Positions 1 to 36,440 of a DNA stretch of 36,440 bases are shown here, in pieces. A model generated the notes under the pieces. That model was not told the DNA's origin, did no database searches, and worked only from the letters and a program-made list of their open reading frames with translations. Each line of letters opens with the position of its first letter. Positions within the stretch are counted from its first letter, which is position 1. The stretch is taken from sequence record SRR20825006_3010; one strand, given 5' to 3'. The position numbers and the translations under genes were made by a program.

Positions 1-33
1 TGATTCCTGCAGGAATCAGCGCCCTCTTTGAAG

Positions 34-56
34 TGGAGGTGGCGGGAGTCGAACCC
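34..56 (-). repeat. att core, ssrA-distal copy (displaced 3' fragment of tmRNA)
   Basis: TGGAGGTGGCGGGAGTCGAACCC is identical to 30341..30363. It is followed on the minus strand by a palindrome (1..18, TGATTCCTGCAGGAATCA), probably part of the native ssrA terminator. Confidence 0.93.
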
Positions 57-205
57 TCACGAAAGCCTTTATCGCCATTAAACGATAACCCTTACACCAT
101 GCACCCCATCGAGCTATCGACCGCTTAACAAGCGAACCTCTCGGGATTTTCTTCAGTCCGTTTAGACCCGTGTGAGTCCGTCCAAATCCGTCCAGAGCGC
201 CTGAG

Positions 206-224
206 TTTGGGCATTATTTGGGCA
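206..224. repeat. Probable integrase arm-type binding site pair, left arm
   Basis: TTTGGGCATTATTTGGGCA (two TTTGGGCA units) is repeated exactly at 30271..30289, inside the opposite prophage end. Confidence 0.75.
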
Positions 225-290
225 ATGGAAAACCCCTCTCAAGGCATCCTTGGAGGGGTTGTTTTACGCGGTCTGGATTTTGCGGTTCGC

Positions 291-1406
291 TCAGAACTTC
301 AAGAGCAAGTCACGGGCGGCATCCGTCGCACTTGGTGCAAGGTGTGCGTACCTTTCGGTCATGGCGACTGTAGAGTGCCCGAGGAGTTGTTGCAAGACTC
401 GCATCGGCAAGCCCTTCATAGCAAGGTGAGATGCGTAAGTATGGCGCAAAATGTGCCAACCGCTTTTGTATGACGGAATCTCCGCATTGCGGTACGCGCG
501 AAGCATGGAGTGTTTCGTGTTCGCATACGTCACCAGCTCCTCGCCTTCGTTCCTGACCGTGAAGATGGGCTGCAATCCGTCCCTGGACGCGCGTGGGAGA
601 TCACACCTCAAGTCGGTCAAGGTCGTGACCAGCTCTTGTGTGATCGGAACTGTGCGCTTGTGGTGCGATTTCGGCGTCGTGTACTCACCATGCACATACG
701 CGCGCTCGATGTCGAGCTGCTTGAGGTGGGGTTTAAGATCACGCCACTGCAAGCCTGCAAGTTCACCGAATCTCATGCCCGTCTGCAAGGCCGTCATGAA
801 GAGAGGCGTGATCCAAGGTTCGGCGCATTCTACCAAGTCCTTGGCCTCCCATTGCTCCAGATAATGCCAATCGGGATCTCCAACTTTTGGGGTCTCGATG
901 ACCGGGACAACGGCGATGACCTCCCAAGCCAACGCCCTCTCGAAGATCTTGCTCAAGACCCCCGTCACATTCGAGACCGTCTTCCGGCTCAGACCTTTCC
1001 CGTCATCGGGGTCGAGAAGGTGGGCCACGAAAGCATCGATGTCAGCGCGTTCGATCTCGTGTAAGGGAGTGTCCCCGAAGGCTTCGAGCAGATGGTTATC
1101 GATGATGCGCTGGTAGTTGCTCCACGTACTCGTTTTGCAGTGTGCTTTCGCGTGATCTTGCATCCACCTCTGGCAGAACTCTTCCATGGTCGGGGAGTCC
1201 GTGATGATCACCCGACCTTCCTTTTCAGCAAGGTGCGCCTCTCGCGCCTCTGCTTCGAGCATATCGATTTGGATGCGCTCCCAACGCAGGGCGTTCTTCT
1301 TGCAGGTCATCGGGCTTTTGCGGCGGATGCGACGGCGTTCCCCCGTGTACGAGTTCGTCCACCAGAAATCGCAGTAGTAGGCGCCATTTATCATCCTGAT
1401 CGTCAT
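291..1406 (-). CDS. int: Phage tyrosine integrase
   Basis: Complete catalytic set: R (TGMRFGEL), K (TPKS), HxxR (HILRHTYAS), H (LLGHS), Y (MTERYAH), plus an N-terminal arm-binding-like region. Start placed at the ATGA overlap with the upstream stop (ORF track begins at 1433). Confidence 0.95.
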   Translation of the reverse strand: MTIRMINGAYYCDFWWTNSYTGERRRIRRKSPMTCKKNALRWERIQIDMLEAEAREAHLAEKEGRVIITDSPTMEEFCQRWMQDHAKAHCKTSTWSNYQRIIDNHLLEAFGDTPLHEIERADIDAFVAHLLDPDDGKGLSRKTVSNVTGVLSKIFERALAWEVIAVVPVIETPKVGDPDWHYLEQWEAKDLVECAEPWITPLFMTALQTGMRFGELAGLQWRDLKPHLKQLDIERAYVHGEYTTPKSHHKRTVPITQELVTTLTDLRCDLPRASRDGLQPIFTVRNEGEELVTYANTKHSMLRAYRNAEIPSYKSGWHILRHTYASHLAMKGLPMRVLQQLLGHSTVAMTERYAHLAPSATDAARDLLLKF

Positions 1407-1687
1407 CGTCCAGCCTCCCCCGTCTTGAGCCAAGCAAGGAACGGCACGACCTCGATTTTGATGCGTCTCCCGAGGCGCATGACACCGGGAGGAAGCGCGC
1501 GCTTCATGCCCTCGTACCAGGAGATGGCGTTCAGGATCGTTTTGCGGTCCACGCCGATGGCGAGCGCAAGGCTGTTGACGTCCGCGATGTCTCCCAGGGC
1601 GCGGATACTCGGGCGGAGCGGAATGCGTTTTTCGTCGGGGTCCGGCTCGCGGACGAGTTCGAGTGTGACCTTCTGCTTCTTCTCCAT
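1403..1687 (-). CDS. Xis/RDF-like small HTH DNA-binding protein
   Basis: 94 aa with an HTH-like segment (DVNSLALAIGVDRKTILNAI) and a wing (MRLGRRIKI); translationally coupled to int. Confidence 0.7.
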   Translation of the reverse strand: MEKKQKVTLELVREPDPDEKRIPLRPSIRALGDIADVNSLALAIGVDRKTILNAISWYEGMKRALPPGVMRLGRRIKIEVVPFLAWLKTGEAGR

Positions 1688-1753
1688 GTGATCTTCCTTC
1701 CTCTACTCAGTTCGTGTTCGTGTTCGTTGCGCGTTCTCGTGGTCATGGTCATC

Positions 1754-1775
1754 TTGATGATCTGAAAATCATCAA
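1754..1775. promoter_or_regulatory. Candidate operator palindrome between divergent xis and XRE genes
   Basis: TTGATGAT-CTGAAA-ATCATCAA, a perfect 8-bp inverted repeat in the 140-bp divergent intergenic gap. Confidence 0.5.
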
Positions 1776-1827
1776 AGGTTGTTCGATCATGGGGTATGAC
1801 GATCCTCGATGCAAGAGGAGGTCGAGG

Positions 1828-2055
1828 ATGAGTGACAGTCTGGAAAAGCTCTTGAGCGTGAACCTTGCCCGCATACGCATGTCTGCGGGCATGACGCAGC
1901 GTGATCTTGCAGCCGCGACGGGCATCAGCCAGGAGCACATCGCGCGCATCGAGAGCAAGGGGCGGAATGTCACCATCGGGACCATCGAGACCTTCGCCAC
2001 CGCCCTCGGTGTTGACCCCCTCGACCTCCTGGCGCCGCTCGAAGACGACTCCTAG
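1828..2055 (+). CDS. XRE/Cro-C1 family HTH transcriptional regulator (75 aa)
   Basis: NLARIRMSAGMTQRDLAAATGISQEHIARIESKGRNVTIGTIETFATALGV is a typical XRE HTH; GAGGAGG RBS before ATG 1828. Confidence 0.9.
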   Translation: MSDSLEKLLSVNLARIRMSAGMTQRDLAAATGISQEHIARIESKGRNVTIGTIETFATALGVDPLDLLAPLEDDS

Positions 2056-2180
2056 CCTCTCAACAAGACCATCCCCGCGCCTTCACCTCTCTGCTACCAC
2101 AAGGGCCAAGGGGCGTAAAAACTGACCGGGGGTAAGACGTTAAGAGGGCGGGGTTAGCACTCATGCGTGCTTCGCGCATG

Positions 2181-2211
2181 AAAAAACCCTCTCCCTTGGT
2201 CGGGGAGAGGG
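2181..2211 (-). terminator. Intrinsic terminator ending the leftward early operon
   Basis: Minus strand CCCTCTCCC-cgaccaa-GGGAGAGGG followed by TTTTTT, just after the 2239 stop. Confidence 0.8.
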
Positions 2212-2238
2212 CTGGTGTTCGTTCGGGGGGAGGTACCG

Positions 2239-2610
2239 TCACATCAGGGCGCCAGGACACACATGCTCAGGCACCTCGGGGATGATCGCGTCGTTCGCTC
2301 CCTGGAGGTCCGCCTGGGTGTCCGCGCGCTGGAGCTTGGCGAGCGTCGCGCGCGTTTCCTTCATCATGGCCTCCAGCCAGAGCATCCGGGTGTAGACGTC
2401 CATCAGCTCCCCGTAGACGCGTTCGCCCTCCTCGGTCTCCCGGAGCGATCGGGACGCGGGGGAGATGGCCTCACGCGATGCGGCGTCGAGCGCCTCCTGG
2501 ATGCGGTCAAATGCCGCGTTCAGAGTCGCCACGGTCTCGGCCAGGTCGGGCGCATCCGTGCGTGCGGGGATGGTCGTGTTGTTGTTCTCAGTGTTCTTAT
2601 CAGTGCTCAT
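2239..2610 (-). CDS. Hypothetical helical/coiled-coil phage protein
   Basis: 123-aa ORF with natural composition; last gene of the leftward operon. Confidence 0.7.
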   Translation of the reverse strand: MSTDKNTENNNTTIPARTDAPDLAETVATLNAAFDRIQEALDAASREAISPASRSLRETEEGERVYGELMDVYTRMLWLEAMMKETRATLAKLQRADTQADLQGANDAIIPEVPEHVCPGALM

Positions 2611-2689
2611 GTCTATCTCGCTTTGCCTATCAAGGCGGTGATCTCTGGGGAGGAGAAAAAGTTCGTGTTATTGTTCGTGTTCGTCCGGG

Positions 2690-3211
2690 TCAGAAAAGCT
2701 CTCTCAACGCCTCCAGCAAGGTCTCGACCTCTGCCTCCAGATCACTCACGCGCACCAGCGCGTCCACCTGCTCGCTCGACCATTCACCCACGCCATCACG
2801 GGCAATGGACGCGCCTTCGTTCGCGAGGACGGCCAGAGGGCGCTGTAGGGCCGTGAGCTGGTCACGGAGACCCACGAGGCGGTACCTCCTTTGGTCGGTG
2901 CGCTCTGTGCGGTCCAGGAGTGCGCGCTCAGGGTGATGCAGCGTAAGCTCGACGCGGGGGAAATCGGCACTGTGTCCTTCGCTGGTGACCCAACCCGACC
3001 ATCCCCCGGGGGACGGCCCCTCACGTTCCGTTCGTGCCGCACGCCGGTGTGCTTCCACGGCGGCATTGATTCGCAGGCCCAATTCATCCCAGCTTCCACC
3101 ACGCGGGACGGAGATGGACTGGTAGCCCGTGTCAGTGCCGAAGCCGATGGTGATGTCGGTGGTGTGTGGGGATGGTTGGTCGGGGTTCCTGAAAGCGTTA
3201 ATGAGCGGCAT
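2690..3211 (-). CDS. Hypothetical phage protein with C-terminal coiled coil
   Basis: Start MPLINAF overlaps the upstream stop (GTGATG); purine-rich RBS. Confidence 0.65.
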   Translation of the reverse strand: MPLINAFRNPDQPSPHTTDITIGFGTDTGYQSISVPRGGSWDELGLRINAAVEAHRRAARTEREGPSPGGWSGWVTSEGHSADFPRVELTLHHPERALLDRTERTDQRRYRLVGLRDQLTALQRPLAVLANEGASIARDGVGEWSSEQVDALVRVSDLEAEVETLLEALRELF

Positions 3212-4212
3212 CACTTCCCCTCCCCTTCCAAGATCTCTGCGGCCATGGCCACGACCTCCGAAGCCACCTTCTCTCCAGCCACCAACGCGGTGCGGGGCGG
3301 TGGAGTCTTCGCGGCGTTCTGCGTGGCGAGCGTGATCATTTTCATCCACCCCTTGGACCGCTTGCCCATTCGCATCCGGGACGGGAGCGCCCACACGGTG
3401 GTCATCGCGCCAACCTCGACCGGAGAGGTCGAGGCGGTGATGACGTTCCTGTCAATGTACGTGGCGATACCAGAGCGCGTTTTCACATAGACGGCGCCTC
3501 CCGTCTTGGTCTCGCGGACGATCGAGAGATCCTCGATGCGGACCGCGCGTTCAGGTTCGATGCGACCACTCATGCCGCGATAGGTCTCGGGCCACGAGAC
3601 CTGAAGCATCGTGCCCCTGCCAAGGTCGTCCCAAGGCAAGCCGCCGTTCGCTTCCTCATGCCACGCGTCTCGGGGGATGCTGACCCCCCATCGGCCATCC
3701 ACAGAGGCGAAGATCAAGCGGGCCTCATCGACGCCGCCCTTAACCCCTGGGTGTCCGAGACAGACCGCTGTCATGCGCCACACGGGGCGGCTGCGGTGCC
3801 TCCACACAAAGGGGGCGTGATCATCCCAGGTAAGCGCGTCGGTCAAGGAGGTGTGGGAGGTCTCTTCTTGGACCGGCGCAACATCTTCCTCTTGAACGGG
3901 AGGGGTATGAGCCTCCATCAAGGTCTCGAAGGTCTCCTCTTCGCCCTCTTCGTTCGTCGAGTCAGGATCACCGATGGTCTCCAAGACATCCTCGATGGTC
4001 GTCTCACAAGCACCACGCGCTTGTGCGAAGGTGTCACGGGCGAGATGGCCAAGAAGGCGGTCCTCCATGGCAGTGAGGCGCGCATCCATCGCAGCCATGA
4101 CGCGCGCACAAAGACGATCAAGGAGCTGGTCCTCCTCTACATGCGCAGCAGTTGGAGGATGGGCTGGCGGGGAAGTTGGATCATCATCGAAACCAAAAAA
4201 ATCCTGGCTCAT
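3211..4212 (-). CDS. Hypothetical early protein (acidic N-terminus, beta-rich C-terminal domain)
   Basis: Likely start MSQDFFGF at 4212, directly after the structured leader; coupled to the next gene. Confidence 0.7.
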   Translation of the reverse strand: MSQDFFGFDDDPTSPPAHPPTAAHVEEDQLLDRLCARVMAAMDARLTAMEDRLLGHLARDTFAQARGACETTIEDVLETIGDPDSTNEEGEEETFETLMEAHTPPVQEEDVAPVQEETSHTSLTDALTWDDHAPFVWRHRSRPVWRMTAVCLGHPGVKGGVDEARLIFASVDGRWGVSIPRDAWHEEANGGLPWDDLGRGTMLQVSWPETYRGMSGRIEPERAVRIEDLSIVRETKTGGAVYVKTRSGIATYIDRNVITASTSPVEVGAMTTVWALPSRMRMGKRSKGWMKMITLATQNAAKTPPPRTALVAGEKVASEVVAMAAEILEGEGK

Positions 4213-4231
4213 AAAAACGCTCTCTGGCAAA

Positions 4232-4560
4232 GCAAAGGGCGGCTGTAAAAGATGGCTCAAACCGGCGCTCAAAGCGCCCCATCCGTCACAGCCGCCCTCG
4301 CGGCACTCCCTCAACACCCCCAGCGGTTAAGCTCATGTGAGAGGGATCTTGAATGTCTTTGAATCGCGGTGGTTTGAGGAACCGCGATGGTGAACCGCGC
4401 CGCCCAGGGGTCGAATCCTGAGCGGCTTTGCGGTTCGGTCGGCGCGGATTCGACCCCGCGCCTGTGTTTGAGGGGTGGTGACCCCGAGCGGGCAGCCCAG
4501 GACGCCTCAGTTTAGATGCGTCCCGTCCTCTCCGCTCGATGCCCCCGCCGCCCCGGCGTG
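4232..4560 (-). ncRNA. Structured leader / candidate C4- or CI-like regulatory RNA system
   Basis: At least five GC-rich stem-loops (4236-4298, 4363-4388, 4392-4436, 4441-4462, 4485-4538) with mutually complementary loops. A 4404/4421 mismatch becomes a G-U pair only on the minus strand. Confidence 0.6.
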
Positions 4561-4569
4561 CTACATATA

Positions 4570-4597
4570 ATCTTAAACATAGATGGATCACCGTCAA
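4570..4597 (-). promoter_or_regulatory. Sigma70-type leftward early promoter
   Basis: Minus strand TTGACG-16 nt-TAAGAT; start near 4562, at the head of the structured leader. Confidence 0.6.
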
Positions 4598-4682
4598 GGG
4601 CACCAAAGACCACGATCACCCGCATGAAGCCTAACCCAACACCCTTAATCGTTACCACACGATAAAGAACCGTAAAGGGAAT

Positions 4683-4712
4683 CCTCGTTCTGAGATCCAG
4701 AACGGGGTTTTT
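4683..4712 (+). terminator. Rightward intrinsic terminator
   Basis: CCTCGTTCTG-agatc-CAGAACGGGG (one G-U pair) followed by TTTTT. Confidence 0.6.
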
Positions 4713-5203
4713 GGCGAAAGAGAGGACGCGCAAAGGTCAACAAGATACACACATTTGGATGCTAAAATTTTCTTGAAAAAAAGTTCATTCGAGGTCTTTT
4801 TTCTGCTCGCGCGGGTCTCGGACATGCCCATCAAGGAACCTCCCCGGACCATCCCCGAGCACGGACCCGGACCTTGAACGCGACTGTCCCGAGATCTTCG
4901 AGATCTCACTTTTTCGACCCAGGACGACCAGACCTCACAGAAGCCACGGAGAGCGACAGAAATCCCCCGAGGCACCACTGACCCTCAGAAAGAAATCCGT
5001 GGCGTCTCCGTGGCGCACAGAGGGCCTCCTGTTCAAATTCGTGATCTCATCCGTGATCGGGATGCGATCAGGTTCGAGGTGGTTCGAGGGATGCTCCGAG
5101 GAGTCCCCTTGTCAGCGTCCCCTCACCCGTCCGAGCACCGACACCCCGAACACCGCCCGCGCTCTCGCGCGCGCGTACGCGTATCATGTGCTCCGACCCC
5201 GCC

Positions 5204-5552
5204 ACCCGCTTCGCGGGCGTCGAGGCCGTCGATCCCTCGCGCGTACGTAGTAGGGTATTCCATGTTCTTGTTCCCCTATGCGACTCCCCTAAGCCATCGA
5301 AGCGGAGCGAAGATGGCGTGATGTCGGGAAAATCATGACCATGAAGACATGACCCATGGGGTCATCCAAAAGAATCCCTACAGGCATAAAAAGTCGAGCC
5401 CCCGAAGGGGGCGAACAAAACCCTACTACGTACGCACGCGTTAGCACGTTCCGTGCCAGCATGAAAAAATAGTTGTTTGAGAGGGGTGATTTTCCCGACT
5501 AACACGCTAACTTCGCTCCGCTTCGTTAGCTTAGGGAAGAGCCGCATAGGGG
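5204..5552. repeat. Paired inverted-repeat/hairpin modules (candidate replication origin)
   Basis: A 16-bp perfect inverted repeat (5241-5256 / 5420-5435) and a ~65-bp imperfect inverted repeat (5273-5335 / 5487-5552), each copy of the latter with an internal hairpin; GAA-triloop hairpins on opposite strands. The repeats are observed directly; the origin function is inference. Confidence 0.7.
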
Positions 5553-5868
5553 GTAGTTTGAAAGGGGGTATGTGCAAGGGCGCGCTACGCGCGCGACGTA
5601 GGGATCACGTAGGGAGCACGCCGGGAGCAGCGGGGATTCATCAGCGGTCCCTGGATTTTCATGTTCCGGGATGAGGTCGATGTTCGGGATGACAGGATGA
5701 CAGGACCGAGGATCGGTCCTTGATGGGATATGGGATGGAAGGATGAAAGGGGAGCTTGATGAGGGTGATGACCTTGGTGGGAATGTCCGAGGTCGGAAGG
5801 ACGTCGAGATGACCTTGATGGGAACGTCCCTCACACTCCCCCGGCGCCAGCCGGGGGATGGTTCCTGT

Positions 5869-6123
5869 TCATGCCTGTGCGAGATCCTCGAATCGGAAGA
5901 CCGGCAACGCATCCACCGCCTTCTCTTCCTTGGGAGGCAGGAACACTCCGGGCGCACCTTCGACCATCACACGCCACACAAGGGCACGGGGATCTGTGAT
6001 CTTCGGGTACGTTCGTTGGAGCAGTTCCATCTCCCTCTCGGTCAGCGTGACGGTGGTCGTGACCGTACGGTGAGAGGAGGATGCGTGATCTTGGGAGTGT
6101 TCCTTGTTCGTCTTCGTGGTCAT
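5869..6123 (-). CDS. Small protein with RHH/CopG-like N-terminal pattern
   Basis: Alternating beta strand VTTTVTLT followed by helix EREMELLQ; an extended -10 (TGGTATAAT, 6167-6175 minus) lies upstream. Confidence 0.5.
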   Translation of the reverse strand: MTTKTNKEHSQDHASSSHRTVTTTVTLTEREMELLQRTYPKITDPRALVWRVMVEGAPGVFLPPKEEKAVDALPVFRFEDLAQA

Positions 6124-6204
6124 GATGCGGTCTCGTAGTCGTGCTCCGGGGAGGGAGATGACCCGCATTATACCACGGGGAGACGGTCAAGAAAAGCGGT
6201 TAGG

Positions 6205-6822
6205 TTATGAACACTGCTCTATGGCAGGTGTGAGGATAAGACAGTGCTCAACGAACTCCCTCTTCGCTGCTGCCGTTATGTTCGCGCTGATAGCTTTTTC
6301 AAAAAGCATCTTCAACTCTTGGGCATAGTCTTCTGCCTTGTGGGTCGCGGCATCGAGACAGGGAATTGCTTTCTCGTGGGTCGAAGCAGCGGCGGCTTTC
6401 TTGTATCCCTCCTTCTCAAGAACATCCAACCAGTCATCGATTACATCCTTACGAGCAGGAGGGTTCTTGCTCTTCGACTTGCTTGGTGCAAGATCCCAAG
6501 TCATCAGCACCTTGCCCATCTTCTTCTCTTCCTTCTTCTTCTTCTTCGCCGCCATCCGAGCCTGTACTTCCTCCCTGGAAAGAAGCCTCACGGGAGGGTC
6601 AAGGGCTGCCAAAGCATGCCTCACAATGTCCTCATTCGATCCTCCGGCCTTACCTGAAACCAACTGCTCGCCGTCTTCGGTCATCACAGACCACTCTCGA
6701 TCCCTTACGGCGTTGGTCTTAATCTTCACGATGAGGATGCTCCCATCATCGACGTTGACAGAGACCTCAGCACCCACCATGTCCCCGTGCTCAGCAACTA
6801 TCCACCCTGTTCGCCCTGACAT
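6205..6822 (-). CDS. Hypothetical protein (Lys-rich linker)
   Basis: 205-aa ORF with a purine-rich GAGGAGAG leader; moron-like composition. Confidence 0.7.
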   Translation of the reverse strand: MSGRTGWIVAEHGDMVGAEVSVNVDDGSILIVKIKTNAVRDREWSVMTEDGEQLVSGKAGGSNEDIVRHALAALDPPVRLLSREEVQARMAAKKKKKEEKKMGKVLMTWDLAPSKSKSKNPPARKDVIDDWLDVLEKEGYKKAAAASTHEKAIPCLDAATHKAEDYAQELKMLFEKAISANITAAAKREFVEHCLILTPAIEQCS

Positions 6823-7042
6823 CCTTCTCTCCTCTCCTCATCCCGACGAAAACCCCACACAACCGCACCACGCGCCCGTGAACCGCCCTCGCCTCATCAT
6901 TGTGATCTTGCTTGTTCGCTTTGCGCACCCACCATCACTCTGCAAGACATCCCTCGTCAAGAGCATCCCTCTCACGGTTCGATAATGTCTCTATCTCCCG
7001 TGTGTCCGTCACGCCCTCCCCGGCATTACACGGAGACACGAG

Positions 7043-8029
7043 ATGTCACGAACACCCCCCAAAGCGGGCGTCCATTGGTCGCCCGAAGAGATCGAGATCC
7101 TCACCCGGCTTTATCCGCGCGCACCATGGGATGACCTCCTGGAAGCCCTCCCCGGTCGCACTTACGCCGCTATCGCGCGGCAAGCCCACAAGCGCCGGAT
7201 TCGACGTGTAGGGCACCATCCCCGGACCACCCCGCGCCACCGTCCCTCACGCCCTCCAGGGATGCACGAGCGCAACGATCACGAGGTCGTGTGTGACCCC
7301 GAGACGGGCGTCGCTCTGTTCGCTGAGATCATCCTCCCGACCCGCGACGGCACCGAGCGAGCGCGGACCCGCGTGGACATGTGCGACCTCCGACCCTTGC
7401 TCGAAATGGGACGGTGGACGCTCCTCACGCAGACCCATTGCGACCAGGAGTATGCGTACACGAAGGGTGGCCCTGGCCAGCCCCGGACGATTCTCATGCA
7501 TCGCATAGTCCTTGGCCGCGTTCGTGGGCAGGCTCTCAGGTCGCCACGAGGGGATGGGGAAGAAAGAATGGTGGTCGATCACCGTGATGGAGACGGCCTC
7601 AACAACACGCGGGACAACCTCGCCTTGATCACGCAGTCGCAAAATCTAAGAAAATCAAAACCTTACCGCCGTCGTACCTCAGACCAAATCGGCCTCCCAG
7701 AGGGCGTCCGCAGGGAGTTCTCCCGCATCGTCGCCATCGCCAGCATTGACCGGCGCGGCGTCTCCATCACCCGTATAGACCCTCGTGATCATGAGAGTGA
7801 GGATGCGGCCATCGCCTTGGCCGCCTGCATCCGTCAGAGCGTTCAGGAGCTTATCCACGGGCCGGGGGCTATCGGTGTTGATGCCGAGTATGCTTGGCGT
7901 GATCTGGTGAGTGAGGAAGAGGCTGTGAGGTGGGCGGTGCAAGCGTTGGAGACACGGGCGCGGTATAAGCTGCCGATGCGGGAGAGGTATGTGGCGCGGC
8001 TTGAGGAGTTGAGGGGGATGATGGGTTAG
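7043..8029 (+). CDS. HNH endonuclease with N-terminal Myb/SANT-like DNA-binding segment
   Basis: HNH core LMHRIVLG...VVDHRDGDGLNNTRDNLALITQSQN; N-terminal WSPEEIEILTRLYP...LPGRTYAAI; GGAG RBS. Confidence 0.85.
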   Translation: MSRTPPKAGVHWSPEEIEILTRLYPRAPWDDLLEALPGRTYAAIARQAHKRRIRRVGHHPRTTPRHRPSRPPGMHERNDHEVVCDPETGVALFAEIILPTRDGTERARTRVDMCDLRPLLEMGRWTLLTQTHCDQEYAYTKGGPGQPRTILMHRIVLGRVRGQALRSPRGDGEERMVVDHRDGDGLNNTRDNLALITQSQNLRKSKPYRRRTSDQIGLPEGVRREFSRIVAIASIDRRGVSITRIDPRDHESEDAAIALAACIRQSVQELIHGPGAIGVDAEYAWRDLVSEEEAVRWAVQALETRARYKLPMRERYVARLEELRGMMG

Positions 8030-9081
8030 GCTTCTTCTTTTGGGTCAGCAATCGCATCCAACATCCACGCTTGCATCTCCTCTTCTGTCATGCCTTCAAG
8101 CATCGTGCCCTTCGAGAGTGTAAAGAGCATCCCCTTGAACTCCACTCGAACCCTCTCGAACTCCTCTTCCAACTGCTCGCTCACGATCTGCAAGGCCCCT
8201 TTGCGTCCCTCGTCATCCAATGAGTCCCAATCTCTTCGTACCTCTGCCAGCGCATCTGTTACCAGTGAGGTAATTTCTTTCGCGCGTCGGAACATCAGGA
8301 AGATAGATGCTGCTGCGTGGGACATCACGGCTTCACTGAGCTTCTCCACTCTTTCGACATGCGCCAGCCGGGTGTCCCTACTCTCGCTTTGGCGTCTCAG
8401 GTCTTCGATCTCGCCATTCCACTTCTTGATCAGATCTTGCATCGCCCACCTGAACACGATGGTGGTCGCTAGAAAAGAGAGGAAGCTGCCCAATATCGTT
8501 CCCCAGAAGACGTGCAGCCAGTTGATGGGAGGCGACTCGACCTCCACCACCCCTGCATCTTTCTGTCCGGTCACTCGGATGCGCTCAGTCGCCACACTCT
8601 CCACAGACGCATCAGACCATACTGTGAGGTACACTTGGTCTTGTGCACGGATAGGCTCGAACTGGATGCCTTCTGCTGAAACATCAACAACCTCGATGTC
8701 CTTCTTCCGAGGGTACTTGATGTGTGCCATCCCCTCGAAAGGGAATTGGAGACCAACCCCTTTCAGCTCCTCTCCCTTGGCATACGTGACTGTAACCTCC
8801 CACACAGACTTGTAGGCCGAAGAAGGATCTGAGGACTTGTGAGGTGCGCCACGCACAACAGCCTCAACCGTCTCAGGCGCCTTTAGGGCTTCGTTGACCT
8901 GACTCCCAATTACGCCGAAGATGGCAGCGAAGACCGCACCACAGAACGTGATAATGATCCCAGCCTCGACTTTGTTGTCAGAGGCCCACAAGAAAAAACG
9001 CTCGACCGCACCCTTCTTCTTGGACTTGCTCTCCTGGGGTGGTTGAGGTGCCTTCACGACTTCAGTCTCTTCATCCGACAT
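8026..9081 (-). CDS. Moron membrane protein (2 TM segments, extracytoplasmic beta domain, C-terminal coiled coil)
   Basis: Hydrophobic stretches GIIITFCGAVFAAIFGVIG and VFWGTILGSFLSFLATTIVF; opposite orientation to flanking phage genes; GGAGG RBS. Confidence 0.75.
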   Translation of the reverse strand: MSDEETEVVKAPQPPQESKSKKKGAVERFFLWASDNKVEAGIIITFCGAVFAAIFGVIGSQVNEALKAPETVEAVVRGAPHKSSDPSSAYKSVWEVTVTYAKGEELKGVGLQFPFEGMAHIKYPRKKDIEVVDVSAEGIQFEPIRAQDQVYLTVWSDASVESVATERIRVTGQKDAGVVEVESPPINWLHVFWGTILGSFLSFLATTIVFRWAMQDLIKKWNGEIEDLRRQSESRDTRLAHVERVEKLSEAVMSHAAASIFLMFRRAKEITSLVTDALAEVRRDWDSLDDEGRKGALQIVSEQLEEEFERVRVEFKGMLFTLSKGTMLEGMTEEEMQAWMLDAIADPKEEA

Positions 9082-9808
9082 CGGTCACCTCCTCGCCCCA
9101 AAGGTTCTCCGGCACCTTTGCAGGGTCGATGAACAAGTCTTCTAGCTCCGTAGGACCGAAGCATGTTTCCACGAACTCATACTCGTCCTCAAAGTTCACA
9201 GGTGGCCCGTTCATCGCTTCAGAAAGGTGCCTCAAGTACGCGGTTCTCCCCACCTCCTTGAGGTTAGACACACAAGACACATCCTCCTTGACTGCCTTCA
9301 TGTATTTAAGCTCAAGATGGATATGGAATGCCCACCTTTGGTTATAGCAGTTTGCGATACCATGCTCCTGCAACACACGCGCATACAACGCTCCCGCGCT
9401 GTGGCTGGATACCTGAACCGACCCCCTTTGTTGTACGAGGTACAGGATTGCAGCTTTCAACTCAGGCTCTAGCATCACCAGCTTGTCATACACCTTCTTC
9501 TTGGCCGCCTCTTCAGCCTTCTTCTTTCCTCGGGCGTCCCACTTCGCACTCCCCCAAGACATGAGCATGATTGCCACCAAGATCACGCAGCCGAGAAATA
9601 TCCACTCGACCACCTCCTGATTCTCACTGGCTCGCTTGAATGCCTTGTACTTGTCTGCCAGCTCAGGACGGGCTTGCATCCCCCAAAGCAATGCTCCAGC
9701 CACCACCGTCGAGACGATCACCACTCGCTTGAATTGCTGCGCAACCTTCGAGTTTTCAGCCAGCTCCACCAGCGTCTTCAAAGCCCCCGCAATCTTGGCC
9801 GCGTCCAT
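9071..9808 (-). CDS. SieB-like (superinfection exclusion B) membrane protein
   Basis: Two N-terminal TM helices, a Lys-rich linker, then KLVMLEPELKAAILYL...ARVLQEHGIA, resembling the SieB winged-helix pattern. GGAGG RBS before ATG 9808. Confidence 0.55.
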   Translation of the reverse strand: MDAAKIAGALKTLVELAENSKVAQQFKRVVIVSTVVAGALLWGMQARPELADKYKAFKRASENQEVVEWIFLGCVILVAIMLMSWGSAKWDARGKKKAEEAAKKKVYDKLVMLEPELKAAILYLVQQRGSVQVSSHSAGALYARVLQEHGIANCYNQRWAFHIHLELKYMKAVKEDVSCVSNLKEVGRTAYLRHLSEAMNGPPVNFEDEYEFVETCFGPTELEDLFIDPAKVPENLWGEEVTDVG

Positions 9809-9966
9809 CTGCACCTCCATATCTTCTTGATGCTCTCCCTCTCTCCAGATCCAACACACCCTACCTGCCCCGTCAAGACCCAAACCTGATCGCCATACGA
9901 TCACGGTTTTCTCTCTATATCCCACACCTTGTGAGCACTCGTATGACCACCTCACAAGGCCACCTC

Positions 9967-10500
9967 ATGTCTTCGGACGAACACAACCAAGATCACGCTC
10001 CTCACCCATGGGACCGGCGCGAAGACGAGACCGACAAGAGCTGGCATGCCTTCACGCTCTACCGGGACATGTCGCCTCATGAGCGCAGCCTCTTCGCGGT
10101 GTCTGAGGTCTTGTACGGGAACGGGGATGAGGACGGCGAAACCGGAAAGGAACCGGGTAAAAACCGGGTAAGAACGCCGCCCTCTTGGGTCTCCGAGTGG
10201 TCATCGAAGTACGCCTGGGTCGAGCGCGCTCGTGCCCATGATGATCACATCGCGGAACAAACTCGCCGCCTCAAGGTGGCCGCCCGCGTTCGAGCAGAGC
10301 GCGTGATCTGGGATGCTCTCGAAGGGTTGGCTTCCAAGGCCGTCGAGAAGGCATTGGCCGGAGACACCACGCTACTCCGTGATCTCCTCGACCGAGGTGA
10401 GGTTGGGTCTCCGACGCGTGTCGCGCACAGCATCAACTCAGGAGACGACGCACGCGCCTTGTTCGGCCTCTCCCCTCTCAAGGATGGGGAAGACGAATGA
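9967..10500 (+). CDS. terS: Terminase small subunit (putative)
   Basis: PWDRREDETDKSWHAFTLYRDM...WSSKYAWVERARAHD pattern typical of a TerS group; stop overlaps the TerL start. Alternative start at 9943. Confidence 0.75.
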   Translation: MSSDEHNQDHAPHPWDRREDETDKSWHAFTLYRDMSPHERSLFAVSEVLYGNGDEDGETGKEPGKNRVRTPPSWVSEWSSKYAWVERARAHDDHIAEQTRRLKVAARVRAERVIWDALEGLASKAVEKALAGDTTLLRDLLDRGEVGSPTRVAHSINSGDDARALFGLSPLKDGEDE

Positions 10501-11846
10501 CGGGCATCCTCGATGATCTCCTGCTCCCTTATCAGAAGGCATGGCTCGATGACCGCTCCAAGAGGCGCATCTGGCTCAAGGGAAGACAGCAAGGCGCGAC
10601 ATGGGCAGGAATCGCCCTCGATGCCCTTCTGGACGCGCTCGACTTCCCCCACGATGTCTATGTCCTTTCGTACCGCCTCGACTCCGCAAAAGAGGTGCTC
10701 CAGGACGTGGCGTGGTGGGCGACCCGCCTGGAGGCATTAGGCGTTCACATCGGCGCAGAAATCACTGCAACGAAGATCACGATCGGCAATGGTTCGCGCA
10801 TCATTGCCATGCCTGCAAAAGCCGAGAGCGTGAGGGGACGTAGGGGCAGCGTTTACATTGATGAGGCTGCCATCATCCCGCGCGCTTTCGACCTGTGGCA
10901 AGCGGTGTATCCGGTTCTGAGCAGTGATGCCCGTTACCGGATCTCGATGGTCTCGACCCCCATGATGGCATCGGGACTCTTCTATGACGTGTGGGAACAG
11001 GGAGAGGGCTGGAGCCGTCACCGTGTCACTCTTCATGAGGCGGTCGCACAGGGCCTTGATAGGGATGTTGACGACTTGCTCTCTCAATCGAGGCACCCCG
11101 AGCAGGAGTATTTGTGTCTGTTCGGAACGGGCGGCACGTATCTCTCGCTTGACCGTCTCCTCTCCCTCCAGCTCGAAGACAACACCTCTCCCCTCCCCCC
11201 ACACGCCCTTTATCTCGGTGTGGACCTGGGCAAAGTCTCGGACTTCACCGCCATCGTGCTTCTACGTGTCTTCGATGACGCCTCCCGACCCCCCGAGGTC
11301 ATCGAGACCCGTCTGGTCAAAGCATTGGACTATCACGAACAGAGACGCCTCCTAACCGACCTGATCACCGCCCTCGACCCAAGGCGCGTCCTTCTGGATA
11401 GCACTGCACATGCCCCTCTGGTCGATGAAGTCAGGGCCGCGTTGCCCCAGGACATGCGGTCAAGGGTGTCCGGTCATCACGCGACGCACGGGTGGAAGAA
11501 GTCTTCGGTCGAGGGGCTTCGAGATCGCATTGAATCGAAAGAAAGTGCCAACTCGATTCGGTTTTCTTTCGATAAAACCCATGTGTGGGACGCCAGTGCA
11601 AGGCGGTGGTGCGACCACGGTTCGCGCGTGCTTCTGGATGATTTGGCGAGGGTCGAGCAAGTCCAGACCCCGAGTGGAAAGATCACCTATGAGGTGAAGC
11701 GCAAGGCTGGCAAGGGTCACGGAGACGCCTTCAGTGCCCTCCTGCTCGCCCTGGAAGCGGCTTCCCGCCCCGTGGGCAGTCACCCTTTCAAGGCAAAACG
11801 GAAGGACAACACACGAAGATCAAGGCGTCCTAGCCTGACTTTTTGA
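10497..11846 (+). CDS. terL: Terminase large subunit, Mu gp28-like
   Basis: LLPYQKAW Q-motif; KGRQQGATW variant Walker A; VYIDEAA Walker B; STP coupling motif; nuclease LGVDLG...DFT and HGDAFSAL. Confidence 0.93.
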   Translation: MTGILDDLLLPYQKAWLDDRSKRRIWLKGRQQGATWAGIALDALLDALDFPHDVYVLSYRLDSAKEVLQDVAWWATRLEALGVHIGAEITATKITIGNGSRIIAMPAKAESVRGRRGSVYIDEAAIIPRAFDLWQAVYPVLSSDARYRISMVSTPMMASGLFYDVWEQGEGWSRHRVTLHEAVAQGLDRDVDDLLSQSRHPEQEYLCLFGTGGTYLSLDRLLSLQLEDNTSPLPPHALYLGVDLGKVSDFTAIVLLRVFDDASRPPEVIETRLVKALDYHEQRRLLTDLITALDPRRVLLDSTAHAPLVDEVRAALPQDMRSRVSGHHATHGWKKSSVEGLRDRIESKESANSIRFSFDKTHVWDASARRWCDHGSRVLLDDLARVEQVQTPSGKITYEVKRKAGKGHGDAFSALLLALEAASRPVGSHPFKAKRKDNTRRSRRPSLTF

Positions 11847-11858
11847 TGAGAGAGAACG

Positions 11859-13310
11859 ATGCTCAATGACATGATCACATACGCGGAAGCGTGGGCCTCA
11901 GATGCCATCGACATCGCGCCGACATACGAGCGTGACAGCCTCGTGATCGTCCCTCGTGAGGTGTCTCTCTCAGACGAACAGGATGGCCCTCTCCGCTTGG
12001 AGGAATCGGGTTGGGACGGCACGTACTACATCAGGGGACGGCGCCACGCCAGCAACGACCACCCCGAATTTGACCGGCCCATCATCGCCAGAGGTCTCGG
12101 GAGTGATCTCGGTGTCCTCGAAGAGCTTTACAAGACCTCACCCCAGTACCGTCGCGCCGTCCTCACAATCGCTCAAGGCGTCGAGACGGCCATCTGGGGG
12201 GTGTCTGCATGTAAGACGTGCCCCGACAACCTTACTCCATTCCATGAGGTCCAGCGCGCTTTTGTCGAGTCCACATACAACAGCCTGGAGGGAGGCTTTA
12301 GAGCCTTTCTTCACGAGGCGGTCCGAGGTCTCTTGGTCGCCGGATTCGCGGTCTTCCAGCGCGTGGACCGGGAGGATGGGAGCGTCCGCAAACTCGCCTA
12401 CCGTCGAAGCAACACCATCTCCCGATGGATTCTGAACGAGCGCGAGACCGATTTGATTGCGGTCGAATTTCGAGACATGCATGGGGGGTATTACATCGTC
12501 CCATCCGAGCACCTTCTCATCATCAGCTTTGATGCTGTCGGGCTGGATTTCGAGGGCTTGAGTCCCCTCCGAACCGCCGCGCCTTATATCCGCGCAAAGC
12601 AACTTTTGCTTCAGCTCCAGATGTCAGCCCAGGAGAAGTACGCCAGCCCCATCATCTGGATCGAAGACGAGCAAGGCGACACCTCAGACGCGGAACGTTT
12701 CGTCAATATTTTCGACAGCATGTCTGCAACCGACTTCGCATGTATCACGGGGCGCAAAGGGCAAAAAGCTACCATCCTTCACCCAAGCTCTTCGATGCCC
12801 GATTACGAGCCTAAGCTGCGCTACCTCGATGAGCAGATACTTTTACCTCTTTCGAGTGAAGGTGCCCTCATCGGCACACAAGACCACGGAAGCTATGCGC
12901 TTTCTGAGGTGAAAGATTCCCAACACATGCGGGTCGCGATTTACATCGCGCAAATCATTCAGGATGCCCTGCACGGGGCCAACAACACGCCTTACACGGG
13001 CGTCACAAAAGCCATCATTGACCACGCTTTTGGCGGACCAATTCACCCCGGAGCATATCCGCAGATGTCCTTCTCCTTGGGCGAGGAAGAAGTCCCTCTC
13101 TCCGACATCCTGAGCGCCGCACAAGCCGGTCTCATCGAGGTCACACCCGAGGTCCAGGCACACGTCATGGAGAGGCTCAAGCTCCCTGTATCGACCTCGA
13201 CAGCATCCCCTGAGATGCGTCGTGAAGGCTCGAATGATGACCGAGAGGAAGCATCGAATGATGATGCAGAAGACATCGAACAAGATAGCATGAGTGAGGC
13301 CACGGCATGA
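11859..13310 (+). CDS. Portal protein (Mu gp29/DUF935-like)
   Basis: 483 aa directly after TerL; motifs GFAVFQ, EGLSPLR, EKYASP and GSYALSEV resemble Mu-type portals. Confidence 0.85.
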   Translation: MLNDMITYAEAWASDAIDIAPTYERDSLVIVPREVSLSDEQDGPLRLEESGWDGTYYIRGRRHASNDHPEFDRPIIARGLGSDLGVLEELYKTSPQYRRAVLTIAQGVETAIWGVSACKTCPDNLTPFHEVQRAFVESTYNSLEGGFRAFLHEAVRGLLVAGFAVFQRVDREDGSVRKLAYRRSNTISRWILNERETDLIAVEFRDMHGGYYIVPSEHLLIISFDAVGLDFEGLSPLRTAAPYIRAKQLLLQLQMSAQEKYASPIIWIEDEQGDTSDAERFVNIFDSMSATDFACITGRKGQKATILHPSSSMPDYEPKLRYLDEQILLPLSSEGALIGTQDHGSYALSEVKDSQHMRVAIYIAQIIQDALHGANNTPYTGVTKAIIDHAFGGPIHPGAYPQMSFSLGEEEVPLSDILSAAQAGLIEVTPEVQAHVMERLKLPVSTSTASPEMRREGSNDDREEASNDDAEDIEQDSMSEATA

Positions 13311-14389
13311 CAGTGAACACGACACAACCCATCCCCTCGCGCCTCACCCTCTCCTCGCCTCTTGAGAGCAGGATGAGCGGTGGTCCCGATTCGAGGACAT
13401 CTTGGGTCCTCGCACTCCCTGAAGGTGATCTCGTCTATCGCGGTGAACCCGTCCAGATCACGCCCGACTATCTCCGCTTGGTCGCATCCGAGACCCGTAA
13501 AGCGATCTATGCATGGGCTGACCGCGCGCAAGCAGCGGGCACGACGCCCTTCCGCCCTCCCGTCATCCGCGAGCATGCATGGGCTGGCGAGAGGTACGGT
13601 GACGTGCTCGACGCCAAGGTAGCAAGCGGGCCATCGGGGGGTGACGCCCTTTGGGTGAAGGTGGCGTGGAGCGAGACGACCTGGGACCAAATCGAGGCCG
13701 GTGCGGTCGCACATGTGAGTGTCCGTGTGGATGGAACTTTTCAAGATGACGCGGGTGAAGTGTACGGACCTCTTGTGAGGGAGTTGTCACTCACCGCATC
13801 GCCAGCCTTGAAAGCCATTGGGACCATCCAAGACCACATTTCCATCCAACTTTCAGACTGCACTTATAACCTCACACTTACAGACCTTTCCTTTGCACCT
13901 ACAGGAGAACCACCCATGGAAGAATTGCTACAACAGATCGCAAGCATGCTCACTGATATGACCGCGCGTCTCGACTCCATCGAGGGTCACCTTATGCCGC
14001 CCGAGGAGCCTGAAGAGGCACCTGAAGACGGTGAGGAAGAGGCGCCCGAAGATGTTGAGATGTCCGAAGGTGAAGAGAACGAGGACATGAGCCTCTCCGA
14101 CGCCGATGACGCTCCTCAAGAGGACACGTCCGAACCCGCCCCCAAGGCGCCCGCGCAGAACCCCGATCTCTTCGGTGACCTGCTCGACGTCATGCGCGAC
14201 ATCCGCGACCGACTCCAGACACCCGCGCCCACGTCCGCGCCCGCTCGCCTCAACCTCTCGGAGCATGGCAGCAGTGGCCGTCCTCCTGCACCTCGACCTC
14301 GTACAGAGTCGGAGTGGATGCGAGCAGGACGCGAGCGCGGATTGAGCGGACAGAGCCTCGTGGAGTTCGTCCTCGCGAACAAGAGCTGA
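13307..14389 (+). CDS. Prohead protease/scaffold (Mu gpI-like)
   Basis: LWVKVAWS...HVS...LSLTASPALK protease pattern followed by an acidic, disordered scaffold region. Confidence 0.8.
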   Translation: MTVNTTQPIPSRLTLSSPLESRMSGGPDSRTSWVLALPEGDLVYRGEPVQITPDYLRLVASETRKAIYAWADRAQAAGTTPFRPPVIREHAWAGERYGDVLDAKVASGPSGGDALWVKVAWSETTWDQIEAGAVAHVSVRVDGTFQDDAGEVYGPLVRELSLTASPALKAIGTIQDHISIQLSDCTYNLTLTDLSFAPTGEPPMEELLQQIASMLTDMTARLDSIEGHLMPPEEPEEAPEDGEEEAPEDVEMSEGEENEDMSLSDADDAPQEDTSEPAPKAPAQNPDLFGDLLDVMRDIRDRLQTPAPTSAPARLNLSEHGSSGRPPAPRPRTESEWMRAGRERGLSGQSLVEFVLANKS

Positions 14390-14487
14390 CGCCCCTTTTT
14401 TGAGCAACCACACGTTCACCGATCGGTCTAACCCTTCGGTCAAAACATAACTCAAGCGGTCGATTGACCGCTTATTCGCACAACTTC

Positions 14488-14503
14488 CGGTGATCTTTCG
14501 ATA
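14488..14503 (+). promoter_or_regulatory. Late-gene motif copy 1, CGGTGATCTTTCGATA
   Basis: Exact 16-mer also at 17753 and 28227; all three are intergenic and upstream of structural genes. Confidence 0.7.
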
Positions 14504-14551
14504 TATCCATCCATTGGAGACCCGAGAAGAACACCTCAAAGGAGAACTCAT

Positions 14552-14923
14552 ATGTCTAACTACATTTCGAGCACCTACACCGCTGGGGCGACTATCGAAA
14601 AAGGGCGAGCTGTAAAGCTCTCTGGCTCGACCATCGTCCACTGCGCAGCAAACGATGATACGTGCATCGGAATCGCCTTGCACAGTGGCGAGAGCGGGGA
14701 CCCCATCGCCGTATGCATCGAGGGGGCGTGTGATGCCCGCGTCGGCGCAGCAGTGACCAAGAATGGTGACCTCATGGCCGACGCAAACGGGCGTCTTGTC
14801 AATGCCACAAGCGGTGCTGGCGAGATCGCCATCTGCCAAGCTCTCGAAGTCGGCGCGGCTGCTTCTGGGTCCGATTACGCCCTTGCCCGCGTGGTCGTGT
14901 ACGCGCGTAAGACGGCTGCATAA
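14552..14923 (+). CDS. Capsid decoration/cement protein (DUF2190-like)
   Basis: 123 aa, Ala/Gly-rich, TAGATIEKGRAV...IGIA...GAAVTKNGDLMADANG; directly before the major capsid gene; AAGGAG RBS. Confidence 0.8.
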   Translation: MSNYISSTYTAGATIEKGRAVKLSGSTIVHCAANDDTCIGIALHSGESGDPIAVCIEGACDARVGAAVTKNGDLMADANGRLVNATSGAGEIAICQALEVGAAASGSDYALARVVVYARKTAA

Positions 14924-15032
14924 GCGCCTGCATAAGCGACCGTCTGACAGCATAGCAACGAACACATAAGACAACCAACAAAGATCACGCCCTCTGCTGT
15001 ATGCAATCGAGGGCATATAAAGGAGGCCACTC

Positions 15033-15947
15033 ATGGCTGGATTTGATGTAGGATCGCTCACCCCCGGCTTGCTTCGCGAGTATCTCGAAGACAAGAAAGT
15101 CGAGATGGCGCAACTGAACGTATGGCAGCAGTTCTGTGACGTGCGCAATGTGTTGGATAGAGAAGGAAAGATCCTTCTCTTCAACACCGCGCTTCGCATG
15201 CCAAACAATGGACATAGGACATCGAAGGTTTCCCCTCTCGACAACACACCTTTGTCCAGCGCATCGGCGGGGTCCAGGGAGTATCTGTGTGATGATTTCC
15301 GAAACGGTTTGCCCATCACACGCGCAGAGGAAAAGCAGATCGCGACTGCTGGAGGAATGGAAGATCTCATCCTTCAACCTGTTGAAATCGTGCTCGGGGA
15401 CTACAACAAAGATGTGGCCGCGTGCCTTCGTGCAGAAGGCACGGCAGGTACCTTCGATGACGTCACCGAAAAAGCCGTCAGTAACGTTTGGAGTGACACT
15501 ACAAATGGCACGCCGCTTGACGACATTGACAGCGTGATTGACATCCTGGGGTCCGGCGTGGATGCCATCCTGGGTGCAAAGGTGGCGCGCACCCTTGGCC
15601 GTCACCCCGATGTCACGGGTAGCGCAGCGGGCAGCGGTCGCGAGTACGTTAACTTCGATATGGTCCGAAACTTCTTGCGTGATCGTGGATGCAGCCGCGT
15701 CTTCATCATCGACGCACAGATGCAAGATGGCGAGCCAGATGCGACCCGCTCTTATGCAGACCTGTATGAGAACGTGTTTGCACTTAGCATCCCCGGCAAC
15801 CTGGTCGCGCCCGTCTTCATCCCGCTTGAACAAAGCATCGAAGACGATCGCCTGAACAAGCGCAAGAGCTACGTTGCACACTTCTCGGGTGACATCATCA
15901 CGGGGCGTGCAGAACACACCTACGGTTTCACGGGAATCCTCTCGTGA
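15033..15947 (+). CDS. Major capsid protein (putative)
   Basis: 304 aa, strong AAGGAGG RBS, canonical position, WSDTTNGTPLDDI motif as in HK97-fold/lambda-E-like capsids; followed by a terminator. Confidence 0.8.
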   Translation: MAGFDVGSLTPGLLREYLEDKKVEMAQLNVWQQFCDVRNVLDREGKILLFNTALRMPNNGHRTSKVSPLDNTPLSSASAGSREYLCDDFRNGLPITRAEEKQIATAGGMEDLILQPVEIVLGDYNKDVAACLRAEGTAGTFDDVTEKAVSNVWSDTTNGTPLDDIDSVIDILGSGVDAILGAKVARTLGRHPDVTGSAAGSGREYVNFDMVRNFLRDRGCSRVFIIDAQMQDGEPDATRSYADLYENVFALSIPGNLVAPVFIPLEQSIEDDRLNKRKSYVAHFSGDIITGRAEHTYGFTGILS

Positions 15948-16020
15948 TAAAGATCGGCTCGACGCCAAGGGGTTGGGTCGAGTCGATAGGGCATATTCGG
16001 TGCCCCCATGTTCGCACATT

Positions 16021-16054
16021 AGCCCTCTCTCAAGACAAACGAGGGAGGGCTTTT
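16021..16054 (+). terminator. Terminator after the major capsid gene
   Basis: AGCCCTCTCTC...GAGGGAGGGCT followed by TTTGTGTTT. Confidence 0.6.
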
Positions 16055-16095
16055 GTGTTTGATCATTATGCGACCTCTTATGTGGAGATGACACC

Positions 16096-16455
16096 ATGCC
16101 AAGATACAAACTCAGACCCAAGAACAGGTTGCTTTACGAGGGGTCGCTTTACGGCGCGGGCATCGTGTCCTTGGTCGTGCTCGACTCTTGGGAGGCAGAG
16201 CGGCTCAGAGCGCTTGGTCATGAGTGTGACCCCGCAAGTGCACCCAAGGAAGAGGTCGATGCGCCACCTTCCATCGAGGTGATTGCGAAGGTCACACTCA
16301 TCGAAAACGCTTTGCAAGGCTCCTATAACGCTCGCCTCTCTCTTGCCAGTGATCTCGACCTCCTGGACGGACTCCCCGACCGGAAGAACGAGACGATCAC
16401 AGCAGCACTCAAGGACGCTCTCACCCGCCTTGAAAGCTACGGAGAAGGACGATGA
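16096..16455 (+). CDS. Hypothetical head-region protein
   Basis: 119 aa, GGAG RBS, coupled to the next gene. Confidence 0.7.
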   Translation: MPRYKLRPKNRLLYEGSLYGAGIVSLVVLDSWEAERLRALGHECDPASAPKEEVDAPPSIEVIAKVTLIENALQGSYNARLSLASDLDLLDGLPDRKNETITAALKDALTRLESYGEGR

Positions 16456-16919
16456 CAATCGAGACTCATGGGGTAGTAGCAGAGCGTGAAGGGACCACTC
16501 TAAGCGCCGGACAGGTAAACGTGCTCGACGGCTATCCAGCGTCGGATGCGACCCGAATCACAGAGACCAGCGTCGGTGTCTCACTCCCGCAACTTCGCAT
16601 CCTCATCGACCGCGTGGCAGGGAAGTTCAATGCCATCTTGACCGGGAGAGGGCTCGACCCCGAGACGCTCTCCGAGGACACCACGGCCACCATTCAAGCG
16701 GGTATCACCGCCTATGTGATCAGCCGTACACTCATTCGTCTCGGGAGATTCGAGCAAGCCGACCGCTACACATCCGAATATGAGGACGTGCTCGCGACAC
16801 TGAGGGAGATGACCAGCGACCTGGGCACTGACCAAAGCTCAAGTGCGACCATCAAGACCAACGTCAGCCTCACCTCACCCACCGCTCGCGCGTGGGGCAA
16901 TGATTTCGATGGCTGGTGA
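16452..16919 (+). CDS. Head-tail adaptor (Mu gp36-like, putative)
   Basis: 155-aa helical protein in the neck position. Confidence 0.6.
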   Translation: MTIETHGVVAEREGTTLSAGQVNVLDGYPASDATRITETSVGVSLPQLRILIDRVAGKFNAILTGRGLDPETLSEDTTATIQAGITAYVISRTLIRLGRFEQADRYTSEYEDVLATLREMTSDLGTDQSSSATIKTNVSLTSPTARAWGNDFDGW

Positions 16920-16942
16920 ACCCTTAACCGACGGAGATCACA

Positions 16943-17164
16943 ATGAAAGTCAAGATCAAGAGACCCTGCAAACTTTACCTCACCCCCGACCAAGAGGCCC
17001 CTCATGTCCTCGGTGATGTCATCGAGGTCGAGTCCCTGGAGGGTATCCGGGGGCTTGTCGAGGTGCTCGAAGAGGAGAAGCCCGCACGCAAGAAGACGCG
17101 CAAGAAGAAGGCAGACCCTCTTGACGGTGATGCGTCAAACGATGACGCGGAAGAGGACGCTTAA
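16943..17164 (+). CDS. Small hypothetical virion-region protein
   Basis: 73 aa, GGAG RBS, basic/acidic tail. Confidence 0.65.
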   Translation: MKVKIKRPCKLYLTPDQEAPHVLGDVIEVESLEGIRGLVEVLEEEKPARKKTRKKKADPLDGDASNDDAEEDA

Positions 17165-17701
17165 ATGCCCGGTTTCTCAGTAAAATCAGGGCAGGGATTC
17201 CGGGGTCTGGAGACTGAGGTAAGGCTTCTCCAAAAGGTCGTGCGCGACCCGAGGCCAACCCTCAACGCGGTCGTGTACCCCTACATGCGGTCCCACGTCG
17301 AGGCCATGTTCAAGACATCGGGAAGTCATGCCGGGCAAAGGTGGGATTTCAGTGGCGAACCTCTCTACGCAAGGCGGAAAGCCTCTCTTCTCGGGTCACG
17401 TCTCGGGTTGATGCCCCTCTTGTGGGACCCGAAGGATGCCCTTCTCCTGCCCAGCCTCATCAACCCGCGCGCGGCCTATTCGATTTTCCGCCTCGAACCC
17501 AAAAGGCTCGTGATCGGTTCCAGTCTCCCTTACGCGGAAGCACTGCTGACCACGGGCGGAACGGGGCCTTTTGGCGAGAGCTTCCCCGCGAGAAACCCGT
17601 TTTTCCTCACCCCCGCACAGCAACAAGAGCTGGGAGACGAAATTGAATACGACCTCTCCCTGAGACTCAAAAGTTATTGGAAGACACCGACTCTCCTTTA
17701 A
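17165..17701 (+). CDS. Virion morphogenesis protein (Mu gpG-like)
   Basis: F...G..W...Y.RRK...L..SL...IGSSLPYA...PARNPF pattern. Confidence 0.7.
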   Translation: MPGFSVKSGQGFRGLETEVRLLQKVVRDPRPTLNAVVYPYMRSHVEAMFKTSGSHAGQRWDFSGEPLYARRKASLLGSRLGLMPLLWDPKDALLLPSLINPRAAYSIFRLEPKRLVIGSSLPYAEALLTTGGTGPFGESFPARNPFFLTPAQQQELGDEIEYDLSLRLKSYWKTPTLL

Positions 17702-17752
17702 CTTCCAACACATCCCCCTCCCCTCCTATCCCAACAAATCGACACACCACCT

Positions 17753-17768
17753 CGGTGATCTTTCGATA
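17753..17768 (+). promoter_or_regulatory. Late-gene motif copy 2
   Basis: CGGTGATCTTTCGATA in the gap before the tail genes. Confidence 0.7.
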
Positions 17769-17864
17769 TTCACACCCTTGTAGAGAACAACCCGAGCACC
17801 CCTACCCCGCGCCACACCACGGCCCCGGGGACGCTAGGAGTGCGCTTCACTACAAGGCCCGCTC

Positions 17865-18449
17865 ATGCCGGTACCAAAGGCACAAGCGACCGTCACGGCC
17901 CTCGAAAGGCTTGTGAAGGTCATGCAAGAGAAGCTCCCGTCCGCGATCGAAGAGATCCAGGATGACGGCCTTGGTCTGCTCACGCCTTGCGCGTCCGACT
18001 TCTTCATGCCGGGCGGACACATCACCGAACAAATCCTACACGCACCGATTGCAGTGATTGTGACGCAATCTGCACCTTCCGCGACCTTGGCTTTCGAGTC
18101 TGGAGACGGGTCTGAGCACGCCATCATATGCGAACTCCCCGTCACGGTGAGATTGCTCTTCAGTGCAGACGTCTTCACACCCATCGACCGCATCGGACGC
18201 GAGCAAACGCGCGCCGAATACGCCGCACATGCTTCTGAGCGCTACAAGGGCGCGATCATCAACGCTGTTTCGACATACGCGCGGGACGGAATCTCGATTG
18301 ATGACATTCGGCTGACATCAGACCTCGCAAGCGTCGGAACACTCGAATCAACCTTGAAGGGTGAAGCTGTGACGCAGTGGACCATCACTCAAGAGTGTTT
18401 GGTGCCTTCTGACGTGCGGATCTTGAACGCGAGCGACGCGGTTTTGTGA
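17865..18449 (+). CDS. Tail completion/terminator protein (putative)
   Basis: 194 aa directly before the tail tube gene; positional call. Confidence 0.55.
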   Translation: MPVPKAQATVTALERLVKVMQEKLPSAIEEIQDDGLGLLTPCASDFFMPGGHITEQILHAPIAVIVTQSAPSATLAFESGDGSEHAIICELPVTVRLLFSADVFTPIDRIGREQTRAEYAAHASERYKGAIINAVSTYARDGISIDDIRLTSDLASVGTLESTLKGEAVTQWTITQECLVPSDVRILNASDAVL

Positions 18450-18503
18450 GTTTTATTCAACCCAACTTTGCATGCGCACATGCACAGATAAGAGAGGCCA
18501 ACA

Positions 18504-19460
18504 ATGGCAAGAGAAGTACGCGAAAGAGCAGTATCCTTCGAGAGCGAATCGACATACGGAACCGATGTTATCTCGGGCAGTCCGACCGCCTTCTTCAAGG
18601 TGGTCGGAGACTCCCCCATCGTCAGCCCCGTCCGCACTGTGGTGGAGTCTGAGGAGGTATGCGCGGTGCATGACGGCATCGAGCATCAGTCTTTCGCTTC
18701 CCACAATGACGCCGCGTTTTCGATCTATCTCCGAGGCAAGGAAAGCGCCGCAGGAGACGCACCTTTGTGGGCTGCTCTGCTCATGGCAACGGGCGCGGAA
18801 GAGACCATCACGGCAAGCACATCGGCTGCATATGAGTGGGTGACATATCACACTCCATCCGTCGCACCTTCGATGACGCTATATGAAGACGTTTTCTATA
18901 CAGATGGCACGGCCAGAAGGTTCATCGCGCCGGGCCAGTATGGAAACCTCACCTTGACCGCAGAGATGGACACTTATGCCACGATTGCATACTCCGGCAT
19001 GGGTCTTTTCCAACAAGGCGCATCTTCGACCTCTTCGATCTCTTTGCCGGGGTCTTATGACGGAAGCAAACCAAGGCTGATTTGTCGAAACCTCGTGGTG
19101 AGTATCGGTGGCTCGAACTACGCTTTGCGGTCCTTCGACCTCAACACAAACTGGGCCATCGAGGAAGACCGCAGCATGAGCGGTTCATCCAGCCTCGATG
19201 CCGTGTATCTCAAGCGCGCATCCGGCTCCCGAATGGGCGGCACGTTGGACTTTGCCGACGTGGACCTTTTTGAAGCGATTCTGTCCGCTTATGGGACCGA
19301 CGCCGAACTCGCCATGACCGCCACATGGGACGATGGGACGGACACTGTGGCTTTGTCGCAAACGATTCAACTCGGCCAATACACGCGCTCTGGAGGCTCC
19401 CTGGGGTCTTTCTCGGTGCCGTATTTCGTCGTGGGCACCTCGACCCTCACGTTTACCTGA
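18504..19460 (+). CDS. Major tail (tube) protein
   Basis: N-terminal ESESTYGTD motif typical of siphovirus-type tube proteins; Ser/Thr-rich beta composition; no sheath gene nearby. Confidence 0.8.
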   Translation: MAREVRERAVSFESESTYGTDVISGSPTAFFKVVGDSPIVSPVRTVVESEEVCAVHDGIEHQSFASHNDAAFSIYLRGKESAAGDAPLWAALLMATGAEETITASTSAAYEWVTYHTPSVAPSMTLYEDVFYTDGTARRFIAPGQYGNLTLTAEMDTYATIAYSGMGLFQQGASSTSSISLPGSYDGSKPRLICRNLVVSIGGSNYALRSFDLNTNWAIEEDRSMSGSSSLDAVYLKRASGSRMGGTLDFADVDLFEAILSAYGTDAELAMTATWDDGTDTVALSQTIQLGQYTRSGGSLGSFSVPYFVVGTSTLTFT

Positions 19461-19505
19461 CCTGAAAACCTCACACTCAACTCATCATTACACGGAGGTT
19501 TTCAT

Positions 19506-20285
19506 ATGCGTTTCGTTCGACAAAAAGACAGGTCATCTGTGCGAATCACAGGCGGGATTTATCTCGTGCCATCTGAAGAAGACGGATCGACCCCGTTGGC
19601 GTTGGTTTATGCCCGTCCCGACGCGCGTGATCTCATGCGCGTTGCGCCGGATGTCCAGGCTCTCTCGACCCGATTGCGACGGTATCAGGTCGAGTTGGGG
19701 AGGTTTATCACAGCCAAGGATGCGGTTGGTGACCCTCCCCGACTCCAAATCACGGATGTCGAGCTACAGCCCGTCCTCGACTTTATTCGACCGCACCTCA
19801 TGGAAGTGCGCGGCCTTGTCGATCACGTCACCGGAGTACAGCTCCAGATCGATGATCTCGAAGACGGCGACCTCGACGCCCTCTTGCTCGAAGTGGGACT
19901 TGATCACCTCCTTGGTCTGTATGCGGCCATCGAGTCGAGTGACGGACTCCCCGGTGATCTGCGCGTTCGATTGCGCGCTTACTTGGACGTGATGCATGTG
20001 CGCGGCGGGTGCTCATGTCCGGGATGTGAGGATGCTGACACGGCAAGAGATGAGACCTGCCTTTTGTGGGACATCCTCCCTCACGAGGACGTGATCTATC
20101 TCGTCGAGCAATGGGGGTTGCATAGAGATTCGGACCTCTTGACCGCCCCCGGTTGGCTCAAGGAAGTCCACCGAGAGGTCGAACACGCCCGTGCAAAGCG
20201 CTCGAAGAAGGAACGCGACGCAGAGGCACAGCGTGCCTTGGCCGAAAAGCACGGTCTGATCACTCCCATTAAGCGGGGTGCCTGA
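19506..20285 (+). CDS. Tail assembly chaperone (putative)
   Basis: Lies between tube and tape measure; GGAGG RBS; contains CSCPGC. Confidence 0.6.
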   Translation: MRFVRQKDRSSVRITGGIYLVPSEEDGSTPLALVYARPDARDLMRVAPDVQALSTRLRRYQVELGRFITAKDAVGDPPRLQITDVELQPVLDFIRPHLMEVRGLVDHVTGVQLQIDDLEDGDLDALLLEVGLDHLLGLYAAIESSDGLPGDLRVRLRAYLDVMHVRGGCSCPGCEDADTARDETCLLWDILPHEDVIYLVEQWGLHRDSDLLTAPGWLKEVHREVEHARAKRSKKERDAEAQRALAEKHGLITPIKRGA

Positions 20286-20287
20286 TC

Positions 20288-22807
20288 ATGCCCACGACTG
20301 TCTTTGAATATCAGTGGGAAGGGGACAAAGGTGGGGGGTTGCAAGACCTCATGGCCAAGGTGGGGGCGACCGCATCAAAAGTCGATGGCCTCGGTGTCGG
20401 CATGGACCGCACCTCTGACCGCATGGGCAAGGCATCCTCGCGTGCGTCTCGCCTTGGTGGGACGCTCTCGAAGCTGTCTTCCGGCGCCGTCAGCGGTCTC
20501 ACAACTGGCGTTGGTGTCCTCGCGGCTGGGATTGCCGGTCTCGGTGCGGGTGCCGTGGCGACCGCGAAAGGGATCTTGACTCTCTCGGAAGCAGGAAGCG
20601 AACAGGACAAGGTTTTCGCAAGGTTGTCTAGCTCTATCAATGGCGTCGTGGGTGACGTTGAAAGCGGCTCAGAGGCATTCGACCGGCTCCAACAGCAGAT
20701 CGGGGAGCAAGCTGGGCTGACCGACTTCGGGGATGAGGCGATTTCAGATGCCTTGTCCAAATATATCGATTTGAGTGGTCAAGCCGAGATTAGCACGCGT
20801 GATCTTTCGAGCATCTTGGGAGTGGCCGAACAGCGTCAAATCGATGCGACCGCAGCCGCCGAGAAGTACGCAAAGGCTCAAAGAGGTGATGTCGATGCTC
20901 TGGCAGATCTTCTGCCCATGACGAAAGAACAGCTCGCAGACCTTGGAAAGATCACGAGCGCATCCGAACGCGGAGCAAAAGCCACGGAGCTTCTTGCGTC
21001 CCGCTATGAAGGTGCAGCGGTAACCCTGGGCACGACCAGGGGGAGCATTAAAGAGGCGAGTGACGCTATCGGGGATTTAACCCAGATGGGAGGCCGTCTG
21101 GTCAACCAGGCGTCCTTCATCCCGGCCTTGGTGGACCCTGTGGTCAAGGTCTTCCGAGACCTTGAGAGTGGTCTCGCGGCGAACAGCGTGCGCGCTCAGG
21201 AACTCGCTATCAGCCTTGCTGGGGGCCTTGTTACTGGCCTTGAGGTCGCGACCGAGATGGGGGTCTTTCTTTACCAGAGCTTCGAGGATCTCAAACTTGG
21301 CCTTTCCTTCGTCGGAGGTGGACTCAAGGCAACCATCAGCCTTGTCGAAATCACAGGACGCGGCTTGTTGGTCTTCGGCTCGAAAATCATCGGCGCCGTC
21401 CTCTCGAAGTTGTCCGAATTTGGCGAGAAGGCCGAAGAAATCGCACGCGCCGTTGGTGCGGACGGTATCGCTGACTCCCTCGCAAGTGCGCGGAAATCCA
21501 TGGAGGGGTTCAATGACAGCGTTGATGGGTTTGCTACCGGACAGCTTGCGGGCATCCGTGACGAGATGGGGACCATTGATGAGACGGTCGGGGACCTTCA
21601 CGAGGCTACCGGGGAGTGGATCGAGGGCTATCGCGACGCAGAACGCGCGGGGGATGCCGTCCGAAAAGTGACCGATGGCATGCGTGATGGTCTCGCCAAG
21701 GCGAACGCGCAAATCAAGCCCCTTTCTTCCGGCTATCAAGAGGCGGGCAAGGGTGCGAATACCGCAGCAGATGGCCTTGAACGGCAAAACCGGGCACTCG
21801 AAAAGCAGAAGAAACTCACGACCGATGAGCTGTTCTTCGCAGCCGAACGCCTCGACCTCGAAAACGACCTTCTTGTTGCCCGTCAATCCGGTGACCGGGC
21901 CGCACAAATCGAGGCTGAGAACCAGCTCGCTTTGCTCGATGTCAAGGAAGCAGCCGCGAGCGCAGAGGATGAACGCCTCGTGGCCTTGATTGAGAGGAAC
22001 GGCGTCTTGGCCGCACAGCTCGACAAAGAAGCCGCCCTCAAGCAGCTCGAAGAGGAGCGTGAACAAGCACGCCAGGAAGCCTTTGAGGAGCGCCTTGCAC
22101 GCGAGGAAGCCGCTCAAGAGAAGCGCGTCGAACAGGCGGAGAAAGAGGCTCAGGTCTACCAGGATGCATCCGACCGCATCGGGGCCGCGCTGTCCGCCTT
22201 GAACGGGTCTGACTCCGAGATCGCAAGGCTCAGTGTTGCCCTTGGTGGTCTGAGCCAAGCCCTGCTCGAAGCCGGTGCAAGCTACGAGACGATGACCGCC
22301 CAAGGCATGAAGAGTCAGGACGCATTGGCCGCATCCGCAACATCCGCAACGGGTGCCATTGGCGGGGCAATCGCAAGCCAAATCGAAGACACGGGGAAAG
22401 CCTCTCTGGTCCGCGCCGGATTTGCCAGCGCCGAAGCTCTTATCCACCTTGCAAGCGGGAATCCTGCATCGGCTGCCATCGCAGGTTTGGGGGCCGCAGG
22501 TCACCTTGCAACGGCTGCTCTTGCCGGGAAATCAGGCGGTGCATCGGGTGCAGGACGCGGTGCAAGTGGTGGCGCGCAAGCAGCCGCACAAGTCATTCAA
22601 AGAGACCCTGCAAGGGAGAGGGAACTTCTTGCTCAGAGCATCGTGAGTGGCCTCTCGGACTCACAGAACGCGGGCATGACGCAGATCACATTTGATTTCT
22701 CGGGGAATGTGAATCTCGAAGATGCGCCCGCTGTCGAGCGGCGCCTCACCGAAGCTGTCCGGCGCGGCCTTTCCTCTCAAGGCATCGACCTGAACAGGAG
22801 GGTCTGA
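20288..22807 (+). CDS. Tape measure protein
   Basis: 839 aa, Ala/Gly-rich helical and coiled-coil sequence with hydrophobic segments and a C-terminal ITFDFSGNV motif. Confidence 0.9.
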   Translation: MPTTVFEYQWEGDKGGGLQDLMAKVGATASKVDGLGVGMDRTSDRMGKASSRASRLGGTLSKLSSGAVSGLTTGVGVLAAGIAGLGAGAVATAKGILTLSEAGSEQDKVFARLSSSINGVVGDVESGSEAFDRLQQQIGEQAGLTDFGDEAISDALSKYIDLSGQAEISTRDLSSILGVAEQRQIDATAAAEKYAKAQRGDVDALADLLPMTKEQLADLGKITSASERGAKATELLASRYEGAAVTLGTTRGSIKEASDAIGDLTQMGGRLVNQASFIPALVDPVVKVFRDLESGLAANSVRAQELAISLAGGLVTGLEVATEMGVFLYQSFEDLKLGLSFVGGGLKATISLVEITGRGLLVFGSKIIGAVLSKLSEFGEKAEEIARAVGADGIADSLASARKSMEGFNDSVDGFATGQLAGIRDEMGTIDETVGDLHEATGEWIEGYRDAERAGDAVRKVTDGMRDGLAKANAQIKPLSSGYQEAGKGANTAADGLERQNRALEKQKKLTTDELFFAAERLDLENDLLVARQSGDRAAQIEAENQLALLDVKEAAASAEDERLVALIERNGVLAAQLDKEAALKQLEEEREQARQEAFEERLAREEAAQEKRVEQAEKEAQVYQDASDRIGAALSALNGSDSEIARLSVALGGLSQALLEAGASYETMTAQGMKSQDALAASATSATGAIGGAIASQIEDTGKASLVRAGFASAEALIHLASGNPASAAIAGLGAAGHLATAALAGKSGGASGAGRGASGGAQAAAQVIQRDPARERELLAQSIVSGLSDSQNAGMTQITFDFSGNVNLEDAPAVERRLTEAVRRGLSSQGIDLNRRV

Positions 22808-22808
22808 C

Positions 22809-23726
22809 ATGGCGTATGGAATCGACAGGTGGATTTTCCCCATCACGATCACCTCTGGGGAGAACGATCAGATCATCCTCGATGAAGGTGGAAGCGATTA
22901 CACCGTGGTCATCCCTGAAGGGAGGTACTGGGCCTATCAAGCGGCGGGTTCAGGCTTCGAGATCACTGGGTATCCCAGCCTTTACCTGGAGATTGCACAG
23001 CAGCTTACCGCCGCCGTGGGTGGAGGAAACGCTTACAGCTTCTTCGCGGCTGACCCGGCATCCACATCCTTGACGGATAGCCGTTCGGTGATCTTGTCGA
23101 GGACTGGATTCTCCAGCAATGACTTTGCTTTGCGCTTCAGCCAGAGCGGATTCACGCTCGACAAGCGCTTGTTCGGGGTCAGTGCGGACTACGCCGTGGA
23201 CATCGCAAACTCGGGCGACTCCACCCCCGCGACCGGACAGGTTTATGGGCAATGGGTGAGTCCTCGACCAGCGAGCATGAAGCCGTCCTTCCCCTTCCAG
23301 CAGGTCACCCTCTCGACTTCGGACACCGCGCGCTCAGACCTCTATGCAATGAGGTGGACAGCTCGAAGACGCCGCGTTGTGCAGTACCGTCACGTCCCGG
23401 CTGCATGGATTCACCGATCACGTGCAGAGCAAGCTGACTATGCAGAGGTCGCGGGCGTGTCCCTGAATGACACGCGGATGGCTTTTGAACACACATGGGA
23501 GTCTCTCTCCGCGTTCGATGACATCATCATCATCCACGATCAAGGGGATGATTCCGACAATATCAACAACTTCGAGGATGTCCGCGCGAATCACGAGATC
23601 GTGCGTCTCTTGGATGTGGATGCGGCCTTGGACTTCGAGGCCGTGGCCACGATGGAAACGATGGGCGGAGAATTTTACCGCCTAGAGATCCCTCTCGTGC
23701 GCATTGGGGGCGATTATGAGCAATGA
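22809..23726 (+). CDS. Tail tip protein (distal-tail position)
   Basis: 305 aa directly after the tape measure gene. Confidence 0.6.
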   Translation: MAYGIDRWIFPITITSGENDQIILDEGGSDYTVVIPEGRYWAYQAAGSGFEITGYPSLYLEIAQQLTAAVGGGNAYSFFAADPASTSLTDSRSVILSRTGFSSNDFALRFSQSGFTLDKRLFGVSADYAVDIANSGDSTPATGQVYGQWVSPRPASMKPSFPFQQVTLSTSDTARSDLYAMRWTARRRRVVQYRHVPAAWIHRSRAEQADYAEVAGVSLNDTRMAFEHTWESLSAFDDIIIIHDQGDDSDNINNFEDVRANHEIVRLLDVDAALDFEAVATMETMGGEFYRLEIPLVRIGGDYEQ

Positions 23727-25953
23727 TCGTCACCTCTTGGTCGGCATCCACCTTGAGGGCATCCCCGGCTCGACCGACACGTCCAAGACGGGTGGGAGGG
23801 TGTACTACTTCGACACCGGCTTAGATCCCCATTCGAGCACGGATTATGCCTGGGAGGTTGGTCTCACTGAGCTTCCAAGCGGGGTATCGACCTCTATCAA
23901 CCCGATGACGGGCGAGTGGCAACTGAGTTCCTTCACCTTCACGCTCTCCAATACAGACGGCATCTCGACCTATCTTCTGCGCACCCAAAAGACCGGCGCC
24001 ACATACTTGGCATCAGACCTCGATGACAGCACGACCCTCGTGATCACGTCGGGGACAGTCCCACCAGACGGCACGATTGTTTTCTCGGGTGACGAGACAC
24101 TCATCCTTGATGGCGACCTGGGAGGCGGACTTTTCGCGAGTTGTACGCGCGGGGCATATGGAAGCACGGCGACGGCTCACAGGGAGGGTGATCTTCTCAC
24201 AACGCATCCTCCCTATTGGGTGCCCCGCCTCGTCACCTTGATCACGCACGACGTGACCGATGGAACCGAGACCATCCGGTGGCGCGGTTATCTCGACAGA
24301 ATCGAGACAAGCGAGAGCGGCGCTACCTTGAGGCTTGCATGCTCTGAGGCTTATTCGCGTTGGAGAAGCGCACAGCTCAACACCAGCCCTGTCAACTTGA
24401 ACGCGGGCCAAGAGATTCGACAACGCGGCGCGGGCCTCTTCGGGAACGTCAGCTCAGACCAGATCACAACCGCATCCTCGGGTTGGATAGGTGTGCAAAC
24501 ACGAGGAGCCGTCTTCCCAGCTCAGATCACAAGCTCAGGGCGCGTCCTTCTCGGTGGCGGTCAAGTAGGTCGCGAACGTCTTGCTACAAGCCTGGAGCTT
24601 GAGTCCGTCGAAGAGGGAGAGGTAAGCATCCCCTGGACCGAACCCGTGTGGGAGGTGCTTGTGTGGGATCGCATCGGTGACTCATCAAGTGTGATCTCGG
24701 CGTTCATCAGTCCTCTCACGGGTTCCACCGCCTTTCATCCCGTCCGCATTGCAAGAGAACTGCTGTCAAACGTGCAGCTTCCTGACGAATGGAGTCTCGG
24801 GCTGTCTCACATCGACTTCACGGCCTTTGATGATGCGGTCACGGACTCCCCTGGACTCCAGATTGACCAACTCATCCTTGGCGCGGGTGGTGAGTCCTTC
24901 TCACCCTTCGAGGTTGCTGAATCCTTACTCCGAATGGCCGGATTCATCCCGAGCATCACGACAGACGGAACATACAGCATCCGTCGATTCAGGACCGTAT
25001 CCATCCGCGATGTCCAGTCCACATCCGATGATGGTGGCGTTTCGCCTTATCAGGATGGCCCACTTCATTGGCGGCCACCTCTGAGCAATGGGGCGACGGA
25101 GATCACGGCGGTCACCGGGCAAATCCTCGACCTCCCCGGACATAGGGGCGTGGTCCAAGCATCGGATGGAAGTCAACGCGCGAAACTCATTCGCGACCGC
25201 GAAAAGGTGACCTACTCGTTCCCCTTCCTTCGCGCGAGTAGAGGTGAGGATGTCACCACGCAGTTGGCCTCGACTGCGGCCTTGGTGCATTACGACCTCC
25301 CCAGGCTGAGAGTACGTGTCGCGGACACAACCGAGACGAACATCAGCTACGACCTTGGCGAGTACGTTGCGCTCGAAGATCTCGGCACCTTGGAGACCTC
25401 TTGGTGGGTTGACCGCGATGGAAATCGTCTCACATCCGCAGACCTCTCGGGGCGCACAGACTGCATCGGGATGGTGATCGAACGGGGCCTTGATTTGCAG
25501 TCAATGACCTACACGTTGACGCTCTTGTTCCTCGCTTATCGAACGGGAGCAGTTGCCCGAGAGAGGGCACCGAGCGCCGTGGTGGATACATGGTCGAGTC
25601 CCACAATCTCGACCACGGCAAGCGTGTTTACCGACACGTTTGATGCCTCGTTTTTCACGGTCGGGGATGAGGTGGAGTTGTGGAGTCGAGGTGGTGTGAA
25701 GTTGAGCACGACCACGGCGGTGGTATCGGCAATCTCGGGAAGGGACATCACGATCTCGGGCAGCTTCGGTGTCACGCCAGCAAGCGGGAACGTCGTGCGC
25801 ATCAGTGCCTCGGACGTCTTCTTCAATGACAGCAGATACCCGGTGACAGGTAGGCCCTATGCCCATTTAGCGGACGCGAACGATGAGATCACGCACGACT
25901 CGGAGACGGTCCAGGCGGACGAATATGGGGGCGGAATCGGGGTGAACCTGTGA
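23716..25953 (+). CDS. Tail hub/baseplate protein (putative)
   Basis: ~745 aa, Ser/Thr/Gly-rich; GDE...CTRGAYGSTATAHREG motif common in tail tip proteins. Confidence 0.7.
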   Translation: MSNDRHLLVGIHLEGIPGSTDTSKTGGRVYYFDTGLDPHSSTDYAWEVGLTELPSGVSTSINPMTGEWQLSSFTFTLSNTDGISTYLLRTQKTGATYLASDLDDSTTLVITSGTVPPDGTIVFSGDETLILDGDLGGGLFASCTRGAYGSTATAHREGDLLTTHPPYWVPRLVTLITHDVTDGTETIRWRGYLDRIETSESGATLRLACSEAYSRWRSAQLNTSPVNLNAGQEIRQRGAGLFGNVSSDQITTASSGWIGVQTRGAVFPAQITSSGRVLLGGGQVGRERLATSLELESVEEGEVSIPWTEPVWEVLVWDRIGDSSSVISAFISPLTGSTAFHPVRIARELLSNVQLPDEWSLGLSHIDFTAFDDAVTDSPGLQIDQLILGAGGESFSPFEVAESLLRMAGFIPSITTDGTYSIRRFRTVSIRDVQSTSDDGGVSPYQDGPLHWRPPLSNGATEITAVTGQILDLPGHRGVVQASDGSQRAKLIRDREKVTYSFPFLRASRGEDVTTQLASTAALVHYDLPRLRVRVADTTETNISYDLGEYVALEDLGTLETSWWVDRDGNRLTSADLSGRTDCIGMVIERGLDLQSMTYTLTLLFLAYRTGAVARERAPSAVVDTWSSPTISTTASVFTDTFDASFFTVGDEVELWSRGGVKLSTTTAVVSAISGRDITISGSFGVTPASGNVVRISASDVFFNDSRYPVTGRPYAHLADANDEITHDSETVQADEYGGGIGVNL

Positions 25954-26027
25954 ACTTTGAACGGACCAATGCGATGAGATCGCGGGCGCGCGCGTCCTTA
26001 TATATACGCACAAATGAGAGGTGAACG

Positions 26028-27611
26028 ATGACTTATACAGGTGATGAATATGTGGCGGTCGATGAGGACGCGGTAAGTGAAGACGAGCCATTGGATACCT
26101 ATGTCGAGAACAGCATTCGCTCGAACGTGTCCGCCGTGAGACAACTGGGGCATCAGGTCTCCTGGGCACCAAGAAGCTATGACGCGGATGACCACTCTCA
26201 AGCGCTGAGGATTCGGCCCTATGCGTCCTATGCGCGTTCTTCCATCCTCTCGGTCCCTTGGATCGTCCAGGACGGGCAGTCCACCACTTCACTCTCGATT
26301 CACTACCGATGCGCGGATGAACACTCCGACAACCTGTCATGCTTCGGGTGGGCCAGCCTTGTGGGTCTCGGTGAGACTCGATTCTCCATCGCAAACACCG
26401 ATGGCAGCACCCCTGAATGGCAAATCAGGGAGGTCGAGCTTGACCTTGATGAGCCTTTCTCGGGTGAGGTTTTCACGGACCTTCGAGTCGAGCAAAAAGG
26501 CGATGTGGGAGGGCAGATCTTGCAATCCGTTGTCTCACATGAAGTTACGACGGGAGGGGGCCTCATCACCGCGAGCGGGGCCGCGAATCAACTTCTTCGA
26601 CACAACGGCTCGAACTACCCCGACAGTGATGACCGCCATGTCCAGATCTTCGAGAACCAGAACGAGAGCAGCCAAAGGTACGACATTCTTTGGACTTCAT
26701 CGGGGAGCAATAAGGGTAGTGTCCGCCCCGCTTTCTCGGGCGCGATTGATACCCCGACCGACACGGCCAGAACGCGGTCATTAGGGTACGTCCAAGTGCG
26801 GGGTGTTGAGGTTCACACCACTTGGGAGGGAGACACCGACCTCAGACCTCAAGCAAGGTACGAACCGCATCTCATCGTCGATGCTCGCGATGAAGTCGCG
26901 CACCCTCTCAGCATCCATCGCGCCTATGCCCGCAAGCGATGCCTTTGGATCGGTCCCACGGGCAGTTTGGGTGACACCGAGGATGGGTGGTACACAGGGT
27001 ACGGGCCGAAACATGCGAGGATCACGGGGAACAGCTCGACCGCTCAGATCTTTTTTCCGGCATCCATCGTGCCGAAAACGCGATCACCCAAGATCTTGGT
27101 CTTGCTCAACATCTTGGCGACCTACAGCCCCTCCCTCACCAATGGGATCATCGAGAACACCTCAAGCTCTGCGGCTCTTGACGAGGCAAGTGGTGAAGCG
27201 ACCTGGACCATCGAGGCGTCCGTTTCCCGCTTTGCGGACGGAACCTCGACACCTTCGAGCGTGACCTCTGGAGATGTGGAGGTGGAGTTGGTGCATTGGC
27301 CGCACCTCTCGACCCCGCTTTATCCGTGTTTGCAAACCGAATTGCTCTACAAAGCCCAGCTCGATGGGACGAATAGCGAATGGCCTTACAAGGAGGGGCA
27401 GATGTTTGAGGAGGATCACACGCTTATCCAACGCGTTGCCCTTGAACTGGACCTCTCGACACACAACCCGGCAAGCAACTTGGACCCGTACACGATCACG
27501 CTCACAGGTCTCACTGAATCCGTCGGGACCTTCCCGGCTGGAGAGACTGTCACCGCGTCTGACCTCGTGCTCACATGCACCGGATGCACGATTTGGGAGG
27601 TGCCCCAATGA
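26028..27611 (+). CDS. Tail fibre/spike-region protein
   Basis: 527 aa, beta-rich, GAGG RBS; positional call. Confidence 0.65.
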   Translation: MTYTGDEYVAVDEDAVSEDEPLDTYVENSIRSNVSAVRQLGHQVSWAPRSYDADDHSQALRIRPYASYARSSILSVPWIVQDGQSTTSLSIHYRCADEHSDNLSCFGWASLVGLGETRFSIANTDGSTPEWQIREVELDLDEPFSGEVFTDLRVEQKGDVGGQILQSVVSHEVTTGGGLITASGAANQLLRHNGSNYPDSDDRHVQIFENQNESSQRYDILWTSSGSNKGSVRPAFSGAIDTPTDTARTRSLGYVQVRGVEVHTTWEGDTDLRPQARYEPHLIVDARDEVAHPLSIHRAYARKRCLWIGPTGSLGDTEDGWYTGYGPKHARITGNSSTAQIFFPASIVPKTRSPKILVLLNILATYSPSLTNGIIENTSSSAALDEASGEATWTIEASVSRFADGTSTPSSVTSGDVEVELVHWPHLSTPLYPCLQTELLYKAQLDGTNSEWPYKEGQMFEEDHTLIQRVALELDLSTHNPASNLDPYTITLTGLTESVGTFPAGETVTASDLVLTCTGCTIWEVPQ

Positions 27612-28189
27612 CACTCAGAATCCCTGATCTTTATTCTCGAATCAGTCCCGGTGATGTGACGGCTTTTAGGCCCGTTCGCTCCTCGACCTTCGCGGATCTC
27701 GTCTCGATGCCGAATCGCATCTTCGGGGACGTATCCTTCGACATCCCTGGACGTACTTCGACCGGCTCGACTGCGATTTTCTCCACGGCCAGTGTCACCT
27801 ACACCCAAGATGACGGGGGTGGGGGTGAAGGTCTTGGTGGGTGGTCTCCTTGCCTGAAATCCGTGAGGTACCTCAATGACTCGGGCGCGGAGGTGAAGCT
27901 GGTCTTGCGCGCCTTTGCTCAAGATCTCGACCTGCGTCTGACCGTCTTCGACCTCGACTCGAATAGCTCTATCGACACCCTGACATTATCCGCAGGTTCC
28001 TCTCCGCAGTGGGCAAAAGGGACGCTGGAGCTATCTGAAGCAGACCTCACCTCTGGAGGTGTCCCTTTGCCCGTGATCGTTTATCTGGAGGCACTCACGA
28101 CCGGCTCAAAAGGGAATCTTTGGGCGTGGCATGGATGGGAGGTCCTGCTTCGCGCGGGCAATGAAGCCTTGCTTCCAGACGGGACATGA
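27608..28189 (+). CDS. Tail-associated hypothetical protein
   Basis: ATGA overlap with the previous stop; GGAGG RBS. Confidence 0.65.
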   Translation: MTLRIPDLYSRISPGDVTAFRPVRSSTFADLVSMPNRIFGDVSFDIPGRTSTGSTAIFSTASVTYTQDDGGGGEGLGGWSPCLKSVRYLNDSGAEVKLVLRAFAQDLDLRLTVFDLDSNSSIDTLTLSAGSSPQWAKGTLELSEADLTSGGVPLPVIVYLEALTTGSKGNLWAWHGWEVLLRAGNEALLPDGT

Positions 28190-28226
28190 TGACCCTCTCA
28201 CACCTTGAGAAAACCTAACTTTCATT

Positions 28227-28242
28227 CGGTGATCTTTCGATA
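28227..28242 (+). promoter_or_regulatory. Late-gene motif copy 3
   Basis: CGGTGATCTTTCGATA before the terminal receptor-binding/holin cluster. Confidence 0.7.
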
Positions 28243-28278
28243 AATCGCCTCTCTGGACACACACCGGAGAGGCACCCA

Positions 28279-28635
28279 ATGGCAGCATCGACACCTATAC
28301 AACCCGGAGCACACTGGTCGGAACAGTGGAGAATCTTGACCTACACGGGGTCGGATGAAGACCTTACCGACGCCGATCTGTCCTGGACCCTGGAGGATCT
28401 GGAGGGCACCACCATCCTTGCTCTCAACAGTGTCGATGACGGGTCCAGCTTCGGCACCTTCGACGGTGACGGCGCGTCCTCTGCAAGCGGGCCTTATGCC
28501 CGTGTCACGCTCGATGACACGCAGACGACGGGCATTGCGGTGGGCAGGTATCGACACCAGATCACGGTGACCTTGAGCACCGGGGTCGTGATCAAATCTC
28601 CCGTCCACCCCATCATCATCGAAGAGGTGCTTTGA
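28279..28635 (+). CDS. BppU-N-like adaptor protein
   Basis: DLTDA...VTLDDTQTTGIAVGRYRHQITVT...G pattern of small Ig-like upper-baseplate domains. Confidence 0.6.
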   Translation: MAASTPIQPGAHWSEQWRILTYTGSDEDLTDADLSWTLEDLEGTTILALNSVDDGSSFGTFDGDGASSASGPYARVTLDDTQTTGIAVGRYRHQITVTLSTGVVIKSPVHPIIIEEVL

Positions 28636-29393
28636 TGGGAGTGATCACGCACACAGTCCGTCAAAGGCTTCGCGCTCATGATGTCCGCCCTGGGCTTCGT
28701 ACACATGTGCTCAGAAGCACTCCTTCAGCCGTACAGAGCTTCTATGATCGCCTCGTTGCATCCGGTCTAAGCGCTTCTGTGGTCTGGCACTACGCGCTTT
28801 CTGAGACCTCTGGCACTACTGCTGAAGACGCTTCTACCTCTGACCTCGCTGGCACCTTTCAAAATGGGCCGACGCTGGCTCAAGATCCGCTTGGATATGG
28901 AGACAATGTACACAGCATCGGCATGAACTCCGCTGGCGCAAGGATTTTAGCGCCCAATGCTTCAATCGATTTTGGAAATGAGAGTTGGACTTTCTTTTGC
29001 CGTGCACAGCAAGGGCCGACCAGCACCTATCACGGCCTTTTCGGTGTTTACATCACCTCGGGATTTTTGCACGGGCAATGGGCGTCAAATGGGGTCTTCC
29101 GCTTCGATTTTTACAATGGAGTGACCCTGGCCAGGATCTCGCTCACGGGCCTCAATGATGGAGACCCGCACAGGTACGTACTTCGGTACGACGCGGTGAC
29201 CGAAGAGATCACGCTTTTTGTGGACGGGGTGGAGAGAGGAAGAGAGAGCACGGCGGGTATTCATCCCGCTACGCTATCTTCGCTCCCCATCCGCCTTGGT
29301 GGGGGATACATCGGAGGCAATGGTCCTGATCGAATGGAGGTGCCTGTCCTCTTCTCTTCTGCTTTGACTGATGCCCAATGCGAGGCTCTCTGA
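28635..29393 (+). CDS. LamG/concanavalin-A-like domain protein (candidate receptor-binding protein)
   Basis: YALSETSGTTAEDAS...LNDGDPHRYVLRYD...LFVDGVE...LFSSALT is a Laminin_G_3-type pattern. Confidence 0.8.
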   Translation: MGVITHTVRQRLRAHDVRPGLRTHVLRSTPSAVQSFYDRLVASGLSASVVWHYALSETSGTTAEDASTSDLAGTFQNGPTLAQDPLGYGDNVHSIGMNSAGARILAPNASIDFGNESWTFFCRAQQGPTSTYHGLFGVYITSGFLHGQWASNGVFRFDFYNGVTLARISLTGLNDGDPHRYVLRYDAVTEEITLFVDGVERGRESTAGIHPATLSSLPIRLGGGYIGGNGPDRMEVPVLFSSALTDAQCEAL

Positions 29394-29749
29394 TGCCGAT
29401 ATTCGCTATCGAAAAAGGCCACTCACCAAGATGGCTTGTGGGGGATCTCGCCGTCCTTGGCACGCTCAAAGCGACAGGCCAACTAAGCGCGCGTGAGTGT
29501 CGAGTGATGAGGAAGTTCGCGGTGGGTGCTCGACCTGGAAGCGAGCAAGGGACCTACACCGCCATTCTATTCAAAACGTCGGACCTTTGGCTCACACAAG
29601 TACCTGATTTTATTCAGAGCTTCGACTGGATTTCTATTGAGCCTCCAGGCCCTTGGGAGGTGGATGAGGCACAGAAATGGCTCGACCAACTCCTTGGTCT
29701 TGAGCTTGACGACGACAAAGGATTTCAATGGGGGGCTACCAATGAATGA
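29393..29749 (+). CDS. Hypothetical protein coupled to the LamG gene
   Basis: TGATG overlap; 118 aa. Confidence 0.6.
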   Translation: MPIFAIEKGHSPRWLVGDLAVLGTLKATGQLSARECRVMRKFAVGARPGSEQGTYTAILFKTSDLWLTQVPDFIQSFDWISIEPPGPWEVDEAQKWLDQLLGLELDDDKGFQWGATNE

Positions 29750-30188
29750 TACAAAGCTCGACCAACTGATCACGATCACGCAGGAGAGCGCACAAAGGCT
29801 CTCTGCAATCGAAGCTCGGAATCAGGGCGTAGACGCGCGTGTAGAGCGCTTCTGGGCGCAAGAATGGCCCAGACTGTCCGAGACTTTAGCAGGGCATGAG
29901 CGCCGTCTCAGGGCCGTGGAATCGGCTGTCACTGCCCTTGCTGTTGTGCCACGTCAAATCGAGGCGATGAGCGCCCGCTTGGACGGTAGGTTGGAAGATC
30001 TCACAAGGCTCGAAGGTCGAGTGACCGCACTTGAGAGAGCTGGCGAGGAGGTGGAGAAAGATCACGCGGGGGTGGTGGAACGCGTGACCGTTCTGGAGAA
30101 GGCTTATTGGAAAGCCGTCGGCGCGGGTGGGATTGTTGGAGCTTTGATTGCGAGTGCGCCGAAGATTCTGGCCATGCTTGCGGGGTGA
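29742..30188 (+). CDS. Coiled-coil protein with C-terminal TM helix (XhlA/holin-like)
   Basis: Repeated RLxAxE heptads, then WKAVGAGGIVGALIA; last phage gene. Confidence 0.55.
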   Translation: MNDTKLDQLITITQESAQRLSAIEARNQGVDARVERFWAQEWPRLSETLAGHERRLRAVESAVTALAVVPRQIEAMSARLDGRLEDLTRLEGRVTALERAGEEVEKDHAGVVERVTVLEKAYWKAVGAGGIVGALIASAPKILAMLAG

Positions 30189-30270
30189 CCTCTTGGGAAC
30201 GAATGGGAACCAGATCACATCACTTTACGCACCCCGTACAATGCGGCTTGAGAGGCATGAGGCGGATTTT

Positions 30271-30289
30271 TTTGGGCATTATTTGGGCA
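30271..30289. repeat. Probable integrase arm-type binding site pair, right arm
   Basis: Identical to 206..224. Confidence 0.75.
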
Positions 30290-30302
30290 TTGGCATATCG
30301 CC

Positions 30303-30337
30303 AAACAACGATGCCCCGCATATCATGCGGGGCATCG
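30303..30337 (-). terminator. Phage-supplied terminator hairpin downstream of ssrA
   Basis: CGATGCCCCGCAT-atc-ATGCGGGGCATCG (30309-30337) followed by TTGTTT on the minus strand. Confidence 0.75.
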
Positions 30338-30340
30338 CAA

Positions 30341-30363
30341 TGGAGGTGGCGGGAGTCGAACCC
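30341..30363 (-). repeat. att core within the reconstituted ssrA 3' end
   Basis: 23-bp identity to 34..56, covering the T-loop and acceptor 3' strand. Confidence 0.93.
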
Positions 30364-30730
30364 GCGTCCATGGACCTTCGGTCTCGACAACTCTACGTGC
30401 GTAGTCTGAGATTACTGCTTAGCCTCCAAGACGGCTGCCCCCAGACAGGCCACCGCAGTGGAGAGCACTTCGTATATGTCACCTCGCCGTGAAGTACGAA
30501 GTCGGCGAGATCGAGCCTGCTGTTTGTCGTCTCGTGCCCCCCACAGGCAAAGGGACACGAGACGGGCTTCACTTTGGAAGCATCAGTGGTCTCTACTACT
30601 TACGCAGCGAGGGCCAGCTCAACGTTGTCGTTGGCATTTGTGTGTTTCTCGATTCTTATAACGAGGCTTATCGAGTGCCCCGGCACGACATCATCGGCGT
30701 CACTGCCCATGTCGAACCCAAATCACCCCC
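30341..30730 (-). ncRNA. ssrA: tmRNA
   Basis: 5' GGGGGTG pairs with 3' CACCTCC-A (G3-U alanine determinant); T-arm GCGGG-TTCGACT-CCCGC; tag frame 30600..30635 reads ANDNVELALAA*; downstream of smpB; CCA not encoded. Confidence 0.96.
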
Positions 30731-30900
30731 GGACTTGGTACATTATGCTTTAAACAACGTCTTGCATGTCAAAGAGTCGAGAAAGGACACCGTTTGATGG
30801 GTGCCCTCCTCTTCGTTCCGCCCTGGAAATTAGGCCCCCAGAGCGGCTGGTCAAGCTAACAGCTCGAGTTCCTTATGGCAAGGGCAACAGCCCAATGCTT

Positions 30901-31401
30901 CTAGCTCCCGCCGCGCAATCGATGGTGGTGCGCGTGCGAGCGCGCCACTTCGCGGGCAGACTCGCGCTTGCGGATCGCCTCGCGCTTGTCGAACTGCTTC
31001 TTACCGCGGCATAACCCGAGCTCGACCTTGATGCGGCCATCCTTGAGGTAGAACGAGAGCGGGATCAGCGTGAACCCCGCCTGCTCGGTCTTGTTCTGGA
31101 GGCGGTTGAGCTCGCGCTTCTTCATCAGGAGCTTGCGAGGGCGCGTCGGCTCGTGGTTCTCGTGCGTCCCCATCGTGTACGGAGAGATGTGCGCGTTGAG
31201 CAACCAGAGCTCGCCGTTCTCAAAGCGCGCGTAGGCGTCGATGAGCTGGACGCGGTGATCGCGCAAGCTCTTGACCTCGGTGCCAAGAAGCACCACGCCT
31301 GCCTCGTGACGCTCGTCCACGAAGTAATTATGGAGCGCCTTGCGGTTGCGCGTGATGACCTCATCAGCGCTGTCCTGTGGGCCTGATCCTTTCTTGCTCA
31401 T
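30901..31401 (-). CDS. smpB: SsrA-binding protein SmpB
   Basis: NRKALHNY...EAGVVLLGTEVKSLR...NHEPTRPRKLL...GKKQFDKRE. Confidence 0.98.
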   Translation of the reverse strand: MSKKGSGPQDSADEVITRNRKALHNYFVDERHEAGVVLLGTEVKSLRDHRVQLIDAYARFENGELWLLNAHISPYTMGTHENHEPTRPRKLLMKKRELNRLQNKTEQAGFTLIPLSFYLKDGRIKVELGLCRGKKQFDKREAIRKRESAREVARSHAHHHRLRGGS

Positions 31402-31512
31402 GGCTTCTCTCTCCGTGCAGTTGGAAAGGTGGTTCCTCGTTTATTGCAGCAGCATCGACGAGGAAAGGCAGCCTATCACACAGACACCCACATCATCCAC
31501 CACCGTCAAAAA

Positions 31513-31554
31513 CAAGCAGGCCACAGGTTACGTTAAAAAAACCTGCGGCCTGCT
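31513..31554. terminator. Hairpin between the hypothetical gene and smpB (probable terminator)
   Basis: AAGCAGGCCACAGGTT...AACCTGCGGCCTGCTT imperfect inverted repeat followed by GTTTTT on the minus strand. Confidence 0.55.
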
Positions 31555-31597
31555 TATCTTAAACACGCGCACTCGGCGCGTCGATCTCGATGGCGCT

Positions 31598-32092
31598 CTA
31601 CCCGTTCTTGCAGACGAGCTTGCGGAGACCATCCTCGAACAACACGCTCACCTTGGTCGCCGAGACCTCCTCGACGACAAAGCCGAGGCCAAACTTCTTG
31701 TGGTTGATCGCATCATTCGCGTCGAGCGAGATGCCCACCTGGTAATCCTTGGCGAGCTTGCCGTCGGTGTCTTGAGCGAGCTTCTTCCACGCCTTGGCCT
31801 GACCCTCCTCGGTGGAGAGTTCGGCGCTCGAGATGATGCCGCCGATGACCTTGGCCGCCTTCTTGCGCGCCTGGACGCGCTTGGGGTTGGCGACGACCGC
31901 CGACTCGACCGCGACGTCAGCGTATTTATCCTTGGACTTCTTGCCGCTGTAACTTGGCCCCTCGACCTCGTCGATCGAGAGATCGTCGTCTTCCATATCT
32001 GGATCAAGATCAGGATCGAAGTCATCCTCTTCGAAGTCATCGAAGGACTCGTCCATCTCCTCTTCGATTTCCATCCCGTCATCCATGCTCAT
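31598..32092 (-). CDS. Acidic hypothetical protein with C-terminal Tudor-like (UvrD-CTD/DUF3553-like) domain
   Basis: AGGAGG RBS; Asp/Glu-rich N-terminus; INHKKFGLGFVVE...VSVLFEDGLRKL. Confidence 0.7.
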   Translation of the reverse strand: MSMDDGMEIEEEMDESFDDFEEDDFDPDLDPDMEDDDLSIDEVEGPSYSGKKSKDKYADVAVESAVVANPKRVQARKKAAKVIGGIISSAELSTEEGQAKAWKKLAQDTDGKLAKDYQVGISLDANDAINHKKFGLGFVVEEVSATKVSVLFEDGLRKLVCKNG

Positions 32093-32250
32093 GGTATCCT
32101 CCTGCGGATTGGCCGTGACAACTCCTGGGCGGGAGTCGAGTGGTCCCACAGGCAGCAACCGTCCATGAATGATGTCCTCGCCGCCTGGGGATGGCCGATG
32201 TTTTGACGGTTGACGCCCCTTGCGTCAAGAGGAAAGCCGCCCCACGACCG

Positions 32251-33426
32251 TTATTTCCCTTCTCCCTCTTTCTTTTCTGCGGGCTTTTCACCCTCTGCTG
32301 GCTTTTCGCCGCCGCCACCCTCGCTTCCCTCGGCGGGCTTCTCGTCGGTTTTTTCGGCCGGCTTCTTGTCGCCATCCTTACCGCCGTCCTTGCCCTTCTT
32401 CGCTTCCTCAGCCTTCTTCTTCATCGCGGCCTCATGGCGTGTGTGCACGAGCATCGTGTACGCCATCAGGGTGTCGAGCGGCGCGCTGACGACGACCTTG
32501 TAGTTGCCGCGCTTGATCTCTTCCTCGACCACGGTCACGCCCTCGAGCTTGTGCGCGGCGCCAACGCTCGTGTCAGCGGGCATGGCGCCGATCTGGAGCA
32601 CGAAGCCATTCATCTGCTGCGAGACAGCCTGGAGCGCGAGCGCCTTGGCCTTCTCATCATCCAAACCGCGGTCATACTCACCCTCGACCTGGAAGAGGAT
32701 CGTCTTCTTCTCCTCGTCCCATCGCTCGGCCTCGACGAGCTTTGGCTTCTGCTCCTTCTCGAAGCGCGCGGCGGTCTCGGCGGCGTAGACTTCCTTGCGA
32801 AGCTTATCAGCGCGCTCCTGAGATTCGTTACGCGTCTTGCTGCTCGTGTACAACGGATAGATCTTCTCGAAGGTCTCGGCCGCCTCCTTCTTCTTCCCCT
32901 GCTCGACGAGCTGCTCGCCGCGCGCGAGGTAGTGATCGACGAGCATCGTGTTCATCAGGCTGTCAGACTTGTTAAACGCGAGCCCCTTGTTGAGGATCTC
33001 CTCGAACTTCTGAGGGTTGGCCTTGGCGTCGATCGACTCGGCCCACTGGCGATAGAGCGTCTGGTACTCGGTCTCGAGCCTGCTCTTCTTGATCTTCTTG
33101 TCCGTAGGCAGGTTCTCGCCATCGAGGCCGTGCTCCTTCCAGAAGGCATCGAGCGATTGCTCCGCCTTGTCATACTGCTTGCGCAGCATGTGCACCTGCG
33201 TCATGCGCAGCTTGGCCTCCTCGAGCTTCGGGTCCTTGTCGAGCGCCGTCTTGAGCTCCGCCTCGGCGCGATCCGCCTCCCCCTTCTGGAGCGCAGAGTT
33301 GGCCACCGCGAGGTGCTCCCGGGCGCTCTTCTCACACCCGATCGCGCCCGATAAAGAGAAGCAGAGCGCCAGCGCCGCCATCCACTTCCCAACCCATCGC
33401 TGCCTGCTCCCTCGCGTTTGCATCAT
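32251..33426 (-). CDS. TPR-repeat lipoprotein
   Basis: Signal peptide with lipobox-like AIGC; TPR-like helices (AEAELKTALDKDPK); host-type codon usage. Confidence 0.8.
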   Translation of the reverse strand: MMQTRGSRQRWVGKWMAALALCFSLSGAIGCEKSAREHLAVANSALQKGEADRAEAELKTALDKDPKLEEAKLRMTQVHMLRKQYDKAEQSLDAFWKEHGLDGENLPTDKKIKKSRLETEYQTLYRQWAESIDAKANPQKFEEILNKGLAFNKSDSLMNTMLVDHYLARGEQLVEQGKKKEAAETFEKIYPLYTSSKTRNESQERADKLRKEVYAAETAARFEKEQKPKLVEAERWDEEKKTILFQVEGEYDRGLDDEKAKALALQAVSQQMNGFVLQIGAMPADTSVGAAHKLEGVTVVEEEIKRGNYKVVVSAPLDTLMAYTMLVHTRHEAAMKKKAEEAKKGKDGGKDGDKKPAEKTDEKPAEGSEGGGGEKPAEGEKPAEKKEGEGK

Positions 33427-33856
33427 CCTTTGCTCCTTTATGATTCGTTATGCCTATCAAAGCTCACATGCCAAGGCTTGCCTTTCTATAAACTAACTCA
33501 CTGCGGTCAAATCGCAAGAAACCGAGGACAGGCTTCGAGCGAGCCGATTGACATTCGCCCCGAGTGCACCTAGGTTTGCCTCGGCCTGTCGGAGTGACCG
33601 TGTGGAGCACTTTCCATAACCTCCACACTCACACCACGCCTCCTTCCACCCGTGCTCTCATGCTTTTTGCCCATGGCAAAAAACATAAGGCACAAGACAT
33701 CATCAGCGCGCATATCGCCCGCCATCGCTCTGCTTTATGGCCATGAAGGCCACAAAAAGCATCCGCGCGGGATATGCATAAGTTCATCCATTTTTTTCAC
33801 AGGGCGCAATCCCCCTGAAATTGGCGCGGGATTGTCTACTCGAGGAGGAACGACAT

Positions 33857-35518
33857 ATGGGAATGTTCGACGTTGTCGCGAAAGGATTTCGTGACGTTCG
33901 AAACAAGTTCGAAGGCAAAAGTGAGATCACCGAAGAGAACATCGACGAGGCGATCCAGCAGATCCGCATGAGCATGCTCGAGGCGGATGTGAACTTCCGC
34001 ATCGTCAAGAGCTTCATCAAGCGGGTCAAGGAGAAGGCGCTCGGCGAGGTCGTCCGCGTCAAGGTCGGCAAGAAAGAGAAGAAGCTCGACGTCTCCCCTG
34101 GCGATCACTTCATCAAGATTTGCCACGACGAGCTCGAAGGCCTCATGGGCCCCGTCGACACCTCGATCGTCTTCCAATCCTCGCGCCTCGGACCGACCAA
34201 GATCATGATGGTCGGCCTCCAGGGTAGCGGTAAGACGACCACCACAGGCAAGCTCGCCAAGCACCTCATCGACGTGCACGAGAAGCGCCCGCTGCTCGTC
34301 GGCGCCGACGTCTACCGCCCCGCTGCTATCGAGCAGCTCCGCGTGCTAGGACGCCAGCTCGATGTCCCCGTCTACGCCAAAGAAGGCGGCGACCCGATCG
34401 AGGTCTGTAAAGAGGCGATCACCTTCGCCGAGCAAAACGACTGCAACGTCATCCTGTTCGACACCGCCGGCCGCCTGGCTGTCGATGACACGCTGATGAC
34501 CGAGCTCGAGCAGATCGTCGAGAAGACCAAGCCTGGAAACATCTTCCTCGTGGCTGACGCCATGATCGGTCAGGACGCCGTGAACACCGCCAAGGAGTTC
34601 AACGACCGCCTCGAGATCGATGGCTTCATCATGACCAAGCTCGATGGTGACGCGCGCGGCGGCGCGGCGCTCTCCATCAAAGAGGTCACCGGCAAGCCGA
34701 TCAAGTTCATCGGTACCGGCGAGAAGCTCGAAGACCTCCAGGAGTTCCGCCCCGAGGGCCTGGCCAACAGGATCCTCGGCTTTGGCGACGTCATGGAGCT
34801 GATGAACCGCTTCGAGAAGACGATGACGGACGAGGACGCCGCCCGCGCCGAGCAGGACGCGATGCGTATGCTCAGCGGCGAGTTCGACTTCAACGACTTC
34901 TACAACCAGCTCGAGCAGATCTCGAAGTTGGGGAACCTTCGCGAGCTGATGGAGCTGATGCCATTCTTTGGCGGCGCCATCCCCGATGACCTCAACCTCG
35001 ATGACAAGGAGCTGCTGCGCATCAAGGCGATCATCCAGTCGATGACGCACAAGGAGCGCACGCAACCAGATCACCTCACGCGCCAGCCAAACCGCCTGCG
35101 TCGTATCGCGGCAGGTTCGGGCCAGGAGCTCGAGAAGGTCGAACAGGTCGTGCAGCAGTTCAACATGATGCGCGGCATGATGCAGCAGTTCAGCAACATG
35201 GGCGGCGGCTTCCTCGGCAAGCTCCCTGGCTTCAAGCAGCTCAACACGATGCGTCAGCTCAAGGATATGGACATCGGCGCGCTCTTTGGCGACATGATGG
35301 GCGCACAGGGCGGCGGCGCAGCCCCCGGCGGCCAGGGCGGCCCTGGCGGCGGCCTGATGGGCATGCCTGGATTTGGCGGTCTCAACCTGCCTCCAGGCTA
35401 CACGCCTCCCGGGCAGCGCATGCAGTCGCAAGGAAACGGCGGCACGAAGTCCAAGTCGATGTCGCGCTCCAAGCGCAAGCGCAAGCGCAAGATGGCCAAG
35501 AAGGCGCGCAAGAAGTAA
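33857..35518 (+). CDS. ffh: Signal recognition particle protein Ffh
   Basis: LEADVN, GLQGSGKTTT, DTAGRL, TKLDGDARGGAALS, Met-rich M domain; GAGGAGG RBS before ATG 33857. Confidence 0.98.
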   Translation: MGMFDVVAKGFRDVRNKFEGKSEITEENIDEAIQQIRMSMLEADVNFRIVKSFIKRVKEKALGEVVRVKVGKKEKKLDVSPGDHFIKICHDELEGLMGPVDTSIVFQSSRLGPTKIMMVGLQGSGKTTTTGKLAKHLIDVHEKRPLLVGADVYRPAAIEQLRVLGRQLDVPVYAKEGGDPIEVCKEAITFAEQNDCNVILFDTAGRLAVDDTLMTELEQIVEKTKPGNIFLVADAMIGQDAVNTAKEFNDRLEIDGFIMTKLDGDARGGAALSIKEVTGKPIKFIGTGEKLEDLQEFRPEGLANRILGFGDVMELMNRFEKTMTDEDAARAEQDAMRMLSGEFDFNDFYNQLEQISKLGNLRELMELMPFFGGAIPDDLNLDDKELLRIKAIIQSMTHKERTQPDHLTRQPNRLRRIAAGSGQELEKVEQVVQQFNMMRGMMQQFSNMGGGFLGKLPGFKQLNTMRQLKDMDIGALFGDMMGAQGGGAAPGGQGGPGGGLMGMPGFGGLNLPPGYTPPGQRMQSQGNGGTKSKSMSRSKRKRKRKMAKKARKK

Positions 35519-35559
35519 CTCGGGCGCGCTCGCCACGAGCTTATCGCTCGTGATAAAGA

Positions 35560-35598
35560 GAGGCAGGTTCTCCCCACAGGGAGAACCTGCCTTTTTTT
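35560..35598 (+). terminator. Intrinsic terminator after ffh
   Basis: AGGCAGGTTCTCCC-caca-GGGAGAACCTGCCT followed by a T tract. Confidence 0.9.
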
Positions 35599-35619
35599 GC
35601 GTCGAGAGGATCTGTCGAC

Positions 35620-36393
35620 ATGTCCGAGGATACCCACACATCCCCCACAGAGCGCCACTGCGAGCTCCACGCGAGCGATCCCTCGATCGCGGCGTGCACG
35701 CAGTGCGGACGAGAGATCTGCCACCGCTGCCACGGGAGCGACCTGCGCGGCTTCGCGGTGTGTTCGACATGCCGAGGAGATCGCGAAGAGGCCTACACGC
35801 CCTGGGAAGACCCTCACCACCCGAGCGCGCCAGAGGCGCTCGCGGTGACCGCATGGGGCGCGCTCAGTTCACCCACAAAGTTCTGGGAGCCTCTGCGACA
35901 TACGCCGCGTTGGCTCCCCGCGTTTGTCTTCGGGATGGTGTGCATCATCTTTGGCGACAGCATGTTCACGAGCTGGGAGTTCTTGCTCAACGACAGGCTC
36001 GAATCCCTGCTTCGCGAGAACATGATCGATCCGAACGCCGCGAGCATGCCATCCTCGGCGCTTCGCGCGATGAGTATGCTCCGCGTATTGATCCTCGCCC
36101 CCGTGGTCTTCATGGTCCGCACGTACATGCTTCGCGTCGCGATCCGCGTCGCTGGCGGGGAAGCAGACTGGGCGACCGCCGCGCGCATCTTCGGCTATAG
36201 CTGCGCGGGGTATTTGTGGATGCTGCTCCCTCCGATCGCTGGATTGCCCATCGGGCATATGCTGATGCTGTTCTGGATGTTCAATATTCAGATCGCTGGC
36301 GTGCGCCACTTCCACCGCAACCTGAGCCCGGTGGAATCACTCCTCGTCGTCATGATCCCGCTGCTGTTGGCGACTGGCATTCAGTGCGTCTAG
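35620..36393 (+). CDS. B-box zinc-finger / Yip1-like multi-pass membrane protein
   Basis: CELH...CTQCGREICHRC...CSTC N-terminus followed by about five hydrophobic helices. Confidence 0.75.
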   Translation: MSEDTHTSPTERHCELHASDPSIAACTQCGREICHRCHGSDLRGFAVCSTCRGDREEAYTPWEDPHHPSAPEALAVTAWGALSSPTKFWEPLRHTPRWLPAFVFGMVCIIFGDSMFTSWEFLLNDRLESLLRENMIDPNAASMPSSALRAMSMLRVLILAPVVFMVRTYMLRVAIRVAGGEADWATAARIFGYSCAGYLWMLLPPIAGLPIGHMLMLFWMFNIQIAGVRHFHRNLSPVESLLVVMIPLLLATGIQCV

Positions 36394-36440
36394 CGCGGTG
36401 GGCTTGTTGAAGGTCTTGCAGAATGCGAGAACAAGCCCCC

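What the first reader, a model, noticed from the sequence alone, without database searches (positions are those of the whole stretch)
4232..4560. 350-nt early leader built from hairpins with matched complementary loops: candidate RNA-based immunity or attenuation switch
Seen: a leftward promoter (TTGACG-16-TAAGAT, 4570-4597) is followed by five stem-loops before the first gene at 4212. The loops pair in two sets. (i) Loop GGUCGAAU (4448-4455) is the exact complement of loop AUUCGACC (4409-4416), extending to 12 nt with flanks. (ii) The single-stranded GGUUUGAG (4256-4263), inside a ~70-nt branched stem (4236-4298), is the exact complement of CUCAAACC in the loop of hairpin 4363-4388. A second CUCAAA site at 4467-4472 can pair with UUUGAG at the small loop (4268-4273) or with GUGUUGAGGG near 4308-4317. 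A G-U pair supports the minus strand as the RNA. Known: phage P4 (CI RNA with seqA/B/C) and P1/P7 (C4 RNA with a/b targets) control early operons through a small RNA cut from the leader that pairs via loops and bulges with the same transcript. Inference: this may be an analogous, possibly new, two-pair RNA switch in a Myxococcota-like prophage.
Basis: partly seen in the sequence, partly recalled or inferred. Interest (0 to 1): 0.8.

Follow-up and report, generated by a model that had tools for sequence, protein, structure and literature searches.

The report
Structured prophage leader RNA, matched loops
A 330-base untranslated stretch in front of the first gene of a prophage's leftward operon folds into five very stable hairpins whose exposed loops match each other far more than chance allows, so it is probably a new regulatory RNA, but its function has not been tested.

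Summary
On the minus strand, 4563-4213 folds into five robust hairpins: H1 4546-4477, H2 4462-4441, H3 4436-4392, H4 4388-4363 and H6 4299-4235. Pair probabilities are 0.94-1.00 and the fold z-score is -6.5. Both 8-nt loop matches sit at the stated coordinates. Together they never arose in 3000 loop permutations or 400 shuffle-and-refold controls.

The element lies in a ~30.3-kb prophage inserted in the tmRNA gene. It follows a sigma70-like promoter and ends 23 nt before an orphan gene whose start codon is conserved. G-U pairs (8 versus 2) and hairpin energies favour the minus strand. No reading frame there looks coding.

Short contigs from all 4 other sequencing runs examined carry the leader at 90-100% identity. 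The adjacent gene reached only 84-87%, in 2 of those 4 runs.

It matches no Rfam family, including C4, and is not a tRNA or tmRNA. No homologous locus could be fetched, so covariation could not be tested. No RNA data exist.

Best reading (about 0.4): a leader-embedded attenuator and antisense device that works like P4 CI, P1 C4 or IsrK without belonging to those families. Rivals are a stand-alone structured RNA and a DNA-level origin or protein-site cluster.

The parts
4570..4597 (-). Sigma70-like promoter: -35 TTGACG at 4597-4592, 16-nt spacer, -10 TAAGAT at 4575-4570. The inferred start of transcription is near 4563.
   Evidence: the only promoter-like site in 3800-5400, 9 of 12 consensus matches. 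This is a consensus match only. Contigs of runs X5 and X2 extend across it.
4477..4546 (-). H1, a long imperfect hairpin. The lower stem is 4538-4532/4491-4485 and the upper stem 4525-4518/4505-4498. Its 3' edge carries GGUCACCA at 4483-4476.
   Evidence: -40.9 kcal/mol on the minus strand against -29.3 on the plus strand; pair probabilities 0.94-1.00. GKTCACCA motif.
4466..4472 (-). Single-stranded CUCAAAC ('site 1') between H1 and H2. It is complementary to GUUUGAG in the H6 bulge. In extended form (CCCUCAAACAC) it pairs with GUGUUGAGGG at 4317-4308.
   Evidence: Unpaired probability 0.63.
4441..4462 (-). H2: 7-bp G+C stem GGCGCGG/CCGCGCC with loop GGUCGAAU at 4455-4448.
   Evidence: pair probability 1.00, -15.3 kcal/mol.
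4388..4436 (-). H3, a minihelix. A 7-bp lower stem GAACCGC/GCGGUUC, an AAA bulge and a 10-bp upper stem carry the loop AUUCGACC at 4416-4409. It is followed directly by ACCA at 4391-4388, which resembles a tRNA acceptor end.
   Evidence: pair probability 1.00, -31.0 kcal/mol. In the whole window, 20 of 609 RCCA sites abut a stem of 7 bp or more, so the ACCA feature is only suggestive.
4363..4388 (-). H4: 8-bp stem with a 10-nt loop containing CUCAAACC at 4378-4371.
   Evidence: pair probability 0.94, loop unpaired probability 0.98.
4300..4362 (-). Weakly structured spacer (H5 region). It contains GUGUUGAGGG at 4317-4308 and an unsupported 16-codon ORF, AUG 4336-4334 to UGA 4288-4286, that ends inside the 5' arm of H6.
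   Evidence: Read. The same frame is printed. There is no Shine-Dalgarno-like sequence before this AUG (read).
4235..4299 (-). H6, a branched hairpin. P6a has 14 bp, P6b 6 bp, and the apical hairpin P6c is GGCGCU-UUG-AGCGCC. An 8-nt bulge GGUUUGAG lies at 4263-4256.
   Evidence: -43.8 kcal/mol on the minus strand against -37.7 on the plus strand; pair probabilities 0.97-0.99; bulge unpaired probability 1.00.
4229..4236 (-). U-rich tail UUUGCUUU directly after the G+C stem of H6, which makes H6 look like an intrinsic terminator.
   Evidence: Read. The scan tool did not call it.
3211..4212 (-). First gene after the leader, 333 aa, an orphan. A weak AGAGAG Shine-Dalgarno-like sequence lies at 4225-4220 and the AUG at 4212-4210.
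   Evidence: The start MSQDFF is shared with P0002. No family was found in Pfam, PHROGs, PADLOC or NCBIfam. There were 3 relatives among 5.8 billion clusters and 1 among 1.84 billion representatives.

Best explanation
The region is the untranslated leader of a leftward prophage transcript that starts near 4563. It runs towards an orphan gene, two or three further small genes and the integrase.

The RNA folds as it is made into hairpins H1-H4. It ends in H6, a very stable branched hairpin followed by UUUGCUUU, 23 nt before the start codon. I read H6 as an attenuator.

Proposed mechanism (inferred, not shown):
1. The exposed GGUUUGAG bulge of H6 pairs with the CUCAAAC(C) sites made earlier in the same transcript, the H4 loop and site 1.
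2. Whether that pairing happens in cis, or is pre-empted in trans by accumulated leader fragments that carry H6, decides whether the terminator closes.
3. That in turn decides whether RNA polymerase reads into the operon.
4. H3 is a 7-bp stem followed by ACCA, the shape of a hairpin-type RNase P substrate. It could be released as a second small RNA whose loop matches the H2 loop.

Such a device would give self-limiting, sequence-specific control of the operon. It works like P4 CI RNA with seqA/seqC, P1 C4 RNA, or Gifsy-1 IsrK, without being homologous to them.

Shown: the fold, the exposed complementary loops, the strand bias, the absence of coding signal, and conservation in other runs. Inferred: transcription, termination at H6, processing, and any regulatory effect.
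For: - Fold: z -6.54 on the minus strand. Sliding windows show that 4200-4575 stands out from its neighbours.
- Hairpins: pair probabilities 0.94-1.00 and loops 0.78-1.00 unpaired.
- Loop matches: 8 nt plus 6-8 nt. The joint event occurred in 0 of 3000 loop permutations and 0 of 400 shuffles with refolding.
- Selection on loops: only the loops plus two closing pairs are shared between H2 and the reverse complement of H3, while the stems differ (read). That argues for selection on the loops and against a recent inverted duplication.
- Strand: 8 G-U pairs on the minus strand against 2 on the plus strand. Four of the five robust hairpins are more stable on the minus strand.
- Position: a promoter-like site lies just upstream. 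A minus-strand terminator at 5412-5398 lies further upstream, so this promoter would be the source of the leader.
- Non-coding: no codon signal, no protein relatives of the 106-aa ORF, and no Pfam match for it.
- Conservation, leader: all 4 runs laid carry leader pieces. X2 has 152 of 152 identical bases at 4264-4415. X4 has 151 of 151 at 4260-4410. X3 has 9 changes and 1 gap in 305 bases. X5 has 7 changes and 1 gap in 153 bases.
- Conservation, gene: the gene was covered in 2 of the 4 runs at about 84-87%. Its N-terminal part, roughly 4070-4204, was covered in none of the 4.
- Precedent: CI RNA pairs with seqA and seqC upstream and downstream in the same leader (PMC4825925, passages). CI, C4, M3 and 4.5S RNAs are hairpin-type RNase P substrates (PMC5499578, passage). 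The 3' RCCA pairs with RNase P RNA (PMC4919922, passage).
- Not a plain two-state switch: forcing the 12-bp helix between the H2 and H3 loops costs 16.7 kcal/mol (-32.5 against -49.2). The loops can therefore only kiss or act between molecules.
Against: - There is no expression evidence of any kind.
- The promoter is a consensus match, with 1 found against 0.5 expected.
- H6 was not called as a terminator by the scan, and its tail is interrupted by G and C.
- No homologous locus was obtained, so no stem or loop-loop covariation could be tested. The positions of the variants seen were not printed for the leader.
- The leader contigs are short (151-358 nt) and low-depth. They may come from a different phage variant than the coding contigs of the same run, so the contrast in conservation is soft.
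- Neither complementary set overlaps the ribosome-binding site or start codon of the gene.
- A stem of 7 bp or more next to RCCA occurs by chance at 20 of 609 sites in the window.
- The prophage encodes a Cro/CI-type HTH protein.
- CCTCRAAC-like motifs also occur upstream at 5072-5089, which fits a DNA-binding motif as well.
Confidence: 0.4

Rival explanations
1. A stand-alone structured non-coding RNA of about 330 nt, running from the promoter to H6 as its own terminator. Its job would not be to regulate the downstream gene. The loop matches would be tertiary or intermolecular contacts, for example head-to-tail multimers through the H2 and H3 loops, or a scaffold for a protein such as the orphan gp333.
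For: - The region has promoter, structured-RNA and terminator-like architecture.
- The whole stretch is conserved, not only short sites.
- H2 and H3 are separated by only 4 nt. By A-form helix geometry their loops probably cannot reach each other within one molecule, which favours pairing between molecules. This is my inference.
- The 12-bp alternative helix is 16.7 kcal/mol worse than the two hairpins.
- X3 and X4 showed the leader without detectable gp333 at 80% identity or more.
Against: - It matches none of 4227 Rfam families.
- Its position 23 nt upstream of a gene in the same orientation is typical of a leader.
- There are no expression data.
- A missing gene in short-contig data proves nothing.
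Confidence: 0.2
2. A DNA-level element, part of a replication origin or a protein-binding control region. The hairpins would act as single-stranded DNA signals presented on both strands, like the inverted ssi sites of RSF1010-type origins (recalled). Alternatively, the repeated CTCAAAC and GGTCGAATCC motifs are binding sites used in both orientations.
For: - The leader borders about 1.65 kb without coding signal, 4213-5868.
- That region holds iteron-like repeats: TCCCAYCAAGG three times at 5718-5823, plus an inverted copy at 4826-4836. The window holds 6 sites with one mismatch or fewer against 0.83 expected.
- It also holds an A+T-rich stretch at 4745-4810 and a 280-nt palindrome.
- The identical loop GGTCGAAT is presented once on each strand.
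- Four of the 8 CCTCRAAC sites in the window lie in 4372-5089, all in one orientation.
Against: - Strand asymmetry of G-U pairs (8 against 2) and of hairpin energy.
- The long stems H1, H3 and H6 are not explained by short binding motifs.
- A promoter-like site sits exactly upstream.
- No replication initiator, primase or helicase was recognised in the prophage. This argument is weak because the early genes are orphans.
Confidence: 0.2
3. Translation-coupled attenuation. A ribosome translating the 16-codon leader ORF (AUG 4336-4334, UGA 4288-4286) would stop inside the 5' arm of H6, hold the terminator open and allow read-through.
For: The ORF ends within P6a of H6 (read). The same frame is printed.
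Against: - No Shine-Dalgarno-like sequence precedes this AUG.
- The AUG lies in a partly paired region.
- There is no codon signal.
- No conservation information is available, because the covering contigs are identical.
Confidence: 0.05
4. Functionless G+C-rich palindromes, such as remnants of repeats or insulating terminators, with loop matches that arose by chance or by duplication.
For: No function is shown. H2 read on the plus strand scores as terminator-like.
Against: - Chance is excluded at about 1 in 1000 or lower.
- The stems differ while the loops match.
- The element is single-copy in the window.
- Depth in other runs is not raised, 2-4 against 5.7 for the gene.
- The leader is 90-100% identical in 4 of 4 runs.
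Confidence: 0.05

Closest known systems
Satellite phage P4 immunity: CI RNA with seqA and seqC (placed in Rfam's C4 family, recalled)
   Same: - The small RNA lies inside an untranslated leader of an early operon.
- It is complementary to sites elsewhere in the same transcript. The outcome in P4 is premature termination (PMC4825925, passage).
- CI RNA is a hairpin-type RNase P substrate (PMC5499578, passage). H3 here is a 7-bp stem plus ACCA.
   Different: - No sequence or structure match in Rfam at E up to 10.
- There are two independent complementary sets here, not one.
- Both CUCAAAC targets lie upstream of the candidate antisense element H6.
- Processing and termination are not shown.
- The phage is unrelated: the best match to its large terminase among 50,697 phage records was below 31% identity.
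P1/P7 C4 antisense RNA with its a/b target sites in the immI operon (details recalled; Hartmann 1995 seen only as a reference entry)
   Same: The antisense RNA and its targets are co-transcribed from one promoter. Pairing goes through exposed loops. The 5' end is made by RNase P.
   Different: In P1 the downstream target covers the ribosome-binding site of icd (recalled). Here no complementary set overlaps the start region of the gene. There is no Rfam C4, c4-a1b1 or c4-2 match.
Gifsy-1 IsrK
   Same: A promoter-proximal prophage small RNA whose terminator is partly read through. The short form acts in trans on the long form of the same transcript (PMC4825925, abstract and passages).
   Different: IsrK activates translation of a downstream small ORF. 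No such target is evident here, and there is no homology.
Lambda pL leader: nutL plus the RNase III-sensitive hairpin before N (recalled)
   Same: It is the first element of a leftward early operon that ends at the integrase, with a long stable hairpin just upstream of the first gene's ribosome-binding site.
   Different: No boxA or boxB was recognised, and no N-like protein was identified. This comparison is untested.
phi29 prohead RNA and plasmid kissing-loop antisense RNAs such as ColE1 RNA I / RNA II (recalled)
   Same: Function depends on loop-loop pairing between hairpins, between molecules in the case of pRNA.
   Different: The genomic context differs: those act in packaging or in replication control from the opposite strand. 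Here both loops are on one transcript, and there is no homology.

Membership tests
Rfam C4 antisense RNA families (C4, c4-a1b1, c4-2) | A match to the covariance model | tested here: not met
   cmscan of the whole window at gathering score found only the tmRNA. At E up to 10, 4000-5000 gave 3 matches and 4100-6300 gave 6. All were unrelated families far below their gathering scores, and none was a C4-type family.
Leader-embedded antisense control of the P4 CI / P1 C4 type (functional class) | An untranslated leader behind a promoter, upstream of a phage early operon | tested here: met
   Promoter-like site, no coding signal, conserved gene start at 4212, prophage context. This holds at sequence level only.
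Leader-embedded antisense control of the P4 CI / P1 C4 type (functional class) | A stable hairpin RNA that exposes sequences complementary to other sites of the same transcript | tested here: met
   The structure is predicted, and the complementarity is beyond chance.
Leader-embedded antisense control of the P4 CI / P1 C4 type (functional class) | A small RNA released by processing (RNase P) that accumulates | not testable with these tools
   H3 is a 7-bp stem plus ACCA, but 20 of 609 RCCA sites in the window have such a stem. No RNA run holds the stretch.
Leader-embedded antisense control of the P4 CI / P1 C4 type (functional class) | Pairing causes termination or blocks the ribosome-binding site of the downstream gene | tested here: inconclusive
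   One target partner lies inside the terminator-like H6. Neither set overlaps the Shine-Dalgarno-like sequence or the AUG. The effect itself is untested.
Intrinsic terminator / attenuator | A G+C-rich stem followed directly by a U tract | tested here: inconclusive
   The H6 stem (-43.8 kcal/mol) is followed by UUUGCUUU. The scan tool did not list it.
tRNA / tmRNA, including permuted tmRNA | Cloverleaf or tRNA-like domain with a tag reading frame | tested here: not met
   ARAGORN at default settings found only the genuine tmRNA at 30341-30730. At relaxed thresholds it gave poor models with weak stems and unidentified tags.
Type III toxin-antitoxin (ToxI-like RNA repeats before a toxin gene) | A tandem array of 34-36-nt repeats before the gene (repeat length recalled), and a toxin family match | tested here: not met
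   No tandem repeat in 4213-4563. No PADLOC or Pfam match for the gene.
IscB/IsrB omega RNA (HEARO) | An Rfam HEARO match and a RuvC/HNH protein downstream | tested here: not met
   No Rfam match. No Pfam domain in gp333.
Dispersed palindromic repeat (REP/MITE-like) | Many copies per genome | tested here: inconclusive
   The element is single-copy in the window. Depth of the leader contigs is not raised in 4 runs. No whole genome is held.

The most novel reading that the evidence does not exclude
The leader is an RNA-only control module with two orthogonal 'address' pairs, GGUCGAAU/AUUCGACC and GGUUUGAG/CUCAAACC. It is cut into stable hairpin RNAs, a tRNA-like minihelix ending in ACCA and the branched H6. 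These act between molecules on nascent copies of the same leader, or assemble into multimers through loops that cannot meet within one molecule. That would be a new family of phage regulatory or self-assembling RNA, in a marine prophage lineage with no cultured relatives.
Probability: 0.15. Interest if true: 0.8.

Novelty: new variant of a known kind. Interest (0 to 1): 0.5.

Why it matters
RNA-based control of phage early operons, in which a small RNA cut from a leader acts on that same leader, is known from only a few enterobacterial elements: P4, P1/P7 and Gifsy-1.

An unrelated leader with two separate, statistically solid loop-loop matches would suggest that this logic evolved independently and is more widespread. 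This one sits in an uncultured marine prophage whose early genes are all orphans.

It would also give a compact natural example of two orthogonal kissing pairs. The region is better conserved than the surrounding genes, which makes it a good target for covariation analysis once the related contigs can be read.

Tried and rejected
- Homologous loci, sought and not found:
  - blastn against phages and plasmids gave no match.
  - tblastn of gp333 against phages gave none.
  - Protein-guided scans of viral, metagenome and genome contigs confirmed no relative.
  - The loop pattern GGGGTCGAATCC-N15-45-GGATTCGACCCC gave 0 hits in viral and genome contigs.
  - Three exact 22-24-mers from the leader gave 0 hits in viral contigs.
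  - A 20-mer in metagenome contigs gave one chance hit inside a coding region, L001.
- Distant phage loci: terminase and integrase scans gave only distant loci, L002 at 27% identity and L003-L069 at 25-43%. blastn of the leader against all 69 loci found only the L001 20-mer.
- Sequencing runs: no RNA holder was listed.
- gp333 function: the AlphaFold model had pLDDT 44.7, so no fold search was run. Atlas hits scored 0.86 or less, with no family. The exhaustive HMMER search returned only its own cluster representative.
- tRNA or permuted tmRNA: rejected.
- att-site remnant: rejected. The att repeats are at 34-56 and 30341-30363, and the leader does not share them.
- Secondary-structure switch between H2+H3 and a 12-bp helix: rejected on energy.
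- Pairing between a possible plus-strand RNA (4577-4712) and the leader: -87.4 kcal/mol against shuffles of -77.1 with sd 4.8. The method is unsuitable for long sequences, so I dropped this.
- Literature: a search for the tmRNA tag ANDNVELALAA found 0 papers. Hartmann 1995 (PMC41593) is not held. Supplementary files were not consulted.

Full report
**Setting**

The window holds a prophage of about 30.3 kb inserted into the 3' end of the tmRNA gene. ARAGORN and Rfam find the tmRNA at 30338/30341-30730 on the minus strand. Its last 23 bases, TGGAGGTGGCGGGAGTCGAACCC, recur at 34-56, which marks the two attachment sites.

A tyrosine integrase lies at 291-1433 on the minus strand. The large terminase, portal and major head protein lie at 10497-15947 on the plus strand. 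A Cro/CI-type HTH protein is encoded at 1714-2055 on the plus strand.

By a codon model trained on the window's long genes, genes from about 9955 down to 291 run leftward. The stretch 4213-5868 shows no coding signal in any frame. None of its 13 small ORFs tested has a Pfam match.

**The observation**

Read on the minus strand, the region starts behind TTGACG-16-TAAGAT at 4597-4570. This was the only promoter-like site the scan found in 3800-5400. One site against 0.5 expected is not significant alone.

The 361 nt from 4565 to 4205 fold to -188.3 kcal/mol with z -6.54, and 0 of 100 shuffles fold as well. The plus strand gives -171 kcal/mol and z -4.94. In sliding 150-nt windows across 3900-6374, the interval 4200-4574 stands out, with z from -3.0 to -5.0 in three of its four windows.

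Five hairpins are robust, with mean pair probabilities of 0.94-1.00:
- H1, 4546-4477
- H2, 4462-4441
- H3, 4436-4392
- H4, 4388-4363
- H6, 4299-4235

The interval 4362-4300 is only weakly structured.

**The loop matches**

All are at the stated places.
- The H2 loop GGUCGAAU (4455-4448) and the H3 loop AUUCGACC (4416-4409) belong to a perfect 12-nt inverted repeat (I13).
- The H4 loop CUCAAACC (4378-4371) matches the 8-nt bulge GGUUUGAG (4263-4256) of H6.
- A third CUCAAAC lies single-stranded at 4472-4466. Three of the six CTCAAAC sites in the 36-kb window fall in 4256-4472.

I tested chance in two ways.
- Permuting the unpaired bases within the fixed structure gave a match of 8 or more in 0.1% of 3000 trials.
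- Dinucleotide shuffling with refolding gave it in 0.25% of 400 trials.
- A match of 8 together with a second match of 6 never occurred in either control.

The stems of H2 and H3 are unrelated, and only the loops plus two closing pairs are shared. The match is therefore not a leftover of an inverted duplication.

**Which strand, RNA or DNA**

The five robust hairpins contain 8 G-U pairs on the minus strand and 2 on the plus strand. Four of the five are more stable on the minus strand, for example H1 at -40.9 against -29.3 and H6 at -43.8 against -37.7 kcal/mol. A count of 8 against 2 gives a one-sided binomial probability of about 0.055 by my arithmetic, which is supportive but not decisive.

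A minus-strand terminator at 5412-5398 lies upstream. Leftward transcripts from further up probably stop there, and the promoter at 4597 would be the leader's own.

The 106-aa ORF 4286-4606 that spans the leader has negative codon scores, no relative in the protein collection and no Pfam match.

**Anatomy that bears on mechanism**

H6 has a 14-bp and a 6-bp stem, an apical hairpin and the 8-nt bulge. It is followed directly by UUUGCUUU at 4236-4229. Then come a weak AGAGAG at 4225-4220 and the AUG at 4212. I read H6 as terminator-like. The scan tool did not list it.

H3 has a 7-bp lower stem, an AAA bulge and a 10-bp upper stem, followed by ACCA at 4391-4388. That is the geometry of an acceptor end. 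Literature passages show that P4 CI RNA, P1/P7 C4 RNA, phi80 M3 RNA and 4.5S RNA are hairpin-type RNase P substrates (PMC5499578). They also show that the 3' RCCA pairs with RNase P RNA (PMC4919922).

The ACCA feature is only suggestive. In this window, 20 of 609 RCCA sites abut a stem of 7 bp or more. The motif GKTCACCA occurs six times in the window, two of them at the 3' edges of H1 and H3.

Forcing the H2 and H3 loops into a 12-bp helix costs 16.7 kcal/mol, so this is not a simple two-state fold. H2 and H3 are joined by only 4 nt. From helix geometry I infer that their loops cannot kiss within one molecule and would act between molecules. The H4 loop and the H6 bulge are 63 nt apart and could pair in cis.

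**Conservation**

No homologous locus could be fetched from phage, plasmid, viral, genome or metagenome collections.

The downstream gene has only 3 relatives among 5.8 billion protein clusters and one among 1.84 billion representatives. One relative also starts MSQDFF, which fixes the start at 4212.

One run holds the whole 2-kb stretch and is probably the source. Seven others hold small shares. I laid four of them, and all four carry leader pieces:

| Run | Interval | Result |
|---|---|---|
| X2 | 4264-4415 | 152 of 152 identical |
| X4 | 4260-4410 | 151 of 151 identical |
| X3 | 4274-4578 | 9 changes, 1 gap |
| X5 | 4445-4597 | 7 changes, 1 gap |
| X2 | 4401-4767 | 26 changes, 12 gaps |

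The gene was covered in two runs only. X2 had 80 changes and 7 gaps in 668 bases, and X5 had 19 changes and 21 gaps in 257 bases. The gene's N-terminal part, roughly 4070-4204, was covered in none.

The leader is thus the best-conserved part of this stretch, with caveats. The contigs are short and low-depth. They may come from different phage variants in one run. The table did not print where the leader's variants lie, so covariation remains untested.

**Family membership**

Rfam gave nothing at gathering score except the tmRNA. At E up to 10 there were only unrelated matches far below threshold and no C4-type family.

ARAGORN at relaxed thresholds gave only poor tRNA and permuted-tmRNA models. 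There are no tandem repeats. No defence-system or other family matched the neighbouring genes.

**Reading**

The best-supported explanation is a functional, leftward-transcribed leader RNA that attenuates or gates expression of the operon. Its exposed loop pairs serve as the control contacts. The layout parallels P4, where CI RNA pairs with seqA and seqC in the same leader and causes premature termination. It also parallels IsrK, where the short terminated form acts in trans on the read-through form (PMC4825925, passages).

My specific model is inference. The H6 bulge is either captured in cis by the CUCAAAC(C) sites, or those sites are blocked in trans by accumulated H6-bearing fragments, and this decides termination at H6.

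A real rival is a DNA-level role. The leader adjoins 1.65 kb of non-coding DNA with iteron-like repeats, an A+T-rich stretch, and CCTCRAAC motifs that extend upstream of the leader. The same loop sequence is displayed on both strands. Strand asymmetry and the long stems argue against this rival but do not exclude it.

**Verdict**

Noticed in passing
window 34-56 and 30341-30363; tmRNA 30338-30730 (-): A 23-nt direct repeat equal to the tmRNA 3' end marks the two ends of a ~30.3-kb prophage integrated in ssrA. The tmRNA tag peptide is ANDNVELALAA.
   Followed up: yes
window 206-224 and 30271-30289: A 19-nt direct repeat, TTTGGGCATTATTTGGGCA, lies just inside both prophage ends. These may be integrase arm-type sites.
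   Followed up: no
window 4213-5868: About 1.65 kb of prophage DNA has no coding signal in any frame and no Pfam match for any of its small ORFs. That is unusually long for a phage.
   Followed up: partly
window 5273-5552: A roughly 280-nt palindromic element has arms of about 65 nt that are 86-100% complementary. Folded with its flanks (5225-5560), the minus strand reaches z -9.4. The arms enclose about 150 nt that contain a minus-strand intrinsic terminator, GCCCCCTTCGGGGGC plus a T run, at 5412-5398. It could be MITE-like or an invertible-segment-like structure.
   Followed up: partly
window 5718-5829 and 4826-4836: The iteron- or operator-like motif TCCCAYCAAGG occurs three times in direct orientation, within 22-nt repeats spaced 41-54 bp apart. 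One inverted copy lies about 880 bp away, just upstream of the leader promoter region. The window holds 6 sites with one mismatch or fewer against 0.83 expected.
   Followed up: partly
window 4565-4570 (+) and 4683-4712 (+): A perfect TATAAT on the plus strand lies back to back with the leader's -10 but has no -35 element. A good plus-strand intrinsic terminator follows at 4683-4707 with TTTTT. Together they could define a divergent RNA of about 135 nt.
   Followed up: partly
window 6167-6175 (-) and 5869-6168 (-): An extended -10-like TGGTATAAT precedes a 99-aa orphan ORF. The nearby TTGACC is only 12 nt from the -10, so the scan did not call a promoter.
   Followed up: partly
window 7043-8029 (+): An HNH endonuclease gene (Pfam HNH_3, PHROG and PADLOC homing-endonuclease models) sits on the opposite strand within the block of leftward genes.
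   Followed up: no
window 1714-2055 (+): A Cro/CI-type HTH_3 protein of 113 aa is encoded opposite to the leftward operon, near the integrase. It is a candidate prophage repressor.
   Followed up: partly
window 5071-5089: A tandem CCTCGAACCA repeat (two copies) resembles the H4 loop and stem sequence CCTCAAACCACC. The CCTCRAAC motif is enriched in 4372-5089, with 4 of the window's 8 sites, all on the minus strand.
   Followed up: partly
window 291-9955: Nearly all early-region proteins of this prophage are orphans. Apart from the integrase, the HNH protein and the HTH protein, none has a match in Pfam, PHROGs, PADLOC or NCBIfam. The closest large terminase among 50,697 phage records is below 31% identical.
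   Followed up: partly

Follow-up and report, generated by a model that had tools for sequence, protein, structure and literature searches.

The window, by which we mean the whole stretch of 36,440 nucleotides analyzed here (sequence record SRR20825006_3010), contains a novel marine prophage of about 30.3 kb integrated at the 3' end of ssrA. No deposited phage has a large terminase more than about 30% identical to that of this prophage, whose lineage is therefore new. The landmarks of the prophage and its surroundings are the following:

34-56 and 30341-30363: prophage ends, a 23-bp exact direct repeat that is the 3' end of the tmRNA
291-1433: tyrosine integrase, the only recombinase detected in the window
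4320-5868: ORF-poor stretch of about 1.5 kb, holding the two modules B and B', all of the hairpins near them and the repeats A and A'
From 9931 onward: genes for the small and large terminase, the portal and the capsid
30338-30730, minus strand: tmRNA, the only Rfam family at gathering score in the whole window
33821: host ffh

A second direct repeat, alike at 22 of 23 positions, is found at 206-228 and 30271-30293; its left copy lies some 170 bp inside the left end, its right copy some 50 bp outside the right end. Eight proteins of the window had no identical counterpart in an exact search. As for the host, its Ffh is 45-48% identical to the proteins of four Planctomycetota genomes and 40% identical to that of a gammaproteobacterial MAG. 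Against 301 Planctomycetota genomes the best identity was 51-52%, the highest among the groups tried. The host protein (33863-35518) has a long Gly/Gln-rich and Lys-rich tail, over which some of the Planctomycetota matches extend.

The ORF-poor stretch shows no third-position or codon periodicity, contains no ORF with a family match and is flanked by minus-strand genes at 3211-4212 and 5869-6168. A blastn search with 4320-5870 returned no similar DNA among phages or plasmids. Of the candidate stretches for the neighboring proteins in viral contigs, none (0 of 12 and 0 of 63) was confirmed as a related locus. The protein of 3211-4212 is an ORFan, with three relatives in a word-indexed search, a single one in a full HMMER search and no usable match in the Atlas; its AlphaFold model (mean pLDDT 44.7) is too poor for a fold search. 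Conservation in this protein is confined to the C-terminal 186 residues. Two of its three relatives begin at the equivalent of M147, so that the true gene may be shorter or the N-terminal module may be variable. The gene on the other side had been called ribbon-helix-helix-like in an earlier note on this DNA. The protein 5869-6123 has no sequence relative in the PDB (best E 1.1), and its predicted model is compatible with such a fold, but only at low confidence (mean pLDDT 59.7). The sole recognizable regulator of the early region is an HTH_3 (Cro/CI-type) protein encoded at 1714-2055 on the plus strand.

Within the ORF-poor stretch we distinguish the following elements:

5205-5217, minus strand: triloop hairpin CCCGC-GAA-GCGGG
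5241-5256, plus strand: repeat A (GCGTACGTAGTAGGGT), which includes a GTAGGG word
5273-5335, plus strand: module B, with a hairpin at 5293-5317, stem GCCATC/GATGGC and a cap that is purine-rich on the plus strand
5349-5365: hairpin ATGACCC/GGGTCAT, between B and the central block
5385-5412, minus strand: terminator-like GC hairpin (the hairpin itself at 5398-5412), with a T run on the minus strand only
5420-5435, minus strand: repeat A', the exact inverted copy of A
5441-5470, plus strand: promoter-like site (TTAGCA, 18 nt, TG-AAAAAT) directed rightward into B', recognized at the level of the consensus only
5444-5456, minus strand: triloop hairpin GCACG-GAA-CGTGC, unchanged in the related prophage X2
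5487-5552, minus strand: module B', the inverted copy of B, whose hairpin at 5506-5530 has the stem GCTAAC/GTTAGC and carries the same cap, here with the purine-rich side on the minus strand
5580-5594, minus strand: hairpin GCGCGC-GTA-GCGCGC
5702-5720, plus strand: 8-bp hairpin with a GGA triloop

The inverted repeat of about 65 bp described in the earlier note (5273-5335 and 5487-5552) is indeed present. Its two copies are 86% alike over 66 columns (BLAST E 1.65e-12), and apart from the att repeats they are the sole long internal repeat of the window. Their alignment contains six substitutions and two indels. Four of the six substitutions fall within the 12 stem positions, where they amount to two base pairs changed with full compensation (C-G becoming T-A, and T-A becoming A-T), so the claim of compensatory stems holds as well. 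The identical 13-nt loop of the note needs revision: the same 13 nt do occur in both modules, but they are predicted to be structured rather than open, and with DNA and RNA parameters alike a 3x3 internal loop (GAA/GAA) leads to two G-C pairs topped by a GGA triloop. The hairpin unit of 25 nt is thus made of a 6-bp covarying stem, a symmetric GAA/GAA internal loop and a GCGGAGC mini-hairpin cap. In both B and B', CTAAGC lies 5' of it and GCGTG 3' of it, with GTG directly following the hairpin. The spacer between the modules is 151 bp long and contains no ORF with a family match. When up to 2 mismatches were allowed, the 15-nt core occurred twice in the window, against a mean of 0.20 in shuffled sequences, and two occurrences were reached in 1 of 100 shuffles. 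A REPIN consists of two inverted REPs that are a short distance apart and fold into a single long hairpin. Here the spacer measures 151 nt, the predicted fold of the single-stranded DNA pairs B with B' (z -8.9), and the stem changes weaken this B:B' pairing and preserve each of the local hairpins.

The cap places these hairpins in a well-described class. Mini-hairpins of the form d(GCGNAGC) are presented as extraordinarily stable in DNA in the review by Hirao (2026, PMC13037366), which also describes mini-hairpins at G4-type priming sites, at origins and priming sites of single-stranded-DNA phages and, as CCGAAGG, in RSF1010 ssiA. The GCGGAGC of the window is an exact member of the class, set here inside a longer hairpin by means of the GAA/GAA mismatches. 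Since a GCGNAGC cap is known for its stability in DNA, it fits single-stranded DNA at least as well as RNA. According to the same review, a promoter hairpin of the phage N4 virion RNA polymerase carries the identical heptamer (PMC13037366). We rejected an N4-type virion polymerase in this case, as a 30-kb prophage has no room for it and no ORF exceeds 839 aa.

Other claims of the earlier note on this region were confirmed. The second inverted pair, A and A', is exact and is interleaved with the modules in the order A-B-A'-B'. The C-GAA-G triloop hairpins occur on opposite strands, at 5205-5217 (minus) and 5398-5412 (plus). The window holds eight GNA-triloop hairpins with a stem of at least 5 bp (36.4 kb, both strands), and five of them lie within 5205-5720. 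The GTAGGG words are also clustered, with 5 of the 12 in the window located in 5250-5614. The extended -10 motif (TGCTAAAAT) is found at 4760-4768. Just downstream of it, in the same non-coding stretch and 470 bp from the modules, lies the lowest-GC 40-mer of the window (4763-4802), with 23% GC; the next lowest has 33%. Finally, the 17-nt word CCTTGRTGGGAAYGTCC occurs three times, at 4820-4836 (minus) and at 5772-5788 and 5813-5829 (plus), in inverted positions that bracket the non-coding region. Shuffled sequences gave a mean of 0.34 matches to this word, and three matches were reached in 2 of 100 shuffles.

A search of sequencing runs returned contigs, not reads: one run, probably the source, contains the whole stretch, and two contain related prophages, X2, a relative of 2678-8351, and X4, small pieces from a seawater metagenome. 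Comparisons with the relatives refer to those parts of the stretch that their contigs cover. In both relatives, the element stands at the same place as in the window. In X2 the stem of B' is GCCATC/GATGGC, as in the B of the window, and not the GCTAAC/GTTAGC of the window's B'. The changes at 5508, 5510, 5526 and 5528 correspond to two base pairs, each altered on both sides, whereas the cap and the CTAAGC/GCGTG flanks are unchanged in surroundings that differ by about 10%. The neighboring hairpins also vary in this relative. At 5580-5594, positions 5583 and 5591, which form one base pair, are both absent and the middle base of the loop is altered, with the hairpin kept. At 5702-5720, a T-to-C change at 5717 produces A.C when the plus strand folds and G.U/G.T when the minus strand does. 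The best-conserved part in X2 is the block 5395-5458, which contains the central GC hairpin, A' and the hairpin at 5444-5456 and shows no substitution and a single missing base; 19 substitutions are listed in 5459-5560. One base of A' (5427) is absent in both X2 and X4. Coverage by X2 contigs stops at 5298 and starts again near 5363, as happens when an assembler meets a long exact inverted repeat, and hence the B of X2 is not visible. Judging from these sequences, the hairpins are kept in evolution. Compensatory changes in quasi-palindromes can also be produced by template switching in the absence of selection. The upkeep of the hairpins could therefore reflect either selection or template-switch correction, since the sequences of the relatives are compatible with both.

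Some features of the relatives lie outside the modules or concern their assembly. A joint between opposite strands in X4 was considered as an inversion and rejected, as it is explained by the resemblance of that relative's B' to B. The segment 4264-4415 is identical in the contigs of X2 and of a further run, X3, and is 97% alike in X4; the adjacent DNA of X2 differs by about 10%. In 6197-6820, X2 has 426 unrelated letters in place of the gene 6205-6822, with the flanks kept, which amounts to a mosaic swap of an early gene.

Where else does this hairpin occur? We scanned metagenome contigs with the pattern CTAAGC-N3-CGAAG-N5-CGAAG-N3-GCGTG, which leaves the stems and the five central bases free, and obtained five loci. 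One of them (L063) was set aside as a chance match by its appearance. The other four (L059-L062) are one and the same repeat, with a GTAGGGTGGG head, the core and a CCCAC tail, and all of them read CG.AG in the free center. The order of its parts is GTAGGGTGGG, CTAAGC, a 3-nt segment, CGAAGCG.AGCGAAG, the complementary 3-nt segment, GCGTG and CCCAC. The 3-nt segments covary between copies, being fully paired in three of the four loci and including one G.T pair in the fourth. At the middle position of the cap G, T or C is found, with the G and A of the cap constant; other copies of the family have a plain GAA triloop in place of the long cap. The repeat is multi-copy, as shown by the five GTAG heads within 1417 nt of L062. 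Its head was found in 5 of 151 sampled genomes of the order Rhizobiales, with 59 copies in one of them and often in inverted doublets about 75 nt apart, and in none of five alphaproteobacterial genomes. By the description that Di Nocera et al. give of such families (PMC3733652), we class the GTAGGGTGGG-headed repeat as GTAG-tagged REP.

In 2.9 million viral contigs the module core was found in a single one, a provirus (L001) that carries an inverted doublet of the REP family (2914-3040) directly upstream of its portal gene. This doublet indicates that REP units do enter prophages. The conserved blocks of 26 and 28 nt had no match in the viral contigs. A scan of 185,579 species genomes, one per species, for the exact cap gave 57 loci, none of which has the flanks of the modules. 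Most of the 57 are low-complexity sequences of the GAAGCG type or other hairpins, and the core occurs once or twice in each of five genomes or records. Several, e.g., in Mesorhizobium and Aquamicrobium, are other extragenic palindromes with the same cap. Over the 36.4 kb of the window itself the core is present twice, the 6-kb host flank has no copy, and no match to a RAYT-type gene, the Y1 transposase cognate to REPs, was found among the scanned ORFs.

The window pair shares with the REP family the same inner hairpin, identical at all 25 positions that are conserved between B and B'. As in the GTAG REP super-family described by Di Nocera et al. (PMC3733652), it is a short, extragenic and imperfect palindrome, arranged as an inverted pair and with a covarying 3-bp stem segment. 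Its size also fits the 20-40 nt of such palindromes, with a hairpin of 25 nt in a module of 63-66 nt devoid of coding signal. However, no GTAG abuts the hairpin of B or of B', and for this reason we do not file the pair as REP: a GTAGGG lies 36 nt 5' of the CTAAGC of B, and for B' it lies on the 3', i.e., the wrong, side. The family also has a lower, outer stem (GGTGGGC/GCCCACC) that the window modules lack, and its units are about 20 to 75 nt apart instead of 151 nt. Furthermore, the sources of the family are soil metagenomes and Rhizobiales, whereas the window host is, by its Ffh identity, not a member of the Rhizobiales; on these protein identities, the family and the host likely come from different phyla.

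What could such a pair do in a prophage? Our preferred reading, which we hold tentatively and would put somewhat short of an even chance, is that the modules are tail-to-tail, BIME-like units of the REP class, whose palindromes are scattered over some bacterial chromosomes, placed around a conserved terminator/promoter block, where they probably act as barriers to and stabilizers of transcripts. In a preprint, one REP of Escherichia coli is described as a partly Rho-dependent terminator and mRNA stabilizer, and REPs between convergent genes are reported to accompany higher expression (10.64898/2026.03.23.713779). Because B and B' are inverted, the purine-capped hairpin is the same on whichever strand is read or exposed towards the center. 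At the center itself lies the conserved block, with its minus-strand terminator-like hairpin and its plus-strand promoter-like site. The region would then be transcribed, and the hairpins would form in RNA rather than only in single-stranded DNA, with an effect on the phage. The units may pause or terminate transcripts that enter the central block, like the reported REP hairpins, and may protect the 3' ends of transcripts that run into it. The leftward early operons could in this way be insulated from one another. Only the central hairpin (5412-5398, minus) qualifies as an intrinsic terminator; the hairpins of B and B' were considered for this role and rejected, as no T run follows either of them.

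The earlier note had proposed a different function, a strand-specific origin in single-stranded DNA that needs no Rep protein. Each opened strand would expose a purine-capped hairpin, a phage or host primase would start the leading strand just 3' of it, and synthesis would proceed away from the central 150 bp on both sides, in the manner of RSF1010 ssiA/ssiB. The latter are described as inverted repeats of 40 nt in which nt 7-27 form a hairpin and the primer begins in a GTG located 3' of it (PMC8567376). The same arrangement of one hairpin per strand, inverted and directly followed by GTG, is found here, and the GCGNAGC cap recalls the CCGAAGG of ssiA and the mini-hairpins of priming sites (PMC13037366). 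The compensatory changes preserve Watson-Crick pairs on both strands, the lowest-GC 40-mer is 470 bp distant, within this non-coding stretch, and three families of short repeats lie nearby. We nevertheless consider priming on both strands unlikely. Scans of early-region ORFs against Pfam, PHROGs and NCBIfam brought up neither a primase nor a helicase or initiator family, the prophage has no DnaA box (the sole match of the window is in host DNA), and the GC skew is uninformative. Moreover, ssiA/ssiB are called unique to IncQ-type plasmids in the source that describes them (PMC8567376), the same type of hairpin also exists as a multi-copy REP that is not an origin, and the motif occurs in just 1 of the 2.9 million viral contigs. 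The pair resembles the oriV of RSF1010 (IncQ) in its near-identical inverted hairpins, one per strand, with a GNA-type cap and a 3' GTG. But homologues of RepA, RepB' and RepC were not found in the scanned ORFs, there is no sequence likeness to ssiA, the pair sits in a tailed prophage and not in a small plasmid, and no defined iteron array adjoins the modules, the short repeats being irregular and 170-470 bp away. As the cognate proteins were not found, we do not file the pair as an IncQ-type origin. Of the proposed origin, the strand-symmetric, compensated hairpins and the DNA-type cap are supported. That it is Rep-less is not established: no replication family was matched in the scanned ORFs, yet most early genes are ORFans and could include an initiator. 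That a tailed temperate phage with no recognizable replication gene starts both of its strands at inverted REP-type mini-hairpins would, in our estimate, be rather improbable.

Yet another possible function is at the level of RNA. In the P4 CI and P1 c4 RNAs, the regulator and its complementary targets are on the same strand and a terminator follows the regulator. In DNA such a layout appears as interleaved inverted repeats, as in the A-B-A'-B' of the window, although the window shows no sequence or Rfam likeness to these RNAs. A minus-strand RNA ending at 5398-5412 would carry B' and A' and pair with B and A further downstream on the same strand, and the kissing of the 13-nt loops together with a 16-nt duplex would control read-through into the 4212-2239 operon. 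This is distinctly unlikely in our view, even if several features are as one would expect. On one strand the loops of B and B' are exactly complementary and their stems differ, which fits kissing hairpins. A and A' are exactly complementary too, a minus-strand terminator with its T run directly follows A', and the part best conserved in X2 (5395-5458) is the one with the terminator and A'. In addition, the change at 5717 in X2 retains pairing on the minus strand only. However, the minus strand upstream of B' showed no promoter-like site, and the minus-strand RNA across one module (5600-5370) folds no better than its shuffles (z -1.1), which counts against our preferred reading as well. A search of 4000-7000 in Rfam 15, at E up to 1, gave no family, and a sub-threshold snoRNA match elsewhere in that range was the only one. 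The cap is predicted to be internally structured instead of open, and A' lacks one base in both relatives, where a matching change in A was not visible. The pair could also have no role at all: a REP- or MITE-like element would have entered an ancestor of the phage and persisted there, with template-switch correction keeping its hairpins perfect. The likeness to the REP family, the REP doublet inside another provirus and the terminal inverted copies of 63-66 nt around 151 bp with no family-matching ORF are all consistent with such a neutral remnant. Yet two diverged relatives carry the element in the same position, its cap and flanks unchanged in surroundings that differ by about 10%, no target-site duplication is evident at 5272/5553, and the window holds no further copy. 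We consider this explanation improbable; a MITE, more specifically, was rejected, since the inverted ends are present but there is neither a border duplication nor an additional copy in the window. Very improbable, finally, is a role of the repeats as sites in double-stranded DNA, either operators for a phage repressor (e.g., the product of 5869-6168) or crossover sites at A/A' or B/B' for inversions that flip a one-way terminator. The inverted pairs do flank a terminator-like hairpin, GTAGGG words are concentrated in this part (5 of the window's 12), and the predicted model of the adjacent small gene product is compatible with a ribbon-helix-helix fold. But covarying half-sites around a fixed 13-bp spacer are the reverse of what is expected from a dimeric operator, the integrase (291-1433) is the only recombinase found, and the contigs of the source run contain no inverted form, with the caveat that contigs drop rare variants.

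Should the pair serve the phage, a hairpin of the REP type would have been recruited as a single-locus control element, at work either in transcripts or in single-stranded DNA. Selfish palindromes would then be linked to the regulation or replication of phages, in a host that is far from the bacteria of the multi-copy family. If instead the reading as an origin were true, two-strand priming of the IncQ style would extend to tailed phages, outside the IncQ plasmids, and REP-class hairpins could act as priming signals or derive from them. The two natural stem alleles with an unchanged cap offer a direct test system for the function of the hairpin.

The same non-coding region has further structured segments on either side of the modules. 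To the left, at about 4400-4462, there are two T-arm-like hairpins, followed by a strong terminator-like hairpin on the plus strand (4683-4707). The segment 4260-4712 has no tRNA or Rfam match and may encode an antisense RNA directed at the leader of the operon that runs leftward. To the right, 5581-5835 (plus) is the densest GGA tract of the window, with 15 GGA per 180 nt against a mean of 3.3 (sd 2.0). It includes 5 GGATG and 11 GATG words, has no Rfam match and is variable in X2; these repeats could be iterons or an RNA resembling a CsrA/RsmA sponge.
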